Assembly: GCF_009914755.1 (NCBI RefSeq)
Contig: NC_060948.1
Reading direction: 5' to 3' (one strand)
DNA length: 64,000 bases
Origin: the human T2T-CHM13v2.0 reference genome, Homo sapiens
Part shown: in pieces, positions 1 through 64,000 of the stretch
Numbering within the stretch: position 1 is the first letter of the stretch
Layout of the letters: every line of letters begins with the position of its first letter
Translations under genes and position numbers: made by a program
Notes under the pieces: generated by a model
Databases searched by the model: none
Seen by the model: the letters and a program-made list of their open reading frames with translations, nothing else
What the model was told of the DNA's origin: nothing

Positions 1-2114
1 AATTGATTTGAAAATATTGACCTATCATTGTTTACAAAAGTGAGTTTTGTGTTAGTTAAACCATAGAAACCGTTTTGCTAGTATTGCGTATGATACTGGG
101 GAATGATGCCCCAATACAGTACGTTTTCATAGATTGCTTTAAAATAATTCAAGTGCAGTCTTTTTATTTTCCCTCAAGTATAATTCTGTGATGAATAAAA
201 TGACAATCTTAGCTAGAGAAACTTTCTTTGTTCTATTTAAAATAAGAACATGGGAGTTTCAGCTTGTGAGAACTTTAAAGTCAGGTATCTATAAAAGAGT
301 GGATAACCTAACACTATTATTTAACATGGGAATTGAATAATATATTTAAGAAACTGATGATATTGGTATAGAAGAAATTTTATGTGAATATACGGTAAAG
401 TTTATAAAATTCCGGACACCTGGGTGTTCTCACCATGGCATTTTTGAGATATCACTTTTCTCACATCTAGGTTTAAAATGAAATTATATAACATGTTATA
501 CAAGATAAGATGACATTTGGGTGGAATAGCGACATGATGAAAGCTTCTTTATAAAGTTTTTTTTTTTTTTTTTGACAAGAGGAGGCAAGAGTTGTTAATA
601 CTTCTCTTCATTTGACACACACATAAATAGGTGAAGCAGATGAATTCATACATGCAATTATGTAACAGAGACTTAACAAACATTTCAGAGCTGAGCTCAT
701 CTTTTTTTCTGAATTGAGTTTGTGAAATGGTTGTTTAATGCTTTAGAAATGCTTAGAAATGCTTGTGCAGAGAGGTTTTAATATGTGGGCAAAGGTATTT
801 CACTGAAAATGAATTGCAGTTGTAAACCACCTGGATTTAGCTAGTAGCATAATGAGTACAATGCTTGCATGGGACTCCTGTTGGCTTGCTTTCTGAAAAA
901 AGAAGTGATGCTAGCCATCTTGTTTGTTCTCACCTGACTCACACAGAGCATCTCTGGGATAGCTGTGTAAATACTCATTTATGCCACTTCTCTGAGCATG
1001 TCTTCAATATTTCATTTTTGTTAACCATGAAGTGTGAATTGCCTGGTGTCCTTGAGATGAAGATTTTATGACTAACACGTGGGACTTTCTACTGTGGGGT
1101 GATCACTGGCAAACTCATAACCAAAACTAATATCAGACCCTATTCCAAGCTAAAGCTTTGGCCAATGAAATGACAGATTGTGAAGAATGCAGACATTATA
1201 CTCTTGGCTGATTTCTCCTTTCCTGTTTCAAGCAACCTCTCTGAAAGTGGAGGGACTCATGACAATTCTCATGTTGCAGGGAAGAATCATTTTGCTTCTC
1301 TTGCAAGAAGTGTTTCTGATTCCAAAGCCAGTTATCAGAGTGTTTCATCCCTCATTGTTGGTGCCATATGCCAGAGACAGACAACTACAGTCAGTACTGT
1401 GTGCTTTCATGTTTATCATCTCCTGGAAGGAAGGATGTGCTCTGGGGACTGAAGAAGACAGAGGGGGCTTTGTCAGCAATTTTGGCCTTGAACGTTAAAG
1501 AACTCATTCACTTTTAAAGCCCTAATACATTTGCAGCACTATAAATAAGAACCTGTTTTCCCAATGTATACAGTGATTCTGAGGTGGCCTCAATACTACT
1601 TTTTAATGTGAAAGAACAATGATTAAATTTGAGTATACTGAAGGTCGTAAACATTATGAAATCACTGTCCTTACTCTCTTGACATAGAAGTTAGTTCCAT
1701 GATGTACTTATCATCGAGTTAAAGAGATGCCTTTTTCTGAAATTCTGAAATGTGTCCAAGTGGTCCAAAATTATATCATCTTTTCTAGGCCCATAGTTTT
1801 ACCAGTGGAAAGTAGTTGGGTTACCGGCCGTGTATCTTTATGGGTCTGCAGCAACATCAGTTGTTGCCTCCTCAGAAGAAAGAATTCAACTGAGGGGCAT
1901 AAAGCAGAAAAAGGGACCAAGGCAAGTTTTGGAGCAGAGAAGTTTATTTAAAAAGGCTTTAAGACACGAAAAAAAGGAAAGTATGCTTGGAAAAGACTCA
2001 AGTGGGCAACTTGAAGAACAAGTGTGCTGTTTAACCTTTGATATGATTTGTCTGTGTCCCCACCCAAATCTCATCTTGAATTGTGGCTCCCACAATTCCC
2101 ATGGGTTGTGGGAG
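1..2114 (+). repeat. Left arm (inner end) of a giant palindrome, probably human Y palindrome P6
   Basis: Reverse complement of 48323-50436. ORFs 865..1071, 1180..1452, 1187..1498 and 1727..1951 (+) have identical translations at 49366..49572, 48985..49257, 48939..49250 and 48486..48710 (-); coordinate sum is constant at 50437. Confidence 0.97.
1818..2038 (-). mobile_element. MER50-like ERV1 LTR, 3' part (arm copy)
   Basis: Mirror of 48399-48619, which reads TTATGCCCCTCAGTTGAATTCTTTCTTCTGAGGAGGCAA...GTTGCTGCAGACCC...CCGGTAAC. Confidence 0.7.
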
Positions 2115-3330
2115 AGTGTGGGTAGCAAGCCACCTAGTTTCAGAGGCAAGAGACAGAGGGCGTGAGCTGTTCTATTATAATAAACTGTATAAAACAACAA
2201 GAGTTATACTAGACATAGATCATAGATATGATCGTATATGGATATCATTAATCGTTAGTTTGTAACAATTACTCTTTATTCCAATACTGTATTAATCCTT
2301 GCTCTATAATCATAAGCTATGAAAAAACAGGCCATGCAGAGATAGGAGCTGAGGGGACATAGTGAGATATGACCAGAAGACAAGAGTGTGAGCCCTCTGT
2401 TGTGCCTGGACAGGACTTCTAAATGGCTCCTTGGTCTAGCGGTACCACCAGCATCTGGGAAGATGCCCTTTTCTAAGTGGACCATGGTCTAGTGGTAGCA
2501 TCAGTGCCAAGGAAAACCACCTGCTACTTAGCAGATTGGGAAAGGGAGTCTCCCTTTCCCTCGGGATGTTTAGATAAGACTCTACTCCTCCACCTCTTGT
2601 GGAATGCCTGACATCTGTTAGGCCTGCCCACAGTTATCCAGAGGTCTAACCATCTCCCTGTGATGCTGTGTTTCAGTGCTCATTCTCCTAGTCTGCTTTC
2701 ATGTTCTACCCTGTACACCTGGCTCTGCCTTTTAGATAGCAGTAGCAAAATTAGTGAAAGTACTAAAATCTCTGATATGCAAATAATGGCTTAGGCTGTC
2801 CTCTCTCCCTGCCTCGGTTGCCAGGCAGGGAAGGGCTCCCTGTCCAGTGGACACGTGACCCACGTGACCTTACCTATCATTGGCAATGACTCACCCTCTT
2901 TACCCTGCCCCTTTTGCTTTGTATCCAATAAATAACAGCACAACCAGATATTTGGGGCCACTATCAGTCTCCGCGTCTTGTTTGTAGTGGTCAAACGGGC
3001 CCAGTTTTCTTTTATCTCTTTGTCTTGTGTCTTTATTTCTAGAATCTCTTATCTCCTCACAGAAGAAGAAAAGCTCACTGACCCTGTGGGGTTGGACCTT
3101 ATGGGAGAAACCCAGTGGAAGTAATTAAATCATGGCAGCTGGTCTTTCCCATGCTGTTCTCATGGTAGTGAATAAGACTAAAGAGATCTGATGGTTTTGT
3201 AAAGGAGAGTTTCCCTTCACAAGTTCTCTTCTCTTCTCTGACACCATGTGAGATGTGCCTTTCTCCTTCTGCTGTGATTGTGAGGCCACCCCAGCCACTT
3301 GGAACTGTGAGTCCATTAAACCTCTTTTCA
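2039..3330 (+). mobile_element. THE1-type MaLR LTR split by LTR13 (2039-2116 and 3104-3330), 3' end missing
   Basis: Starts TGATATGATTTGTCTGTGTCCCCACCCAAATCTCATCTTGAATTG; resumes after the LTR13 with GTAATTAAATCATGG...GGAACTGTGAGTCCATTAAACCTCTTT. Confidence 0.85.
2117..3103 (+). mobile_element. Solo LTR13-like (HERV-K/HML group) LTR
   Basis: Starts TGTGGGTAGCAAGCCACCTAG...GAGGCAAGAGAC and ends GACCCTGTGGGGTTGGACCTTATG; ~1 kb; 6-bp target-site duplication (TSD) GGAGAG (2111-2116) / GGAGAA (3104-3109). Confidence 0.8.
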
Positions 3331-3347
3331 AAAAAAAAATTTAAAAA

Positions 3348-3945
3348 TTTGATCATGTCATTTTCATGTTAGCTGGTTATTTTGCACATTATTTGGTGCA
3401 GTTTCTTCATAGTGTCAGTGGTCTTTATAAATTTGGTATGTTTTTGCAGTGGCTGGTATCAGGTTTTTCTTTCCCCTAGTGAAGCTTTTTATTTTTTCTA
3501 GAGATGGTCTTTCACGACATTGCCCACATGGTTTCAAACTTCTGACCTCAGGTATTCTGCCTGTCTCTGCCTCCCAAAGTGCTGGGATTACAGGTATGAG
3601 CCACCACACCTGGCCAATGTCACTTTTTAATGATTTTATTTCTTTCTCTTGCCTGATTGCTCTGGATAGGACTTCCAGTACTATGTTGAATAGGACTAGT
3701 GACAGAGCATCCATAACATTTTCTGGTTTTCAAGAATAATGCTTCCAGTTTTAGCCCATTTAGTATGATGTGTTGTCATAGATAGATCTCATTATATTGA
3801 AGTACATTCCTTCAATGCGTGGTAGTGCATGCCAGTTTGTTGATTTGAGGGTTTTTAACCCAAAGGGAGACTGGATGTTTTCAAAAGACTTTTCTGAGTT
3901 TATTGAGATGATCATGTGGTTTCTGGTTTTGGTTCTGTGTATGTA
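3348..3945 (-). mobile_element. Antisense L1 fragments with an Alu left-monomer fragment (~3490-3615)
   Basis: ORF 3415..3714(-) contains [20 protein letters not shown] and 3760..4011(-) contains NHMIISINSEKSF, both L1 ORF2-like; Alu CCTCCCAAAGTGCTGGGATTACAGG. Confidence 0.8.
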
Positions 3946-4897
3946 TCCCACATTCTCTTTACTTATCCATCTTCTTAGGGTAATACTGTCCTTTGGAGAT
4001 GAGTATTTCAATCATCTTTCTTTCTACTTTAAATATTTGTACTAGAGGATCTTCAAGCCATCTTCCTGAAGACATTGACTTATAATTCACTGAGAACATG
4101 AAACCTATTCAGAAGAAGGTTTGATCTCTAATTTATCCCTGAAAGAATTATCTGTATTTGGGCTTTGCCTGTTTCATATTTTAACAGATCAAATGTGCCT
4201 ACTTTTATCAAAGACTTTCTTTACTATCTGGTCATGGATTTATTTCCTGGTAGACTTCTTCAATCTTCACTGCAGAAATGATATCATGTTCCTATTAACC
4301 ATGAGTTTTTCTCTCTGTATGTCCCTAATGAGAAAACAAGCACACTCTCTTGACTCCAATATTAGAACACAGAAGTTTGTGCAGTTTGATTTCTTATGCT
4401 CAATACCATCTTGCTTTTCTTTGTCTTCACAGAGGAAACAATATATCAAGAAAACTGTCTGTGTGTACTAACTCAGCATTTCTACTCTCATTCTTTCCTT
4501 AACAATGTTGAGTCATTCTCTGTCCTTTTTCAGCTTATACTGTTTCATTGCATTAATTGAAACTTTCCACATATATCTGTCTGTTCTGGTACATTTATTT
4601 TATATAACATGAAAATAATCCATCTCTTTCTGGGTGGGTTTGTAGAATTCTCCATTAAATCCAACTCTTCTTGCTGTCATTTCTAAGGTTGCATCTCTGT
4701 ATAATTAATTTTTGTATTCTGCCCATGTCTATTATTATAGTAGTTATTCCAATTCTTCTCAAATCTGACTTGATATTTCCTATTTCCCTAGAAAACAATT
4801 CACAAGGGAAATACCATTGTTGTTTATTCAGAATGATCCTTTGAATAAGGACCCTCTTCAGTATTCAATAATCAACCCTCTTAGAAGAGGCTCACTT

Positions 4898-5204
<307 letters not shown>

Positions 5205-5873
5205 TTAATGAGGAGGCATCAATTGTTCCACTTTACATTAAAAAAAAGTCCAGGAAGCTTGGCAGGACTTGGAGAATCAATTGTAGTCAATCCATGAAGG
5301 CAGTGAGTTCAGGCACCTCTGTGATATGTCCCAAATCCACCTAGCTGCCCACTCTCCACACCCTAGTCTCTACCATTTAGGCTATGCTCAGATGGACACC
5401 ACTGGAGCAGAAAATTATGGTGACATACAAAGAGAGCAACCATAAATATTTACTGGGTGAAGGATGGAAGAAGCTTGGGAAGTGAATAATGTCAATCACA
5501 TGACCTACAGCTGTGACACCTTTATGATAGCATCTGCAAATAGGAAATCCTGAGGTATTTTTATAGGAATAAACTATGTATTAAAAATTATATGGCACTA
5601 CCTAGCATTTGATAAGCAAATGGTAATAAAGAGTATTACCTTTGAATATCCTTTGTAAGTTCTCTCCCTAAATGTTTCTATTTTGATTGTCCAGTAAAAA
5701 GCTCAGGATTTTCAATTATCTCAGTTGCTATCAATTTACCTAACCACTAGGCTTCCTTAAATGTGCCTTTCCAAGGTTCTTAGAACTAATATTTTAATTG
5801 TGTGATTATGATCCTCTTCATAAATAAATATGATTTTGGAGGGCATTGTTCATGTGTTCATCATTATAGTTAT

Positions 5874-8800
5874 AAGCATGCTTATCTAATCCTACATGCC
5901 CATCCTGCAATATGGAAAGAAAGGGAATTCTTAACCTCTGGGGGGAACCCCCTTTAAATAACACAAGGAAATCATGGAGTTATTGCACGCAGTCTGAAAG
6001 CCCAAGGATGTGGCCATCTTACACTGCCAAAGCCACCAAAAAGGTGAAGTAGGAAAGGCAGAAGGGAACCATCCGGCAGATGATGAGGCCAAAATTGCTT
6101 CCAGTTGGAACCTCCCATTGGAAATACCTACAGAAGGACCCTTGATATGGAACAATCCTGTCCAAGAGATTAAGCCCCAGTATTCCACGAATGAAACAGA
6201 ATGGAGACTTTCACAGGGGCATGGTTTTCTCCCCTCAGGGTGGTTAATGACAGAAGAGAGAAAGGTACGAATACTCAAAGCCAGCCAATGAAAAATACTA
6301 AGACCCTTCACCAAACTTTTCATATCCATATTGAGAACACTCATCAAATGGCCAAATCCCTATTTACAGGCCCAAATCTCCTCTGGACCATCCGACAAGT
6401 AGTAGTCATAGCCTCTGAGGTGTGACAAAGGAGTAATCCCTTGGTCTATCATAAGGCCCCTTTGGGGCAAAAAAGAATACATCACTATCCCAGAAAGAAC
6501 TGAAAGTTAGACTTCACCCATTTGCCTATATCTAGGGGATTTCAATGCTTGCTGGTCTGTGTTGTTGCCTTTATAAATTGGATAGAAGCTTTCCCCTGCA
6601 AGACAGAGAAGGCTCAGGAAGTGGTTAAAGTCCTAATTCATTACATAATTCCTAGGTTTAGGCTTCACCAAAGCTTACAGAGTGAGAATGGCCCGGCTTC
6701 TAAAGCCACAATAACTCAGGGAATTTCCAGGACACTAGGGATAGAGTATCATCTTCACAGCACCTGGATGCCAAAACCCTCAGGGAAGGTGGAAAAGGCA
6801 AATGAAACACTCAAGAGGCACTTAAGGAAATGAATACAAGAAACTTTTCTCCCATGGGCTACTTTCTTGCCCATGGTCTTCTTGAGAATACAAAATACTC
6901 CTGACAAAATGAGGCTCAGTCCATATGAAATGCTATATGGACCATCTTTTCTCACAAAGACCTCCTGCTTGATCAGAAAATGGCCAACTTTGTCAAATAT
7001 ATAACTTCTTTGGCAAAATACCAACAAAATGTTGGAAACCTACCTGAAGGATGTCACAGAGAAAAGGGAATGGAGTTGTTTCAACTGCAACATCTAGTGT
7101 TGGTCAAATCTCTCCTGTCTACCTCCCCATTTATGGATTCTTTGTGGGAAGGACCATGCTCAGTAATCCTCTCTACCACCACTGCAGTTAAGGTAGCAGG
7201 AGTGAAATCCTAGATTCACCACACCTGAGTTAAACTTTGGACACTCCCTGAGTAATCTGTGGGACCAACAACTCGAGAGTCCCAAGATAAGCCAGACCAG
7301 CCTTGATACACCTGTGAGCCATTGGAGGACTTGCATCTCCTATTTTGGAAGAAAACATCACAGACCAAAAAGGCTCCTACAGCTGATCCTGAGGAAAAAC
7401 CACTTCCTACTTTAAAAAATAAGTGAAAACCTGCATAATCTTTAACACCTCTCCTTGCCCCTTTAATGGAACCATTTTACTCTTTCATCACATTATTAAG
7501 AAGCATACTAACCATAATTTTTGCAATATGACTATATACTGTAGCTCCTGCCAGGACAAAAATCCTAATCACAACAACCTTTTTTCTATCATCCTTCCTT
7601 CTGACAGCAACTTACTCCTACGTTTAACTAAGACTGAGTAAAATAATCTCATCTTCCAGAGCACCCTCTTTACCTTCCTACTTACTCTTTGCCTATCTAT
7701 TCTTCTTTCTTCCTTGCATACCCCATACAGCCGCCCCTCCCTTTTCACTAGCTTCTAATTACATCTACAAGACTCTCGTCTTAACTCTCTCCCTGCTAAA
7801 TCAGTCCAATCCTTCCCTGGTAAATGACTGTTGGCTTTGCATTTCTCTATCAACCACTGCTTACGTTACCACTCCCGTTCCTGCAAAAAACTGGGTCTCT
7901 ACTAACTTAACCTACCACCCTTGTTATGAAGGAAGATATCCTTTCTGACTTCTAAATATGCAATTATTAGCTGACTTTCCTATCTCTGATATATCCAAGA
8001 ATATCTTAACAGGATGCACAATTCAGCTTCTACTTTCTTACATTTCTAACTTCACCTATTACACAAGCAATGAAAAGCCCATATATGCCTCTGTAAACAC
8101 GAATACCATCTTAATTTTCCAAGTCCCTTTATGCACCCAATGCAACCTCTTATCAGGCCTGCCCCTGTGGCACCTACTTCCCCATTAGTGTAATTACAAG
8201 CTACAACTTCAAGCCCAACTGGTCATAGAAACTTCCAAGTCACCCAAAAAGCTCCATTCAAATGGCTTGTTCACTTCTCAGGACCTCCAAAAATCATTAT
8301 CTCCTTTTTGCTTAACAAACAGTCTGGGTTTTGTAATGGCAGGCATACTCTCTGCATGACCATTCAACTGTGGACCACCTGCAGCAGTGTCCCCATGACT
8401 TATGATTGCCTTCTCATCCCCTCTTTCAATCACTCTCTCAAATGGTTCCTAGTAGATACAAAATGGTTTGTTCTCCAATGGGAAAATAGAACACAGGGAG
8501 CCACTCAGTTTGCTCCCAGCACTCCTTTCCAGCTGCTCACCATAGCTACCTTGGCAAGTAGTCTAGGAGTATGGGAAAATGAAAAAAACAAACTCACACA
8601 CCTTTAAAACATACACAACCTGTCTACCCAGCCAAGGCATATTCTTCTTATGTGGAACTTCAACCTATATCTGCCTCCCCACCAACTAGACATGAACCTG
8701 CATCTTAGTCTTCCTAAGTCCCAGTGTTGACATTGCCCCAGGAAATCACACCCTATCAGTGATTTCACAGTGATGCACCTCAAAGCTCAAGTCCATCAGT

Positions 8801-9526
8801 GCAGGCCATACAATTAATACCCTTACTTACTAGGTTGGAAAGGGCGACTGTTAAAGGAGCCAGAATAGCCAGTTTATCTACTTCATTATCCTACTACCAC
8901 ACACTCTCAAAGGATTTCTCAGACAGTTTGCAAGAAATAACAAAATCTATCCTTACTCTACAATCCCAAATAGACTCTTTGGCAGCAGTGACCCTACAAA
9001 ACTGCTAAGGCCTAGATCTCCTTACTGCTGAGAAAGGAGGACTTTGCACCTTCTTAGGTGAAGAGTGTTGTTTTTACACTAACCAGTCCAGGATAGTATG
9101 AGGCACCAACCAGCATTTACGGGAAAAGATTCTGAAATCAGACACATGCCTTTCAAACTCTTATACCAACCTCTGGAGTTGGGTGACATGACTTATCCCC
9201 TTTCTAGGTCCCGTGACAGCCATCCTGCTATTAATCACCTTTGGGCCCTCTATTTTTAACCTCCTTGTCAAATTTGCTTCCTCTAGGATTGAGGCCATCA
9301 AGCTACAGATGGTCTTACCAGTGAAACCCCGAATGATCTTAACTAAAAAATTCTGCCAAGGGCCCCTGGACCAAACCACTGGTCCTTTGATTGGCCTACA
9401 GAGTTCCCCTCTGGAGGACACTAAAACTGCAGGGCCCCTTCTCTGCCCCTGTCCAGCAGGAAATAGCTAGAGTGGTCATCACCCTATTCTCAACAGCAGT
9501 TGGGGTGTCCCATTTAGAGGGGGGAT
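5874..9526 (+). pseudogene. 5'-truncated ERV9/HERV-W-group internal region: RNase H-integrase and env, all disrupted
   Basis: ORF 6522..6833 is integrase-like (WIEAFPCKTEKAQEVVK...SGKVEKANETLK). Env TM LQSQIDSLAAVTLQNC then a stop, then [27 protein letters not shown]; cytoplasmic LLITFGPSIFNLLVKFASSRIEAIKLQM; polypurine tract AGAGGGGGGAT before the LTR. Confidence 0.9.
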
Positions 9527-10000
9527 TGAGAGGTGAAGCTGGATGGACTTCTTGGGTCGATGGAGAACCAAGAGAACTTTTCTTTCCTACAAGGAGATTG
9601 TAAAATGAAGCAATTGATGCTCTGTAGCTAGCAAGAGGTTTGTAAAATTCACCAGTCAGTGATCTGCAAAAATGCACCAATCAGCACTCTTTGGCTAGCT
9701 AGAGGTTTATAAAATGGACCAATTGGCGCTCTGTAAAATGGGCCAATCAGCAGGACATGAGTGGGGACAAATAAAAGAATAAAAGCTGGCAACCCCAGCC
9801 AGCAGCATAAACCTGCTTGGTTCCAGTTCCACACTGTGGAAGCCTTTGTTCTTTCACTCTTCACAATAAATCTTGCTGCTGCTAACTCTTTGGGTCTATG
9901 CCACCACTAAGAGCTATAATACTCACTGTGAAGTTCTGTGGCTTCATTCTTGAAGTCAGCAATACCACAGACCCACTGGAAGGAACCAACTCCAGACACA
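9527..10000 (+). mobile_element. Short LTR12-family 3' LTR
   Basis: TGAGAGGTGAAGCTGG start, CCAATCAGC repeats, AATAAATCTTGCTGCTGCT, ends GGAACCAACTCCAGACACA. Confidence 0.9.
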
Positions 10001-10230
10001 AGGAGATCAAGACCATCCTGGCTAACACAGTAAAACCTTATCTCTATTGATAATACTAAAAATTATCTGGGCATGGTGGTGGGTGCCTGTAGTCCCAGCT
10101 ACTTGGAGGAATAAGGCAGGAGTATGACATGCACCCAGAAGGCAGAGCTTTCAGTGAGCCAAGATCACACCACTGTGCTCCAACCTGGGCCACAGAGTGA
10201 GACTCCACCCCACAACTCCCCACAAAAAAA
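10001..10230 (+). mobile_element. Alu lacking its 5' ~70 bp, abutting the LTR
   Basis: Begins mid-left-arm AGGAGATCAAGACCATCCTGGCTAACAC. Confidence 0.85.
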
Positions 10231-10645
10231 TGGGAAAAGCTCCTGCTTTCTGGTATTTCTGTGTCCTAAATCCAGATGACAATAGCTTGCTCATTTTTAC
10301 TTAATGCTCAGCATAATTAATACAATTATAGCAAGTTGGCTATAATTGGCTAAATCCATACATATTGATGAATGATTAAAACTGTTACATAAAAAATAGT
10401 GAACAGGACAATTATTTTCACTAACACATCGTATGATTTTGGAACAGTATACAAATGCTCTCTTTACAAATATAGAAGATCCAGATAAACATGAAGAACT
10501 GAAAGAAGTTAAAAAACTGTGCCATAATGAATACTAGCAATATCCCTGGTTTAAGTTGACTCTATTTGCTAAAAAGGTAATGTATGGAAGTAATTCCTTC
10601 TCAATAGTTACAGTAATCTGATGACCTTTCTTAATAATAAACTAA

Positions 10646-10974
<329 letters not shown>

Positions 10975-12394
10975 CTAAAAACTGTTGATCTTAAGGAAGG
11001 GTAATTAACGTTTGTTCTATCTGGTGCTAACATAAATTTCTGGGATCTGTGATTTCTTGCCAGTGTAAATTACTCAAAAATGAACTAGTGATCCACATGG
11101 ACCTAACAAGAAGTTGAACTTAGCCATCATTGAGAAATTATTTTAGACACAATTTAAATAATAAGAGGCAAGTTGCTCAAATGCAAAATGAATGGTTAGT
11201 TTGTTCAGTGCAATTTGAAATCCTTTTGAAATGCCAAATAGCCCTTTTAAAAATAAGCATTTACTTGTAAGTAGTTAAGTTGCTGTTAGAGTTTGGGTTT
11301 TTTTGGTTTTTGTTTTTATTTTTTGTTTTTGGATTACTGTGCTGAGAAAACAGTTGCACATGAATTCATTAAAGCATTTGGATGCTTTGCTGCCCAAAGC
11401 TTAAAGTCTGAGTATCTAGTGGTGTGTCTTCATTGAGTAAAGGTTACTTCAAGGCTTCTATCTTCAACAGTAAATAGCAGCTTACTCTTTTAGGCATATG
11501 AACATTACATTTTATTAATATTTTAAGAACAGAGTAACACAATTCAATTATCACTCCCTCCTTCCATTCTTCAAAGATTTTTATTTTGATTATAAAGTGA
11601 AGACATTTATTAAGTTGCCCAATGATGATACAGTACTCACCCCGATCTTGTGTGATGATATTGCTATCTTCCACTTATATCCACAGAGTTAGAAATTGGC
11701 TAATAAAATATCAGTGGACATTCTGGTATCTCAAACACAAAAACCCTGTCAGCCATTATTTATATGGTATTTCTATTTCAAAGGCATTATTATATTAAAT
11801 TCAAAATATTAATAATTACATATATGTATATTTTATATTATTTTATATACAATATTGTATACATATATTATCAAATTATTTAACATCATTCAGTCTTTTC
11901 AACTTTCAGGAGTTTGCTTTAACTACCTGTGATTAATACAATGTAAAAATACAATAACCTCAATTATTATTTACAAAGTGCGTAAGACTTTTTCTGGACA
12001 TAGTAAGAACCATATAGTTCTTAACGGGAAATCTATGTTCACAGTAATTTTTTAACTCTCTGATGCACACACATCATAGAAGTATAGCTCTGAGATGTCC
12101 CTTTCCATTAAACCAAATGACCAAGCTTTATGGCATAGGATAAATGTGAGATGCATGATGGTAGCAACTGCTTAGTAAGGAGACATAGGTAATGTTTGGA
12201 GAAGACAACAAGGGACATTTCCTAACACTGGTGTGAAATAAATTTGATGGTCAGAAGATAGAAACAGACAGAGAAGAGAGAGATGGCAATGGAGATGGGT
12301 GGACACCATGCTGATAGGGGATACTCTTGGTTGGCAATTTTGGAAAGAACTTACAAGAGCTGAGAGTTCACTCTCCACATACCATGCTACATCT

Positions 12395-12855
12395 CCCTCT
12401 CTCCCTCCCACTCTCTATTCCTCCCTCTCTCTCTTCCTTCCTTGCTTCCATTCTCTTTATCTTTCCCTTTTTTGTTCTCCTTCCTTTCTCCCCTCCCTGC
12501 CTTTCTTCCTTGCCTTCTTTCTTCTTTCCTCCTTTCCCTTTTCTCTCTTTCTTTGTTCCCCTGCCTCCCCTCCTCCTTCCCTCCATTCCCATTTTTGAGA
12601 CAGAGTCTTGCATTGCTGCTCAAGCTGGAGTAGACTGGTGCTGTGATGTCTCACTGAACAGCTTCAACCTCCTGAGCTCAAGTTGCTGGGACTACAGGTG
12701 TGTACCACCACGCCTGGCTAATTTATCAAATTTTTGGTAGAGACAAGTTCTTGCTTTGTTGCCTAGGCTAGTCCCCAACTCCTGAGCCCTAGTGATTCTC
12801 CTGCCTGAGTTTGCAAAATGCTGAGGTAACAGGCATGATCCATGGTGCCTGACAC
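12395..12855 (-). mobile_element. AluJ-like element (~12592-12855) with long CT-rich low-complexity tail
   Basis: TTTTTGAGACAGAGTCTTG...CTGGGACTACAGG; the pyrimidine tract explains the S/L/P/F-rich and E/R/K/G-rich ORFs. Confidence 0.85.
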
Positions 12856-13484
12856 TGCTTCACTTCTCTCTGTTTCTCTCTATCTTTTTCTCTCTCAACT
12901 GCCTGTCTTTTCTCTGTTTTCATCACTCAAAACCATGTAAAATTTCTTCCATTTCCATTGTGAAGTCTTTCAGCAGGGGTGCATTTCCTGTTTATCTTTG
13001 TATACATTGTTTCTCTTTCTTATGTTTTAAACACTTTCACATATTTCATATGTGCTTCTTTTATTAAGCTGGAAATTTAAATAATCTCTACAAGTCAGTG
13101 TTTTCAAACCATTAGATATGACAACTGACTGACTGGCTATTGTGCCACCTCCTCTGGCTTACTGTCCATTCAGTACTGAACACTGTACGTGGACTTTTTC
13201 ACAACTGGGTGGTAATGAGTCTGATTATCTATCCATTTCATAATGTGGTCATTTAAGAACTGGAAATAAAAAAGTAAACAAATAAACTTGGCTGCCTGAA
13301 AAAATAGTTTAGCCTATGTGTATCCTTTTTTAAAAGTGATTCATGGGAAATCATAATGCACAGTTACTATTCTCAACAAATTTATGTTTCTCAAACCCCT
13401 ACTCATTCAAAACATACTTTAGGGGAATTTTTTTTTCTTTCTGAAAACTAGCTGAGTTTTTTATGGATTGTGTTCTATTATCAG

Positions 13485-13502
13485 TATCTATCTATCTATC
13501 TG

Positions 13503-13534
<32 letters not shown>
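13485..13534. repeat. (TCTA)n microsatellite with one TCTG
   Basis: Direct reading. Confidence 0.9.
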
Positions 13535-13535
<1 letters not shown>

Positions 13536-13643
13536 TGTCTATCATTGTCTACCATTCACTTTCTTTCTATTATCTGTCATCTGTCTTTATCTATCATCCC
13601 TCATCTACCCAACATCCATCTATCTACTTTCATCATCTCTCAA

Positions 13644-13663
13644 CTTTCTTTCTTTCCTTCCTC

Positions 13664-13725
<62 letters not shown>

Positions 13726-13744
13726 GTCTTTCCTTTCTTTCTTT
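13644..13744. repeat. (CTTT)3 N8 (CTTT)15 N9 (CTTT)3 STR, probably DYS534
   Basis: Core of 15 units counted at 13664-13723; structure and flank CATCTACCCAACATCCATCTA match my recollection of DYS534. Confidence 0.8.
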
Positions 13745-13913
13745 CCTTCTTTCTCTCTCTCTTTCTTTACAATCTATCTATATCTGTCTATTCATCTAAC
13801 ATCTTTGTCATCTACCTAATATTTATCTATATCATTCTAATTATGTCTCTTCTAACTATATAACTATGTATTATCTATCAATCTTCTACCTATCATCTTT
13901 CTAGCTAGCTATC

Positions 13914-13961
<48 letters not shown>
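13914..13961. repeat. (ATCT)12 STR, probably DYS533
   Basis: 12 units counted; flanks CATCTAACATCTTTGTCATCTACC and TGGTTGAGTTAAGAACTGATCA match the recalled DYS533 amplicon ends. Confidence 0.85.
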
Positions 13962-13964
<3 letters not shown>

Positions 13965-14634
13965 ATCTATCATCTTCTATTGTTTGGTTGAGTTAAGAAC
14001 TGATCATGAATAAATACATTTCATTGGTGATCTCTACTTACAGCCATGAAATAACAGCGTGCTGTAAGTCAGTAAGCCACCCTCTTTGGGAGTTGTTCCA
14101 CACTCAAAGCTTTTGGATGCAAAAAGGCAAGTTAATTATATTAGCATTTTTCAAGCTTTCCATCTCCTCTAACTGGTGTTTCCAAAAGCTGAATCTGAAT
14201 AGATTAATCATCATTTCTCATTTGGGCTAATTAGTGCATATAATTAATTAATATTCTTACTTTCTAAATGCTATGAGTTTTTCACCGTCCCTCCCATGTA
14301 TTATAACACCTGATTGTCATAACCACATTTTAAATTGAGATGAGCAATATCAATGAAAATAATATTTTACACATCACTGTGTCTGATGTGCCTTCTCCAA
14401 AATTCTGATCAAAATGCCTGCAAAAATACAAGTGAAAAATCCAAATAACTACAAAATGTAACCATTATTTATGTGTGAAAATTGAGAGATAAATATAAAG
14501 CATATATGTATCCTATTAAAAGGTATGTGAAGGATATCTATTTTGTAGTCAGATATGTATGTAAAAACATTGAATGTACAGATGTCAGAGAAAACTCAGT
14601 GTGAAACAGAGAGAATATAAATTTCTCTTCAAAA

Positions 14635-15590
14635 CCTTTTAATGGATACATCATAGTTGTACATATTTATAGGATACTTGTGATAATTGATAGAAGCATA
14701 CAAGGTATAATGACCAAATCTAGGTAAGTGTGATATCAATTACCACCAACATTTATCATTAGTGTGTGTTGCGAACATTTCAAATATACTCTTCTTTCAA
14801 TTTTGAAATAGACAATAAATGATTAATTATATTCATCATATTGTGCTACCAAGCACCAGATTTTATTCCTTCTACTTAACAGTATTTTTGTACCGTATTA
14901 ACCAATCCATTTTTCTTCTGTCTCCTCACTACCCTCTTCAGCCACTGGTGACCACTATTCTACTCTCCACCTCCATGAGATCCACTTTTGTAGCTTCCAC
15001 ATATAAGTTAGAACATGAAGAATGTGTGTATCTGTGCCTGGATTATTTTACTTAACATAATGTTCTCTGGTTCCATTCATGTTGTTGCAAATGACAGAAT
15101 GTCCTTTTTTCAAAGGTGGAATAGTAATCCATTGTGAATATACACTACATTTTATTTATCCATTCATCCACTGAGAGACACTGAGGTTGATTTTGCATCT
15201 TAGCTATTGGGAATAGTGCAGAAATATGAGTATAAATAAATTAACCATCATTTCTTAATCTGGCTAATTAGTGCATATGATTAATGATTCATATTCATAG
15301 TTTCCAAATGCTATGAGTTTTTCCCAATTTATCACCTGTATTATAACACTTTATTATCACAACCACATTTTCATATTGCGATCGACAATATCAATGAAAA
15401 TAATATTTCACACATCACTGTCTTTGATATATGCTGCATCATAAGCAGGGGGTGCAGGTATCCCTTTGATATATTGCTTTTCTTTCTTTTGGATAAATAT
15501 CCAGTGGGTGGATTCCTGGATCATATGGTAGCTCTATTGTTAGTGTTTGGAGGAAGCTCTGTACTGATTTCCATGGAGGCTGTACTAGGG
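14635..15590 (-). mobile_element. Old L1MA-type 3' end, interrupted at ~15220-15432
   Basis: GTTCCATTCATGTTGTTGCAAATGACAGAAT...TTATCCATTCATCCACTGA...GGATCATATGGTAGCTCTATT. Confidence 0.8.
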
Positions 15591-15981
15591 ATGCCAAGGA
15601 GAAAGGATGAGTGGTTGTTTCCTCTCAAGACTACATAAGTGAATCAATGACTTGGTGATGAGTGATGTATGGTTTCAGAAGGCCAATAATCTTATTTGGA
15701 GACCACTATGGTCATAGAACAATTTCTGTTAACTGAGTGCAATAAGGAATATCTTTGAATGGTTATAAAATATACTATCTGACATACTTTGCATCAACCA
15801 CTCATGAGGTTGGATAATGGGTCTCGCTCAGTTTAGGGATTTGTTATAGACTTAAAGACTTGCAGTGGACACTTTAATACTCTCAGCAGAGGCTCCTCCT
15901 GCACCTACATGGCACGATCCTTCCCTTCTCCCCAGGCCTTTCAATTCAATGCCTGTGAGGGTTGTTTAAGAACACTCTCCT

Positions 15982-16302
15982 AGCTGGGACTGGTGGCTCA
16001 CACCTGTTGTCCCAGCACTTTGGGAGGCCAAAACAGGTGGATCAACTGAGGTCAGGAATTTGAGACCAGCCTGGCCAACATGGCAAAACCCAATCTCTAT
16101 TTAAAAATATGAAAAGTAGATGTATTTCTTATATTATATTAGTTGTATTTCTTATATTATTAGGTGTGGTGGTGTGCCTGCACCTCACCTACTTGGGAAG
16201 CTGAGGCAGGAGAATCATTTCAACCTCTGAGGTTGAGAGATAGTGCCACTGCACACTAACCTGGGCAACAGAGCAAGACCTTGTCTCAAAAAAAAAAAAA
16301 AA
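15982..16302 (+). mobile_element. Alu (S-type) with disrupted linker
   Basis: Both Alu arms and poly-A present. Confidence 0.88.
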
Positions 16303-16408
16303 TCATTCTCCCCATCAAAATTTCTGCGGACAAGTGTCTTCTGAAACTTGATTTCCCAGGGAACCCTAAGATCAATGTAATGTAGATAATTTTATGATTT
16401 TTAAATGT

Positions 16409-16410
<2 letters not shown>

Positions 16411-16460
<50 letters not shown>

Positions 16461-16748
16461 TTTTTTGAGATGAAGTCTCACTCTGTCACCCATGCGGTAG
16501 TGCTGTGGTGGGATCTCAGTTCATTGCAAGCTCCACCTCCTTGGTTCATGCCATTCTTCTGCCTCAGTCTCCCAAGTAGCTGGAACTGCAGGTGCCCACC
16601 ACCACACGTGGATAATTTTTTTGCATTTTTAGTAGAAATGGGGTTTCACCATGTTAGCCAGGATGGTCTCAATCTCCTGACCTTGTGATCTGCCCACCTC
16701 GGCCTCACAAAGTGCTGTGATTACAGGGGTGAGTCACTGCACCCGGTC
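16411..16748 (-). mobile_element. Alu (Sc/Y-like) with adjacent (TA)n tract at 16412-16455
   Basis: TTTTTTGAGATGAAGTCTCACTC...GTGAGTCACTGCACCCGGTC. Confidence 0.9.
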
Positions 16749-16931
16749 ATATTTTTATATAATTCTTTACGCTGATAGTACTAGTCAGCTTGGGTTGCCA
16801 TTACAAAGTTCCACAGACCAGGCTGCTTGAATAACAGACATTTATTTTTCTTGAATCCTAAGACCGGTCTAGTGTAAATAACTTTATGATTTTAAAATGC
16901 ATTTTATTTTCATATAATTATTTATGCTCAC

Positions 16932-17650
16932 AGTACTAGTCAGCTTGGGCTTCCATAACAAAATCCCACAGACTGGGCTCCTTGAACAACAGACATTTAT
17001 TTTCCCACAGTCCTGGAGGCGGGAAGGTCAAGATCTAGGTGTGGGCAAGGCTAGTTCCTTCTCAGGCCTCTCTCTTTGGCAGGTAGAGACCATCTTCTCT
17101 CTGTGACTTTGTATGATCATCCATCTGTGCATGGTGTCTGTGTCCTAATCTCCTCTTTTTTTAAATTTTTATTTGTTGATACAGGATCTTACTCTGTCCC
17201 CCAACCTGTAGTGCAGTGACATGATCATGGCTGACTATAGTCTTTGCCTCATGAGCTCCGGTGATCCTCCCACATTAGCCACCCTAGTAGCTGGGACTAC
17301 AGATATGCATCACTATGTCCAGCTAATTTTTTTGTTTTTTGTATTTTGTGTAGAGACAGGTTTCACCATGTTGTCCAGGCTGGTTTCGAACTCCTGGACT
17401 CAAGCAACTCAGCCTCCTCAGCCTCCCCAAAAGCTGGAATTACAGGCATGAGATACTATGCCTGGCCAATCTCCTTTTCTTAAAAGGACAGCAGTTCTAT
17501 TGGATCAAGTTCCACCCTAGTGACCTTATTTTACCCTAATCACCTTTTCAAAGACACTATTTACAAATATGGCCACATTAGAAGGTCTTAGGGGTTATGA
17601 CTTCAATATACACATTTTTTTTTTCTGGAAACACAATTCATTCCATAGCA
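16932..17650 (-). mobile_element. MLT1-type MaLR LTR containing an antisense AluJ (~17155-17467)
   Basis: CCATAACAAAATCCCACAGACTGG...AACAACAGACATTTATTTTCCCACAGTCCTGGAGGC...ACACAATTCATTCCATAGCA. Confidence 0.8.
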
Positions 17651-18414
17651 CCTAACAGTGACTAAAATGTCTTTTTGAATTTCCAGTTTTCCTACCATAT
17701 TTTAAGACACTGGGTCCTTCATCTGGAAAAAACAAATTAAAAAGAGCATTGAAATGAGATTTCAAAGTAAGACTTTAAGAAAATAATGCAACTTATACAT
17801 TTACTATCAATTATCTTCTATATTATATATGTTTATATAATATTTTCACAGATATATGTACACAAATTAGTGTAGATAGACTAAATATACAGATGTTCAT
17901 TGTTTCATTTCAGTATCTCATCTGCATTTCAAAAAATACATTCATCCAAATGTGCATATTATATGAATTCCAGAATGCATATTTTCACTTACTCACTACT
18001 GAGAAGTTGTAAAATAATTTGCAGTTTAATGACATTTGCGTGAAAGACTCCAAACATATGTTGTTTACATTGGACAGGGAAGAAAGAAAATTCATCAGCT
18101 TTAATCTCATTTGAACCTAATTGACTTAAACTGTAAGTTTACTAAATTTAATATAAATGGTTCTGAAAATGTTTTCAGGTCTTCATAGATGGTACTAGAA
18201 GCGACAAGAAAAGATCAACATTTTTAAACTAAATAGGTCTGGGAAGGATTATTTCAAGATATGACATGCTACTGACTCTCAAATTTCCAGAATTGTCCTT
18301 GTAAAGATAAGAACTCTTCATGGATTGGATAGGATGCATAAGATTTTCTTAGCAAATATTTCAGTGAGAACTTTGTTTTCCTCCATGCTGCACATTCTTT
18401 TTGTTCAGTTTTAT

Positions 18415-18852
18415 TTAATTTTGAGGCAGGCTCTCATTCTGCCTCCCAGGTTGAAATGCAATGGAGTGATACTGGCTTACTGCAGCCTCGACTTCCTGTG
18501 CTCAATCAATCCTACTGCCTCAGCCCCTACAGTAGTCGGGACTACAGGCATGTTCAATCACACCAGGATATATGTGTGTATATATATATCACTCTCAAAA
18601 TATATATATAAATATATATTTATAATATATAAATATAAATTTATAATATTATATATATTATATAATATAAATTTAAATATGTATATTTATATATAATATA
18701 TTTAAATATTTATTAAATATTTTTAAAAAATTTTAAAATATTAAATATATTTATATTTAATTATAAACATAATTATAAACATATATAAATTTATAATATA
18801 TAAAATATATATTTATATATGTATGTGTATGTGTGTGTGTGTATATATATAT

Positions 18853-18903
<51 letters not shown>

Positions 18904-18943
18904 TATATATATATGGCAGAGACAGGGTCTCTCTATGTTTCCC
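18415..18943 (-). mobile_element. AluJ remnant with ~350-bp AT/CA-rich expansion in its linker (18568-18915)
   Basis: Alu right arm to ...CACCAGG, then low-complexity TA, then resumes GCAGAGACAGGGTCTCTCTATGTT. Confidence 0.8.
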
Positions 18944-19094
18944 TGTTAAATGCTGCATGTTCTGCACATTCTCTTTAACAGTCTTACATTGTGGCTTTTC
19001 TTTCTGGCTGAAAATGTATCAGTTTCCCCAGATGCTGACTCTAATATCCTTACATGCATTTTCAGTTTGTGCAATGGCACATCTTTGCAAAACT

Positions 19095-20440
19095 AGTGTT
19101 ACTATCAAAAAGACAAGAGACAACAAATGATGATGATGTGGAGAAAACGGAACACTTGTGCACTGTTGGTGAGAATGTAGATTGGTGCAGCAACTATGGA
19201 AAATAGGCAAGAATGCAGATTGGTGCAGCCATTACGGAAAACAGTATGGAGGTTGCTAAAGAAATTAAAAGTAGAATGACCATATGATAAGCAATCCATA
19301 TTCTTGGTATACAGTCAAAGGAGATGAAATTATCTTGTAAAGATATCTGTATTCCTATGTTCACTGCAAAATTATTCACAAGAGCCAAAATCTGCAACCT
19401 ATCTTTCTATTTTTGATATATCTCCCTTTTCTATCTCCCTAATCTATTTCTTCTATTTATCTATCTATCCTCTATCTCCCTACCTATCTCTATTTGTCTA
19501 TCAATCTATCAATGTATCTATCTATCTTATCACCTATCTCTCTACCTGTTTTCTATCTGTCTAATCGTCTATTTATATCTTTCTACCTATCATCTGTCTA
19601 ACTATCTATTATCTATCTATAATCTATCTGTTTATCTAGTTTATCTAGCTACCCTATCTATTTATGTATCAACTATGTGTCTACCTATTTATCCATCTAC
19701 CTTATCTATCATCTATCTACCTAGCTTATCTATCTACATCTATCAACATACCTACCTATCTACATTTCTAATCTATGTATCCATCTAATCTATTTATCTG
19801 TCTGATACCTATAGTGTTTATCTCTCTTCTATCTACCTATCTCTCTCTATCTGTCGTCTATCTCTCTCCATCCTTCATCTATCTCTCTATGTACCTGATC
19901 TATCTATTTGAAACTATCTGTGCATCTGTTGATCTATATTGGAATATTATTCAGCATTATAAAAGGAGGCAATCTTCCCATTTGCCATAGCATGAATGGA
20001 TGAATATGCTAAGGGAAATGAACCAGATGCAAAAAGAAAATATTGCATGACCTCACTCCTATATATAATCTAAAAGAAATAACCAATCAATCAAAAAATA
20101 GGGAAACATACAGAAATAGGGAATAAAGCCGTGGATATCAAGGGCAAGGCTCTAGAAGGAACTGTGGAGATTTAGCTCAAAGGTTACAAAGAATCAGATA
20201 TGTCAAATTAATAAGCCTAGATATGTAATGTACATCATGAGGTCTACAGTTAATAAAATTGCATTTCATTAGATATTTTGTCAAACAAGTAGATTTTAGT
20301 TGATCCTGTCACTTAACTGTAACTGTGTAAGATGATAGGTATGTTAGTTTGCTTCACTATAGTAACCAACTTACTATCTATAGGTATCCCAAAACCTCAT
20401 TATGTGAACCTTAAATATACAAAATAAAATCTATTTAAAA
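19095..20440 (+). mobile_element. L1MA-type 3' portion interrupted by a degenerate (TCTA)-rich tract (~19398-19935)
   Basis: GATGTGGAGAAAACGGAACACTTGTGCACTGTTGGTGAGAATGTA...GGAATATTATTCAGCATTATAAAAGGAGG...AAAATAAAAT. Confidence 0.8.
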
Positions 20441-20714
20441 TGGAATAGTATTTTTAAAAAACCCCAAAGGCACTGAATATAAGGATCTAAGAGGGTTGAA
20501 ATGATACAGACAGACACAAGAAGAGCAATAATGTTCTGTGGGTAGCTGTGGAATGTGTGTGTTTCCTCTTCCAGGATTGTGTTTCACACATGCTTGGGGG
20601 ATCCTTCTCTGTACCTGCACTGTTCTGATTTTCAAATATTTCCCCCTTAACAGGAACCACATATATTTCCTTTAGAGTCATGCATTGAAACAATGTTTCC
20701 TGGACAGTCACACT

Positions 20715-20832
20715 ATGTTCACAGCTATAATCCCAGCAGGAGGCTTAGGAGGGAGCATCATTTGAGGCCAGGAGTTCACGACTAACCTGGTCGACATAGC
20801 AAGACCCCATAGCTGCAAAAAATAAAAAAGAA
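20715..20832 (+). mobile_element. FLAM / Alu monomer fragment
   Basis: CTATAATCCCAGCA...TTGAGGCCAGGAGTTC...AGCAAGACCCC plus A tail. Confidence 0.7.
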
Positions 20833-21538
20833 ACGATGCTTCCTGTATTTTTCATCTGGGTAGACAGGAAAGACAACTAAGAGGAAGGATGTTGATGTTT
20901 AACCATATTCTCTGACATGCAGGGCATTAAGGTGGCATGAAATCCATCTTGCCCACCAGAATTAATGTTTTTTATTTTATTGTAAATGCAGAGCATGTCC
21001 AATTGTCCATAATTAGCCAAAAGAGGAACCAATGCTAAGTACCACTTTTTCAGTATGCTACTAAGAAAAAATCTAATATATGTAACATGAATTATCCAAT
21101 TTGTACTTTTTCAGTGCTAAAATTGATCAACTACAGACCACTTACATTATACTTGCTTTGTAAGGAAAAAAAAATAGATTTTTATTGAAGACTACTAAAC
21201 ATGCATAGTTCCTCTGATGAAGCTGAATTTCTATACCTGAAATTAGTCTAATCAAAGAAATATCATCTTGGTATAGCAAATACAAGTGACTTGTCTCCTA
21301 ATTTCACACATCATCATCTCCCTGTTTGCTAGTGATATGAAATTAAGCTAAGAAATCTGAATGAATTCATGTCAGTATAAATATTAACAATGTATTTTTC
21401 TTCAGAAATACATTTCATAAATATCTATTTCTTTGTGTTGAACTATCTAAAGATATTTTAATTTTGTTATGAATATCTTACTTTTGTATCTACTGTAATT
21501 GACACATCTTGTATACCCAATAAATAGATAATTATTCA

Positions 21539-21905
<367 letters not shown>

Positions 21906-22099
21906 GAAAGAATGTAAACCTAATAAGCAACCACATTTTGGAGCCAAATTTCTAAATATGATTCAGTTTTACATCTATAAGCTTTACTGTACACCCAAAT
22001 GAGAAATCTATATTTTTGTCTTGTGAGTCAAATGTAGAATCAAAATAACTGAACTGGGGGGTATTTATCATTTTTACATTCAGAAAGTATAGTAATTCA

Positions 22100-22375
<276 letters not shown>

Positions 22376-22789
22376 TTAGACTCTTTGTCAATGAGAAACA
22401 AACAATTCCTACTTCTTGGTCACTGAGAAACAACCTTAGAATGTTACTGAATATATAATTTTGGTTTGCTGAAATAACTTTGGTTCCCAGGAACTTTTTA
22501 AGACACAAAAACATAAATCTAAGTGCTCACAGGTATTATCTACAGGTTCTTTTCAGGAAAGTACCTCCCAAGGATATTGAAGGATATGCCATTAAAATAC
22601 TTCCTAAAACTAAACATTTAAGTTAAATATATTTTCATTCAAAGATGTCTTTTCTTGAACTATTAAATATATGAAACAGTGTTTGTTTCTATGATTATGT
22701 TCATGGATAAATAAATATTTTTAAACCCTACCATATGCAACTTTATTTTATTACAGGATATGTATATGCAACTGAATCACTATAATTTC

Positions 22790-22927
22790 TTTTTTATTTT
22801 TAAAATGATTGAGATAGGGTCTTACAATGTTGCCCAGGCTTGTCTCAAACTCCTGGGCTCAAGCAATCTGCCTGTCTCATTCTTCCAAAATGCTGAAATT
22901 GTAAGCATAAGCCGCTGCACCTAGCCA
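22790..22927 (-). mobile_element. FLAM / Alu monomer
   Basis: GAGATAGGGTCTTACAATGTTGCCCAGGCT...CTCCTGGGCTCAAGCAATC. Confidence 0.75.
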
Positions 22928-22980
22928 GGTATTTTAAGTTACTTAAAATTTATTGAAGTGCATGTATGAAAAACTATACA

Positions 22981-24227
<1,247 letters not shown>

Positions 24228-26149
24228 TGATTGTACATAACAGTAATAATTTTGTTTAAATCTTTATGAATATTTAAGTAATGGTAAAAAGAAAAAATAC
24301 CTTAAATGTTAATTTTTGTTTTCATAATTTTAGTAGATAACGCTGTGTAAACTGATATGCACAGTGTGATTCTTCATTGTTCAGCAATAAAAAATCTTTA
24401 TCCTTTCGACAGAAATATATCTTATAAAGTATTGCATATGTAATATAATTAATTGCATATATATACACAGACATACACACAGCTGTATATAATTTATTCT
24501 TTTAATATTTTCAATGTACTTATGACATACAGAAATGTTGGAGGAAGTTATTGTAACATTTTCTCAATATTTTACCCAAATAAAGTGAGAAAAAATTAGA
24601 GAATATTTAAATAGAAGAGTAAGTATTTACTTAATCATTTAATAAGGCAATATTCAAACATCATCTAAAAGCTAATTTCCCAGCAAACTTCATTTTTTAC
24701 TCCAGGATGATAGGTTTATTCAGACCCTAGTGTTTTAGTGGAAATTATGACCTTTGAAAATGGGTAGATCTCAGCTCAAAAATGGACATACTTATTAGAT
24801 ACGTGGAGTTGGCAATTGCCTAGCAATCTATGAACTTTATTTTTCTGACTTCTAAACTAAATATCTCTATTGGCCAGATGTATTACACAATAAAAGGAAT
24901 TGCAATACTAAATTGAGAAGAAAATTTTTATTTTTAAGAAATTCAAAATTGATATGATACATATCGTTCTTTGGAGAGACAGAGAGACATCTATGAAAGC
25001 AATCTTAGTATGTTTCAGTGTTTCCATTTGGTTCAAAATTAATTGAGGAATTGCCATTGAAAGTAATAAAAGTAATTGAAGGTGATAGAAGTTTTTAACA
25101 TATATGTAAGTTCTTTTTTATTTACAAGTTTGAAAAATAATTATCTTTTTAAATGACTCTGATAACAAAAGGTCATTCAAAATTAGACTCCAGAAAGAAA
25201 GAAGAAAGGTAAATACTAACATTTGAAATGTCAGGTATCTAGTTTTCTCTTTCTATTTCTGTGTTGTTTTTTTTTTCTTTAATTGGACCTTAAAAGAGAT
25301 TGTCTTGAGATAATTAATAACAAAACAAAAGCAACAAAAAAGGGGCCTTTTCAGGTTCTTTGATTCTAGATATTGAAGATATCTGTCTTCTTGTTTGGTG
25401 CTCAAAGGATTATAGGGTTGTGAAGTTTTTATGAATTTATCAGTTGAATTGGACATTGAATTGCATTCTCCAAAGGCCAAACACATAAATAACATGTAGC
25501 AGAAGGAGTTATTTATGTGGAACATGAACTTTGACAGAGCCACATACATAAATAACGTGTATCAGAGGTAGTTATTTATGTGGGAGATGAACTTTGACAG
25601 AGTCCCACTTGCACTTTAACTAAACAAGCAGTTAATGAGTGGGAAAAAAAAAGTAAAGCTGAAAGGAAACATGCCAATAGACAGTGGAACACTTTTAACT
25701 GCAGTGTTTTGTAATTAAATGTCTGGTTGGTTGGAGTAGAGAGCTTACATTTCTGGGAGGTTGACCGTAGCATGGGTTGATGAGTCTTACACCAGAAAAT
25801 ATTTATTTGAAAGGTTAGGAAGAAAAAAATAATTCCCCAGACATGCAAAGGCTACCTTTTAGCAAATTAGTGTCTAAAACACAAGTGGTTCACAGTTCAT
25901 AAATGTGAAGACAGTACTGTGGATAGATTTATAGATAATTAATTATGGTGTTATCTATTTCTACTGCTTTTTCAAAGGAGTTTCTAAACCACAAAAACAT
26001 TGGTTTTGCTTATTGTTTGGCCCAGATCCAAGGTCATTTTCTTTATGAAGGTTTTTCCTAAGACCCTGAGAAGCACAGATCATATATAAACATCTACAAA
26101 ATTACCTGTAAATTGTTTATTCTGTAGGATATTTTACCAGTGAGATGGT

Positions 26150-26535
26150 AAAAAAAAGATTTGTAGGTCCTATAGTAGCTTGTCTAGAAAAACAAGAGAA
26201 AATGGGGAGATATTTATGAAAATATGCAAAATTTCAGGAATGCAGAATGATGAAGTTCTGAAGATCCAATCTATAGCATAGTAACTATAGTTAAAAATGT
26301 ATACTCAAAATTTGCTAACAGAGAATATATTAAGTGCTCTCATCCCCTTTTTCTCACACACACAGATACACACAGGTAATTATGTCAGGTGGTAGCTGCA
26401 TTTTCCTTGATCATGGTAAGCATTTCATATTTCACAGTGTATAGGCATATCAAAATATCACGTTGTTCACATTACCTACATACAATTTTTATGTGTGCAT
26501 TATACTTCAATAAAACTGTAGGGAAATAAAAAAAT
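26150..26535 (+). mobile_element. Old L1MA/MB 3'UTR fragment
   Basis: AAGTTCTGAAGATCCAATCTATAGCATAGTAACTATAGTT...AAATTTGCTAACAGAG...ATACTTCAATAAAACTG. Confidence 0.7.
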
Positions 26536-29155
26536 ATGATATTTTTTCAAACATAATTTTGTGAGTACTAACAAATAATTTTAATAAATGTGTGGAGTCT
26601 GCTGACTGCAAAATATAAATATTTAGTTGGAAAAATAAAATTTTTATGACTTAAATGACAACTGTTCTGAGGTTTTTACCAACATTAATATAATTATCTG
26701 AAGATGCAACTATGACTTAAAAAACCTAAGTCTTTTTATTTCCAGCATAAAATGATTGTCAAAATAGTTTTACATATTTTAGAATTTTTTTGAAAAAATG
26801 TTTATTTGAAAATAAGTGTTTTAGAATGTATTAAAAAAAACAAAGTAATTGAAAAAAAATATTTTTTCAAAGGTGGCTGAAGGAAGAGATCCAGTTTGCA
26901 GCCCCTAGTGAGATCAAACAAAAAGGACTGGGATTTCTGCATCTCCAAGTGAGATACCCAGCTCATCTCATTTGGACTAGTTAGACAGTGGGAGCAGCCC
27001 ACAAAGGACAAGCTGAAGCAGAGTGGGGCACCACCTCACGTGGAAAGCACAAGGGGTTGGGGAAGTGCCTACCCTGGCCAGGGGAAGCTGTAAGGGACTG
27101 TGCTGTGAGGAATGGTGCATTCCAGCCCAGATACTACACTTTCCCCATGGTCTTTGCAACCTGCAGACCAGGAGATTCCCTAGGTTGCCCACACCACTGG
27201 GATCCTGGGTTTCAAGCACAAAACTGAGCGGCCATTTGGACAGACACCAAGCTAGCTGCAGGAGTTTTTTGTTTTTTGTTTTTTCTTTCCTAACCCAGTG
27301 CCACCTGAAACACCAGCAAGACAGAACTGTTTTGTAAACAGGGATGAAGCCTTAAGGCCAAGTGATCTAGCTAAGTGGATCCCGCCCCCATGGAAGCAAG
27401 AAAGCTAAGATCCACTGGTTTGAAATTCTTGCTACCAGCACAGCAGTCTGAAGTCAACCTGGGATACTTGAGCTTGGTGGTGGGATAGATGTCCACCCTT
27501 ACTGAGGCTTGTGTAGGTGGTTTTCCTCTCACAGCATAAGAAAAACCACAGGTAAGTTCAAACTGGGCAGAGCCCACCGCAGTTTGGCAAATCCACTGTA
27601 AACAGACTGCCTCTCTAGAGTCCTCCTCTCTGGGCAGGGCATCTCTGAAAGGAAGGCAGCAGCCCCAGTCAGGGGATTATAGATAAAACTGCCATCTCCT
27701 TAGGACAGAGCAGCACCTGGGAGAAGGGGTGGCTGTGGGCACAGCTTCAACAGACTTAAACATTCCTGTCTGCTGGTTTTGAAGAGAGCATCAGATGTCC
27801 CAGCACAGTGCTTGAGCTCTGCTAAGGTACAGACTGCCTCCTCAAGTGGGTCCCTGACACCTGTGCCTCCTGACTGGGAGACACCTCCCAGCAGGGGTCA
27901 ACATATGCCTCATACAGGAGACCTCTGGCTGGCATCTGCCAGGTGCCCCTCTGGGATGTAGCTTCCAGAGGAAGGACAGGCAGCAATCTTTGATATTCTG
28001 CAGCCTCCACTAGTGATACTCAGGGTAACAGGATATGGAGTGGACCTCCAGCAAACTCCAGCAGACCTGCAGCACAAGTGCCTGACTTCTAGTAAGAAAA
28101 CTAATGAACAGAAGGGAATAGAAACAACATCAACAAATAGGATGTCCACACTAAACCACATCCAAAGGTTACCAACATCAAAGACTAAAGGTAGATAAAT
28201 CTAGGAAGATGAGGAAAAACAGCACAAAAAAGCTAAAAATTCCAAAAACCAGAACATCTCTTTTCCTTCAAAGGATCACAACTCCTCACCAGCAAAGGAA
28301 CAAAACTGGATGGAGAATGACTATGATGAACTGACAGAAATAGACTTTAGAAGGTGGGTAGTAATAAACTCTTCTGAGCCAAGGGAGCATGTTCTAACCC
28401 ATGACAAGGAAGCTAAGAACCTTGAAAACCAGTTAGAGAAACTGCTAACTAGTGAAACCTGTTTACAGAAAAACATAAATGACCTGATGGGGCTGACAAA
28501 CACAGCATGAGAACTTCGTGAAGCATACACAAGTATCGACAGCCACATTGATCAAGCAGAAGAAAGGATATCAGCAATTGAAGATCAGCTTAATGAAATA
28601 AAGTGTGAAGACAAGATTACAGAAAAAAGAATGAAAATGAACAAACAAAGCCTCCAAGAAATATGAGACTATGTGAAAAGACCAAATCTAGGTTTGATGG
28701 GTGTACTTGAAAGTGACAGGGAGAATGGAACCAAGTTAGAAAACTGTCTTCAGGATATTATCTAGGACAACTTCCCCAACCTAACAAGACAGGCCAACAT
28801 TCAAATTCAGGGAATAAAGAGAACACAACAAAGATACTCCTCAAGAAAAGCAAACCCCAAACACGTAACTGTCAGATTCACCAACATTGAAATTAAAGAA
28901 AAAATGTTAAGGGCAACCAGAGACAAAGGTCGGGTTACCCTCAAAGGGAAGTCCCTAAGACTAACAGTAGATGTTTCTGCATAAACATTATAAGCCATAA
29001 GAGAGTGGGGGCCAATATTCAACATTTTTAAAGAAAAAAAATTACAACCCAGGAATTCATATTCAGCCAAACTAGGCTACATAAGAGAAGAAGAAATAAA
29101 ATCCTTTACAGACAAGCAAGTGTTGAGAGATTTTGCCATCATCAGCCCTGCCTTA

Positions 29156-29930
29156 AAAATGCTCATCATCACTGGCCATCAGAGAAATGCAAATTGAAAC
29201 CACAATGAAATACCATCTCACACCAGTTAGAATGACGATCATTAAAAAGTAAGAAAACAACAGGTGCTGGAGAGGATGTGGAGAAATAGGAACACTTTTA
29301 CACTGTTGGTGAGACTGTACACTAGTTCAACCATTGTGGAAGTCAGTGTGGCTGATTCCTCAGGGATCTAGAACTAGAAATACTATTCAATCCAGCCATC
29401 CCATTACTGGGTATATACCCAAAGGATTATAAATCATGTTGCTATAAAGACACATGCACACGTATGTTTATTGCGGCACTATTCATAATAGCAAAGACTT
29501 GGAACCAACCCAAATGTCCAACAATGATAGACTGGATTAAGAAAATGTGACACTTATACATCATGGAATACAATGCAGCCATAAAAAATGATGGGTTCAT
29601 GTCCTTTGTAGGGACATGGATGAAACTGGAAACCATCATTCTCAGCAAACTTTTGCAAGGACAAAAAACCAAACACCACATGTTCTCACTCATAGGCGTG
29701 AATTGAACAATGAGAACACATGGACACAGGAAGGGGAACATCACACACTGGGGACTGTTGTGGAGTGGGGGGAGGGGGGAGGGATAGCATTAGGAGATAT
29801 ACCTAATGCTAAATGATGAGTTAATGGGTGCAGCACACCAACATGGCACATGTATACATATGTAACAAACTGCACGTTGTGCACAGGTACCCTAAAACTT
29901 AAAGTATAATAATAACAAAATTCAAAAAAA
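29156..29930 (+). mobile_element. Younger 5'-truncated L1PA 3' end nested in the host L1 ORF1
   Basis: AAAATGCTCATCATCACTGGCC...AAAACTTAAAGTATAATAATAA plus A tail; host resumes GAGCTCTGGAAGGAAGCACTAA. Confidence 0.9.
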
Positions 29931-31267
29931 GAGCTCTGGAAGGAAGCACTAACCATGGAAAGGAAAAACTGGTAATAGACACTGCAAAAACATATCAAAT
30001 TGTAAGGACCACCGACACTGTGAAGAGACTGCATCAACTAATGGGTAAAATAACCAGCAGCATGATAATGACAGGATCAAATTCACACATAATAATATTA
30101 ACCTTAAATGTATACAGGCAAAATGCCACAAATAAAAGACACAGACAAGCAAATTGGATAAATAGTGAAGACTCATCAGTGTGCTATATTCGGGAGACCC
30201 ATATCATGTGCAAAGACACACATAGGATCAAAATAAAGGATGGAGGAATTATTTACCCAGCAAATGGAAAGAAAAAAATAGCAAAGTGTGCTATCCTAGT
30301 CTCTGGTAAAACAGACTTTAAACCAACAAAGTTCAAAAAAGACAAAGAAGGGCATTACATAATGGTAAAGTTATCAATGCAACAAGAACAGTTAACTATC
30401 CTAAATATGTATGTACCCAATGCAGGAGCTCCCAGATTCATAAAGTAAGCTCTTAGAGACCTATAAGGAGATGTAGACTACCACATAATAATAGGGGGAG
30501 ACCTTAACACCTCACTATCAATATTAGATCAATGAGACAGAAAATTAACAAGGATATTCAGGACTTGAACTCAGCTCTGGACCAAGTGGACCTAGTAGAC
30601 ATCTACAGAACTCTCCACTGCAAATCAACAGAATATACATTCTTCTCAGCACCACACCACACTTATTCTAAAATTAACCACATAATTTGAAGTAAAACAC
30701 TCCTCAGCAAATGCAAAAGAATGCAAATTATAACAGTCTGTCAGACCACAGTGCAATCAAATTAGAACTCACAATTAAGAAATTCACTCAAAACCACACA
30801 AGTACATGGAAACTGAACAACCTGCTCCTGAATGACTACTGGGTAAATAACAAAATTAAGTCAGAAATAAGTTCTGTGAAACCAATGAGAACAGGACACA
30901 ACCTATCAGAATCTCTGAAACACAGCTAACACAACATTTAGAAGAAAATGTAGAAATGAAAGTGTTTTATACAGGAGAAAGAAGGAAAGATCTAAAAATT
31001 GACATGCTAACATCACAATTAAAGGAACTAGAGAAGCAAGAGCAAACAAAAGTTAACAGAAGACAGGAAGTAAATAACATCAGAACAGAGCTGAAAAAGA
31101 TAGAGACTGGAAATCTCTTCAAAAAAATCAATGAATCCAGGAGCTGTTTTTTTAAATAAATTAACAAAATAGATAGACTGCTAGCCAGACTAATAAAGAA
31201 GAAGAGAGAGAAGAATCAAATAGACACAATAAAAAAATGATAAGGGGATATCACCATTGAAGGTAGT

Positions 31268-32179
31268 TTGTATTTCTGTGATCCCACAGAAAAACAAACC
31301 ACCACCAGAGAATACTATGAACATCTCTATGCAAATACATCAGAAAATCTAGAAGAAATGGACAAATTCCTGGCTACATATACCCTCCCAAGTCTAAACC
31401 AAGAAGAAGTCAAATCCCTAAATAGACCAATAACAAGCTCTGAAGTTGAGGCAGTAATTAATACCCTACCAGCCAAAAAAAGCCCAGGACCAGACAGATT
31501 CACATCTGGATTCTGCCAGAGATACAAAAATGAGGTGGTATCACCCCTTCTGAAACAATTCCAAACAATAGAGAAAGGGGAACTCCTCCCTAACTCATTT
31601 TATGATGCTGTCAACACCCTGATACCAAAACCTCACATGAACATCGATGCAAAAATCCTCAATAAAATACTGGCGAAGCGAATCCAGCAGCACATCAAAA
31701 AGCTTATCCACCACAATCAAGTCGGCTTCATCCCTGGGATGCAGGTCTGGTTCAAAGTACACAAATCAATAAACATAGTTCATCACATACACATTACCCA
31801 CAACAAAAGCCACATGGTTATTTCAATAGATGCAGAAAAGGCCTTCAATAAAATTCAGCACCTTTTCTTGCTAAAAACTGTCAATAAACTAGGTATTGAT
31901 AAAGCGTATCTCAAAATATTAAGAGCTATTTATCACAAACCCATAGCCAATATCATGCTGAATGTTCAAAAGCTGGAAGCATTCCCTTTGAAAGCCGCCA
32001 CAAGACAAGGATGCCCTCTCTCACCACGCCTATTCAACACAGTGTTGGATGCTCTGTCCAGGGAAATAAGGCAAGAGAAAGAAATAAAGCGTATTCAAAT
32101 ACAAAGAGAGGAAGTCATATTGTCTCTGTTTGCAGATGACATGATTGTATACTTAGAAAACCCCATCGTCTCAACCTAA
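31268..32179 (+). pseudogene. L1 ORF2 reverse-transcriptase fragment (303-aa open stretch)
   Basis: [42 protein letters not shown] motifs; internal deletion near 31633; flanking stops. Confidence 0.93.
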
Positions 32180-33652
32180 AATCTCCTTAAGCTGATAAGC
32201 AATTTCAGCAAAGTCTCAGGATATGAAATCAATGTGCAAAATTCACAAGCATATCTATACACCAATAATAGACAAACCATGAGTAAACTCCCATTCACAA
32301 TCGCTAAACACACACACACACACACACACAAAACCTAGGGATACAATTTACAACAGATGTGAAGGACCTCTTCAAGGAGAACTACAAATCACTGCTCAAG
32401 GAAATAAGAGGGGACACAAACAAATGGAAAAACATTCCATACTCACGGATAGGAAGAATCAGTATCATGAAAATGGCGTTACTGCCCAAAGTAATTACAG
32501 ATTCAACACTCTACCCATCAAGCTCTCATTGAATTTCTTCACAGAATTAGAAAAAAAAAACTACTTTAAATACCATATGAAACCTGAAAAGAACCCATAT
32601 AGCCAAGACAATCTTAAGCAAAAAGAACAAAATTGGAGGCATCATGCTACATGACTTCAAACTATACTAAAAGGTACAGTAACCAAAACAGTATGATACT
32701 GGCACAAAAACAGATATATAGACCAGTGGAACAGAACAGAGCCTTCAGAAATAAATTCACACATCTGCAACCATGTGATCTTTGACAAACCTGGCAAAAG
32801 CAAGCAATGGGGAAATGCTTCCCTATTTAATAAATGGCGTCAGGAAAACTGGCTAACCATATGCAGAAAACTGAAACTGAACCCCTTCCTTACACCTTAT
32901 ACAAAAATTAACTCATGATGGATTAAAGACTTAAATGTAAGACCTAAAATAATAAAAACCCTAGAAGAAAACCTAGGCAATACCTAGGACAAAGGCATGG
33001 GCAAAGACTTAATGACTAAAACACCAAAAAACAATGGCAACAAAAGAAAAAAATGACAAGTCGGATCTAATTAAACTAAGGAGCTGCTGCACAGTGAAAG
33101 AAAATATCATCAGACTGAACAGGCAACCTACATTTCTTTTACCTAGAATTCTTGCTAAGCTCTCTTACTAAATCTAAGTTATATCATTTTCTTCTTGCAG
33201 ATAATTACATCTTCTGCAACTAATGGAAGTTTTAACTGTTCCTTTTTAATATTTAGTCAACTAGTTTATTTTTCTTTCTTTACACTATTAATCAAGATTG
33301 CTAAAATTGTAATATAAAGTGATGATTTTTTCTATGTGTGTATTATGAAATGTGAGTATCCATGAAATATGTCTGGTGACACATATACAAAATTCCAATA
33401 TGGCATATATCCTTCACATAAAACCCACACCCATGAATGTTTATGCCTACATATGAATAAAATGTAGCAGAATAAAGTTAAGGAGAATGCTTGGAATCAT
33501 AATTGGTTGGACCTTGATAATCAAAAGAGAATACTCAGAAGCCATAAAAGAAAAAAAAAGTGATTTATAAAACTACATAAAACCTAATTAAAAATTTCTC
33601 CATGCCAAAAGACTCCAAATTAAACTGAAAACCAAATATCACATCCTATTAA

Positions 33653-33838
33653 GAGTAAGCAAGCATTTTTCTGTAAAAGGTCAAGTAGTGCTGTTAATAT
33701 TTCAGAATTTCAAAGTCTGATAGTCTCTACAGCCACTAATCACTGTCATTATCACTTGAAAATAGCCATAAACACTAGGTAGCACTGTATACTAAGAAAA
33801 CTTTGTTTACTAAAGAGGGATCTAGTTGGTGACTCCTA
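33653..33838 (+). mobile_element. MER58-like hAT DNA transposon fossil
   Basis: TTTTTCTGTAAAAGGTCAAGTAGT...AGCCATAAACAC...AAACTTTGTTTAC...TAGTTGGTGACTCCT. Confidence 0.6.
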
Positions 33839-34944
33839 ACTTAGAATAAAATGATTGCAATTTTTATAATGGTGAAGGACCAAATAACAATATTATTTTA
33901 CAAAATTTAGAATTTTATCTGACAAAATCTGCCAATAAAAATTGTCAGAAGATATGGCTGAAGCAAATATCCTTACTTTTGTTGTATAAATACTCCATTA
34001 TTTAAATATGCATAGGAATTCACAGACAGTATTTTTTTTTCAGTTTCCCAGTAGGGTGGGAGTCAAGAAACATCAGCCTAGAACATTTATTATAGTCTTT
34101 ATTTTTTTCCTTTTTCTAATATTTGCTATTGGTTATGTTTTTGTTTAAATTACCCAGTTAAACCTGCCTAGACTACTAGAACCTAAAATGTTTAATTTTA
34201 GAGGAGATAATTTTAGCATTGAAATTAAAACATAGCCCTTCTATCATGAAAACAATTTTACAATTTATTTGGTGTTCATTTTTCAAATGTGGAGTAAATG
34301 CAAATTATCCTTTTACAGACACCAAGTGGAGAGAAAATTTCCATCAGTGTGTTGGCTACACATTGCAAGTGAGATGAAGAACCCCACATTTCTGCTGAAG
34401 ACCTCAGAAGGCAAATTTTAAGCCATGGATTTTCTGTCAGTTTAGTTCTTTGATACAAAATTCATTTCTCTCCATATTTTCCTTTAACCTAAAATTTTCT
34501 AACACCATGAATTTGCCATTTGGCTACTATGTAAATAAACTGTTCAGCAGGTGACTAAAAAGCCACATCATTTACATATGCTAGTTCTCTATACATATGA
34601 GGAGTTAAGCCTTCTTACGAGCAATTATGAGAAATTAAAAAAAAAGGACTGAATTGACAGATATCATCAAAATCCTTTTTCCTCCACACTGTATTTTAGT
34701 CTTTTGATATATATTCCATTAGGATGTTTAGAGCTTTGTCATTTTACTTCGTTCCTTAGTGAAATACAGTTAAAAATATACAAATAAAGAATAAAAGAAA
34801 AAAGAAAAAGGAGGCTTATTATTCACTAAATTACATGGGCAGACACTGAAAAATATAGGTTATCATCTAAGTTCTTTTGCAAAGCTACCAGTGTAGTAAT
34901 TATTTTAATTATTTAATGAAAAGGTACAATTTTTATTACTATTT

Positions 34945-35054
34945 TAGAGGCACGGTCTCACTCTGTCCCCCAAGCTGCAGCATACAGCGTAATCACAGCT
35001 CACTGCAGCATTGACATCTTGGGCTCAAGTAATCCTTTCACCTCAACCTCCTGA
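34945..35054 (-). mobile_element. Antisense Alu right-arm fragment running into a GAAG array
   Basis: GAGGCACGGTCTCACTCTGTC...CAGCTCACTGCAGC...GGGCTCAAGTAATCC...CCTCCTGAG. Confidence 0.75.
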
Positions 35055-35320
35055 GAAGGAAGGAAGGAAGGAAGGAAGGAAGGAAGGAAGGAAGGAAGGA
35101 AGGAAGGAAGGAAAGAAGGAAAGAAGGATGGAAGGAAGGAAATGCCCCTCAACTGGGCTTTGTCTGATTTTCTTTTCTCATGACTGGACCTGAATTATGG
35201 GTTTTGAGAAGAGTCCCACAGAGGTAAAGGAAGGAAGGAAGGAAGCAAGGAACGAAGGAAGGAAGGAAGAAAGGAATGGAGTCAGGGAGGGATGAAGGGA
35301 AGGAGGGAAGGAGGGAGGTT
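35055..35320. repeat. (GAAG)14 plus degenerate GAAG/GGAG array, possibly DYS607
   Basis: 14 perfect GAAG units at 35055-35110, then GAAA/GAAG/GATG variants. The marker name is from memory only. Confidence 0.6.
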
Positions 35321-36599
35321 GGTTACTGGAGGCATCATTACATTAGCTGGAATTTGTTTTCTTTTCTTTGTTGCATCATTAAAATAAAACCACAAATGCA
35401 ACAGTGTCCAGTAAGTAGAAATGTGCTTTCAGTACTGTTATCCATAGGAAACAGAAGTGATTGATGGCATCTTCCTTTCATCCCAAAGAAAGAATATAGT
35501 TTTCACAGTTTAGGTTACAGTCAATCAGGACTACATCTTAAACTTATTCAATTCAAGCTGGCAGATTTCTGGGATTATAGGATCTTTTAATTTGTTTGCC
35601 TGTCCTGATTCTGGTTATAGTTAGAACACCTATAAATAACTAGTTTTTAAAAGTGCAAATGCATACTCCAGCTTTAAAGATACCTTCCCTGCTAGTAGAC
35701 TATTGAAGACAGAGTTTATTTGATCATCTTTGGAATGTATGTTTCCATCCTACTAATTCCTGTATTTTTGACATGTCTAATAAAACTGTGATGCATAAAA
35801 CATTGCTGAATAGCAGACAGTTGTAAATAACTTACTTTAGTACTGACAGGGAAGCAAATGAACTTTGGAAAGTGATATCAAGCTGAGCTTAAGTAGGAAG
35901 GCTGAAAAATAAACTCCAGCAACATGGGATTGGTTCACTCTTGAAGAGGGAATCTGTGATGAAGATATAGAGATAGAGGTTCAGAGAGGAGCTCATTACA
36001 TGACAGATTAAGACGTCTTAAGGTGACCCTATATACAGCTACCCTGACAGGTGATGCCTTACAACCTCAAGAAAAGTAAGTTTTAAGACCAGCAGAGTGG
36101 GAAGATAGAATAGACAGATGCTGCCTGCCTCCCAAACAAAATAAGTTTGTAGGTTCTCTTATCACACCACATTTGACTTTGTGGTTTAATGACCAACATC
36201 TTTTTCTAACAGTGAGAATAAGTTGGAGTCCTTAAAAATAAAAATATAGCCAAGTGGCACAGGAAATCTCCAATGGACATGTGCAATAAAAGAGAGGTAT
36301 TTCATATCGCTTCACAGGACCCTAATCTGTAGAATTAAATGTTTGCAGTAGGCAATCTTCAGAGTGCTATACCATGTTTTGTGTCTAAGTTACAGGGACT
36401 GTAGAGTCCAGTATGAAGGCTTCCCCTTTAAGAAACAAACAAACAAACAAAACTAAACTAAAAAGGAGGCACCTACTTAAAAACATGCCATTTAATCTGA
36501 AAATTCTGTAAATGCTTACCAGTGGCCTTCAGTGAGCACCCTCACATCTCTAGTAGAACAGGGAGACTGGGCCTTATCCCTCACAGACAGGGACTATGT

Positions 36600-37075
36600 T
36601 ATCACTCATGACAAGAAGTTCATGGGAGTTTTCCCATGCACAATGACAGTTGAACAAAATCTTGGCTTTTTTTCAGATCTTCCCTGTTGTTGATATCCTT
36701 ACAGTTGTGAAAGCTAGTAATCAGATATTTGGTGAAATGCCCCTCAACTGGGCTTTGTCTGATATTATTTTCCCATAACGGGACCTGAATTATGGGTTTT
36801 GAGAAAAGGCCCACAGAGGTAAAATGCTGTATTCATGATAGGAAGAGTGCACCCTTTCAGTGAGACTTGTCACTGTTGATGTTAATTTTGGACTCCAGGC
36901 TGAGATAGTACTTTTTCACGTTTTTCTATTTTAAAGATGTTCTGTTTTCCTCTTCCCATACAGTACTCCTTGGAAGGAAGTCACTATGGACAAAGCACAC
37001 ATGAGAATTTGGGACTTATTAAGAGAGACAATCAAAATAAATGATTTGCAATTTTTCTGCATGGTTAAGTTCTCC
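36600..37075 (-). mobile_element. Ancient L1MC/ME-type 3'UTR fragment
   Basis: GACTTGTCACTGTTGATGTTAATTTTG...GGCTGAGATAGT...TACTCCTTGGAAGGAAGTCACTATG. Confidence 0.6.
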
Positions 37076-37621
37076 ATGCTTCCTTTACAGTTTAATGAGT
37101 CTTCCCTGAATGATATAATTCTGTAAATCCATCCAGGACAAAAAAGAAAAAACCTAATAAAAACCGTCTCCCTTTATTTAAGACAACCTGAAAGGGATTA
37201 ACACAAATTAAGCTGTATGTTTTGTCGATAATAGATGGTTACTTTTTAATAGCAGAGAGAATTCCAATATATCCAACTGCTAGCTGCTTGTCCCAAATGT
37301 GATACAGAGGCAGCTTTGAGGGGGGGTCTCCAGATAGCAACAATAAAGGGAACTTGTGCCTATAGCATGACAAATATACATGTTGATCTTTCCAGGTTGA
37401 TATCTTAGATTCACGTTTTGTCTGTAGTTCATAATATTCAGTTATCTCTGGACAAATTGTTTCTACCTTTTTCAGTCTCAGTGTCTTCTTATGGATAATA
37501 ATAGTGACTTTCTTCAATAGTTACATGAAAATTGGAAGAAGTCATGTATGTTTGTGTGGTGCTTTGTGTAATACCCGTTGTTTGCTATTTCCCTATTGTG
37601 TTTTTACTGCAATATATGTCT

Positions 37622-37910
37622 TAGCGAGGCATAGTGGATAAACATTTTGTGAGGCTGAGGTGGGGAGACTGCTTGAGGTGAAGAATTCAAGAGCAAACTG
37701 GGCAGCACACTAAGACTCCAACTCTACAAAAATAGGAAAAATAAAATAAAATTAGCTGGGTGTGGTGGCACATGCTGGTATTCCCAGCTACTCAGGAGGC
37801 AGGGATAGAAGGATCACATAAGCCCAAGAGGTCAAGGCGAGACTGAGCTATAATCACACTCCTGTTCTCCAGCCTGTGCAACATAGCAAGACTGCAATCT
37901 CTAAAAATAT
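37622..37910 (+). mobile_element. AluJ (diverged)
   Basis: GAGGCTGAGGTGGGGAGACTGCTTGAG...TTAGCTGGGTGTGGTGGCAC...CCAGCCTGTGCAACATAGCAAGAC. Confidence 0.85.
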
Positions 37911-39379
37911 ATATTTAGATGTATAGACATTTATAAAATAATTATTTTAATAATATGAAGAGCTTCAAATTTGTTCAGGAAGGTGTTTAGGCAGCTTAAT
38001 CTCTGGGTATGCCCTGATTCTGTGATACTAAAAACAAGCAAAATCAGAGGTGTTGGTGGATATTTCCTGGATCCTAAGACAAACAGAATTCAAATGCAGG
38101 CTGCTGCATTATATTATACAGTCCACATGACTTCAGGTTTTGGATTTCGATGGCCCGTCATAGTTCTTTGATATTTGTTTATGCTACAAATAATGAATGA
38201 ATATCAGATGAAAACTGTGTAGGTAAGTACAAAATTGATAAGGAGTGATTTTTTAAGTATGAGAATTCCATTTGTATAATGCAAAAATGAATGTTTGATT
38301 TATGAATATGTGTATCTCTTGAGGAAGGAATGTAGCAACCCTTTTTCCTAATTCTCATTTCACATAATAAAGATTTTATAGGAAATAACAGAACTAAAAA
38401 TTTTACTTCTTAAAGAAATAATACAAAATTAAGAACATTAACAAGATGAAAAAATTATCAAAATTTGGCTACATTTACTACTTAGAAGTCTACTGACTAT
38501 AAAAGCAGTTCCTAAGTCACGCTTTTAAAAAAGCATGTAGGCAAATTTAATCTTCTTGAAAACATTTGGTATGGTAAAAGATAGATCAGATATGATATAG
38601 TCACGGATAGAAATTGTCTAACATATTTTATGGTTTATTTTTAATATAGTCCAACTATCTGGCCCAATAAACCTATTAAAATTATATCAAGATACGTTAA
38701 CTCTATTTTTCTCCTCTATGACACATAGATTAAGGGAAACTCTTAAATACCTCACATAACCATATAAATATTATAGGATTGTTTTCTGCTTTAATAATAA
38801 TGTTTTCAGTTTGCAATAATTTTTTCCAAAAGGAAGGCTGTCTATTGGACTGATGATCATTACTTCATGAGTTTAAAAATAATAATTTTGTTCAGTTCAT
38901 ACTATCGACAGAGAAGGACCTCGTGACAAAGAAAAAACAAAACAATAATGATGGCTACCTAGTGTGGCCAATAATTAGTGCAGAGATGTTTTGTATAAAG
39001 ATTTTATGAACTGTGAAAGAAGCTGCATAATTCTTAGAGATTGAAAATATGTGTGTTAATTCTTTCTCATGAGACTATCTCTAGTTTGCTGATACTAAAA
39101 TGGTCATTAGGGAGGAATAGTCTATTAGTTTAGAAAATACAGACTCTTACACTGTATCACAAAATAGATAAAATGACTGGTGTCTTTCCTGCAGGAGGAG
39201 AGCTCATGTGGACAGTGTGTATATGAAGCAAACAGAAGACAACCAAACAATGCATATTTTATTATATCCTCTGATGCAGGAGGGCATGGGAGGTTGAGGG
39301 AAGATGACCAATGTATCCAAATTCAATGGTAGAGAAGCTCTGGGTTTTATCTGTCTTGAATGTCCCTTGTCTTCCAAGG

Positions 39380-39880
39380 TGTGATGGTTAATTTTAAGTG
39401 GCAACTTCAACTGAATTAAAGGTTACCCAGATAGCTGGTGAAGCATTATTTCTAGGAGTGTCTTTAAGGGGGTTTCCAGAAGAGACTGGCATTTGACTCT
39501 GTAGCCTGAGCTAAGACTATACACTGTCATCAAATGGGAGCAGGCACCATCCAATCTGTTGACATTCCTGGATAGAACAAAAAAGGCAGAGGGAAGACAA
39601 ATTTGCTCTTTCTCTTCTGGATTGGAGACAAACTTCTTCTCTTGCCCTTGGACATCAGAACTCCAGGTTTCTCTGGCCTTCATGTCTGGAACTTCAACCA
39701 GCACCCTACATCCCCATCCAATTATGAAACCAAGAATTATACATCAGATTTCCTGGTCTGAGGCTTTTGCCTGCAGAACTGTCTTCCCTGGATCTCCAGC
39801 TTGCAGACTGGCCGTTGTGGGACTTTTCAGCCTCTATAATCCTGTGATCCAATTCTTCTCATAAATCTTCCTCATACCTC
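39380..39880 (+). mobile_element. MLT2-type ERVL LTR
   Basis: TGTGATGGTTAATTTTAAGTGGCAACTT...CCCAGATAGCTGGTGAAGCATTATTTCT...TCTCCAGCTTGCAGA. Confidence 0.8.
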
Positions 39881-39887
39881 TTCCTCT

Positions 39888-40235
39888 CACAGAGAGAAAG
39901 AGAGAAAGAAGAAAAATTCCATACCTATGAGAGAGAGAGAAGAAGGAGAAGGGAAGGAGAAAGAGGAAGACAGAGAGAGGAGGGAAACAATGACAGATAG
40001 AGAGGAGAGAGAGAAGAGTATATGAGATACGAAAGAAACAGAAGTGAAAAAGAAGAGAAAGGGTAATGGAGAGACCGAGGGAGAGAGAAAAAGAAGAGAG
40101 AGAGAAGAGAGGAAATCAGGGGACAGAGGAGAAGAGGGAGGGTGGTAGAGAAAAGACAGTAAGAGAGAGGGAGACAGGAGACAGAGAGACAGAGACAGGA
40201 GAAAAAGACGAGAATAGAGGGTAAATTGAGATTGA
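39888..40235. repeat. GA-rich low-complexity tract
   Basis: Direct reading. Confidence 0.85.
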
Positions 40236-40380
40236 GACTGAGCCTGGGCTTCTATTTTTCTCCTGCCCATCTTTGGTAATGACATGACCTTGAAAATCAT
40301 TGATCTACCTCATCTATTAAGAGTCAAAGAGACATCTCCAGGAAAGTAGATGGTGCTGATGAGGGCTTAGAGAGGATGGA

Positions 40381-40382
<2 letters not shown>

Positions 40383-40413
<31 letters not shown>
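40383..40413. repeat. (TG)n microsatellite
   Basis: Direct reading. Confidence 0.9.
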
Positions 40414-40415
<2 letters not shown>

Positions 40416-42158
40416 AGGTATTCAGTTGCTGTTAGTGCAAAAAGCCCAGTAAGGATTGGCTGAGATTAGATGCCAGTCATAGAAATCCATTTAAGAAAAT
40501 CAGTGGGTGTGTTTATATCTTAGCCTGTTGCCCACACTTGTCCCAGCATATACTCCAGGGTGAAAAAGCTCACAGAAATTTGGCAATGAATTGTCCATTT
40601 TTCAAATTGTCTTTGGTCCTCATTGCTATACCATGGCTCTGCTAAGAAAACAGAACTGAATGGATGTTTTATTTTGTACAGTTATCAAATCTACTTCTCC
40701 TAGAGTATGCTGAAGTGTTTATGTTCCTTCAAAATTAAGAGCAGTAGTAACAAATCGGTTTGTCCTTTCATTTTTAGAACATCAGTATATGATGGCTTCA
40801 TTTGCCACCTGATTTTAGTCATCCTGCTTTAAAAAGTCTGTGGAAATTAATGACACTTATTGAGTTAAGTATAAGTTTTCTTATATAGTTTACTAAGTTC
40901 TCTGGGTATTAGAATATATTGGGCACCTTTGTCAACTCAAAATTGAGGAATATATACACTGGCTTTGAAAAAGTAGATTTCTTCTGGAGTGCAATTGCAT
41001 GATCTCAGCTCACTGCAACCCTCTAAAAAAAAGAAAAAAAAAGAAAAAATAGATTTCTTATTTACTGAATTAATGTGAACATTCAAATGCTTGGTAAAAG
41101 CTAGTAGTTTTCTAGTTAAGTTAATATCAGATCACATAAAATATCTCAGAAAATAGACATCTATCTTCAGTTATGGAGAAGAGCAATAATGACAAACATA
41201 ATTTATTTTAAATTTTTATTTCTTAAAGTAGAAGCATATATACTCTCAATCTCAGTCTTACATATATTTGAATCAGACCACAAAGAAATAAAATCAATTA
41301 AATATGGTTTTATGCATCATTTGTTTAGTAATTTAAACTTTATTCTCTATAAAAGATAAGCTATAAAGAAGTTTCAAGAATGAAAACTCAGGAGTTGTAA
41401 ACACTACTAAAAGAAATACTTTCAAGTTATAATTGTTTTATAATGCCTCTCAAATTTCTATCACCAGTTGCATGAATCCCCTTATAATTACTTTTATTAG
41501 ACTGAGTTTGAAAAATCAGGATATAAAAATTATTGTCCTGATTGTTCAAGATCAAGTATTCTATTCACAATCCAACCCAAACTAATTACTCTTTATGGAT
41601 CAACATGATGTTCCTCCAATTACAAAATAAAAGTAATGAATAAAATATACATTATCATTTTCCAAATTCTACGGTATGGCAAGGCAGAGATATACTTGCT
41701 TGCTTTAGGAAACAGGTCTTTCCAATACTAAGGGAAACTTGAGTTAGACATTAAAATGCAATGAAGACTGTTATCTGTGCCTTTGATGTGTGAAGATGTG
41801 AATTCAAACGCTTAATTGGTCTAACATAAATAACCCTAATGAATTAGAATTAAATAACTATCGATGAGCTGTACTCATCGATAAGACCTATCCATTCTAC
41901 AGTAGCGGGCTTCCCCTATCATCACAATTCAACATTCACTCTTCCGTGAAGCAAAGTGTAGTATTTCTGAACCACAGAATTCACCATTCCTATCGATTTA
42001 GGATGACGTCTGTTAGAGTTTTGCCATCTAAACAGAAGCTGCTGTAGGTACTTTAAAAAAGAAAAGTCTCTCTCCAAGGAAATATAATCCTATCCCTCAG
42101 AAGAGAAGAGAGAAGTGTACCCTGAAACCAAAGGCAGATTTTAAAAAAATCTCTATGG

Positions 42159-42458
42159 GGCCAGGAGCAGTGTCTCACCCCTGTAATCCCAGCACTTTGG
42201 GAGGCCGAGGCGGGCAGATCACAAGATCAGGAGATCGAGACCATCCTGGTTAACATGGTGAAAAGCTGTCTCTACTAAAAATACAAAAAATTAGCCGGGC
42301 ATGGTGGTATGCCCCTGTAGTTCCAGCTACTTTGGAGGCTGAGGCACAAGAATCGCTGAACCCAGGAGGTGGAGGATACAGTGAATCAAGATCGTGCCAC
42401 TGCTCTCCATCCTGGGTGACAGAGCAAGTCTGTTTCAAAACAAACAAATAAACAAACA
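42159..42458 (+). mobile_element. AluSc-like element
   Basis: GAGGCCGAGGCGGGCAGATCACAAGATCAGGAGATCGAGACCATCCTGG; AAAC-type tail. Confidence 0.9.
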
Positions 42459-43051
42459 TCTCAGTGGAAGCTTCTAGCAATACCAAACTTGTGGATTCAT
42501 AGAGACCCACCCTCTGCTCATACATCTGACTTCAGAAGCCCTACAGAAAGAAAAATCCATCCTCTCTTCTACCATGAAAATCTCTCACCTAAACTGTATC
42601 TGATGAAGGCAGTTCCTATCATACCATTTTTTTATATGGTATTGGGTAGCATATGGGAAGGAGAAATAAATTGACTATAGAAAATCCAGCACAAAGGCTG
42701 TATGGTTATCTATTTAATATTAGAGCAACATCTGTTGGTGTCTCAGCAATGCAACTTTGGGCATTTGAATGTTCTAAGGTGAGATGTTCTTCCCAAGGTT
42801 GGATGTAAATATCCTGTAGACACCTTGAATAATGTATTATGCAACTGAGGAGGGCTTTCACCTTCTGCAGGGCCCTGCAACAAGTGCCAACATGTGAATA
42901 GGGCTGTACCTTGTGTGCAGGTGAAATCATATCATAAATTAAAATAAAGCATGAAAATGGAGAAGAAAAAAAGACAGAGCATCAAAAGAAACAAGAGAGA
43001 GAAGGGATGTCATCCTGCCTGCTGCTAATACCCACACTTTCTAAAATATAT

Positions 43052-43771
43052 TGAGAGATGAAGAAAGACTTGGAGAACTTTTGTGTCTAGCTAAAGGATT
43101 ATAAATGCACAATCAGTGCTCTGTGTCTACTTAAAGGATTGTATATGCACCAGTCAGCACTCTTATAAAATCGCACCAATCAGCATTCTAGCTAACAGAT
43201 TGTAAACGCACCAATCAGCACTTTGTAAAATGGACCAATCAGCACTCTGTAAAATGACCAATCAGTACTCTGTAAAATGGACCACTTAGCAGGTTGTGGG
43301 AGGGGCCAAATAAGAGAATAAAAGCTGGCCATGGAGCCAGCAGCAGGCAACTCACTGGGGTCCCCTTCCATGCTGTGGAAGCTTTGTTATTTTGCTCTTC
43401 ACAATAAATCTTGCTGCCGCTCACTCTTTGGGTCCGTACTCCCTTTATGAGCTGTAATGCTCATAGTGAGGGTCTGTGGCTTCACTCCTGAAGTCAGTGT
43501 GACGACAACCCCACTAGGAGGAACAAACAACTCCAGATGCTGCACCAACTTTAAGAGCTGTAATACTCACTGCGAAGGTCTACAGCTTCACTCTTGAAGT
43601 CAGCAAGACCAGAACCACCTGGAAGAAACTCAGACACATCTGAACATCTGAAGGAACAAACTCTGGACACATCATCTTTAAGAACTGTAGTACTCACCGC
43701 GAGGATCTGTGGCTTCATTCTTGAAGTCAGCAAGACCAAGAATACACTGGAAGAAACCAATTCCAGACACA
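43052..43771 (+). mobile_element. Solo LTR12 (ERV9)
   Basis: TGAGAGATGAAG start, CACCAATCAGCAC repeats, ends TTCCAGACACA; 4-bp TSD ATAT/ATGT. Confidence 0.9.
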
Positions 43772-44423
43772 ATGTGACACATATCTGTTATTTTAACTCT
43801 GGGTGCTAGAGTCAAAATCCTGCATCACCCAGAATCAGTGCTCACCAAACATCTGAGCCATGACATGAATTTCAAGAGCTACTATGTAGTTCATGCTGAT
43901 GCAGAGATGAAGTGAGGTGTTTAGTCTAATGAACTTACTATTGCCTTCAAAATATTAACTTGAAAAATTAAGTCTGCTATAAAGAAGCTTAGTTTTCAGA
44001 AAACTCTTGAACACTGCTCACATAATACATGTTATCACAACTTTGTAAATATATTTTTACAGTATTTTTAAAAGTCACGTTTTTATACTTCACAGGAGAT
44101 ACTACATCTTTTTCTAATTGAATACTATTGCATACCCTTTGTAGAAATGTTGGAGAGTGTGGGATAGAGTAATTAAGAAGGTAAAATATTATTGAAATCT
44201 TTATTCAGAATAATACATTTAGTGTATTTTACTGTCTGTTGTATCTGTGTAACAATATATATGGAATAGTTTTACCTCATTACTTTCCAAATGTTAATAA
44301 GAAAGCAAAAATTGTGTTTGTTTGTTTATAAGTAGGTTTCATAACAGATGCCCTTATCATATTAAATAATATTAATTATATTTAATGGTTTGTACATGTT
44401 TTATCTTGTTTAAAATGAACTTT

Positions 44424-44758
44424 GGCCAAGGATGGTGGCCCCTATCTGTAATCCCAGCACTTTAGGAGGTCAAGATAGGAAAATCACTTGTATCCAGAAG
44501 TGTGAGACCAGACTGGGCAACATAGTGAGAACTTGTCTCTCAAAAAAAAAAAACAAAAAAAAAAAAAAAGAGAGAGAAATTTGCCAGGTGTGGTGGTGTG
44601 CACCTTTACTCCCAGCTACCTGGTAAGCTGAGGTAGGAGGACTGCTTGAGCCATGAGGTTGAGGTTGCAGTGAGGTGTGATCACACCACTGAACTCCAGC
44701 CTGGACAACAGAGCAAGACCCAGTCTCAAAAAATATGTACAAAATAAAATAAAATAAA
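44424..44758 (+). mobile_element. AluJ
   Basis: GGAGGACTGCTTGAGCCATGAGGTTGAGGTTGCAGTGAG; dimeric with A-rich tail. Confidence 0.88.
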
Positions 44759-45149
44759 CCTTTCTTTTTAAAGATTATACACCTATCATTCACAGATTAT
44801 TCTAAAGATCTTCATTCATTGTATTTATGTTATGAATTCATTGACATTTATTTTAACATATTGTATATTATATCATTTTGATGTGGAAGGCCAATGGAAT
44901 CAATAGTATTTATAATACAGTCTGTATATGGAGTGTCCAATAGACCTAAAAAATGATGGAAAATTTTTATTTTGCACTATTTAATATAGTGTCTATTGGA
45001 CATATGTGTTCATTGAGTATTTTTTAATGTGACTAATATACTGATTTTTAAATATTGACTTAATTAATTTAAATGTAAATCAAAATAGACACATTTGGTT
45101 CATAGCTACATATTGGTTACGGCCTATGTAAACACTCTGAATAAAAGTA

Positions 45150-45520
45150 GAGATTATAATATTTCATAGAAGAAAGATCCAATTGCATTTTACCTATAAG
45201 AAATGTACTTCAACTATAAAGACTCAAAATAAAAGGATGAAAAAGTTATGCCATATAAACACTAATCAGAAAGGTGGGATTCTGATACTAATATGAGACA
45301 AAACCAATTTGAGTAAAGGCAAAAAATATTTCCAGATACATTAACACATTCCAAAATGATAAGTTGGTCAATGTGTCAAGAAAATGGAATAAGTACAATA
45401 GTTATACACCTAATAGTAGAAGATCAAAATGCATAAAAGTAACATGGATGCAAATAGAAACAGAAACACTTGCCACCACCATTATATATTTTAATAACAC
45501 TTTCCCTATTATTAGAAGCA
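45150..45520 (+). mobile_element. Ancient L1 ORF2 endonuclease-region fragment
   Basis: CTATAAGAAATGTACTTCAACTATAAAGAC...AAAGGATGAAAAAGTTATGCCATATAAACACTAATCAGAAAG. Confidence 0.55.
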
Positions 45521-45879
45521 GTGTTTTTTAATAGGAAAAAAGGTTGAAAAATATACCAACCATCTGGACATTTTGAGAAATGTTCCAATGTTTAAATTAT
45601 TGATGAAAGAAAATATAGATAGAAACTAAAAGGATTTCCAAAGGGAAACTGCATAAGAACCTAGAAACAACCAGCCTAATGTCCTTGTGGTAAGAAAACT
45701 CTTATATCTCATGAAAGGTAAGGTTGAAAACCCCAAGTTGTAGCTAGTTAGCAGTTACCTGAATTATGCCTTTGGGGGATAATCACATGCAATTACAACT
45801 ATTTTAGATTGAATACACATGTAAACTAAAAAGTAGTGACAGAAACTTATTACATTTAATTTTTAAAAACTTACTGCAT

Positions 45880-46187
45880 TTTTGTTTGTTTGGTTGGTTT
45901 TTTTCTGAGATGGGCTCTCACTCTGTTGCCCAGGCTGGAGGGCAGTGGAATGTCCTCAGCTAACTACAGACTCCCCCTCCTGGGTTCAAGCGATTCTCAT
46001 GCCTCTGACTCTCAAAGAGCTGGATTATGGATGCCCACCCCAATGACTGGCTAATTTTGTATTTTTAGTAAAGGTGGGGGTTCACCGTGTTTCCCAGGCT
46101 GGTGTCAATCTACTGGCCTCAAGTGATCTGCCCACCTTGGCCTCCCAAAGTGCTGGGATTATAGGCATTAGACACTCCATATGGCCA
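45880..46187 (-). mobile_element. Alu (J/S)
   Basis: TGAGATGGGCTCTCACTCTGTTGCCCAGGCTGGAG...CCTCCCAAAGTGCTGGGATTATAGG. Confidence 0.9.
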
Positions 46188-46512
46188 GAGTGAAATTTAA
46201 TTATGGAATTTTGGAAGTCTCAGTAAGAAATGTGTCTAACACCATGGAAATTGTCAAAATACCTGGCAATTTTTTTTAAAGATATATGTATTCCATTTCC
46301 TGATCATATTGCCTGTGGAATAATACTAACATTTCTGAATAAATTAGCTAATTGAACACATTCTTTGATTTTTAACAACATGTATGTCCTTATCAGGAAT
46401 AAATGGTTTAAGAAATCTGGGCAGGGAAAGTTATGAATAAAATTATAGAAAGAATAAAAAACAACCTACAAAATGACTTAAATCCAAGTTTACTTGGCAA
46501 CTATACCCATAT

Positions 46513-47506
46513 TGTAACCACCTGTTAACTTCTTCCTATCCTCTGCAGAAACAAAAATCACAGCATTGCAGTAAAGAAAGAATTTAACCAGGTCAGTTGC
46601 TCATGCCTGTAATCCCAGCACTTTGGGACACTGCACTGGGTGAATCACTTGAGGTCAAGAGTCTCTACTAAAAATAAAAGAAAATAAAAAACATTAGCTA
46701 GACATGGTGGCAGACACCTGTAATGTCAGCTACTTGGGAGGCTGAGGTGGGACAGTTATTCAAATCCAGGATGCAAAGGCTGAAGTGAGGTGAGATCACA
46801 CCACTGCACTCCAGCATGAGTGACAGGGCAAGACTCCATTTCAAAAAAAAATAAAAGATTTTAATTGAAGGAAGGGCCAGCCATTCTGCCATGCCATGTA
46901 GGAGATGGAGTTATTATTCAAATCGATCTCACCAAAGGTTTTTTTTTAGGGGTTTTTCAAAGGCAGTTTGGGTGATGGGGTGGAGGTAGAAAGGAAGAGG
47001 GTACGTAGTGCTGATTCATTGGGTTATAGATGAAATCATAATGGGACAAAGTGATCCTCTTGAGTTGAGTCACTTCTGTGTAGGGCCACAGGAGTGGCCT
47101 TGTCCAGGTTGGTCCACATGGGTCCAGGTGGAGCCAGGTGTCAGCCAAGAAAAAAAAAAAAAAACCTGAAAAGAGATCTCAAAAGGTCAATGGTATGTTC
47201 TACATTAGTGATATTACCTGCAGGACCTCCAGAATAACGACGGACAATCCTTTATGTCTATACATTAGCAGAAATCAGGCTCCTTTCCTCCCTGTAGCCC
47301 AAAAGTGTGTTTCTCACTACCTTTACAAAGGGAGTTGAGCTTTGGAAAAGGCCTATTATTTAAACTGGAAACTAAAAGTCTTCCAAAGTTAGCCCAGGAA
47401 TAATGAAGGTAGCTTGTAAGCTAAAGGTAAGTAAAGGGTATGTTAGATCACGTTTGTTTCAGTGTCATAATTTTCTCTTTGATAAACATTTTCCAAAAGG
47501 CTTTCA
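46513..47506 (-). mobile_element. LTR8/MER4-group ERV1 LTR with an internally deleted Alu inserted (~46588-46855)
   Basis: TGTAACCACC...TTTCA termini; GCATTGCAGTAAAGAAAGAATTTAA, TCATAATTTTCTC...CAAAAGGCTTTCA. Confidence 0.65.
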
Positions 47507-47593
47507 AAGTAATGACAGTTGCAGGTGGTGGGAGTCTAAACTTGGCTGAATCTCTGAGTAAAACTGGATTCTACATGTAAAAAGGTCACTTAT

Positions 47594-48619
47594 TGTTTCA
47601 GGTACTTAGGCAGGCATAAACAGGGCAGGAAAGGGCTCTCCACAGCAGACTAAGAATGTCAGATGATGGTTTCACAATTATCTATTTGCCTCTCTAAAAA
47701 TGATAACTGGAAGCCTGAGCCAGTGAAAAGCTATATGCTGATGGGCCACAACTGTTGCAGTAAAGTGTTAGTGGAATGCACACACCAGGGAGAAGCAATT
47801 TCCTGGGAATGTGCATTAACAGACAAAATGGAGTACGATCTTCTTGGGCACATTTCCAGAAAGGGGAAGAAAGCCTCAAATTGGTCATGCGTACAACTTA
47901 CTGAACACATAGTGCATGCTCACTTGCCAAGGATAAGGTCGTGGGGGTGGGGAAAGTGTGCCTGCAGGCAGCACAACCTAAAGGAAGAATTATGGGGAAG
48001 AGGCCAGCCTATAAAGTCCTAGGATCAGGGTTGTATTAGTTCTTTTTCATATTGCTGATAAAGACATATCCAACACTGGGTAATGTATTTATTTATTTAA
48101 AAAAAGAAGTTTAATAGACTCATAGTTCCAAGTGGCTGTAGTGGCCTCATAATGATGGTAGAAGGAGAAAGGCATATCTCACATGGTGCCAGACAAGAGA
48201 AGTGAACGTGTGCAGGGAAACTAACCTTTATAAAATAATCAGATCTCATGAGTCTTATTCACTACCATGAGAGCAGCATGGGAAAGACCGACTCCCATGA
48301 ATTAATTACTTCCACTGGGGCCCTCCCACAACCCATGGGAATTGTGGGAGCCACAATTCAAGATGAGATTTGGGTGGGGACACAGACAAATCATATCAAA
48401 GGTTAAACAGCACACTTGTTCTTCAAGTTGCCCACTTGAGTCTTTTCCAAGCATACTTTCCTTTTTTTCGTGTCTTAAAGCCTTTTTAAATAAACTTCTC
48501 TGCTCCAAAACTTGCCTTGGTCCCTTTTTCTGCTTTATGCCCCTCAGTTGAATTCTTTCTTCTGAGGAGGCAACAACTGATGTTGCTGCAGACCCATAAA
48601 GATACACGGCCGGTAACCC
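47594..48619 (+). mobile_element. MER50-like LTR, complete, interrupted by THE1
   Basis: TAGGCAGGCATAAACAGGGCAGGAAAGGG...CATGCGTACAACT...TATAAAGTCC...CCGGTAAC. Confidence 0.7.
48032..48398 (-). mobile_element. Complete THE1-type LTR straddling the right inner arm boundary
   Basis: TGTATTAGT...CATATCA termini; 5-bp TSD AGGGT/AAGGT. Confidence 0.87.
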
Positions 48620-50436
48620 AACTACTTTCCACTGGTAAAACTATGGGCCTAGAAAAGATGATATAATTTTGGACCACTTGGACACATTTCAGAATTTCAG
48701 AAAAAGGCATCTCTTTAACTCGATGATAAGTACATCATGGAACTAACTTCTATGTCAAGAGAGTAAGGACAGTGATTTCATAATGTTTACGACCTTCAGT
48801 ATACTCAAATTTAATCATTGTTCTTTCACATTAAAAAGTAGTATTGAGGCCACCTCAGAATCACTGTATACATTGGGAAAACAGGTTCTTATTTATAGTG
48901 CTGCAAATGTATTAGGGCTTTAAAAGTGAATGAGTTCTTTAACGTTCAAGGCCAAAATTGCTGACAAAGCCCCCTCTGTCTTCTTCAGTCCCCAGAGCAC
49001 ATCCTTCCTTCCAGGAGATGATAAACATGAAAGCACACAGTACTGACTGTAGTTGTCTGTCTCTGGCATATGGCACCAACAATGAGGGATGAAACACTCT
49101 GATAACTGGCTTTGGAATCAGAAACACTTCTTGCAAGAGAAGCAAAATGATTCTTCCCTGCAACATGAGAATTGTCATGAGTCCCTCCACTTTCAGAGAG
49201 GTTGCTTGAAACAGGAAAGGAGAAATCAGCCAAGAGTATAATGTCTGCATTCTTCACAATCTGTCATTTCATTGGCCAAAGCTTTAGCTTGGAATAGGGT
49301 CTGATATTAGTTTTGGTTATGAGTTTGCCAGTGATCACCCCACAGTAGAAAGTCCCACGTGTTAGTCATAAAATCTTCATCTCAAGGACACCAGGCAATT
49401 CACACTTCATGGTTAACAAAAATGAAATATTGAAGACATGCTCAGAGAAGTGGCATAAATGAGTATTTACACAGCTATCCCAGAGATGCTCTGTGTGAGT
49501 CAGGTGAGAACAAACAAGATGGCTAGCATCACTTCTTTTTTCAGAAAGCAAGCCAACAGGAGTCCCATGCAAGCATTGTACTCATTATGCTACTAGCTAA
49601 ATCCAGGTGGTTTACAACTGCAATTCATTTTCAGTGAAATACCTTTGCCCACATATTAAAACCTCTCTGCACAAGCATTTCTAAGCATTTCTAAAGCATT
49701 AAACAACCATTTCACAAACTCAATTCAGAAAAAAAGATGAGCTCAGCTCTGAAATGTTTGTTAAGTCTCTGTTACATAATTGCATGTATGAATTCATCTG
49801 CTTCACCTATTTATGTGTGTGTCAAATGAAGAGAAGTATTAACAACTCTTGCCTCCTCTTGTCAAAAAAAAAAAAAAAAACTTTATAAAGAAGCTTTCAT
49901 CATGTCGCTATTCCACCCAAATGTCATCTTATCTTGTATAACATGTTATATAATTTCATTTTAAACCTAGATGTGAGAAAAGTGATATCTCAAAAATGCC
50001 ATGGTGAGAACACCCAGGTGTCCGGAATTTTATAAACTTTACCGTATATTCACATAAAATTTCTTCTATACCAATATCATCAGTTTCTTAAATATATTAT
50101 TCAATTCCCATGTTAAATAATAGTGTTAGGTTATCCACTCTTTTATAGATACCTGACTTTAAAGTTCTCACAAGCTGAAACTCCCATGTTCTTATTTTAA
50201 ATAGAACAAAGAAAGTTTCTCTAGCTAAGATTGTCATTTTATTCATCACAGAATTATACTTGAGGGAAAATAAAAAGACTGCACTTGAATTATTTTAAAG
50301 CAATCTATGAAAACGTACTGTATTGGGGCATCATTCCCCAGTATCATACGCAATACTAGCAAAACGGTTTCTATGGTTTAACTAACACAAAACTCACTTT
50401 TGTAAACAATGATAGGTCAATATTTTCAAATCAATT
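48323..50436 (-). repeat. Right palindrome arm, part mirrored within the window (arm probably continues to 64000 and beyond)
   Basis: 50427-50436 CAAATCAATT is the reverse complement of bases 1-10; the poly-T at 557-573 mirrors the poly-A at 49864-49880; spot checks found no mismatch. Confidence 0.97.
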
Positions 50437-50758
50437 ATGCCTAAGCACATAAATCAAAAGAAAGTCACACTCCATGTCTTTAGAGAGGATCATCCCATAA
50501 CCAAAATTAGGTATATGGCCTTCTATGCTATCTTAAAATATCTCACTGGTTAATGTTACTCAACATCTCATAACATATAACCCAGAACTCTCCCCATCAA
50601 CACTCACACGCTTGTAATTTACGCATAGTCTGTCCCTTATATTTGTGACTTTCACAGCCACATATTCAACAAACCACTCCTTATATTTTCATATTCTTAT
50701 GAATATGCATATGTTGTAAATAACACCATGAAAATTTAAGGAGCTCATGCAACTCAAT

Positions 50759-50793
<35 letters not shown>

Positions 50794-51426
50794 AAATAAG
50801 TGATTTAGAGGAAAGAAGAAATATAGGAAATAGTGCTTTACCCTAAGAGTCAATCTTAAATTGAGAGGTGAAGCCAGCTGGACTTCCTGGGTCTAGTGGG
50901 GATTTGGAGAACTTTTCTGTCTAGCTAAAGGTTTGTAAACACAAAAATCAGCATTCTGTAAAAACACACCATTCAGCACTCTGTGTCTAGCTAAAGGTTT
51001 GTAAACACACCAATCAGCACTCTGTAAAATGGACCAATCAGCAGAACATGTGTGGGGCCAAGTAAGGGAAGAAAAGCTGGCCACCCAAGCCAGCAGCGGC
51101 AACCTGCTCAGGTCCCTTTCCATGCTGTGGAAGCTTTGTTCTTTCTCTCTTCACAATAAGTCTTGCTGCTGCTCACTCTTTGGGTTCACACTAACTTTAT
51201 GAGCTGTAACACTCATGATGACGGTCTGCAGCTTCATTCCCGAAGTCAGCAAGACCACAAATCCACCAGAAGGAAAAAACTCTGGACACATCCGAACATC
51301 TGATGGAACAAACTCCAGACACACCATCTTTGAGAACTGTAACACTCACCACGAGGGTGCGTGGCTTTGTTTTTGATGTCAGTGATACCAGGAATCCACC
51401 TGAAGGAACCAATTCTGGACACATTT

Positions 51427-51444
51427 TGGCAACCATGAAGGGAC
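51427..51444 (+). promoter_or_regulatory. Retroviral primer-binding site (ERV9/HERV-W type)
   Basis: TGGCAACCATGAAGGGAC, 3 nt after the end of the 5' LTR. Confidence 0.8.
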
Positions 51445-52677
51445 AATCACCTGTCAACAACCGGTGAGTACCATCGGGCCCCTTTTGCTTGCTATTCTGT
51501 CTTATTTTTCCTTAGAATTTGGGGGCTAAATACCAGGCACCTGTCGGCCAGTTAAAAGCAACTAGCATGACTGCCAGACTAAAGACAGGGGTGTCAGGCT
51601 TTCTGGGAAAGGGTTTTCTAACAACCACTGACTCTTCGGAGTTGAGAGCATTGGTTTGCCTGGAACCAGCTTCCACTTTTCCTGTACTTCTGGGCTGAGC
51701 TGAGGGTTGACAGAGAGGAAAGCTATTCAGCTGCAGGGTCCCAACAAGAAGTTAGTTGACCCTGCAGCCATGAGCGGAACTCTCAAAGTCATGTCAGCCA
51801 AGTGAGACTCACCCATCTCTCCTACCTATCCTGACCCTTGCCTCCCGGGTCCTAATGCTTGTCAGACAAACTTCCTTTTGCCTCTCTTGTCTGAGGCTAG
51901 TACTGCTTCTAAAAACCACTCCCTGTCTCTGGTGCTTTTCTAGTTTATCTTATAAGAATGATTTCCAGTATAAACTTCAGGACTCTGTTACCTTCTTTAG
52001 GCACTGGGCTCACCAATCAGAAAGACATAATTTTTGCCAAAAGCCCCGTTGGGGCGGGGGACTATCTGGAATTTTAGTATCCATTCTCAGACTAGCAGGC
52101 CTAATGAAAGCTATTCCTGAACCTAGGATATGGGGAGCTTCAGAAATGGTATCCTTCCTATTCATAAAAGTGAGGGGAAAAGGCATCACTCTTCCAATTC
52201 TGGAGATCCCTTCCCTCCCTCAGGTTATGGCCCTCCACTTCATTTTTGGGGCATAACATCTTCACAGGACAGGGGTAAAGTCCCAATACTAACAGGAGAA
52301 TGCTTAGGACTCTAAAAGTTTTTTGAGAATGTGTCGGTAAGGGTCACTGAATCCAACCTTCCTCGATCCTCCTTGTGGTCTAGGAGGAAAACTAGTGTTT
52401 CTGCCTCTGTGCCAGTGAGCACAACTATTCCGATCAGCAGGGCATAGGGACTGTTGTGGGTTCTTGGGCAAGAGGTGTTTCCACTGCTGCGTTGGTGTGT
52501 GCAACTATTCCAATCAGCAGGGCCCAGGGACCATTGCGGGTTCATTGGCAAGAGGTGTTTCTGCTGCTGCATCGGTGAGTGCAACTATTCCAATCAGCAG
52601 TATCCAGGGACCATTGTGGGTTCTTGGGCAGGGGGAGAAACAAACATACCAAAACCATGGGCACTTTTGTCTTTCAG

Positions 52678-54138
52678 ATGGGAAACACTCAGGTATCAAC
52701 AGGCTCACCCTTGAAATGCATCCTAAGCCATTGGCACCAATTTGACCCACAAACCCTGAAAAAGAGGTGGCTCATTTTTTTCTGCACCATGGCCTGGCCC
52801 CAGTATTCTCTCTCTGATGGGGAAAAATGGCCACCTGAGTGAAGTATAAATTACAATACTATCCTGAAGCTTGACCTTTTCTGTAAGAGGGAAGGCAAAT
52901 GGAGGAAAATACCTTATGTCCAAGCTTTCTTTTCACTGAAGAAGAGACCACAACTATGCAAAGCTTGCAATTTATATCCCACAAGAGGACCTCTTAACTT
53001 ACCCCCATATCCTAGCCTCTCTATAACTCCCCTTCCTATTAATGGTAAACCTCCTCTAATCTCCCCTACCCAGAAGGAAACAAGCAAAGAAATCCCCAAA
53101 GGACCATAAACACCCCCGTGCTATCAGTTATGTCTGCTTCAAGCTGTAGGGGGAGGGGAATTTGGCCCAACCTCGGTACGTGTCCCCTTCTCCCTCTCTG
53201 ACTTAAAGCAGATCAAGGCAGACCTGGGGAACCCTTCAGATGATCTTGATAGGTACATAGATGTCCTACAGGGTCTAGGGCAAACCTTTGATCTCACTTG
53301 GACAGATGTCATGCTATTGTTAGATCAAAACCTGGCCTTTAATGAAAAGAATGTGGCTTTAGCTGCAGCCTGAGAGTTTGGAGATACTTGGTATCTTAGT
53401 CAAGTAAATAATAGAATGACAGCTGAAGAAAGGGACAAATTCCCTACTGGTCAGCAAGTTTTCCCCAGTATGGATCCCCACTGGGACCTTGACTCAGATC
53501 ATCAGGACTGGAGTCATAAACTTCTGTTTACCTGTGTTCTAGAAGGACTAAGGAGAAGTAGGAAAAAGCCCATGAATTATTCAATGATGTCCACCATAAC
53601 TCAGGGAAAAGAAGAAAATCCTTCTGCCTTCCTTGAGCGGGTACAGGAGGCCTTAAGAAAACATACCCCCCTGTCACCTGACTCACTCGAGGGTCAATTG
53701 ATCTTAAAAAATAAGTTTATTACCCAATCAGCCACAGATATCAGGAGAAAGCTCCAAAAGTGAGCCCTGGGACCTGAACAAAATCTGGAGGCATTATTAA
53801 ACCTGGCAATCTCAGTGTTCTAAACAGGTACCAAGAGGAACAGGCCCAAAAGGAAAAGAAAGATCAGAAAAAGGCTGCAGCCTTAGTCATGGTCCTCAGA
53901 CAAACAAACCTTGGTGGTTCAGAGAGGACAGAAAATGGAGCAGGCTAATCACCTGGTGGGGCTTGTTACCAGTGTGGTTTTCAAGGACACCTTAAAAAGA
54001 TTGTTCAATGAGAAACAACAACGACCCCCTCATCCATGTCTGCTATGCTGAGGCAATCACTGGAAGGCACACTGCCCCAGAGGGCAAAGCTTCTCTGGGC
54101 CAGAAGCCCCCAGCCAGATAATCCAACAACAAGATTGA
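52678..54138 (+). pseudogene. ERV9 gag remnant
   Basis: [19 protein letters not shown]...; ITQGKEENPSAFLERVQEAL (ORF 53416..53763); zinc knuckle CYQCGFQGH near 53964; multiple stops. Confidence 0.88.
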
Positions 54139-55400
54139 GGATGCCTGGGGTGAGCGCCAGCTCATGTCATCACCCTCACTGAGCCCTGGGTATGTTTAAA
54201 CTTTGAAGGCCAGGAAATTTACTTCCTCCTGGCACTGGAACAGCTTTTTCAGTGTTAATCCCCTGTCCTGGGCAGCTGTCCTCAATGTCCGTTACCATCC
54301 AAGGAATCCTGGGATGGCCTGTAAAACCAGGTATTTCTCCCACCTCCTCAGTTGTATTTGGGAGACGTTGCTCTTTTCTCATGCCTTTCTTGTTATGCCT
54401 GCACATCCCATACGCTTATTAGGGAGGGACATATTAGCCAAAGCTGGAGCTATTGTCTACATGAATATGGGGAACAAGTTACTGATTTGTTGTCCCCTGC
54501 TTGAGGAAGGAATCAAGCCTGTAGTCTGGGTGTTGGAAGGAACAAACTCAAGCTCCAGCCATAAGCCTTGCCACAGGACAAAACTTCTCTTTATACATCA
54601 CAGAGAGAACAGGAATAGCTCTTGGGGTCCTTACTCAGACTCATGGGACAACCCCACAACCAGTGGTATACCTCAGTAAGGAAACTGATATAGTAGAAAA
54701 AGGCTAGCCTCACTGTTTACAGGTACTTGCAGCAGTGGCCATCTTAGTGTCAGAGGCTACAAGGAAAGGATCTCACTGTCTGGACTACTCATGATGTAAA
54801 CGGCATATTAGGTGCCAAAGGAAGTTTATGGCTTTCAGACAACCACCTGCTTAGATACCAGGCACTACTCCTTGAGGGACTGGTGCTTCAAATACAGACA
54901 TGTGAGGCCCTCAGCCCTGCCACTTTTCCCCCAGAGAATGGGGAACCAGTCGAGCATGACTGACAACAAATTACAGTCCAGACTTATGCCACCCAAGAGG
55001 ATCTCTTAGAAGCCCCCTTAGCTAATCCTGACCTTAACCTGTATACCGATGGAAGTCCATTTGTGGAGACTGGGATACAAAGGGCATGTTATACCATAGT
55101 TAGTGATGTAACCATACTTGAAAGTAAGCCTCTTCCCCCAGAGACCAGCACCCAGTTAGCAGAACTAGTGGCACTTAGCTGAGCCTTAGAACTGGGAAAG
55201 GGAAAAACAGTAAAGGGGTATACAGATAACAAGTATGCTTATCTAATCCTACATGCCCATGCTGCACTATGGAAAGAAAGGGAATTCCTAACCTCTGGGG
55301 GAACCCCTATTAAATATCACAAGGATATCATTGAATTATTGTACGCAGCGCAAAAACCCAAGGAGGTGGCCATCTTACACTGCCAAAACCATCAAAAAGG
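54139..55400 (+). pseudogene. ERV9 protease/pol remnant: most of RT deleted, RNase H present, integrase absent
   Basis: HAFLVMP...LLGRDILAK protease end; LYTDGS and YTDNKYAYLILHAHAALWKER RNase H; followed by a GA-rich tract at 55440-55650. Confidence 0.8.
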
Positions 55401-56249
55401 GGAAGGAGAGGGGAGAACTGCAGGATAAGCATCTGTCAGAGGCAGGGAAAGATCAGCAGAAAGGAAAGAGAGAAGAGAAAGAACATCAGAGGGAAAGAGA
55501 GGAAGAGACAGAGAAAAAGAGGGAGTCAGAGAGAGAGAGAGAAAGAGAGAGACAGAAAGTCAAAGAGAGAGAGCAAGAGACAGAAAAAGAGGGAGTCAGA
55601 AAGAGAGAGACAAAGAAGAATTCAAAGAGAAAGAAAGAGATATGGAAGTAGTAAATCAAAAACAGGGTACCCTGTTCCTTTAAAAGCCAGGGTAAATTTA
55701 AAACCTATAATTCATAATGACGGTCTTCTCCATAACCCTATAACTGCACTCCAATACCACCTTGTTCTCAGCATAAACAAGGGCATAGCCCCAAAGCACT
55801 GAGGCCACGGACAACCCATAGCCTTCCTATCAAAAATCCTTAACCCAGCAGGTTTCCTAACAGGGGATCTAAATCTTAACTAATTACCATACAAAGGTCT
55901 GACCAGGCCTAGGAGGAACCCCCTTCAGGACAGGAAGATAGACGATTCCTCCCAGAAGATTAAGGAAAAAGACACAATGGGCATTCAGTAAGTGACAAGG
56001 AAACTCTTGCAGAAGTAGAGTTAGGAAAATTGCCTAAAAACTGGTCTGCTCAAACCTGTGAGCTCTTTGCACTCAGTCAAACCTTAAAGTACTTACGGAA
56101 TCAGGAAGGAGCCATCTATAGCAATTCTAAGTTAATATGGACTGAATAAGGTCTTTTTAATAGCACAGAACAATGGAAAGCCCAAACTTACAAGGTTTTC
56201 AACAAAAGTAAAGTTTGCTAAAACTTTACAGTGTAACATGTATTATCCT

Positions 56250-56800
56250 AATACCACACACTCTCATCTCAAAGGATTTCTCAGACAGTTTGCAAGAACT
56301 AACAAAACCTATCCTTACTCTACAATCCCAAATACATTCTTTGGCAGCAGGGACTCTCCAAGGCCTGGACCTCCTCACTGCTGAGAAAGGAGGACTCTGC
56401 ACCTTCATAGAGGAAGAGTGTTGTTTTTACACTAACCAGTCAGCGATAGTATGAGTTGCCACCCGGTGTTTACAGGAAAAGGCTTCTGAAATCAGATACC
56501 GCCTTTCAAACTCTTATACCAACTCTGGAGTTGGGCAACATGGCTTCCCCGCTTTTGAGGTCCCACAGCAGCCATCTTGCTACTACTCACCTTTGGGCCC
56601 TGTATTTTTAACCTCCTTGTCAAATTTGTTTCCTCTAGGATCAAGGCCATCAAGCTACAGATGGTTTTACAAATAGAACCCCAAACAAGCTAAACTAACA
56701 ACTTCTACTGAGGACCCCTGGACCAACCCATTGGTCCTTTCACTGGCCTGAAGAGCTCCCCTCTGGAGGACACCACAACTGGAGGGGCCCTTCTTCACCC
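56250..56800 (+). pseudogene. env TM remnant (SU absent)
   Basis: [41 protein letters not shown] (ORF 56215..56454). Confidence 0.88.
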
Positions 56801-56934
56801 CTATCCAGCAGGAAGTAGCTGGAGAGGTCATCACCCAATTCCCAACAGCAGTTGGGCTGTCCTGTTTATAGGGGGGATTGAGAGGTGAAGCCCGCTGGAC
56901 TTCCTGGGTCGGGTGGGGACTTGGAGAACATTTC

Positions 56935-57350
56935 TGTCTAGCTAAAGGTTTTTAAATGCACCAATGAGTGCTCTGTGTCTAGCAAAAAGTTTGCAAATGC
57001 ACCAATCATTACTCTGTAAAGATGCACCAATCAGCACTCTGTGTCTAGCTAAAGGTTTGTAAATGCACCAATCAACACTCTGTAAAAAGGCACCAATCAG
57101 CTCTCTGGGTCTAGCTAAAGGTTTGTAAACACACCAATCAGCACTCTGTAAAAACACACCAATCAGTATTCTGTGTCTGCGTAAAGGTTTGTAAAAGCAC
57201 CAATCAGCACACTGTAAAAACACACCAATCAGTGCTCTGTGTCTGGCTAAAGGATTGTAAGTGCACCAATCAGTACTCTGTAAAAACTGATCAATCAGCC
57301 CTCTGTAAAATGGACAAATCAGCGCTCTGTAAAATGGACCAATCAGCAGG
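56935..57350 (+). promoter_or_regulatory. LTR12 U3 tandem CCAAT (NF-Y-type) repeat array
   Basis: Repeated CACCAATCAGCACTCTGT(GTCTAGCTAAAGG/AAAA) units upstream of GGGAATAAAAGC. Confidence 0.7.
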
Positions 57351-58336
57351 ACATGGGCAGGGCAAAATAAGGGAATAAAAGCTGGCCACCCAAGCCAGCA
57401 GCGGCAACCCACTTGGGTCCCCTTCCACACTGTGGAAGCTTTGTTCTTTTGCTCTTCACAATAAATCTTGCTGCTGCTCACTGTTTGGGTCCTCACTACT
57501 TTTATGAGCTATAACACTTACCACGAGGGTCTGTGGCTTCAATCCTGAAGTCAGCGAGACCACAAACCCACCATAAGGAAGAAACTCCAGACACATTTGA
57601 ACATCTGAAGGAACAACCTCCGGACACACCATCTTTAAGAACTGTTAACACTCACCACAAGGATCTGCGGCTTCATTCCTGAAGTCAGCAAGACCAAGAA
57701 CCCACTAGAAGGAACCAATTTTGGACACAAAATGATACCAACAGTAATTTGGATTAGTCATATCTGCTGGAATATAAGTGATGCATTAATCTTTCTTGGG
57801 GATGACAGTTCTAGGCCATCCAGTTTCAGAAATATGGCTCAGCAATGGAGCCCAGTGGTGTTTCATGAGGAATAAGAATCCCAAAGTTTGACCCATAGCC
57901 CATAGAATGCCCTCAACCCAAGACTGTACTCTTTGATGTAGTTGTCAGAAGCGTAAGGCCTTAGAGAAACAAAACATGAGATATTTCCTACATGAACGAA
58001 CACCTTCTTCTCTTGGAGAGCAGGCAAAATAAACAAATTCAGGTGATAGGTGCATCCCTAATTTGAATACCTAAAACATGAAATGCTACAGGATCTTAAA
58101 CATTTTGTGCATGGACATGACACCACATGTGGAAAATTGCATCTCTGACCTCATGTGATAGGTGACAGTAAAAACACAGGTGCAGAACACACAGTTTATT
58201 CAGTGTCACTAAAGGAAGAAAGATACCCTCACTCTCCACCCCTGCAGCTCCCATCAGCTGCAGTATATCTTTTCCAGGCATGCCACACTACTCCCATGTA
58301 TGCATACCCACAAAGAGCAATAAAAGGACAGGAGGC

Positions 58337-58905
58337 ACAGGCGCGGTGGCTCACACCTGTAATATCAGCCCTTTGGGAGGCTGAGACAGGTGGATTGCCT
58401 GAGGTTAGGAGATCAACACCAGCCCGGACAACATGGTGAAACCACGTCTCTGCTAAATATACAAAAATTATGCAGGTGTGCCTGGGCACGGTGGCTCACG
58501 CCTGTAATCCCAGCACTTTGGGAGGCCGAGGCAAGCAGATCATGGTGAAACCCTGTCTCTACTGAGAATACAAAAAATTAGCCCGGTGTGATGGTGGGCG
58601 CCTGTAGTCCCAGCTACTCGGGAGGCTCAGGCAGGAGAATGGCGTGAACCCGGGAGGCGGAGCCCGCAATGAGCCGAGACCGTGCCACTGCACTTCAGCC
58701 TGGGCGAAAGAGTAAGAGTCCGTCTCAAAAAAAACATATCTATCCAGGTGCAGTGGCAGGTGTCTGTAATCCCAACTACTCAAGAGGCTGAGGCAAGAAA
58801 ATCTCTTGAACTCGGGAGGTGGAAGTTACAGTGATCTGAGATAGCAACACTCTATCCTGGCAACAGAGACTCCATCTCAAAAAAAAAAAAAAAAAAAAAA
58901 AAAAG
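58337..58905 (+). mobile_element. Alu nested in Alu (inner ~58480-58735)
   Basis: Outer left arm, then an inner Alu with a left-arm deletion, then the outer right arm plus poly-A. Confidence 0.85.
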
Positions 58906-59314
58906 ATAATGGACATTTGTTCAGCTGTGTGAACCAACGTCAGATTCCCGAAGTTGTCCCACAGGACGCCCTACATGCATTACTCTCTGTGGTTTTTTTC
59001 CATGCTTATTTTTGCTCTGTGGTGTAAACATATTGTTAAAAATGTCCAAAGCCTGCCCTATGGGTAACAGTGATAAGAAAAACACGACGTGTTTATGTGT
59101 ATCTATACCACCGAAAATCAAGCACTAGGAGAAACTGGACAGCATCTTACAGAAGAGTACAATGTTGGAGTGATCACCACATACAGTTTCTTCTCATTAA
59201 AAAAATACAGTTGTCCTTTAACCAAAACACAGCATCACAGGTGGACTCTGGACACCTTGCCATTGTCTGTTGCTTCTGTTGTTTAACATCGGATACAGGT
59301 GTTCTGGCGGTGCT

Positions 59315-59770
59315 TGACAGAGCAGGAGCACCGTCATCTCACACAAACACCACGATTTTAAGTTCCAGCTCCCTTTCTAGCTTCATGCATTCCAAGCAAA
59401 TCACTTCTCTTCAAACTACAAGCAGAAAGAGCAATAAAACACAGATAAGACAGCTCAGGCACAGAGGAGGTAGCAGGGAAAGTCTCTTGGGTAACTGCCA
59501 AACTTCACCCTCATACAATGGACCCCAGTAAAACAGTGGGCCTTAATGAGCACATTCTTTTCCCTTCAGGTGCACGAAGTTAGGGAAGCTAAAAGCAGTC
59601 TTGGGTCGTATGCCTGCAGCTGCAGAAAGATACACATGGGAACAGACACAGAAAGGGTGGCTCTGACCTAACTCAGCTAGCCTTCCCGGTGAGGTTTATT
59701 AAAAATAAACCTGCCCCTGTTGACTCTAAAGACATCCTTCTGTTTCTCTCTTCTTTCTTTAATTCGTACA
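59315..59770 (+). mobile_element. Solo ERV1 LTR (LTR19-like; family uncertain)
   Basis: TG...CA termini; perfect 5-bp TSD GTGCT at 59310-59314 and 59771-59775. Confidence 0.75.
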
Positions 59771-59823
59771 GTGCTACTGTGCAGCTTATTTACTCTGAAC
59801 ACATTAATATTCCACTGTATTAA

Positions 59824-60385
<562 letters not shown>

Positions 60386-61080
60386 AAGACTCTTGTCCAC
60401 GTGGTTCGCTGAGATAATGACATCTTTGCTCTCTGATGGTTCAGCATACATAAACGTTGTTTCACATACAAAATTAGTTTTAAACATTATATAAGATTAC
60501 CTTCATTCTGTGTGTATTAGATGTATATGAAACATTAATAAACGTTGTGCTCAGACTTGAGTCCCATTCCTAAAATATCTCATAGTGAATATGCAGATAC
60601 TCCAAAAATTTTAAAAATTCAATATCTGAAAGGCTTCTGGTCTCTAACATTTTAGATAAGGGGTGCTTAACCTGTAACTTGCAATATTTCTCTTCTGCTC
60701 TTTCTTTCTCTCCTCTGCCATCCAACCCATTGTAATTAATCCTTCAAATCTACTTCCACTGTAATGTTCAATCTTATTTCCCATCTGCCACACAAACTCA
60801 CTTGGAAGTTTCATAATATATTGCCACATTCCTGTACCTATGCTTGTTCTTTATGAATATCACCCTCTATTACTTTGTGAAACTTTAATTCATTAAAACA
60901 AACTGGAGGATTGCTAAATGAGTTATCAATGTTACTTTCCAGATTGTGAGCAAAGGATTTCAAAAGTAAGAATTAACCATAATGGGAAATTGGCAACCCT
61001 TAAAACTTTATTTAATGAGTTCCTAGGACATTTTGGGATAGAGACTAGATTCTGTAAATATTAGGTAGAAATTTGAGGAG

Positions 61081-61083
<3 letters not shown>

Positions 61084-61119
<36 letters not shown>
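61084..61119. repeat. (CA)n microsatellite
   Basis: Direct reading. Confidence 0.9.
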
Positions 61120-61121
<2 letters not shown>

Positions 61122-61765
61122 TTTAATGTATACATGATACATATATCATTAATAATATATATGAGATATAAGGTATGGATAATTTGATATAAAATGAAAT
61201 ACTATTTCTTTCCATATATATTTCCATCCTACTTTATATATAAATATATATGCACTTTATATAATATATACTTTATATATATATAGTAACATGGAAATAT
61301 TAACGTAGAATGGGAGACTTGCGGACATCTAGGTTGTTTATAAGAGTTTACATTTCTAGGACACCAATGATTTTATGTTGAAAAGCTTTATCTCTTAGGG
61401 ACTGAAAAACACTTCTACTACATGTAAATGGGAGGACAAATATGTCTTGGATATATTTGTATTTGTTTTTACAAAGTGGGATTTTACTAAATGCATTGCT
61501 CTGAGACTTTTTTGTTTGGAAAATGATCATATTTTAAATCCTTCATGTTTTTATTTTGTTTAATTTTTATTCATTTTTTAAAATTTATATATACATATAT
61601 ACATAAACACACACACACGTATATATACACATGACATGTGAAATATGTGGTTTATTTAGCCTTTAAATGATTGCATTATTTTAGAAAAAGAAAAGAAAAA
61701 GAAACACTAAAATTGTTTTCCAAAAGGATAATATGACATATTGCTCCTCATAAGAGGGCATTAGC

Positions 61766-62335
61766 TGCAGGGGTCTGGCCGCAGACCCTGACCCAAACGA
61801 TGGGTGAAGGAAACATACATTGACACATGGAAATTCTGCTTTGCCAGTCCAGCTGAGTGTCTGATGGCATACATACCAAGAGAGGTTTGTCACTGCAGCC
61901 GGCCCTGAACAGCTCAAACTTCAGGCATTTATTTTGTATGCAATTAACAACAGAAACTCTGAGTCAACAAACTTGTGGATAATTAAAATGATTAGAGAGT
62001 AGTTCTACAAATGATTAAAGCTCAGGTACCGGGGTCTAAAGTAAATACCATTAGGGGGCAATATCCTTGGTCAACCTCCCCCCAGGGGGCCATCTGGCTT
62101 AAAGGTTAGTTAATGGAGGTAGGATAAACAGACTTAACTGCGGAAGCTTCTATTTTCCATGGTATTTACTCTATGATCTAATGCTCTAAGGTGAGAACCG
62201 GCTGCCTTCGGCCCGTTCAATTATTACAAACTATGTGACCTTTCAGACTTCCAGAAAGGTTTGTGACTATTCCATATAACTTTCCCTAATATTTCCCAGT
62301 AATATTTCTGCCACCATCCTCAGTGAAGCCCAACA
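61766..62335 (-). mobile_element. Solo LTR22-like (HML-5) LTR
   Basis: Minus strand begins TGTTGGGCTTCACTGAGGATGGTGGCAGAAATATT; TSD TTAGC/TTAGT. Confidence 0.7.
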
Positions 62336-63107
62336 TTAGTAAGATACCCTTTTTAGTATTGTTTGAGCCCATCAATAAAAACAGCAGAGTTTATTTAATA
62401 GCATCACTCACAGAAGTAAGTTTTAAAAACCAGTCAGTAGTTAAGGAGTCACATTTTTTATTTTAATATTTTCCAAGGTGGCCTGTGCCCTAGTTTTCAA
62501 TTAAAATGAAGCTTTAGTTGAAGCATTCATTATTTATTAGATTTTATTCCTCACTATAAATCACTGTAATAATGGAGAAACAGAGAACAGAAGATTCTCA
62601 TTATGGACTTTCACAGGACACATTTAAACTCTTTTACCTCTATATTATTTAAAATCTGTTGCCCAAAGTAGTTTTGAAATGCAATCCACCTATTACGGCA
62701 ACTACACCAACTGACATTAAATTTGTTCAGTTCCTCCTTAAAGTGGTAAAAGAGAACAATGACTCATCGGGCATTTTTAGAATGTTCATTAGGGGTTTTC
62801 CAGCCAGGAAGCACAGATTCCCCATGGCTAGGTATGAGAAGACAGAAAATTGAGCCAATTAATTACCACATAACATAATGATATAATTAATCCTTCAAAT
62901 TTGCAACAAGCACTGCAACAGGGGAGAATTCGCCCTTGTTCTACATTTGGTCACTGGGATTCATTGGATACAAATTTAGATTGGACTAGTTATGGGAAAG
63001 CTATAAAAGGAGAAAAGGGAGAATTTTCTTTCCCTTGGTTATGTCAAGTTGTCAGTCAAATGAGCCGAATGTGAGCAATGCTGAAGAAATTATAGGAGAC
63101 TCCCTGT

Positions 63108-63307
63108 GCAATTGCTCAACCACAGCTGTATTGGCATTTGGAGCTGGATGGTCCTCGGCTGGGTAGAGGCTATCTTGTGTATGCTAGGATGGTTAGCACA
63201 TCCCTGGCCTTACTCCTTGCATATCAATAGTACCGTTCCCCAGTCTGGGCAACCAAAATGTGTCCAAATGTCTCCTAAGGGGCCAAATAACCCTAATGGA
63301 GAACTAG
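63108..63307 (+). mobile_element. MER20 hAT fossil
   Basis: CTCAACCACAGCTGTATTGGCATTTGG...TAGGATGGTTAGCACATCCCTGGCC...CAACCAAAATGTGTCCA. Confidence 0.75.
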
Positions 63308-63514
63308 TCAATAGAAAGATGGAACATACAGCTTGAAATCTATAGGAGAAGAGACAATGTATACATTCAGGATATTTGTAGGATATACATAGTCTATTAT
63401 TCTATCTATACTGGATACTGTGCAGATCCATTGTCTTCGTAATTAATAAAGTATTTTCTGATGTAGTTAATAAGCAAGTCATTATTTGCTTTTATATTCA
63501 AAGCTCTAGAGTAA

Positions 63515-64000
<486 letters not shown>

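What the first reader, a model, noticed from the sequence alone, without database searches (positions are those of the whole stretch)
2039..3330. Arm homogenisation stops exactly at an LTR13 insertion; a decayed 'ghost arm' continues beyond it
Seen: identity ends at 2114/48323, inside the target-site duplication of a solo LTR13 present only on the left. Past the LTR13, 3108-3329 aligns without gaps to the reverse complement of 48101-48322 at about 86% (roughly 31 mismatches in 225 bp by hand). Both copies share apparent departures from the THE1 consensus as I recall it (GTGGAAGTAATT, AATAAGACT, GAGGCCAC, CAGCCACTTGG). Inference: the inverted duplication once extended further inward, and the 1-kb insertion blocked conversion tracts, fixing today's arm/spacer boundary. 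The uncoupled segment would then be a clock for when conversion stopped, and ~14% divergence would make the duplication much older than the arm identity suggests.
Basis: partly seen in the sequence, partly recalled or inferred. Interest (0 to 1): 0.85.

Follow-up and report, generated by a model that had tools for sequence, protein, structure and literature searches.

The report
Fossil arm end in Y palindrome P6
At the inner edge of human Y-chromosome palindrome P6, a 1-kb retroviral LTR sits exactly where the two arms stop being identical, and the 220 bases beyond it are a decayed leftover of the original arm, which suggests the palindrome is far older than its near-perfect arms imply.

Summary
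The window holds the inner arm ends and the 46,208-bp spacer of Y palindrome P6. The arms are 100% identical up to 2114/48323. A 987-bp solo LTR (2117-3103) with 6-bp target-site duplications (2111-2116 and 3104-3109) sits only on the left, inside a THE1-type LTR. Beyond it, 3108-3330 matches the right copy without gaps at 85% (33 of 223 differ).

That identity is ordinary for this repeat family. Three results show common origin:
- Both halves share rare states, and two 25-26-base patterns carrying them occur nowhere else in the genome.
- An ML tree makes the halves sisters (100/94).
- A collinear chrX gametolog, used as outgroup, gives 7 Y-specific changes shared by both halves.

So the ghost arm is real. 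It ends at 3330, at a rearrangement junction where 40 kb of X-collinear sequence is skipped.

The halves decoupled at about 0.72 (0.56-0.89) of the X-Y split age. Per-lineage decay (about 8%) matches the LTR's own decay (8.5% non-CpG). This fits the LTR as the conversion barrier but does not prove it. One left-specific base present in both target-site copies argues for some divergence before the insertion.

P6 therefore probably dates to roughly 25-35 Myr, older than documented. Interest is moderate.

The parts
1..2114 (+). Inner end of the left (proximal) P6 arm. It is 100% identical to the reverse complement of 48323-50436.
   Evidence: 2114 bp, 0 mismatches.
2039..2116 (+). First ~78 bases of a THE1-type LTR lying inside the left arm. 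It is the mirror of 48398-48321.
   Evidence: other family copies match from query position 3 (window 48398). Searches show the sequence.
2111..2116 (+). Target-site duplication, copy 1 (GGAGAG). Arm identity ends at 2114, 2115 is A against right-arm G, and 2116 matches again.
   Evidence: The register follows from the gapless alignment.
2117..3103 (+). It starts TGTGGG, and its terminal CA is mutated to TG.
   Evidence: 40 scored copies at 82-86%. Searches show the ends of three other copies; 109 of 974 sites differ from the majority of six autosomal copies.
3104..3109 (+). Target-site duplication, copy 2 (GGAGAA).
   Evidence: It aligns to the same right-arm hexamer (48326-48321) as copy 1.
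3110..3330 (+). Ghost arm: THE1 positions ~85-300. This is the decayed remnant of the original left arm.
3331..3633 (.). Junction patch. It contains an A-rich run (3331-3345), a 129-bp fragment of a younger high-copy repeat (3346-3474) and an Alu-like piece (3486-3630). Homology of the left copy to the right copy and to chrX stops here.
   Evidence: 88-91% identity to 40 scored of 3353 candidates..
3634..26375 (-). Left spacer block. It is collinear with chrX 4,776,449 down to 4,757,121 in minus orientation, and has a Y paralog at chrY 17,675,139-17,694,683. The coordinates are outer limits from sampled segments, not a continuous alignment.
34013..48099 (+). Right spacer block. It is collinear with chrX 4,802,067-4,816,842 in plus orientation and runs uninterrupted into the right arm. 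Only part of it was sampled.
48032..48398 (-). Complete THE1-type solo LTR on the right, straddling the arm/spacer boundary. 48100-48326 is the partner of the ghost. 48032-48099 is the LTR tail that the left copy lacks.
   Evidence: family copies match query positions 3-369..
48323..50436 (-). Inner end of the right (distal) P6 arm, as far as its partner lies inside the window.

Best explanation
The window is the centre of human Y palindrome P6.

Proposed history:
1. A THE1-type solo LTR was already present in the ancestral X/Y sequence.
2. After X-Y recombination stopped here, an inverted duplication on the Y produced the second arm. Its inner end reached at least THE1 position ~300 (window 3330 / 48100).
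3. An ERVK-type LTR then integrated into the left copy, 222 bp short of that inner end.
4. Arm-to-arm gene conversion has kept everything outside the LTR identical, up to 2 bp from its edge.

The 1-kb heterology, backed by only ~220 bp of homology and then non-homologous sequence, cannot be crossed or copied. The short island is too small to recombine on its own. It has drifted to 15% divergence and is a fossil of the former arm.

Shown: the structure, the common origin of the two halves, and the relative dates.
Inferred: that the LTR insertion was the event that stopped conversion, rather than a later marker of an already decoupled edge.

The confidence given (0.62) is for the whole statement including the causal step. 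That the ghost is a true remnant of the duplication I hold at about 0.95.
For: - Structure.
- Common origin from family copies: 10 shared departures from 57 family copies, 4 of them seen in 0 of 57. The pair ranks top of 1711 pairs.
- Genome-wide patterns: exact matches to two patterns carrying the shared states are only the two P6 copies. That is 2 of 49 hits at <=1 mismatch and 2 of 4.
- Tree: the halves are sisters at 100/94.
- chrX outgroup: chrX 4,815,278-4,818,641 is collinear with window 46286-49913 straight across the right boundary.
- Polarised changes in the ghost segment: 3 changes shared by X, L and R; 7 Y-specific changes shared by L and R, including a 1-bp deletion; 11-15 left-only; 16-20 right-only.
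- Timing: mean tip decay is 17.75 of 223, or 8.0%. The LTR's own decay is 74 of 866, or 8.5%, at non-CpG sites and 109 of 974, or 11.2%, at all sites. Decoupling is therefore not older than the insertion.
- Edge effect: identity reaches within 2 bp of the LTR, so edge effects on conversion are small today.
- Literature: passages read in PMC5142424 give HML-4 (LTR13/LTR13A) an age of about 35 Myr.
Against: - Both target-site copies carry A at their fifth base (2115 and 3108), where the right arm, chrX and 53 of 57 family copies have G. The left copy therefore already differed from the right at this site when the LTR integrated, unless the right copy later reverted. Under active homogenisation such a difference within 6 specific bases is improbable.
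- The left spacer block and its Y paralog differ by about 17.5% (identities). By my arithmetic this gives a duplication age of about 0.64 of the X-Y age. That is no older than the ghost's decoupling (0.72, range 0.56-0.89). If the block arrived with the arm, the ghost may have diverged since the palindrome formed.
- The LTR age is an upper estimate, because the majority state of six copies is a poor stand-in for its true source.
- All counts rest on 223 sites.
Confidence: 0.62

Rival explanations
1. The ghost is a true remnant of the duplication but was never, or hardly ever, homogenised. On this view the innermost ~220 bp began to diverge at or just after the palindrome's formation. The LTR integrated later into an already drifting edge. 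It now only marks the point that conversion from the arm side cannot pass.
For: - There is a left-specific A in both target-site copies.
- The decoupling age (0.72 of the X-Y age) is about equal to the age implied by the left spacer block versus its Y paralog. My arithmetic on the identities gives about 0.64.
Against: - Today the arms are perfectly identical to within 2 bp of a heterology. Closeness to an edge therefore does not in itself prevent conversion.
- The ghost's per-lineage decay (8.0%) is not greater than the LTR's own (8.5-11.2%).
- It is unproven that the Y paralog block arrived in the same event as the arm.
Confidence: 0.25
2. Two independently inserted, inverted THE1 copies served as the recombination or fold-back site that created the palindrome. 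On this view the 86% match is only family resemblance.
For: - Homology beyond the LTR is confined to the THE1 element.
- 86% identity is within family background.
Against: - The halves are sisters at 100/94.
- They share 4 states seen in 0 of 57 other copies.
- The state combinations are unique genome-wide.
- The chrX ortholog shares 3 older derived states with both halves and lacks the 7 states the halves share.
- Both halves continue in register from identical arm sequence.
Confidence: 0.02
3. The present 46-kb spacer is what remains of a once much larger palindrome. On this view both sides were full mirror copies of the X-collinear region and later lost complementary pieces: 40 kb from the left, and the far block from the right. 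The THE1 ghost would then be the only inner piece kept on both sides. This reading concerns the origin of the spacer and can hold together with either account of the LTR's role.
For: - Read outward-to-inward, both sides are X-collinear in mirror orientation.
- The left side runs arm, THE1, then a jump from X 4,816,842 to 4,776,449, and on down to 4,757,121.
- The right side runs arm, THE1, then X 4,816,842 down to at least 4,802,067.
- PMC8327919 (passages read) reports that rearrangements concentrate at the centres of X palindromes.
Against: - Apart from the THE1 ghost itself, no inverted homology survives between the two spacer halves other than dispersed repeats.
- The left block has a separate Y paralog in the same orientation. 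That fits equally well with a copy pasted in by a complex replicative rearrangement.
- The model needs at least two large deletions.
Confidence: 0.15

Closest known systems
Human Y palindrome P6 with arm-to-arm gene conversion (Rozen 2003 recalled; Hallast 2013, PMC3723533, passages read; Bonito 2021, PMC8600007, passages read)
   Same: Same locus. The arms are near-identical, the spacer is 46 kb, conversion homogenises the arms, and there are no coding genes. According to Hallast 2013, the inner boundaries are conserved in chimpanzee and gorilla.
   Different: The passages I read in these papers treat the inner boundaries as PCR markers only. Neither THE1, an LTR at the boundary, nor a decayed continuation of the arm appears in them. 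In PMC3723533 'LTR' and 'THE1' occur 0 times. In PMC8600007 the single 'LTR' hit is a reference title.
Heterology barriers and minimal homology length for homologous recombination (general knowledge, recalled; not checked against a paper here)
   Same: A large insertion in one partner ends conversion tracts. Homology islands of about 200 bp recombine poorly. Divergence, once started, further suppresses recombination.
   Different: That knowledge comes from experimental constructs and gene families. Here it is read from a natural palindrome with an internal clock and an X-linked outgroup.
Structural instability around the centre of symmetry of primate X palindromes (Jackson 2021, PMC8327919, passages read)
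   Same: Rearrangements, deletions and non-orthologous spacers concentrate at the inner arm and spacer.
   Different: That work compares species and does not describe a transposon-delimited boundary or a decayed arm remnant. Here the evidence comes from within one genome, plus the X gametolog.
X-Y evolutionary stratum 4 gametologous sequence (Katsura 2012, PMC3308322, passages read: p-distance 12% in stratum 4 and 8% in stratum 5)
   Same: chrX 4.76-4.82 Mb matches the P6 inner arm and spacer at p = 12.9% (arm) to 16.9% (spacer). This is in the stratum 4 range.
   Different: P6 is classed as ampliconic. Its use here as X-degenerate-like sequence with an X outgroup is my own mapping. Stratum membership was inferred from divergence only.

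Membership tests
Y-chromosome palindrome (P6) | Two inverted arms with >99.9% identity | tested here: met
   2114 of 2114 identical within the part of the arms that the window holds.
Y-chromosome palindrome (P6) | Unique spacer of about 46 kb between the arms | tested here: met
   46,208 bp lie between 2114 and 48323. PMC3723533 and PMC8600007 describe the P6 arms and spacer. The chrY location comes from the hub annotation.
Former arm segment (left and right THE1 halves derive from one copy by the duplication) | The two halves are each other's closest relatives among family copies | tested here: met
   sisters at UFBoot 100 / SH-aLRT 94 among 59 rows. The bootstrap had not fully settled (correlation 0.95). 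By raw identity the left half has two closer copies.
Former arm segment (left and right THE1 halves derive from one copy by the duplication) | Shared derived states that are absent from the outgroup ortholog and from other copies | tested here: met
   7 Y-specific shared changes, against 2 and 1 for the other groupings; the combinations are unique in the genome.
Former arm segment (left and right THE1 halves derive from one copy by the duplication) | Same boundary behaviour in other primates (longer arms where the LTR is absent) | not testable with these tools
   No other primate assembly is held. The genome search states that the genome has no relatives here.
ERVK-type solo LTR ('LTR13', HML-4) | TG...CA termini | tested here: inconclusive
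   The 5' TGTGGG is present. The 3' end reads TG where three other copies have CA. I interpret this as two transitions.
ERVK-type solo LTR ('LTR13', HML-4) | 6-bp target-site duplication with no internal proviral sequence | tested here: met
   GGAGAG and GGAGAA match at 5 of 6 positions and flank a 987-bp element. One of the three reference copies shows a perfect 6-bp duplication and another a 5-of-6 match.
ERVK-type solo LTR ('LTR13', HML-4) | Assignment to the named Repbase/Dfam family | not testable with these tools
   No repeat library is available. 605 genomic candidates of ~1 kb fit the 545,702 bp of LTR13/LTR13A quoted in PMC5142424.
THE1-type (MaLR) solo LTR | ~365-bp element with thousands of dispersed copies | tested here: met
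   6399 candidates, and scored copies match query positions 3-369. The family name itself was not tested.

The most novel reading that the evidence does not exclude
P6 is not a great-ape-age structure but arose in the catarrhine stem, roughly 30-35 Myr ago. On this reading it formed as part of a larger mirrored rearrangement of X-collinear (stratum 4) sequence. Its 46-kb 'spacer' is built from two mirror-oriented X-collinear blocks, and the THE1 ghost is the last surviving piece of inner arm. The palindrome would then have been lost in the macaque lineage rather than gained in apes. An LTR insertion would have frozen the inner boundary for tens of millions of years.
Probability: 0.3. Interest if true: 0.6.

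Novelty: new member of a known kind. Interest (0 to 1): 0.45.

Why it matters
Y palindromes erase their own history, because conversion keeps the arms identical. Their ages are therefore known only from presence or absence across species.

For P6 the record I read is as follows:
- It is shared with chimpanzee and gorilla, and no P6 ortholog is among the three rhesus palindromes (PMC3723533).
- It is multicopy in most great apes, conserved for more than 13 Myr (PMC7585023).

A segment that escaped conversion, together with an X-linked outgroup and a datable LTR, gives an internal clock. It puts the duplication at no less than about 0.6-0.9 of the X-Y arrest age. That is near or before the ape/Old World monkey split.

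The locus is also a natural measurement of what stops conversion. A 1-kb insertion backed by ~220 bp of homology is a complete barrier, yet homogenisation runs to within 2 bp of it.

This is a refinement of a well-studied system, not a new kind of element.

Tried and rejected
- Overall identity as evidence. Rejected, because it lies within family background.
- Further mirrored homology in the spacer. Sensitive BLAST (word size 7) found only dispersed repeats.
- The 92% inverted pair 22987-23749 / 29918-29155. I considered it a possible relic of an inner palindrome. It is two copies of a young high-copy repeat, 95-96% identical to the 39 other scored copies out of 11,792 candidates, so it was rejected.
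- Mapping the spacer to chrX with long queries. One call failed and one was swamped by a 4.1-kb repeat. I then used short unique segments. One search hit only an old L1-like repeat. The switch between the two X orientations is therefore only bracketed to window 26.4-34.0 kb.
- More LTR copies for dating. The LTR dating rests on six copies chosen from the best hits.
- Cross-species comparison. Not possible with the data held.
- Literature. Searches, and passages read, turned up no description of the ghost arm or of an LTR at the P6 boundary. One search (six terms including 'retrotransposon insertion') returned 0 papers.
- Literature not seen. Rozen 2003, Skaletsky 2003, Hughes 2012 and Bhowmick 2007 were not read and may bear on novelty. 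The supplementary palindrome tables of PMC11168930 were not opened.
Full report
**What is in the sequence.**

The hub annotation places the window at chrY:17,174,001-17,238,000 of T2T-CHM13v2.0. A self-comparison shows that 1-2114 is the perfect reverse complement of 50436-48323 (2114 bp, no mismatch). The 46,208 bp between these arm ends match the published 46-kb spacer of palindrome P6 (PMC3723533 and PMC8600007, passages read).

- On the right the LTR is complete (48398 down to 48032). Other genomic copies match it end to end (40 scored of 6399 candidates).
- On the left its first 78 bases (2039-2116) are followed by a 987-bp element.

**The insert.**

Forty scored copies of 605 candidates align to window 2117-3101 at 82-86%. 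Three copies whose ends I fetched begin TGTGGG and end CCCTACA, and two of the three have clear 6-bp flanking duplications.
- In the window copy the terminal CA reads TG (3102-3103).
- With that reading, the flanking hexamers 2111-2116 (GGAGAG) and 3104-3109 (GGAGAA) both align, without any indel, to the single right-arm hexamer 48326-48321 (GGAGGG on the reverse strand).
- This is therefore a solo ERVK-type LTR with a 6-bp target-site duplication. Perfect arm identity stops at the fourth base of the first duplicate, 2 bp from the LTR.
- The name 'LTR13' could not be checked, because no repeat library is available. The size and copy number fit the LTR13/LTR13A total quoted in PMC5142424.

**The ghost.**

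After the second duplicate, 3108-3330 aligns without gaps to 48322-48100, with 33 differences in 223 sites. BLAST gives 32 in 230 for 3099-3328.

This identity is not remarkable in itself.
- Among 57 other family copies (the distinct best hits), 92% of pairs are closer than this pair.
- Two unrelated copies match the left half at 89%, against 87% for its partner.
- The right half does have the left half as its best match, 87% against 84% for the next.

**Test of common origin.**
1. Column by column, the two halves share 10 departures from the commonest state of the 57 copies. Four of these occur in none of the 57: a 1-bp deletion near 3116-3119, and the bases at 3177, 3264 and 3288. The left half has 12 private departures and the right half 18.
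2. For shared rare states, this pair ranks first of 1711 pairs at every threshold: 4 against a maximum of 2, 7 against 4, and 8 against 5.
3. Two patterns of 25-26 bases spanning the shared states were searched in the whole 3.1-Gb assembly. Exact matches were only the two P6 copies. At up to one mismatch there were 49 hits for the first pattern and 4 for the second.
4. An ML tree of the 59 rows makes the two halves sisters with UFBoot 100 / SH-aLRT 94, a stem of 0.053 and tips of 0.082 (left) and 0.139 (right). The program warned that the bootstrap had not fully settled.

**An X-linked outgroup.**

One of the fetched loci, chrX:4,815,278-4,818,641, is more than a family copy. It is collinear with window 46286-49913, straight across the right arm/spacer boundary, at 80-83.5%. 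It also matches the left arm (84.8%) and the left ghost (86.1%).

The right side is therefore the X-like, uninterrupted arrangement.

With chrX and 56 other copies as references, the 223 ghost sites sort as follows:
- 3 changes shared by X, left and right (older than the X-Y split).
- 7 shared by left and right only (Y-specific stem, including the deletion).
- 9-12 on the X lineage.
- 11-15 on the left only.
- 16-20 on the right only.
- 2 sites group right with X, and 1 groups left with X.

This excludes independent THE1 insertions. The left half is a copy of the Y's own element, so the duplication did reach inward of today's boundary.

**Where the ghost ends.**

The left copy's homology to both the right copy and chrX stops at 3330, about position 300 of the LTR. 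The right copy and chrX run on to the LTR's natural end.

No further mirrored homology exists in the spacer apart from dispersed repeats.

Positions 3331-3633 hold three things:
- an A-rich run;
- a 129-bp piece of a younger repeat, 88-91% identical to 40 scored of 3353 candidates;
- an Alu-like piece.

From 3634 the sequence is again X-homologous, but it matches chrX 4,776,449 downward on the minus strand. That is 40.4 kb from where the ghost left off (reaching X 4,757,121 at window 26375).

The right spacer matches chrX 4,802,067-4,816,842 on the plus strand.

So 3330/3331 is a rearrangement junction, and the detectable former arm is only ~220 bp longer than today's arm.

The left block also has a Y paralog at chrY 17,675,139-17,694,683, at 79-86% identity and in the same orientation. 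The right block has none.

**Dating.**

On the Y lineage the stem has 7 changes and the mean tip 17.75. Decoupling therefore falls at 0.72 of the time since X-Y arrest, with a Poisson interval of 0.56-0.89.

The Y:X rate ratio in this segment is 2.15, as expected for male-driven mutation (the expectation is recalled).

The X-to-arm p-distance is 12.9% (201 of 1553) and the X-to-spacer distance is 16.9% (212 of 1256). This is the range given for stratum 4 (12%) rather than stratum 5 (8%) in PMC3308322.
- That review places stratum 4 between the prosimian and simian splits.
- I recall figures of roughly 40-45 Myr for stratum 4; these are not from a call.
- On that recalled figure, decoupling falls at roughly 25-37 Myr.

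The LTR gives an independent estimate.
- It differs from the majority of six autosomal copies at 109 of 974 sites (11.2%), or 74 of 866 (8.5%) outside CpG-prone columns.
- The autosomal copies themselves differ at 4.4-5.5%.
- The ghost's 8.0% per lineage is thus equal to or below the LTR's own decay on the same chromosome.
- PMC5142424 attributes an age of about 35 Myr to HML-4.
- Because the LTR sits in only one copy and the X-collinear copy lacks it, the duplication must predate the insertion.

**Against the causal step.**

Both target-site copies carry A at their fifth base (2115, 3108), while the right arm, chrX and 53 of 57 copies have G.
- The simplest reading is that the left copy already differed from the right when the LTR integrated. 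That is unlikely if the site was being homogenised.
- A later reversion on the right, or a transient arm difference, are the alternatives.

By my arithmetic on the identities, the left spacer block differs from its Y paralog by about 17.5% and from chrX by about 19.9%.
- This gives a duplication age near 0.64 of the X-Y age, no older than the ghost's decoupling.
- If that block arrived together with the arm, then palindrome birth, LTR insertion and decoupling were close in time. The data cannot then say whether the island was ever homogenised.

I give the LTR-as-cause reading about 0.6-0.65, and the 'never homogenised' reading about 0.25. That the ghost is a true remnant of the duplication I hold at about 0.95.

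**Comparison with what is known.**
- P6, its conversion dynamics and its presence in chimpanzee and gorilla are well described (PMC3723533).
- PMC3723533 also states that no P6 ortholog is among the three rhesus palindromes.
- PMC7585023 reports P6 as multicopy in most great apes, conserved for more than 13 Myr.
- PMC11168930 finds few Y palindromes shared among apes.
- PMC8327919 shows that rearrangements concentrate at the centres of X palindromes.
- In the passages read, and in six full-text searches, I found no description of the LTR at the boundary, the decayed continuation, or the X-collinear make-up of the spacer.
- Several key papers (Rozen 2003, Skaletsky 2003, Hughes 2012, Bhowmick 2007) were not read.

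**Verdict.**

The causal role of the LTR is plausible but open. The age implication, P6 at roughly 25-35 Myr rather than the documented 13 Myr or more, is the most useful product and can be tested directly on existing primate Y assemblies.

This is a new detail of a known system and of moderate interest.

Noticed in passing
window 46286-49913 vs locus L003 (chrX:4,815,278-4,818,641): An X-linked gametolog is collinear across the right arm/spacer boundary of P6. It gives an outgroup for both the arms and the spacer. P6 inner sequence therefore behaves like X-degenerate (stratum 4-range) sequence.
   Followed up: yes
window 48323-49913 vs 46286-47543: The arm has diverged less from chrX (201 of 1553, 12.9%) than the adjacent spacer has (212 of 1256, 16.9%). 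This fits the idea that conversion slows net divergence of the arms. No formal significance test was run in a call.
   Followed up: partly
window 3634-26375: The left half of the spacer is collinear with chrX 4,776,449-4,757,121 in the orientation opposite to the right half. It has a paralog about 0.5 Mb distal on the Y (chrY 17,675,139-17,694,683, 79-86% identity). The right half has no Y paralog. The switch point lies somewhere in window 26.4-34.0 kb.
   Followed up: partly
window 2115 and 3108: Both target-site duplicates of the LTR carry A where the right arm, chrX and most family copies have G. This is a left-specific change older than the insertion.
   Followed up: partly
window 2117-3103: The Y copy of the LTR is 2.3-2.7 times more diverged from the family majority than six autosomal copies are (11.2% vs 4.4-5.5%; non-CpG 8.5% vs 2.9-3.6%). 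This is more than the Y/autosome rate ratio I recall, so the copy may be older or from a different subfamily.
   Followed up: partly
window 22987-23749 and 29155-29918: This inverted pair, 92.4% identical, looked like a small inner palindrome. It is two copies of a young high-copy L1-like repeat, 95-96% identical to many genomic copies.
   Followed up: yes
window ~4899-5201: An Alu-sized insertion is present in the P6 spacer but absent from both chrX and the Y paralog. Their coordinates are contiguous across it.
   Followed up: no
window 5874-10000 and 30100-32050: Two large old dispersed repeats: a ~4.1-kb element at 83-85% identity to many copies, and a ~2-kb element at ~82%. They interrupt the X-collinear blocks.
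   Followed up: no
window 47543-47843 vs L003: About 300 bp of a ~440-bp repeat next to the right THE1 is present on the Y but missing from chrX. This is an indel between the gametologs.
   Followed up: no
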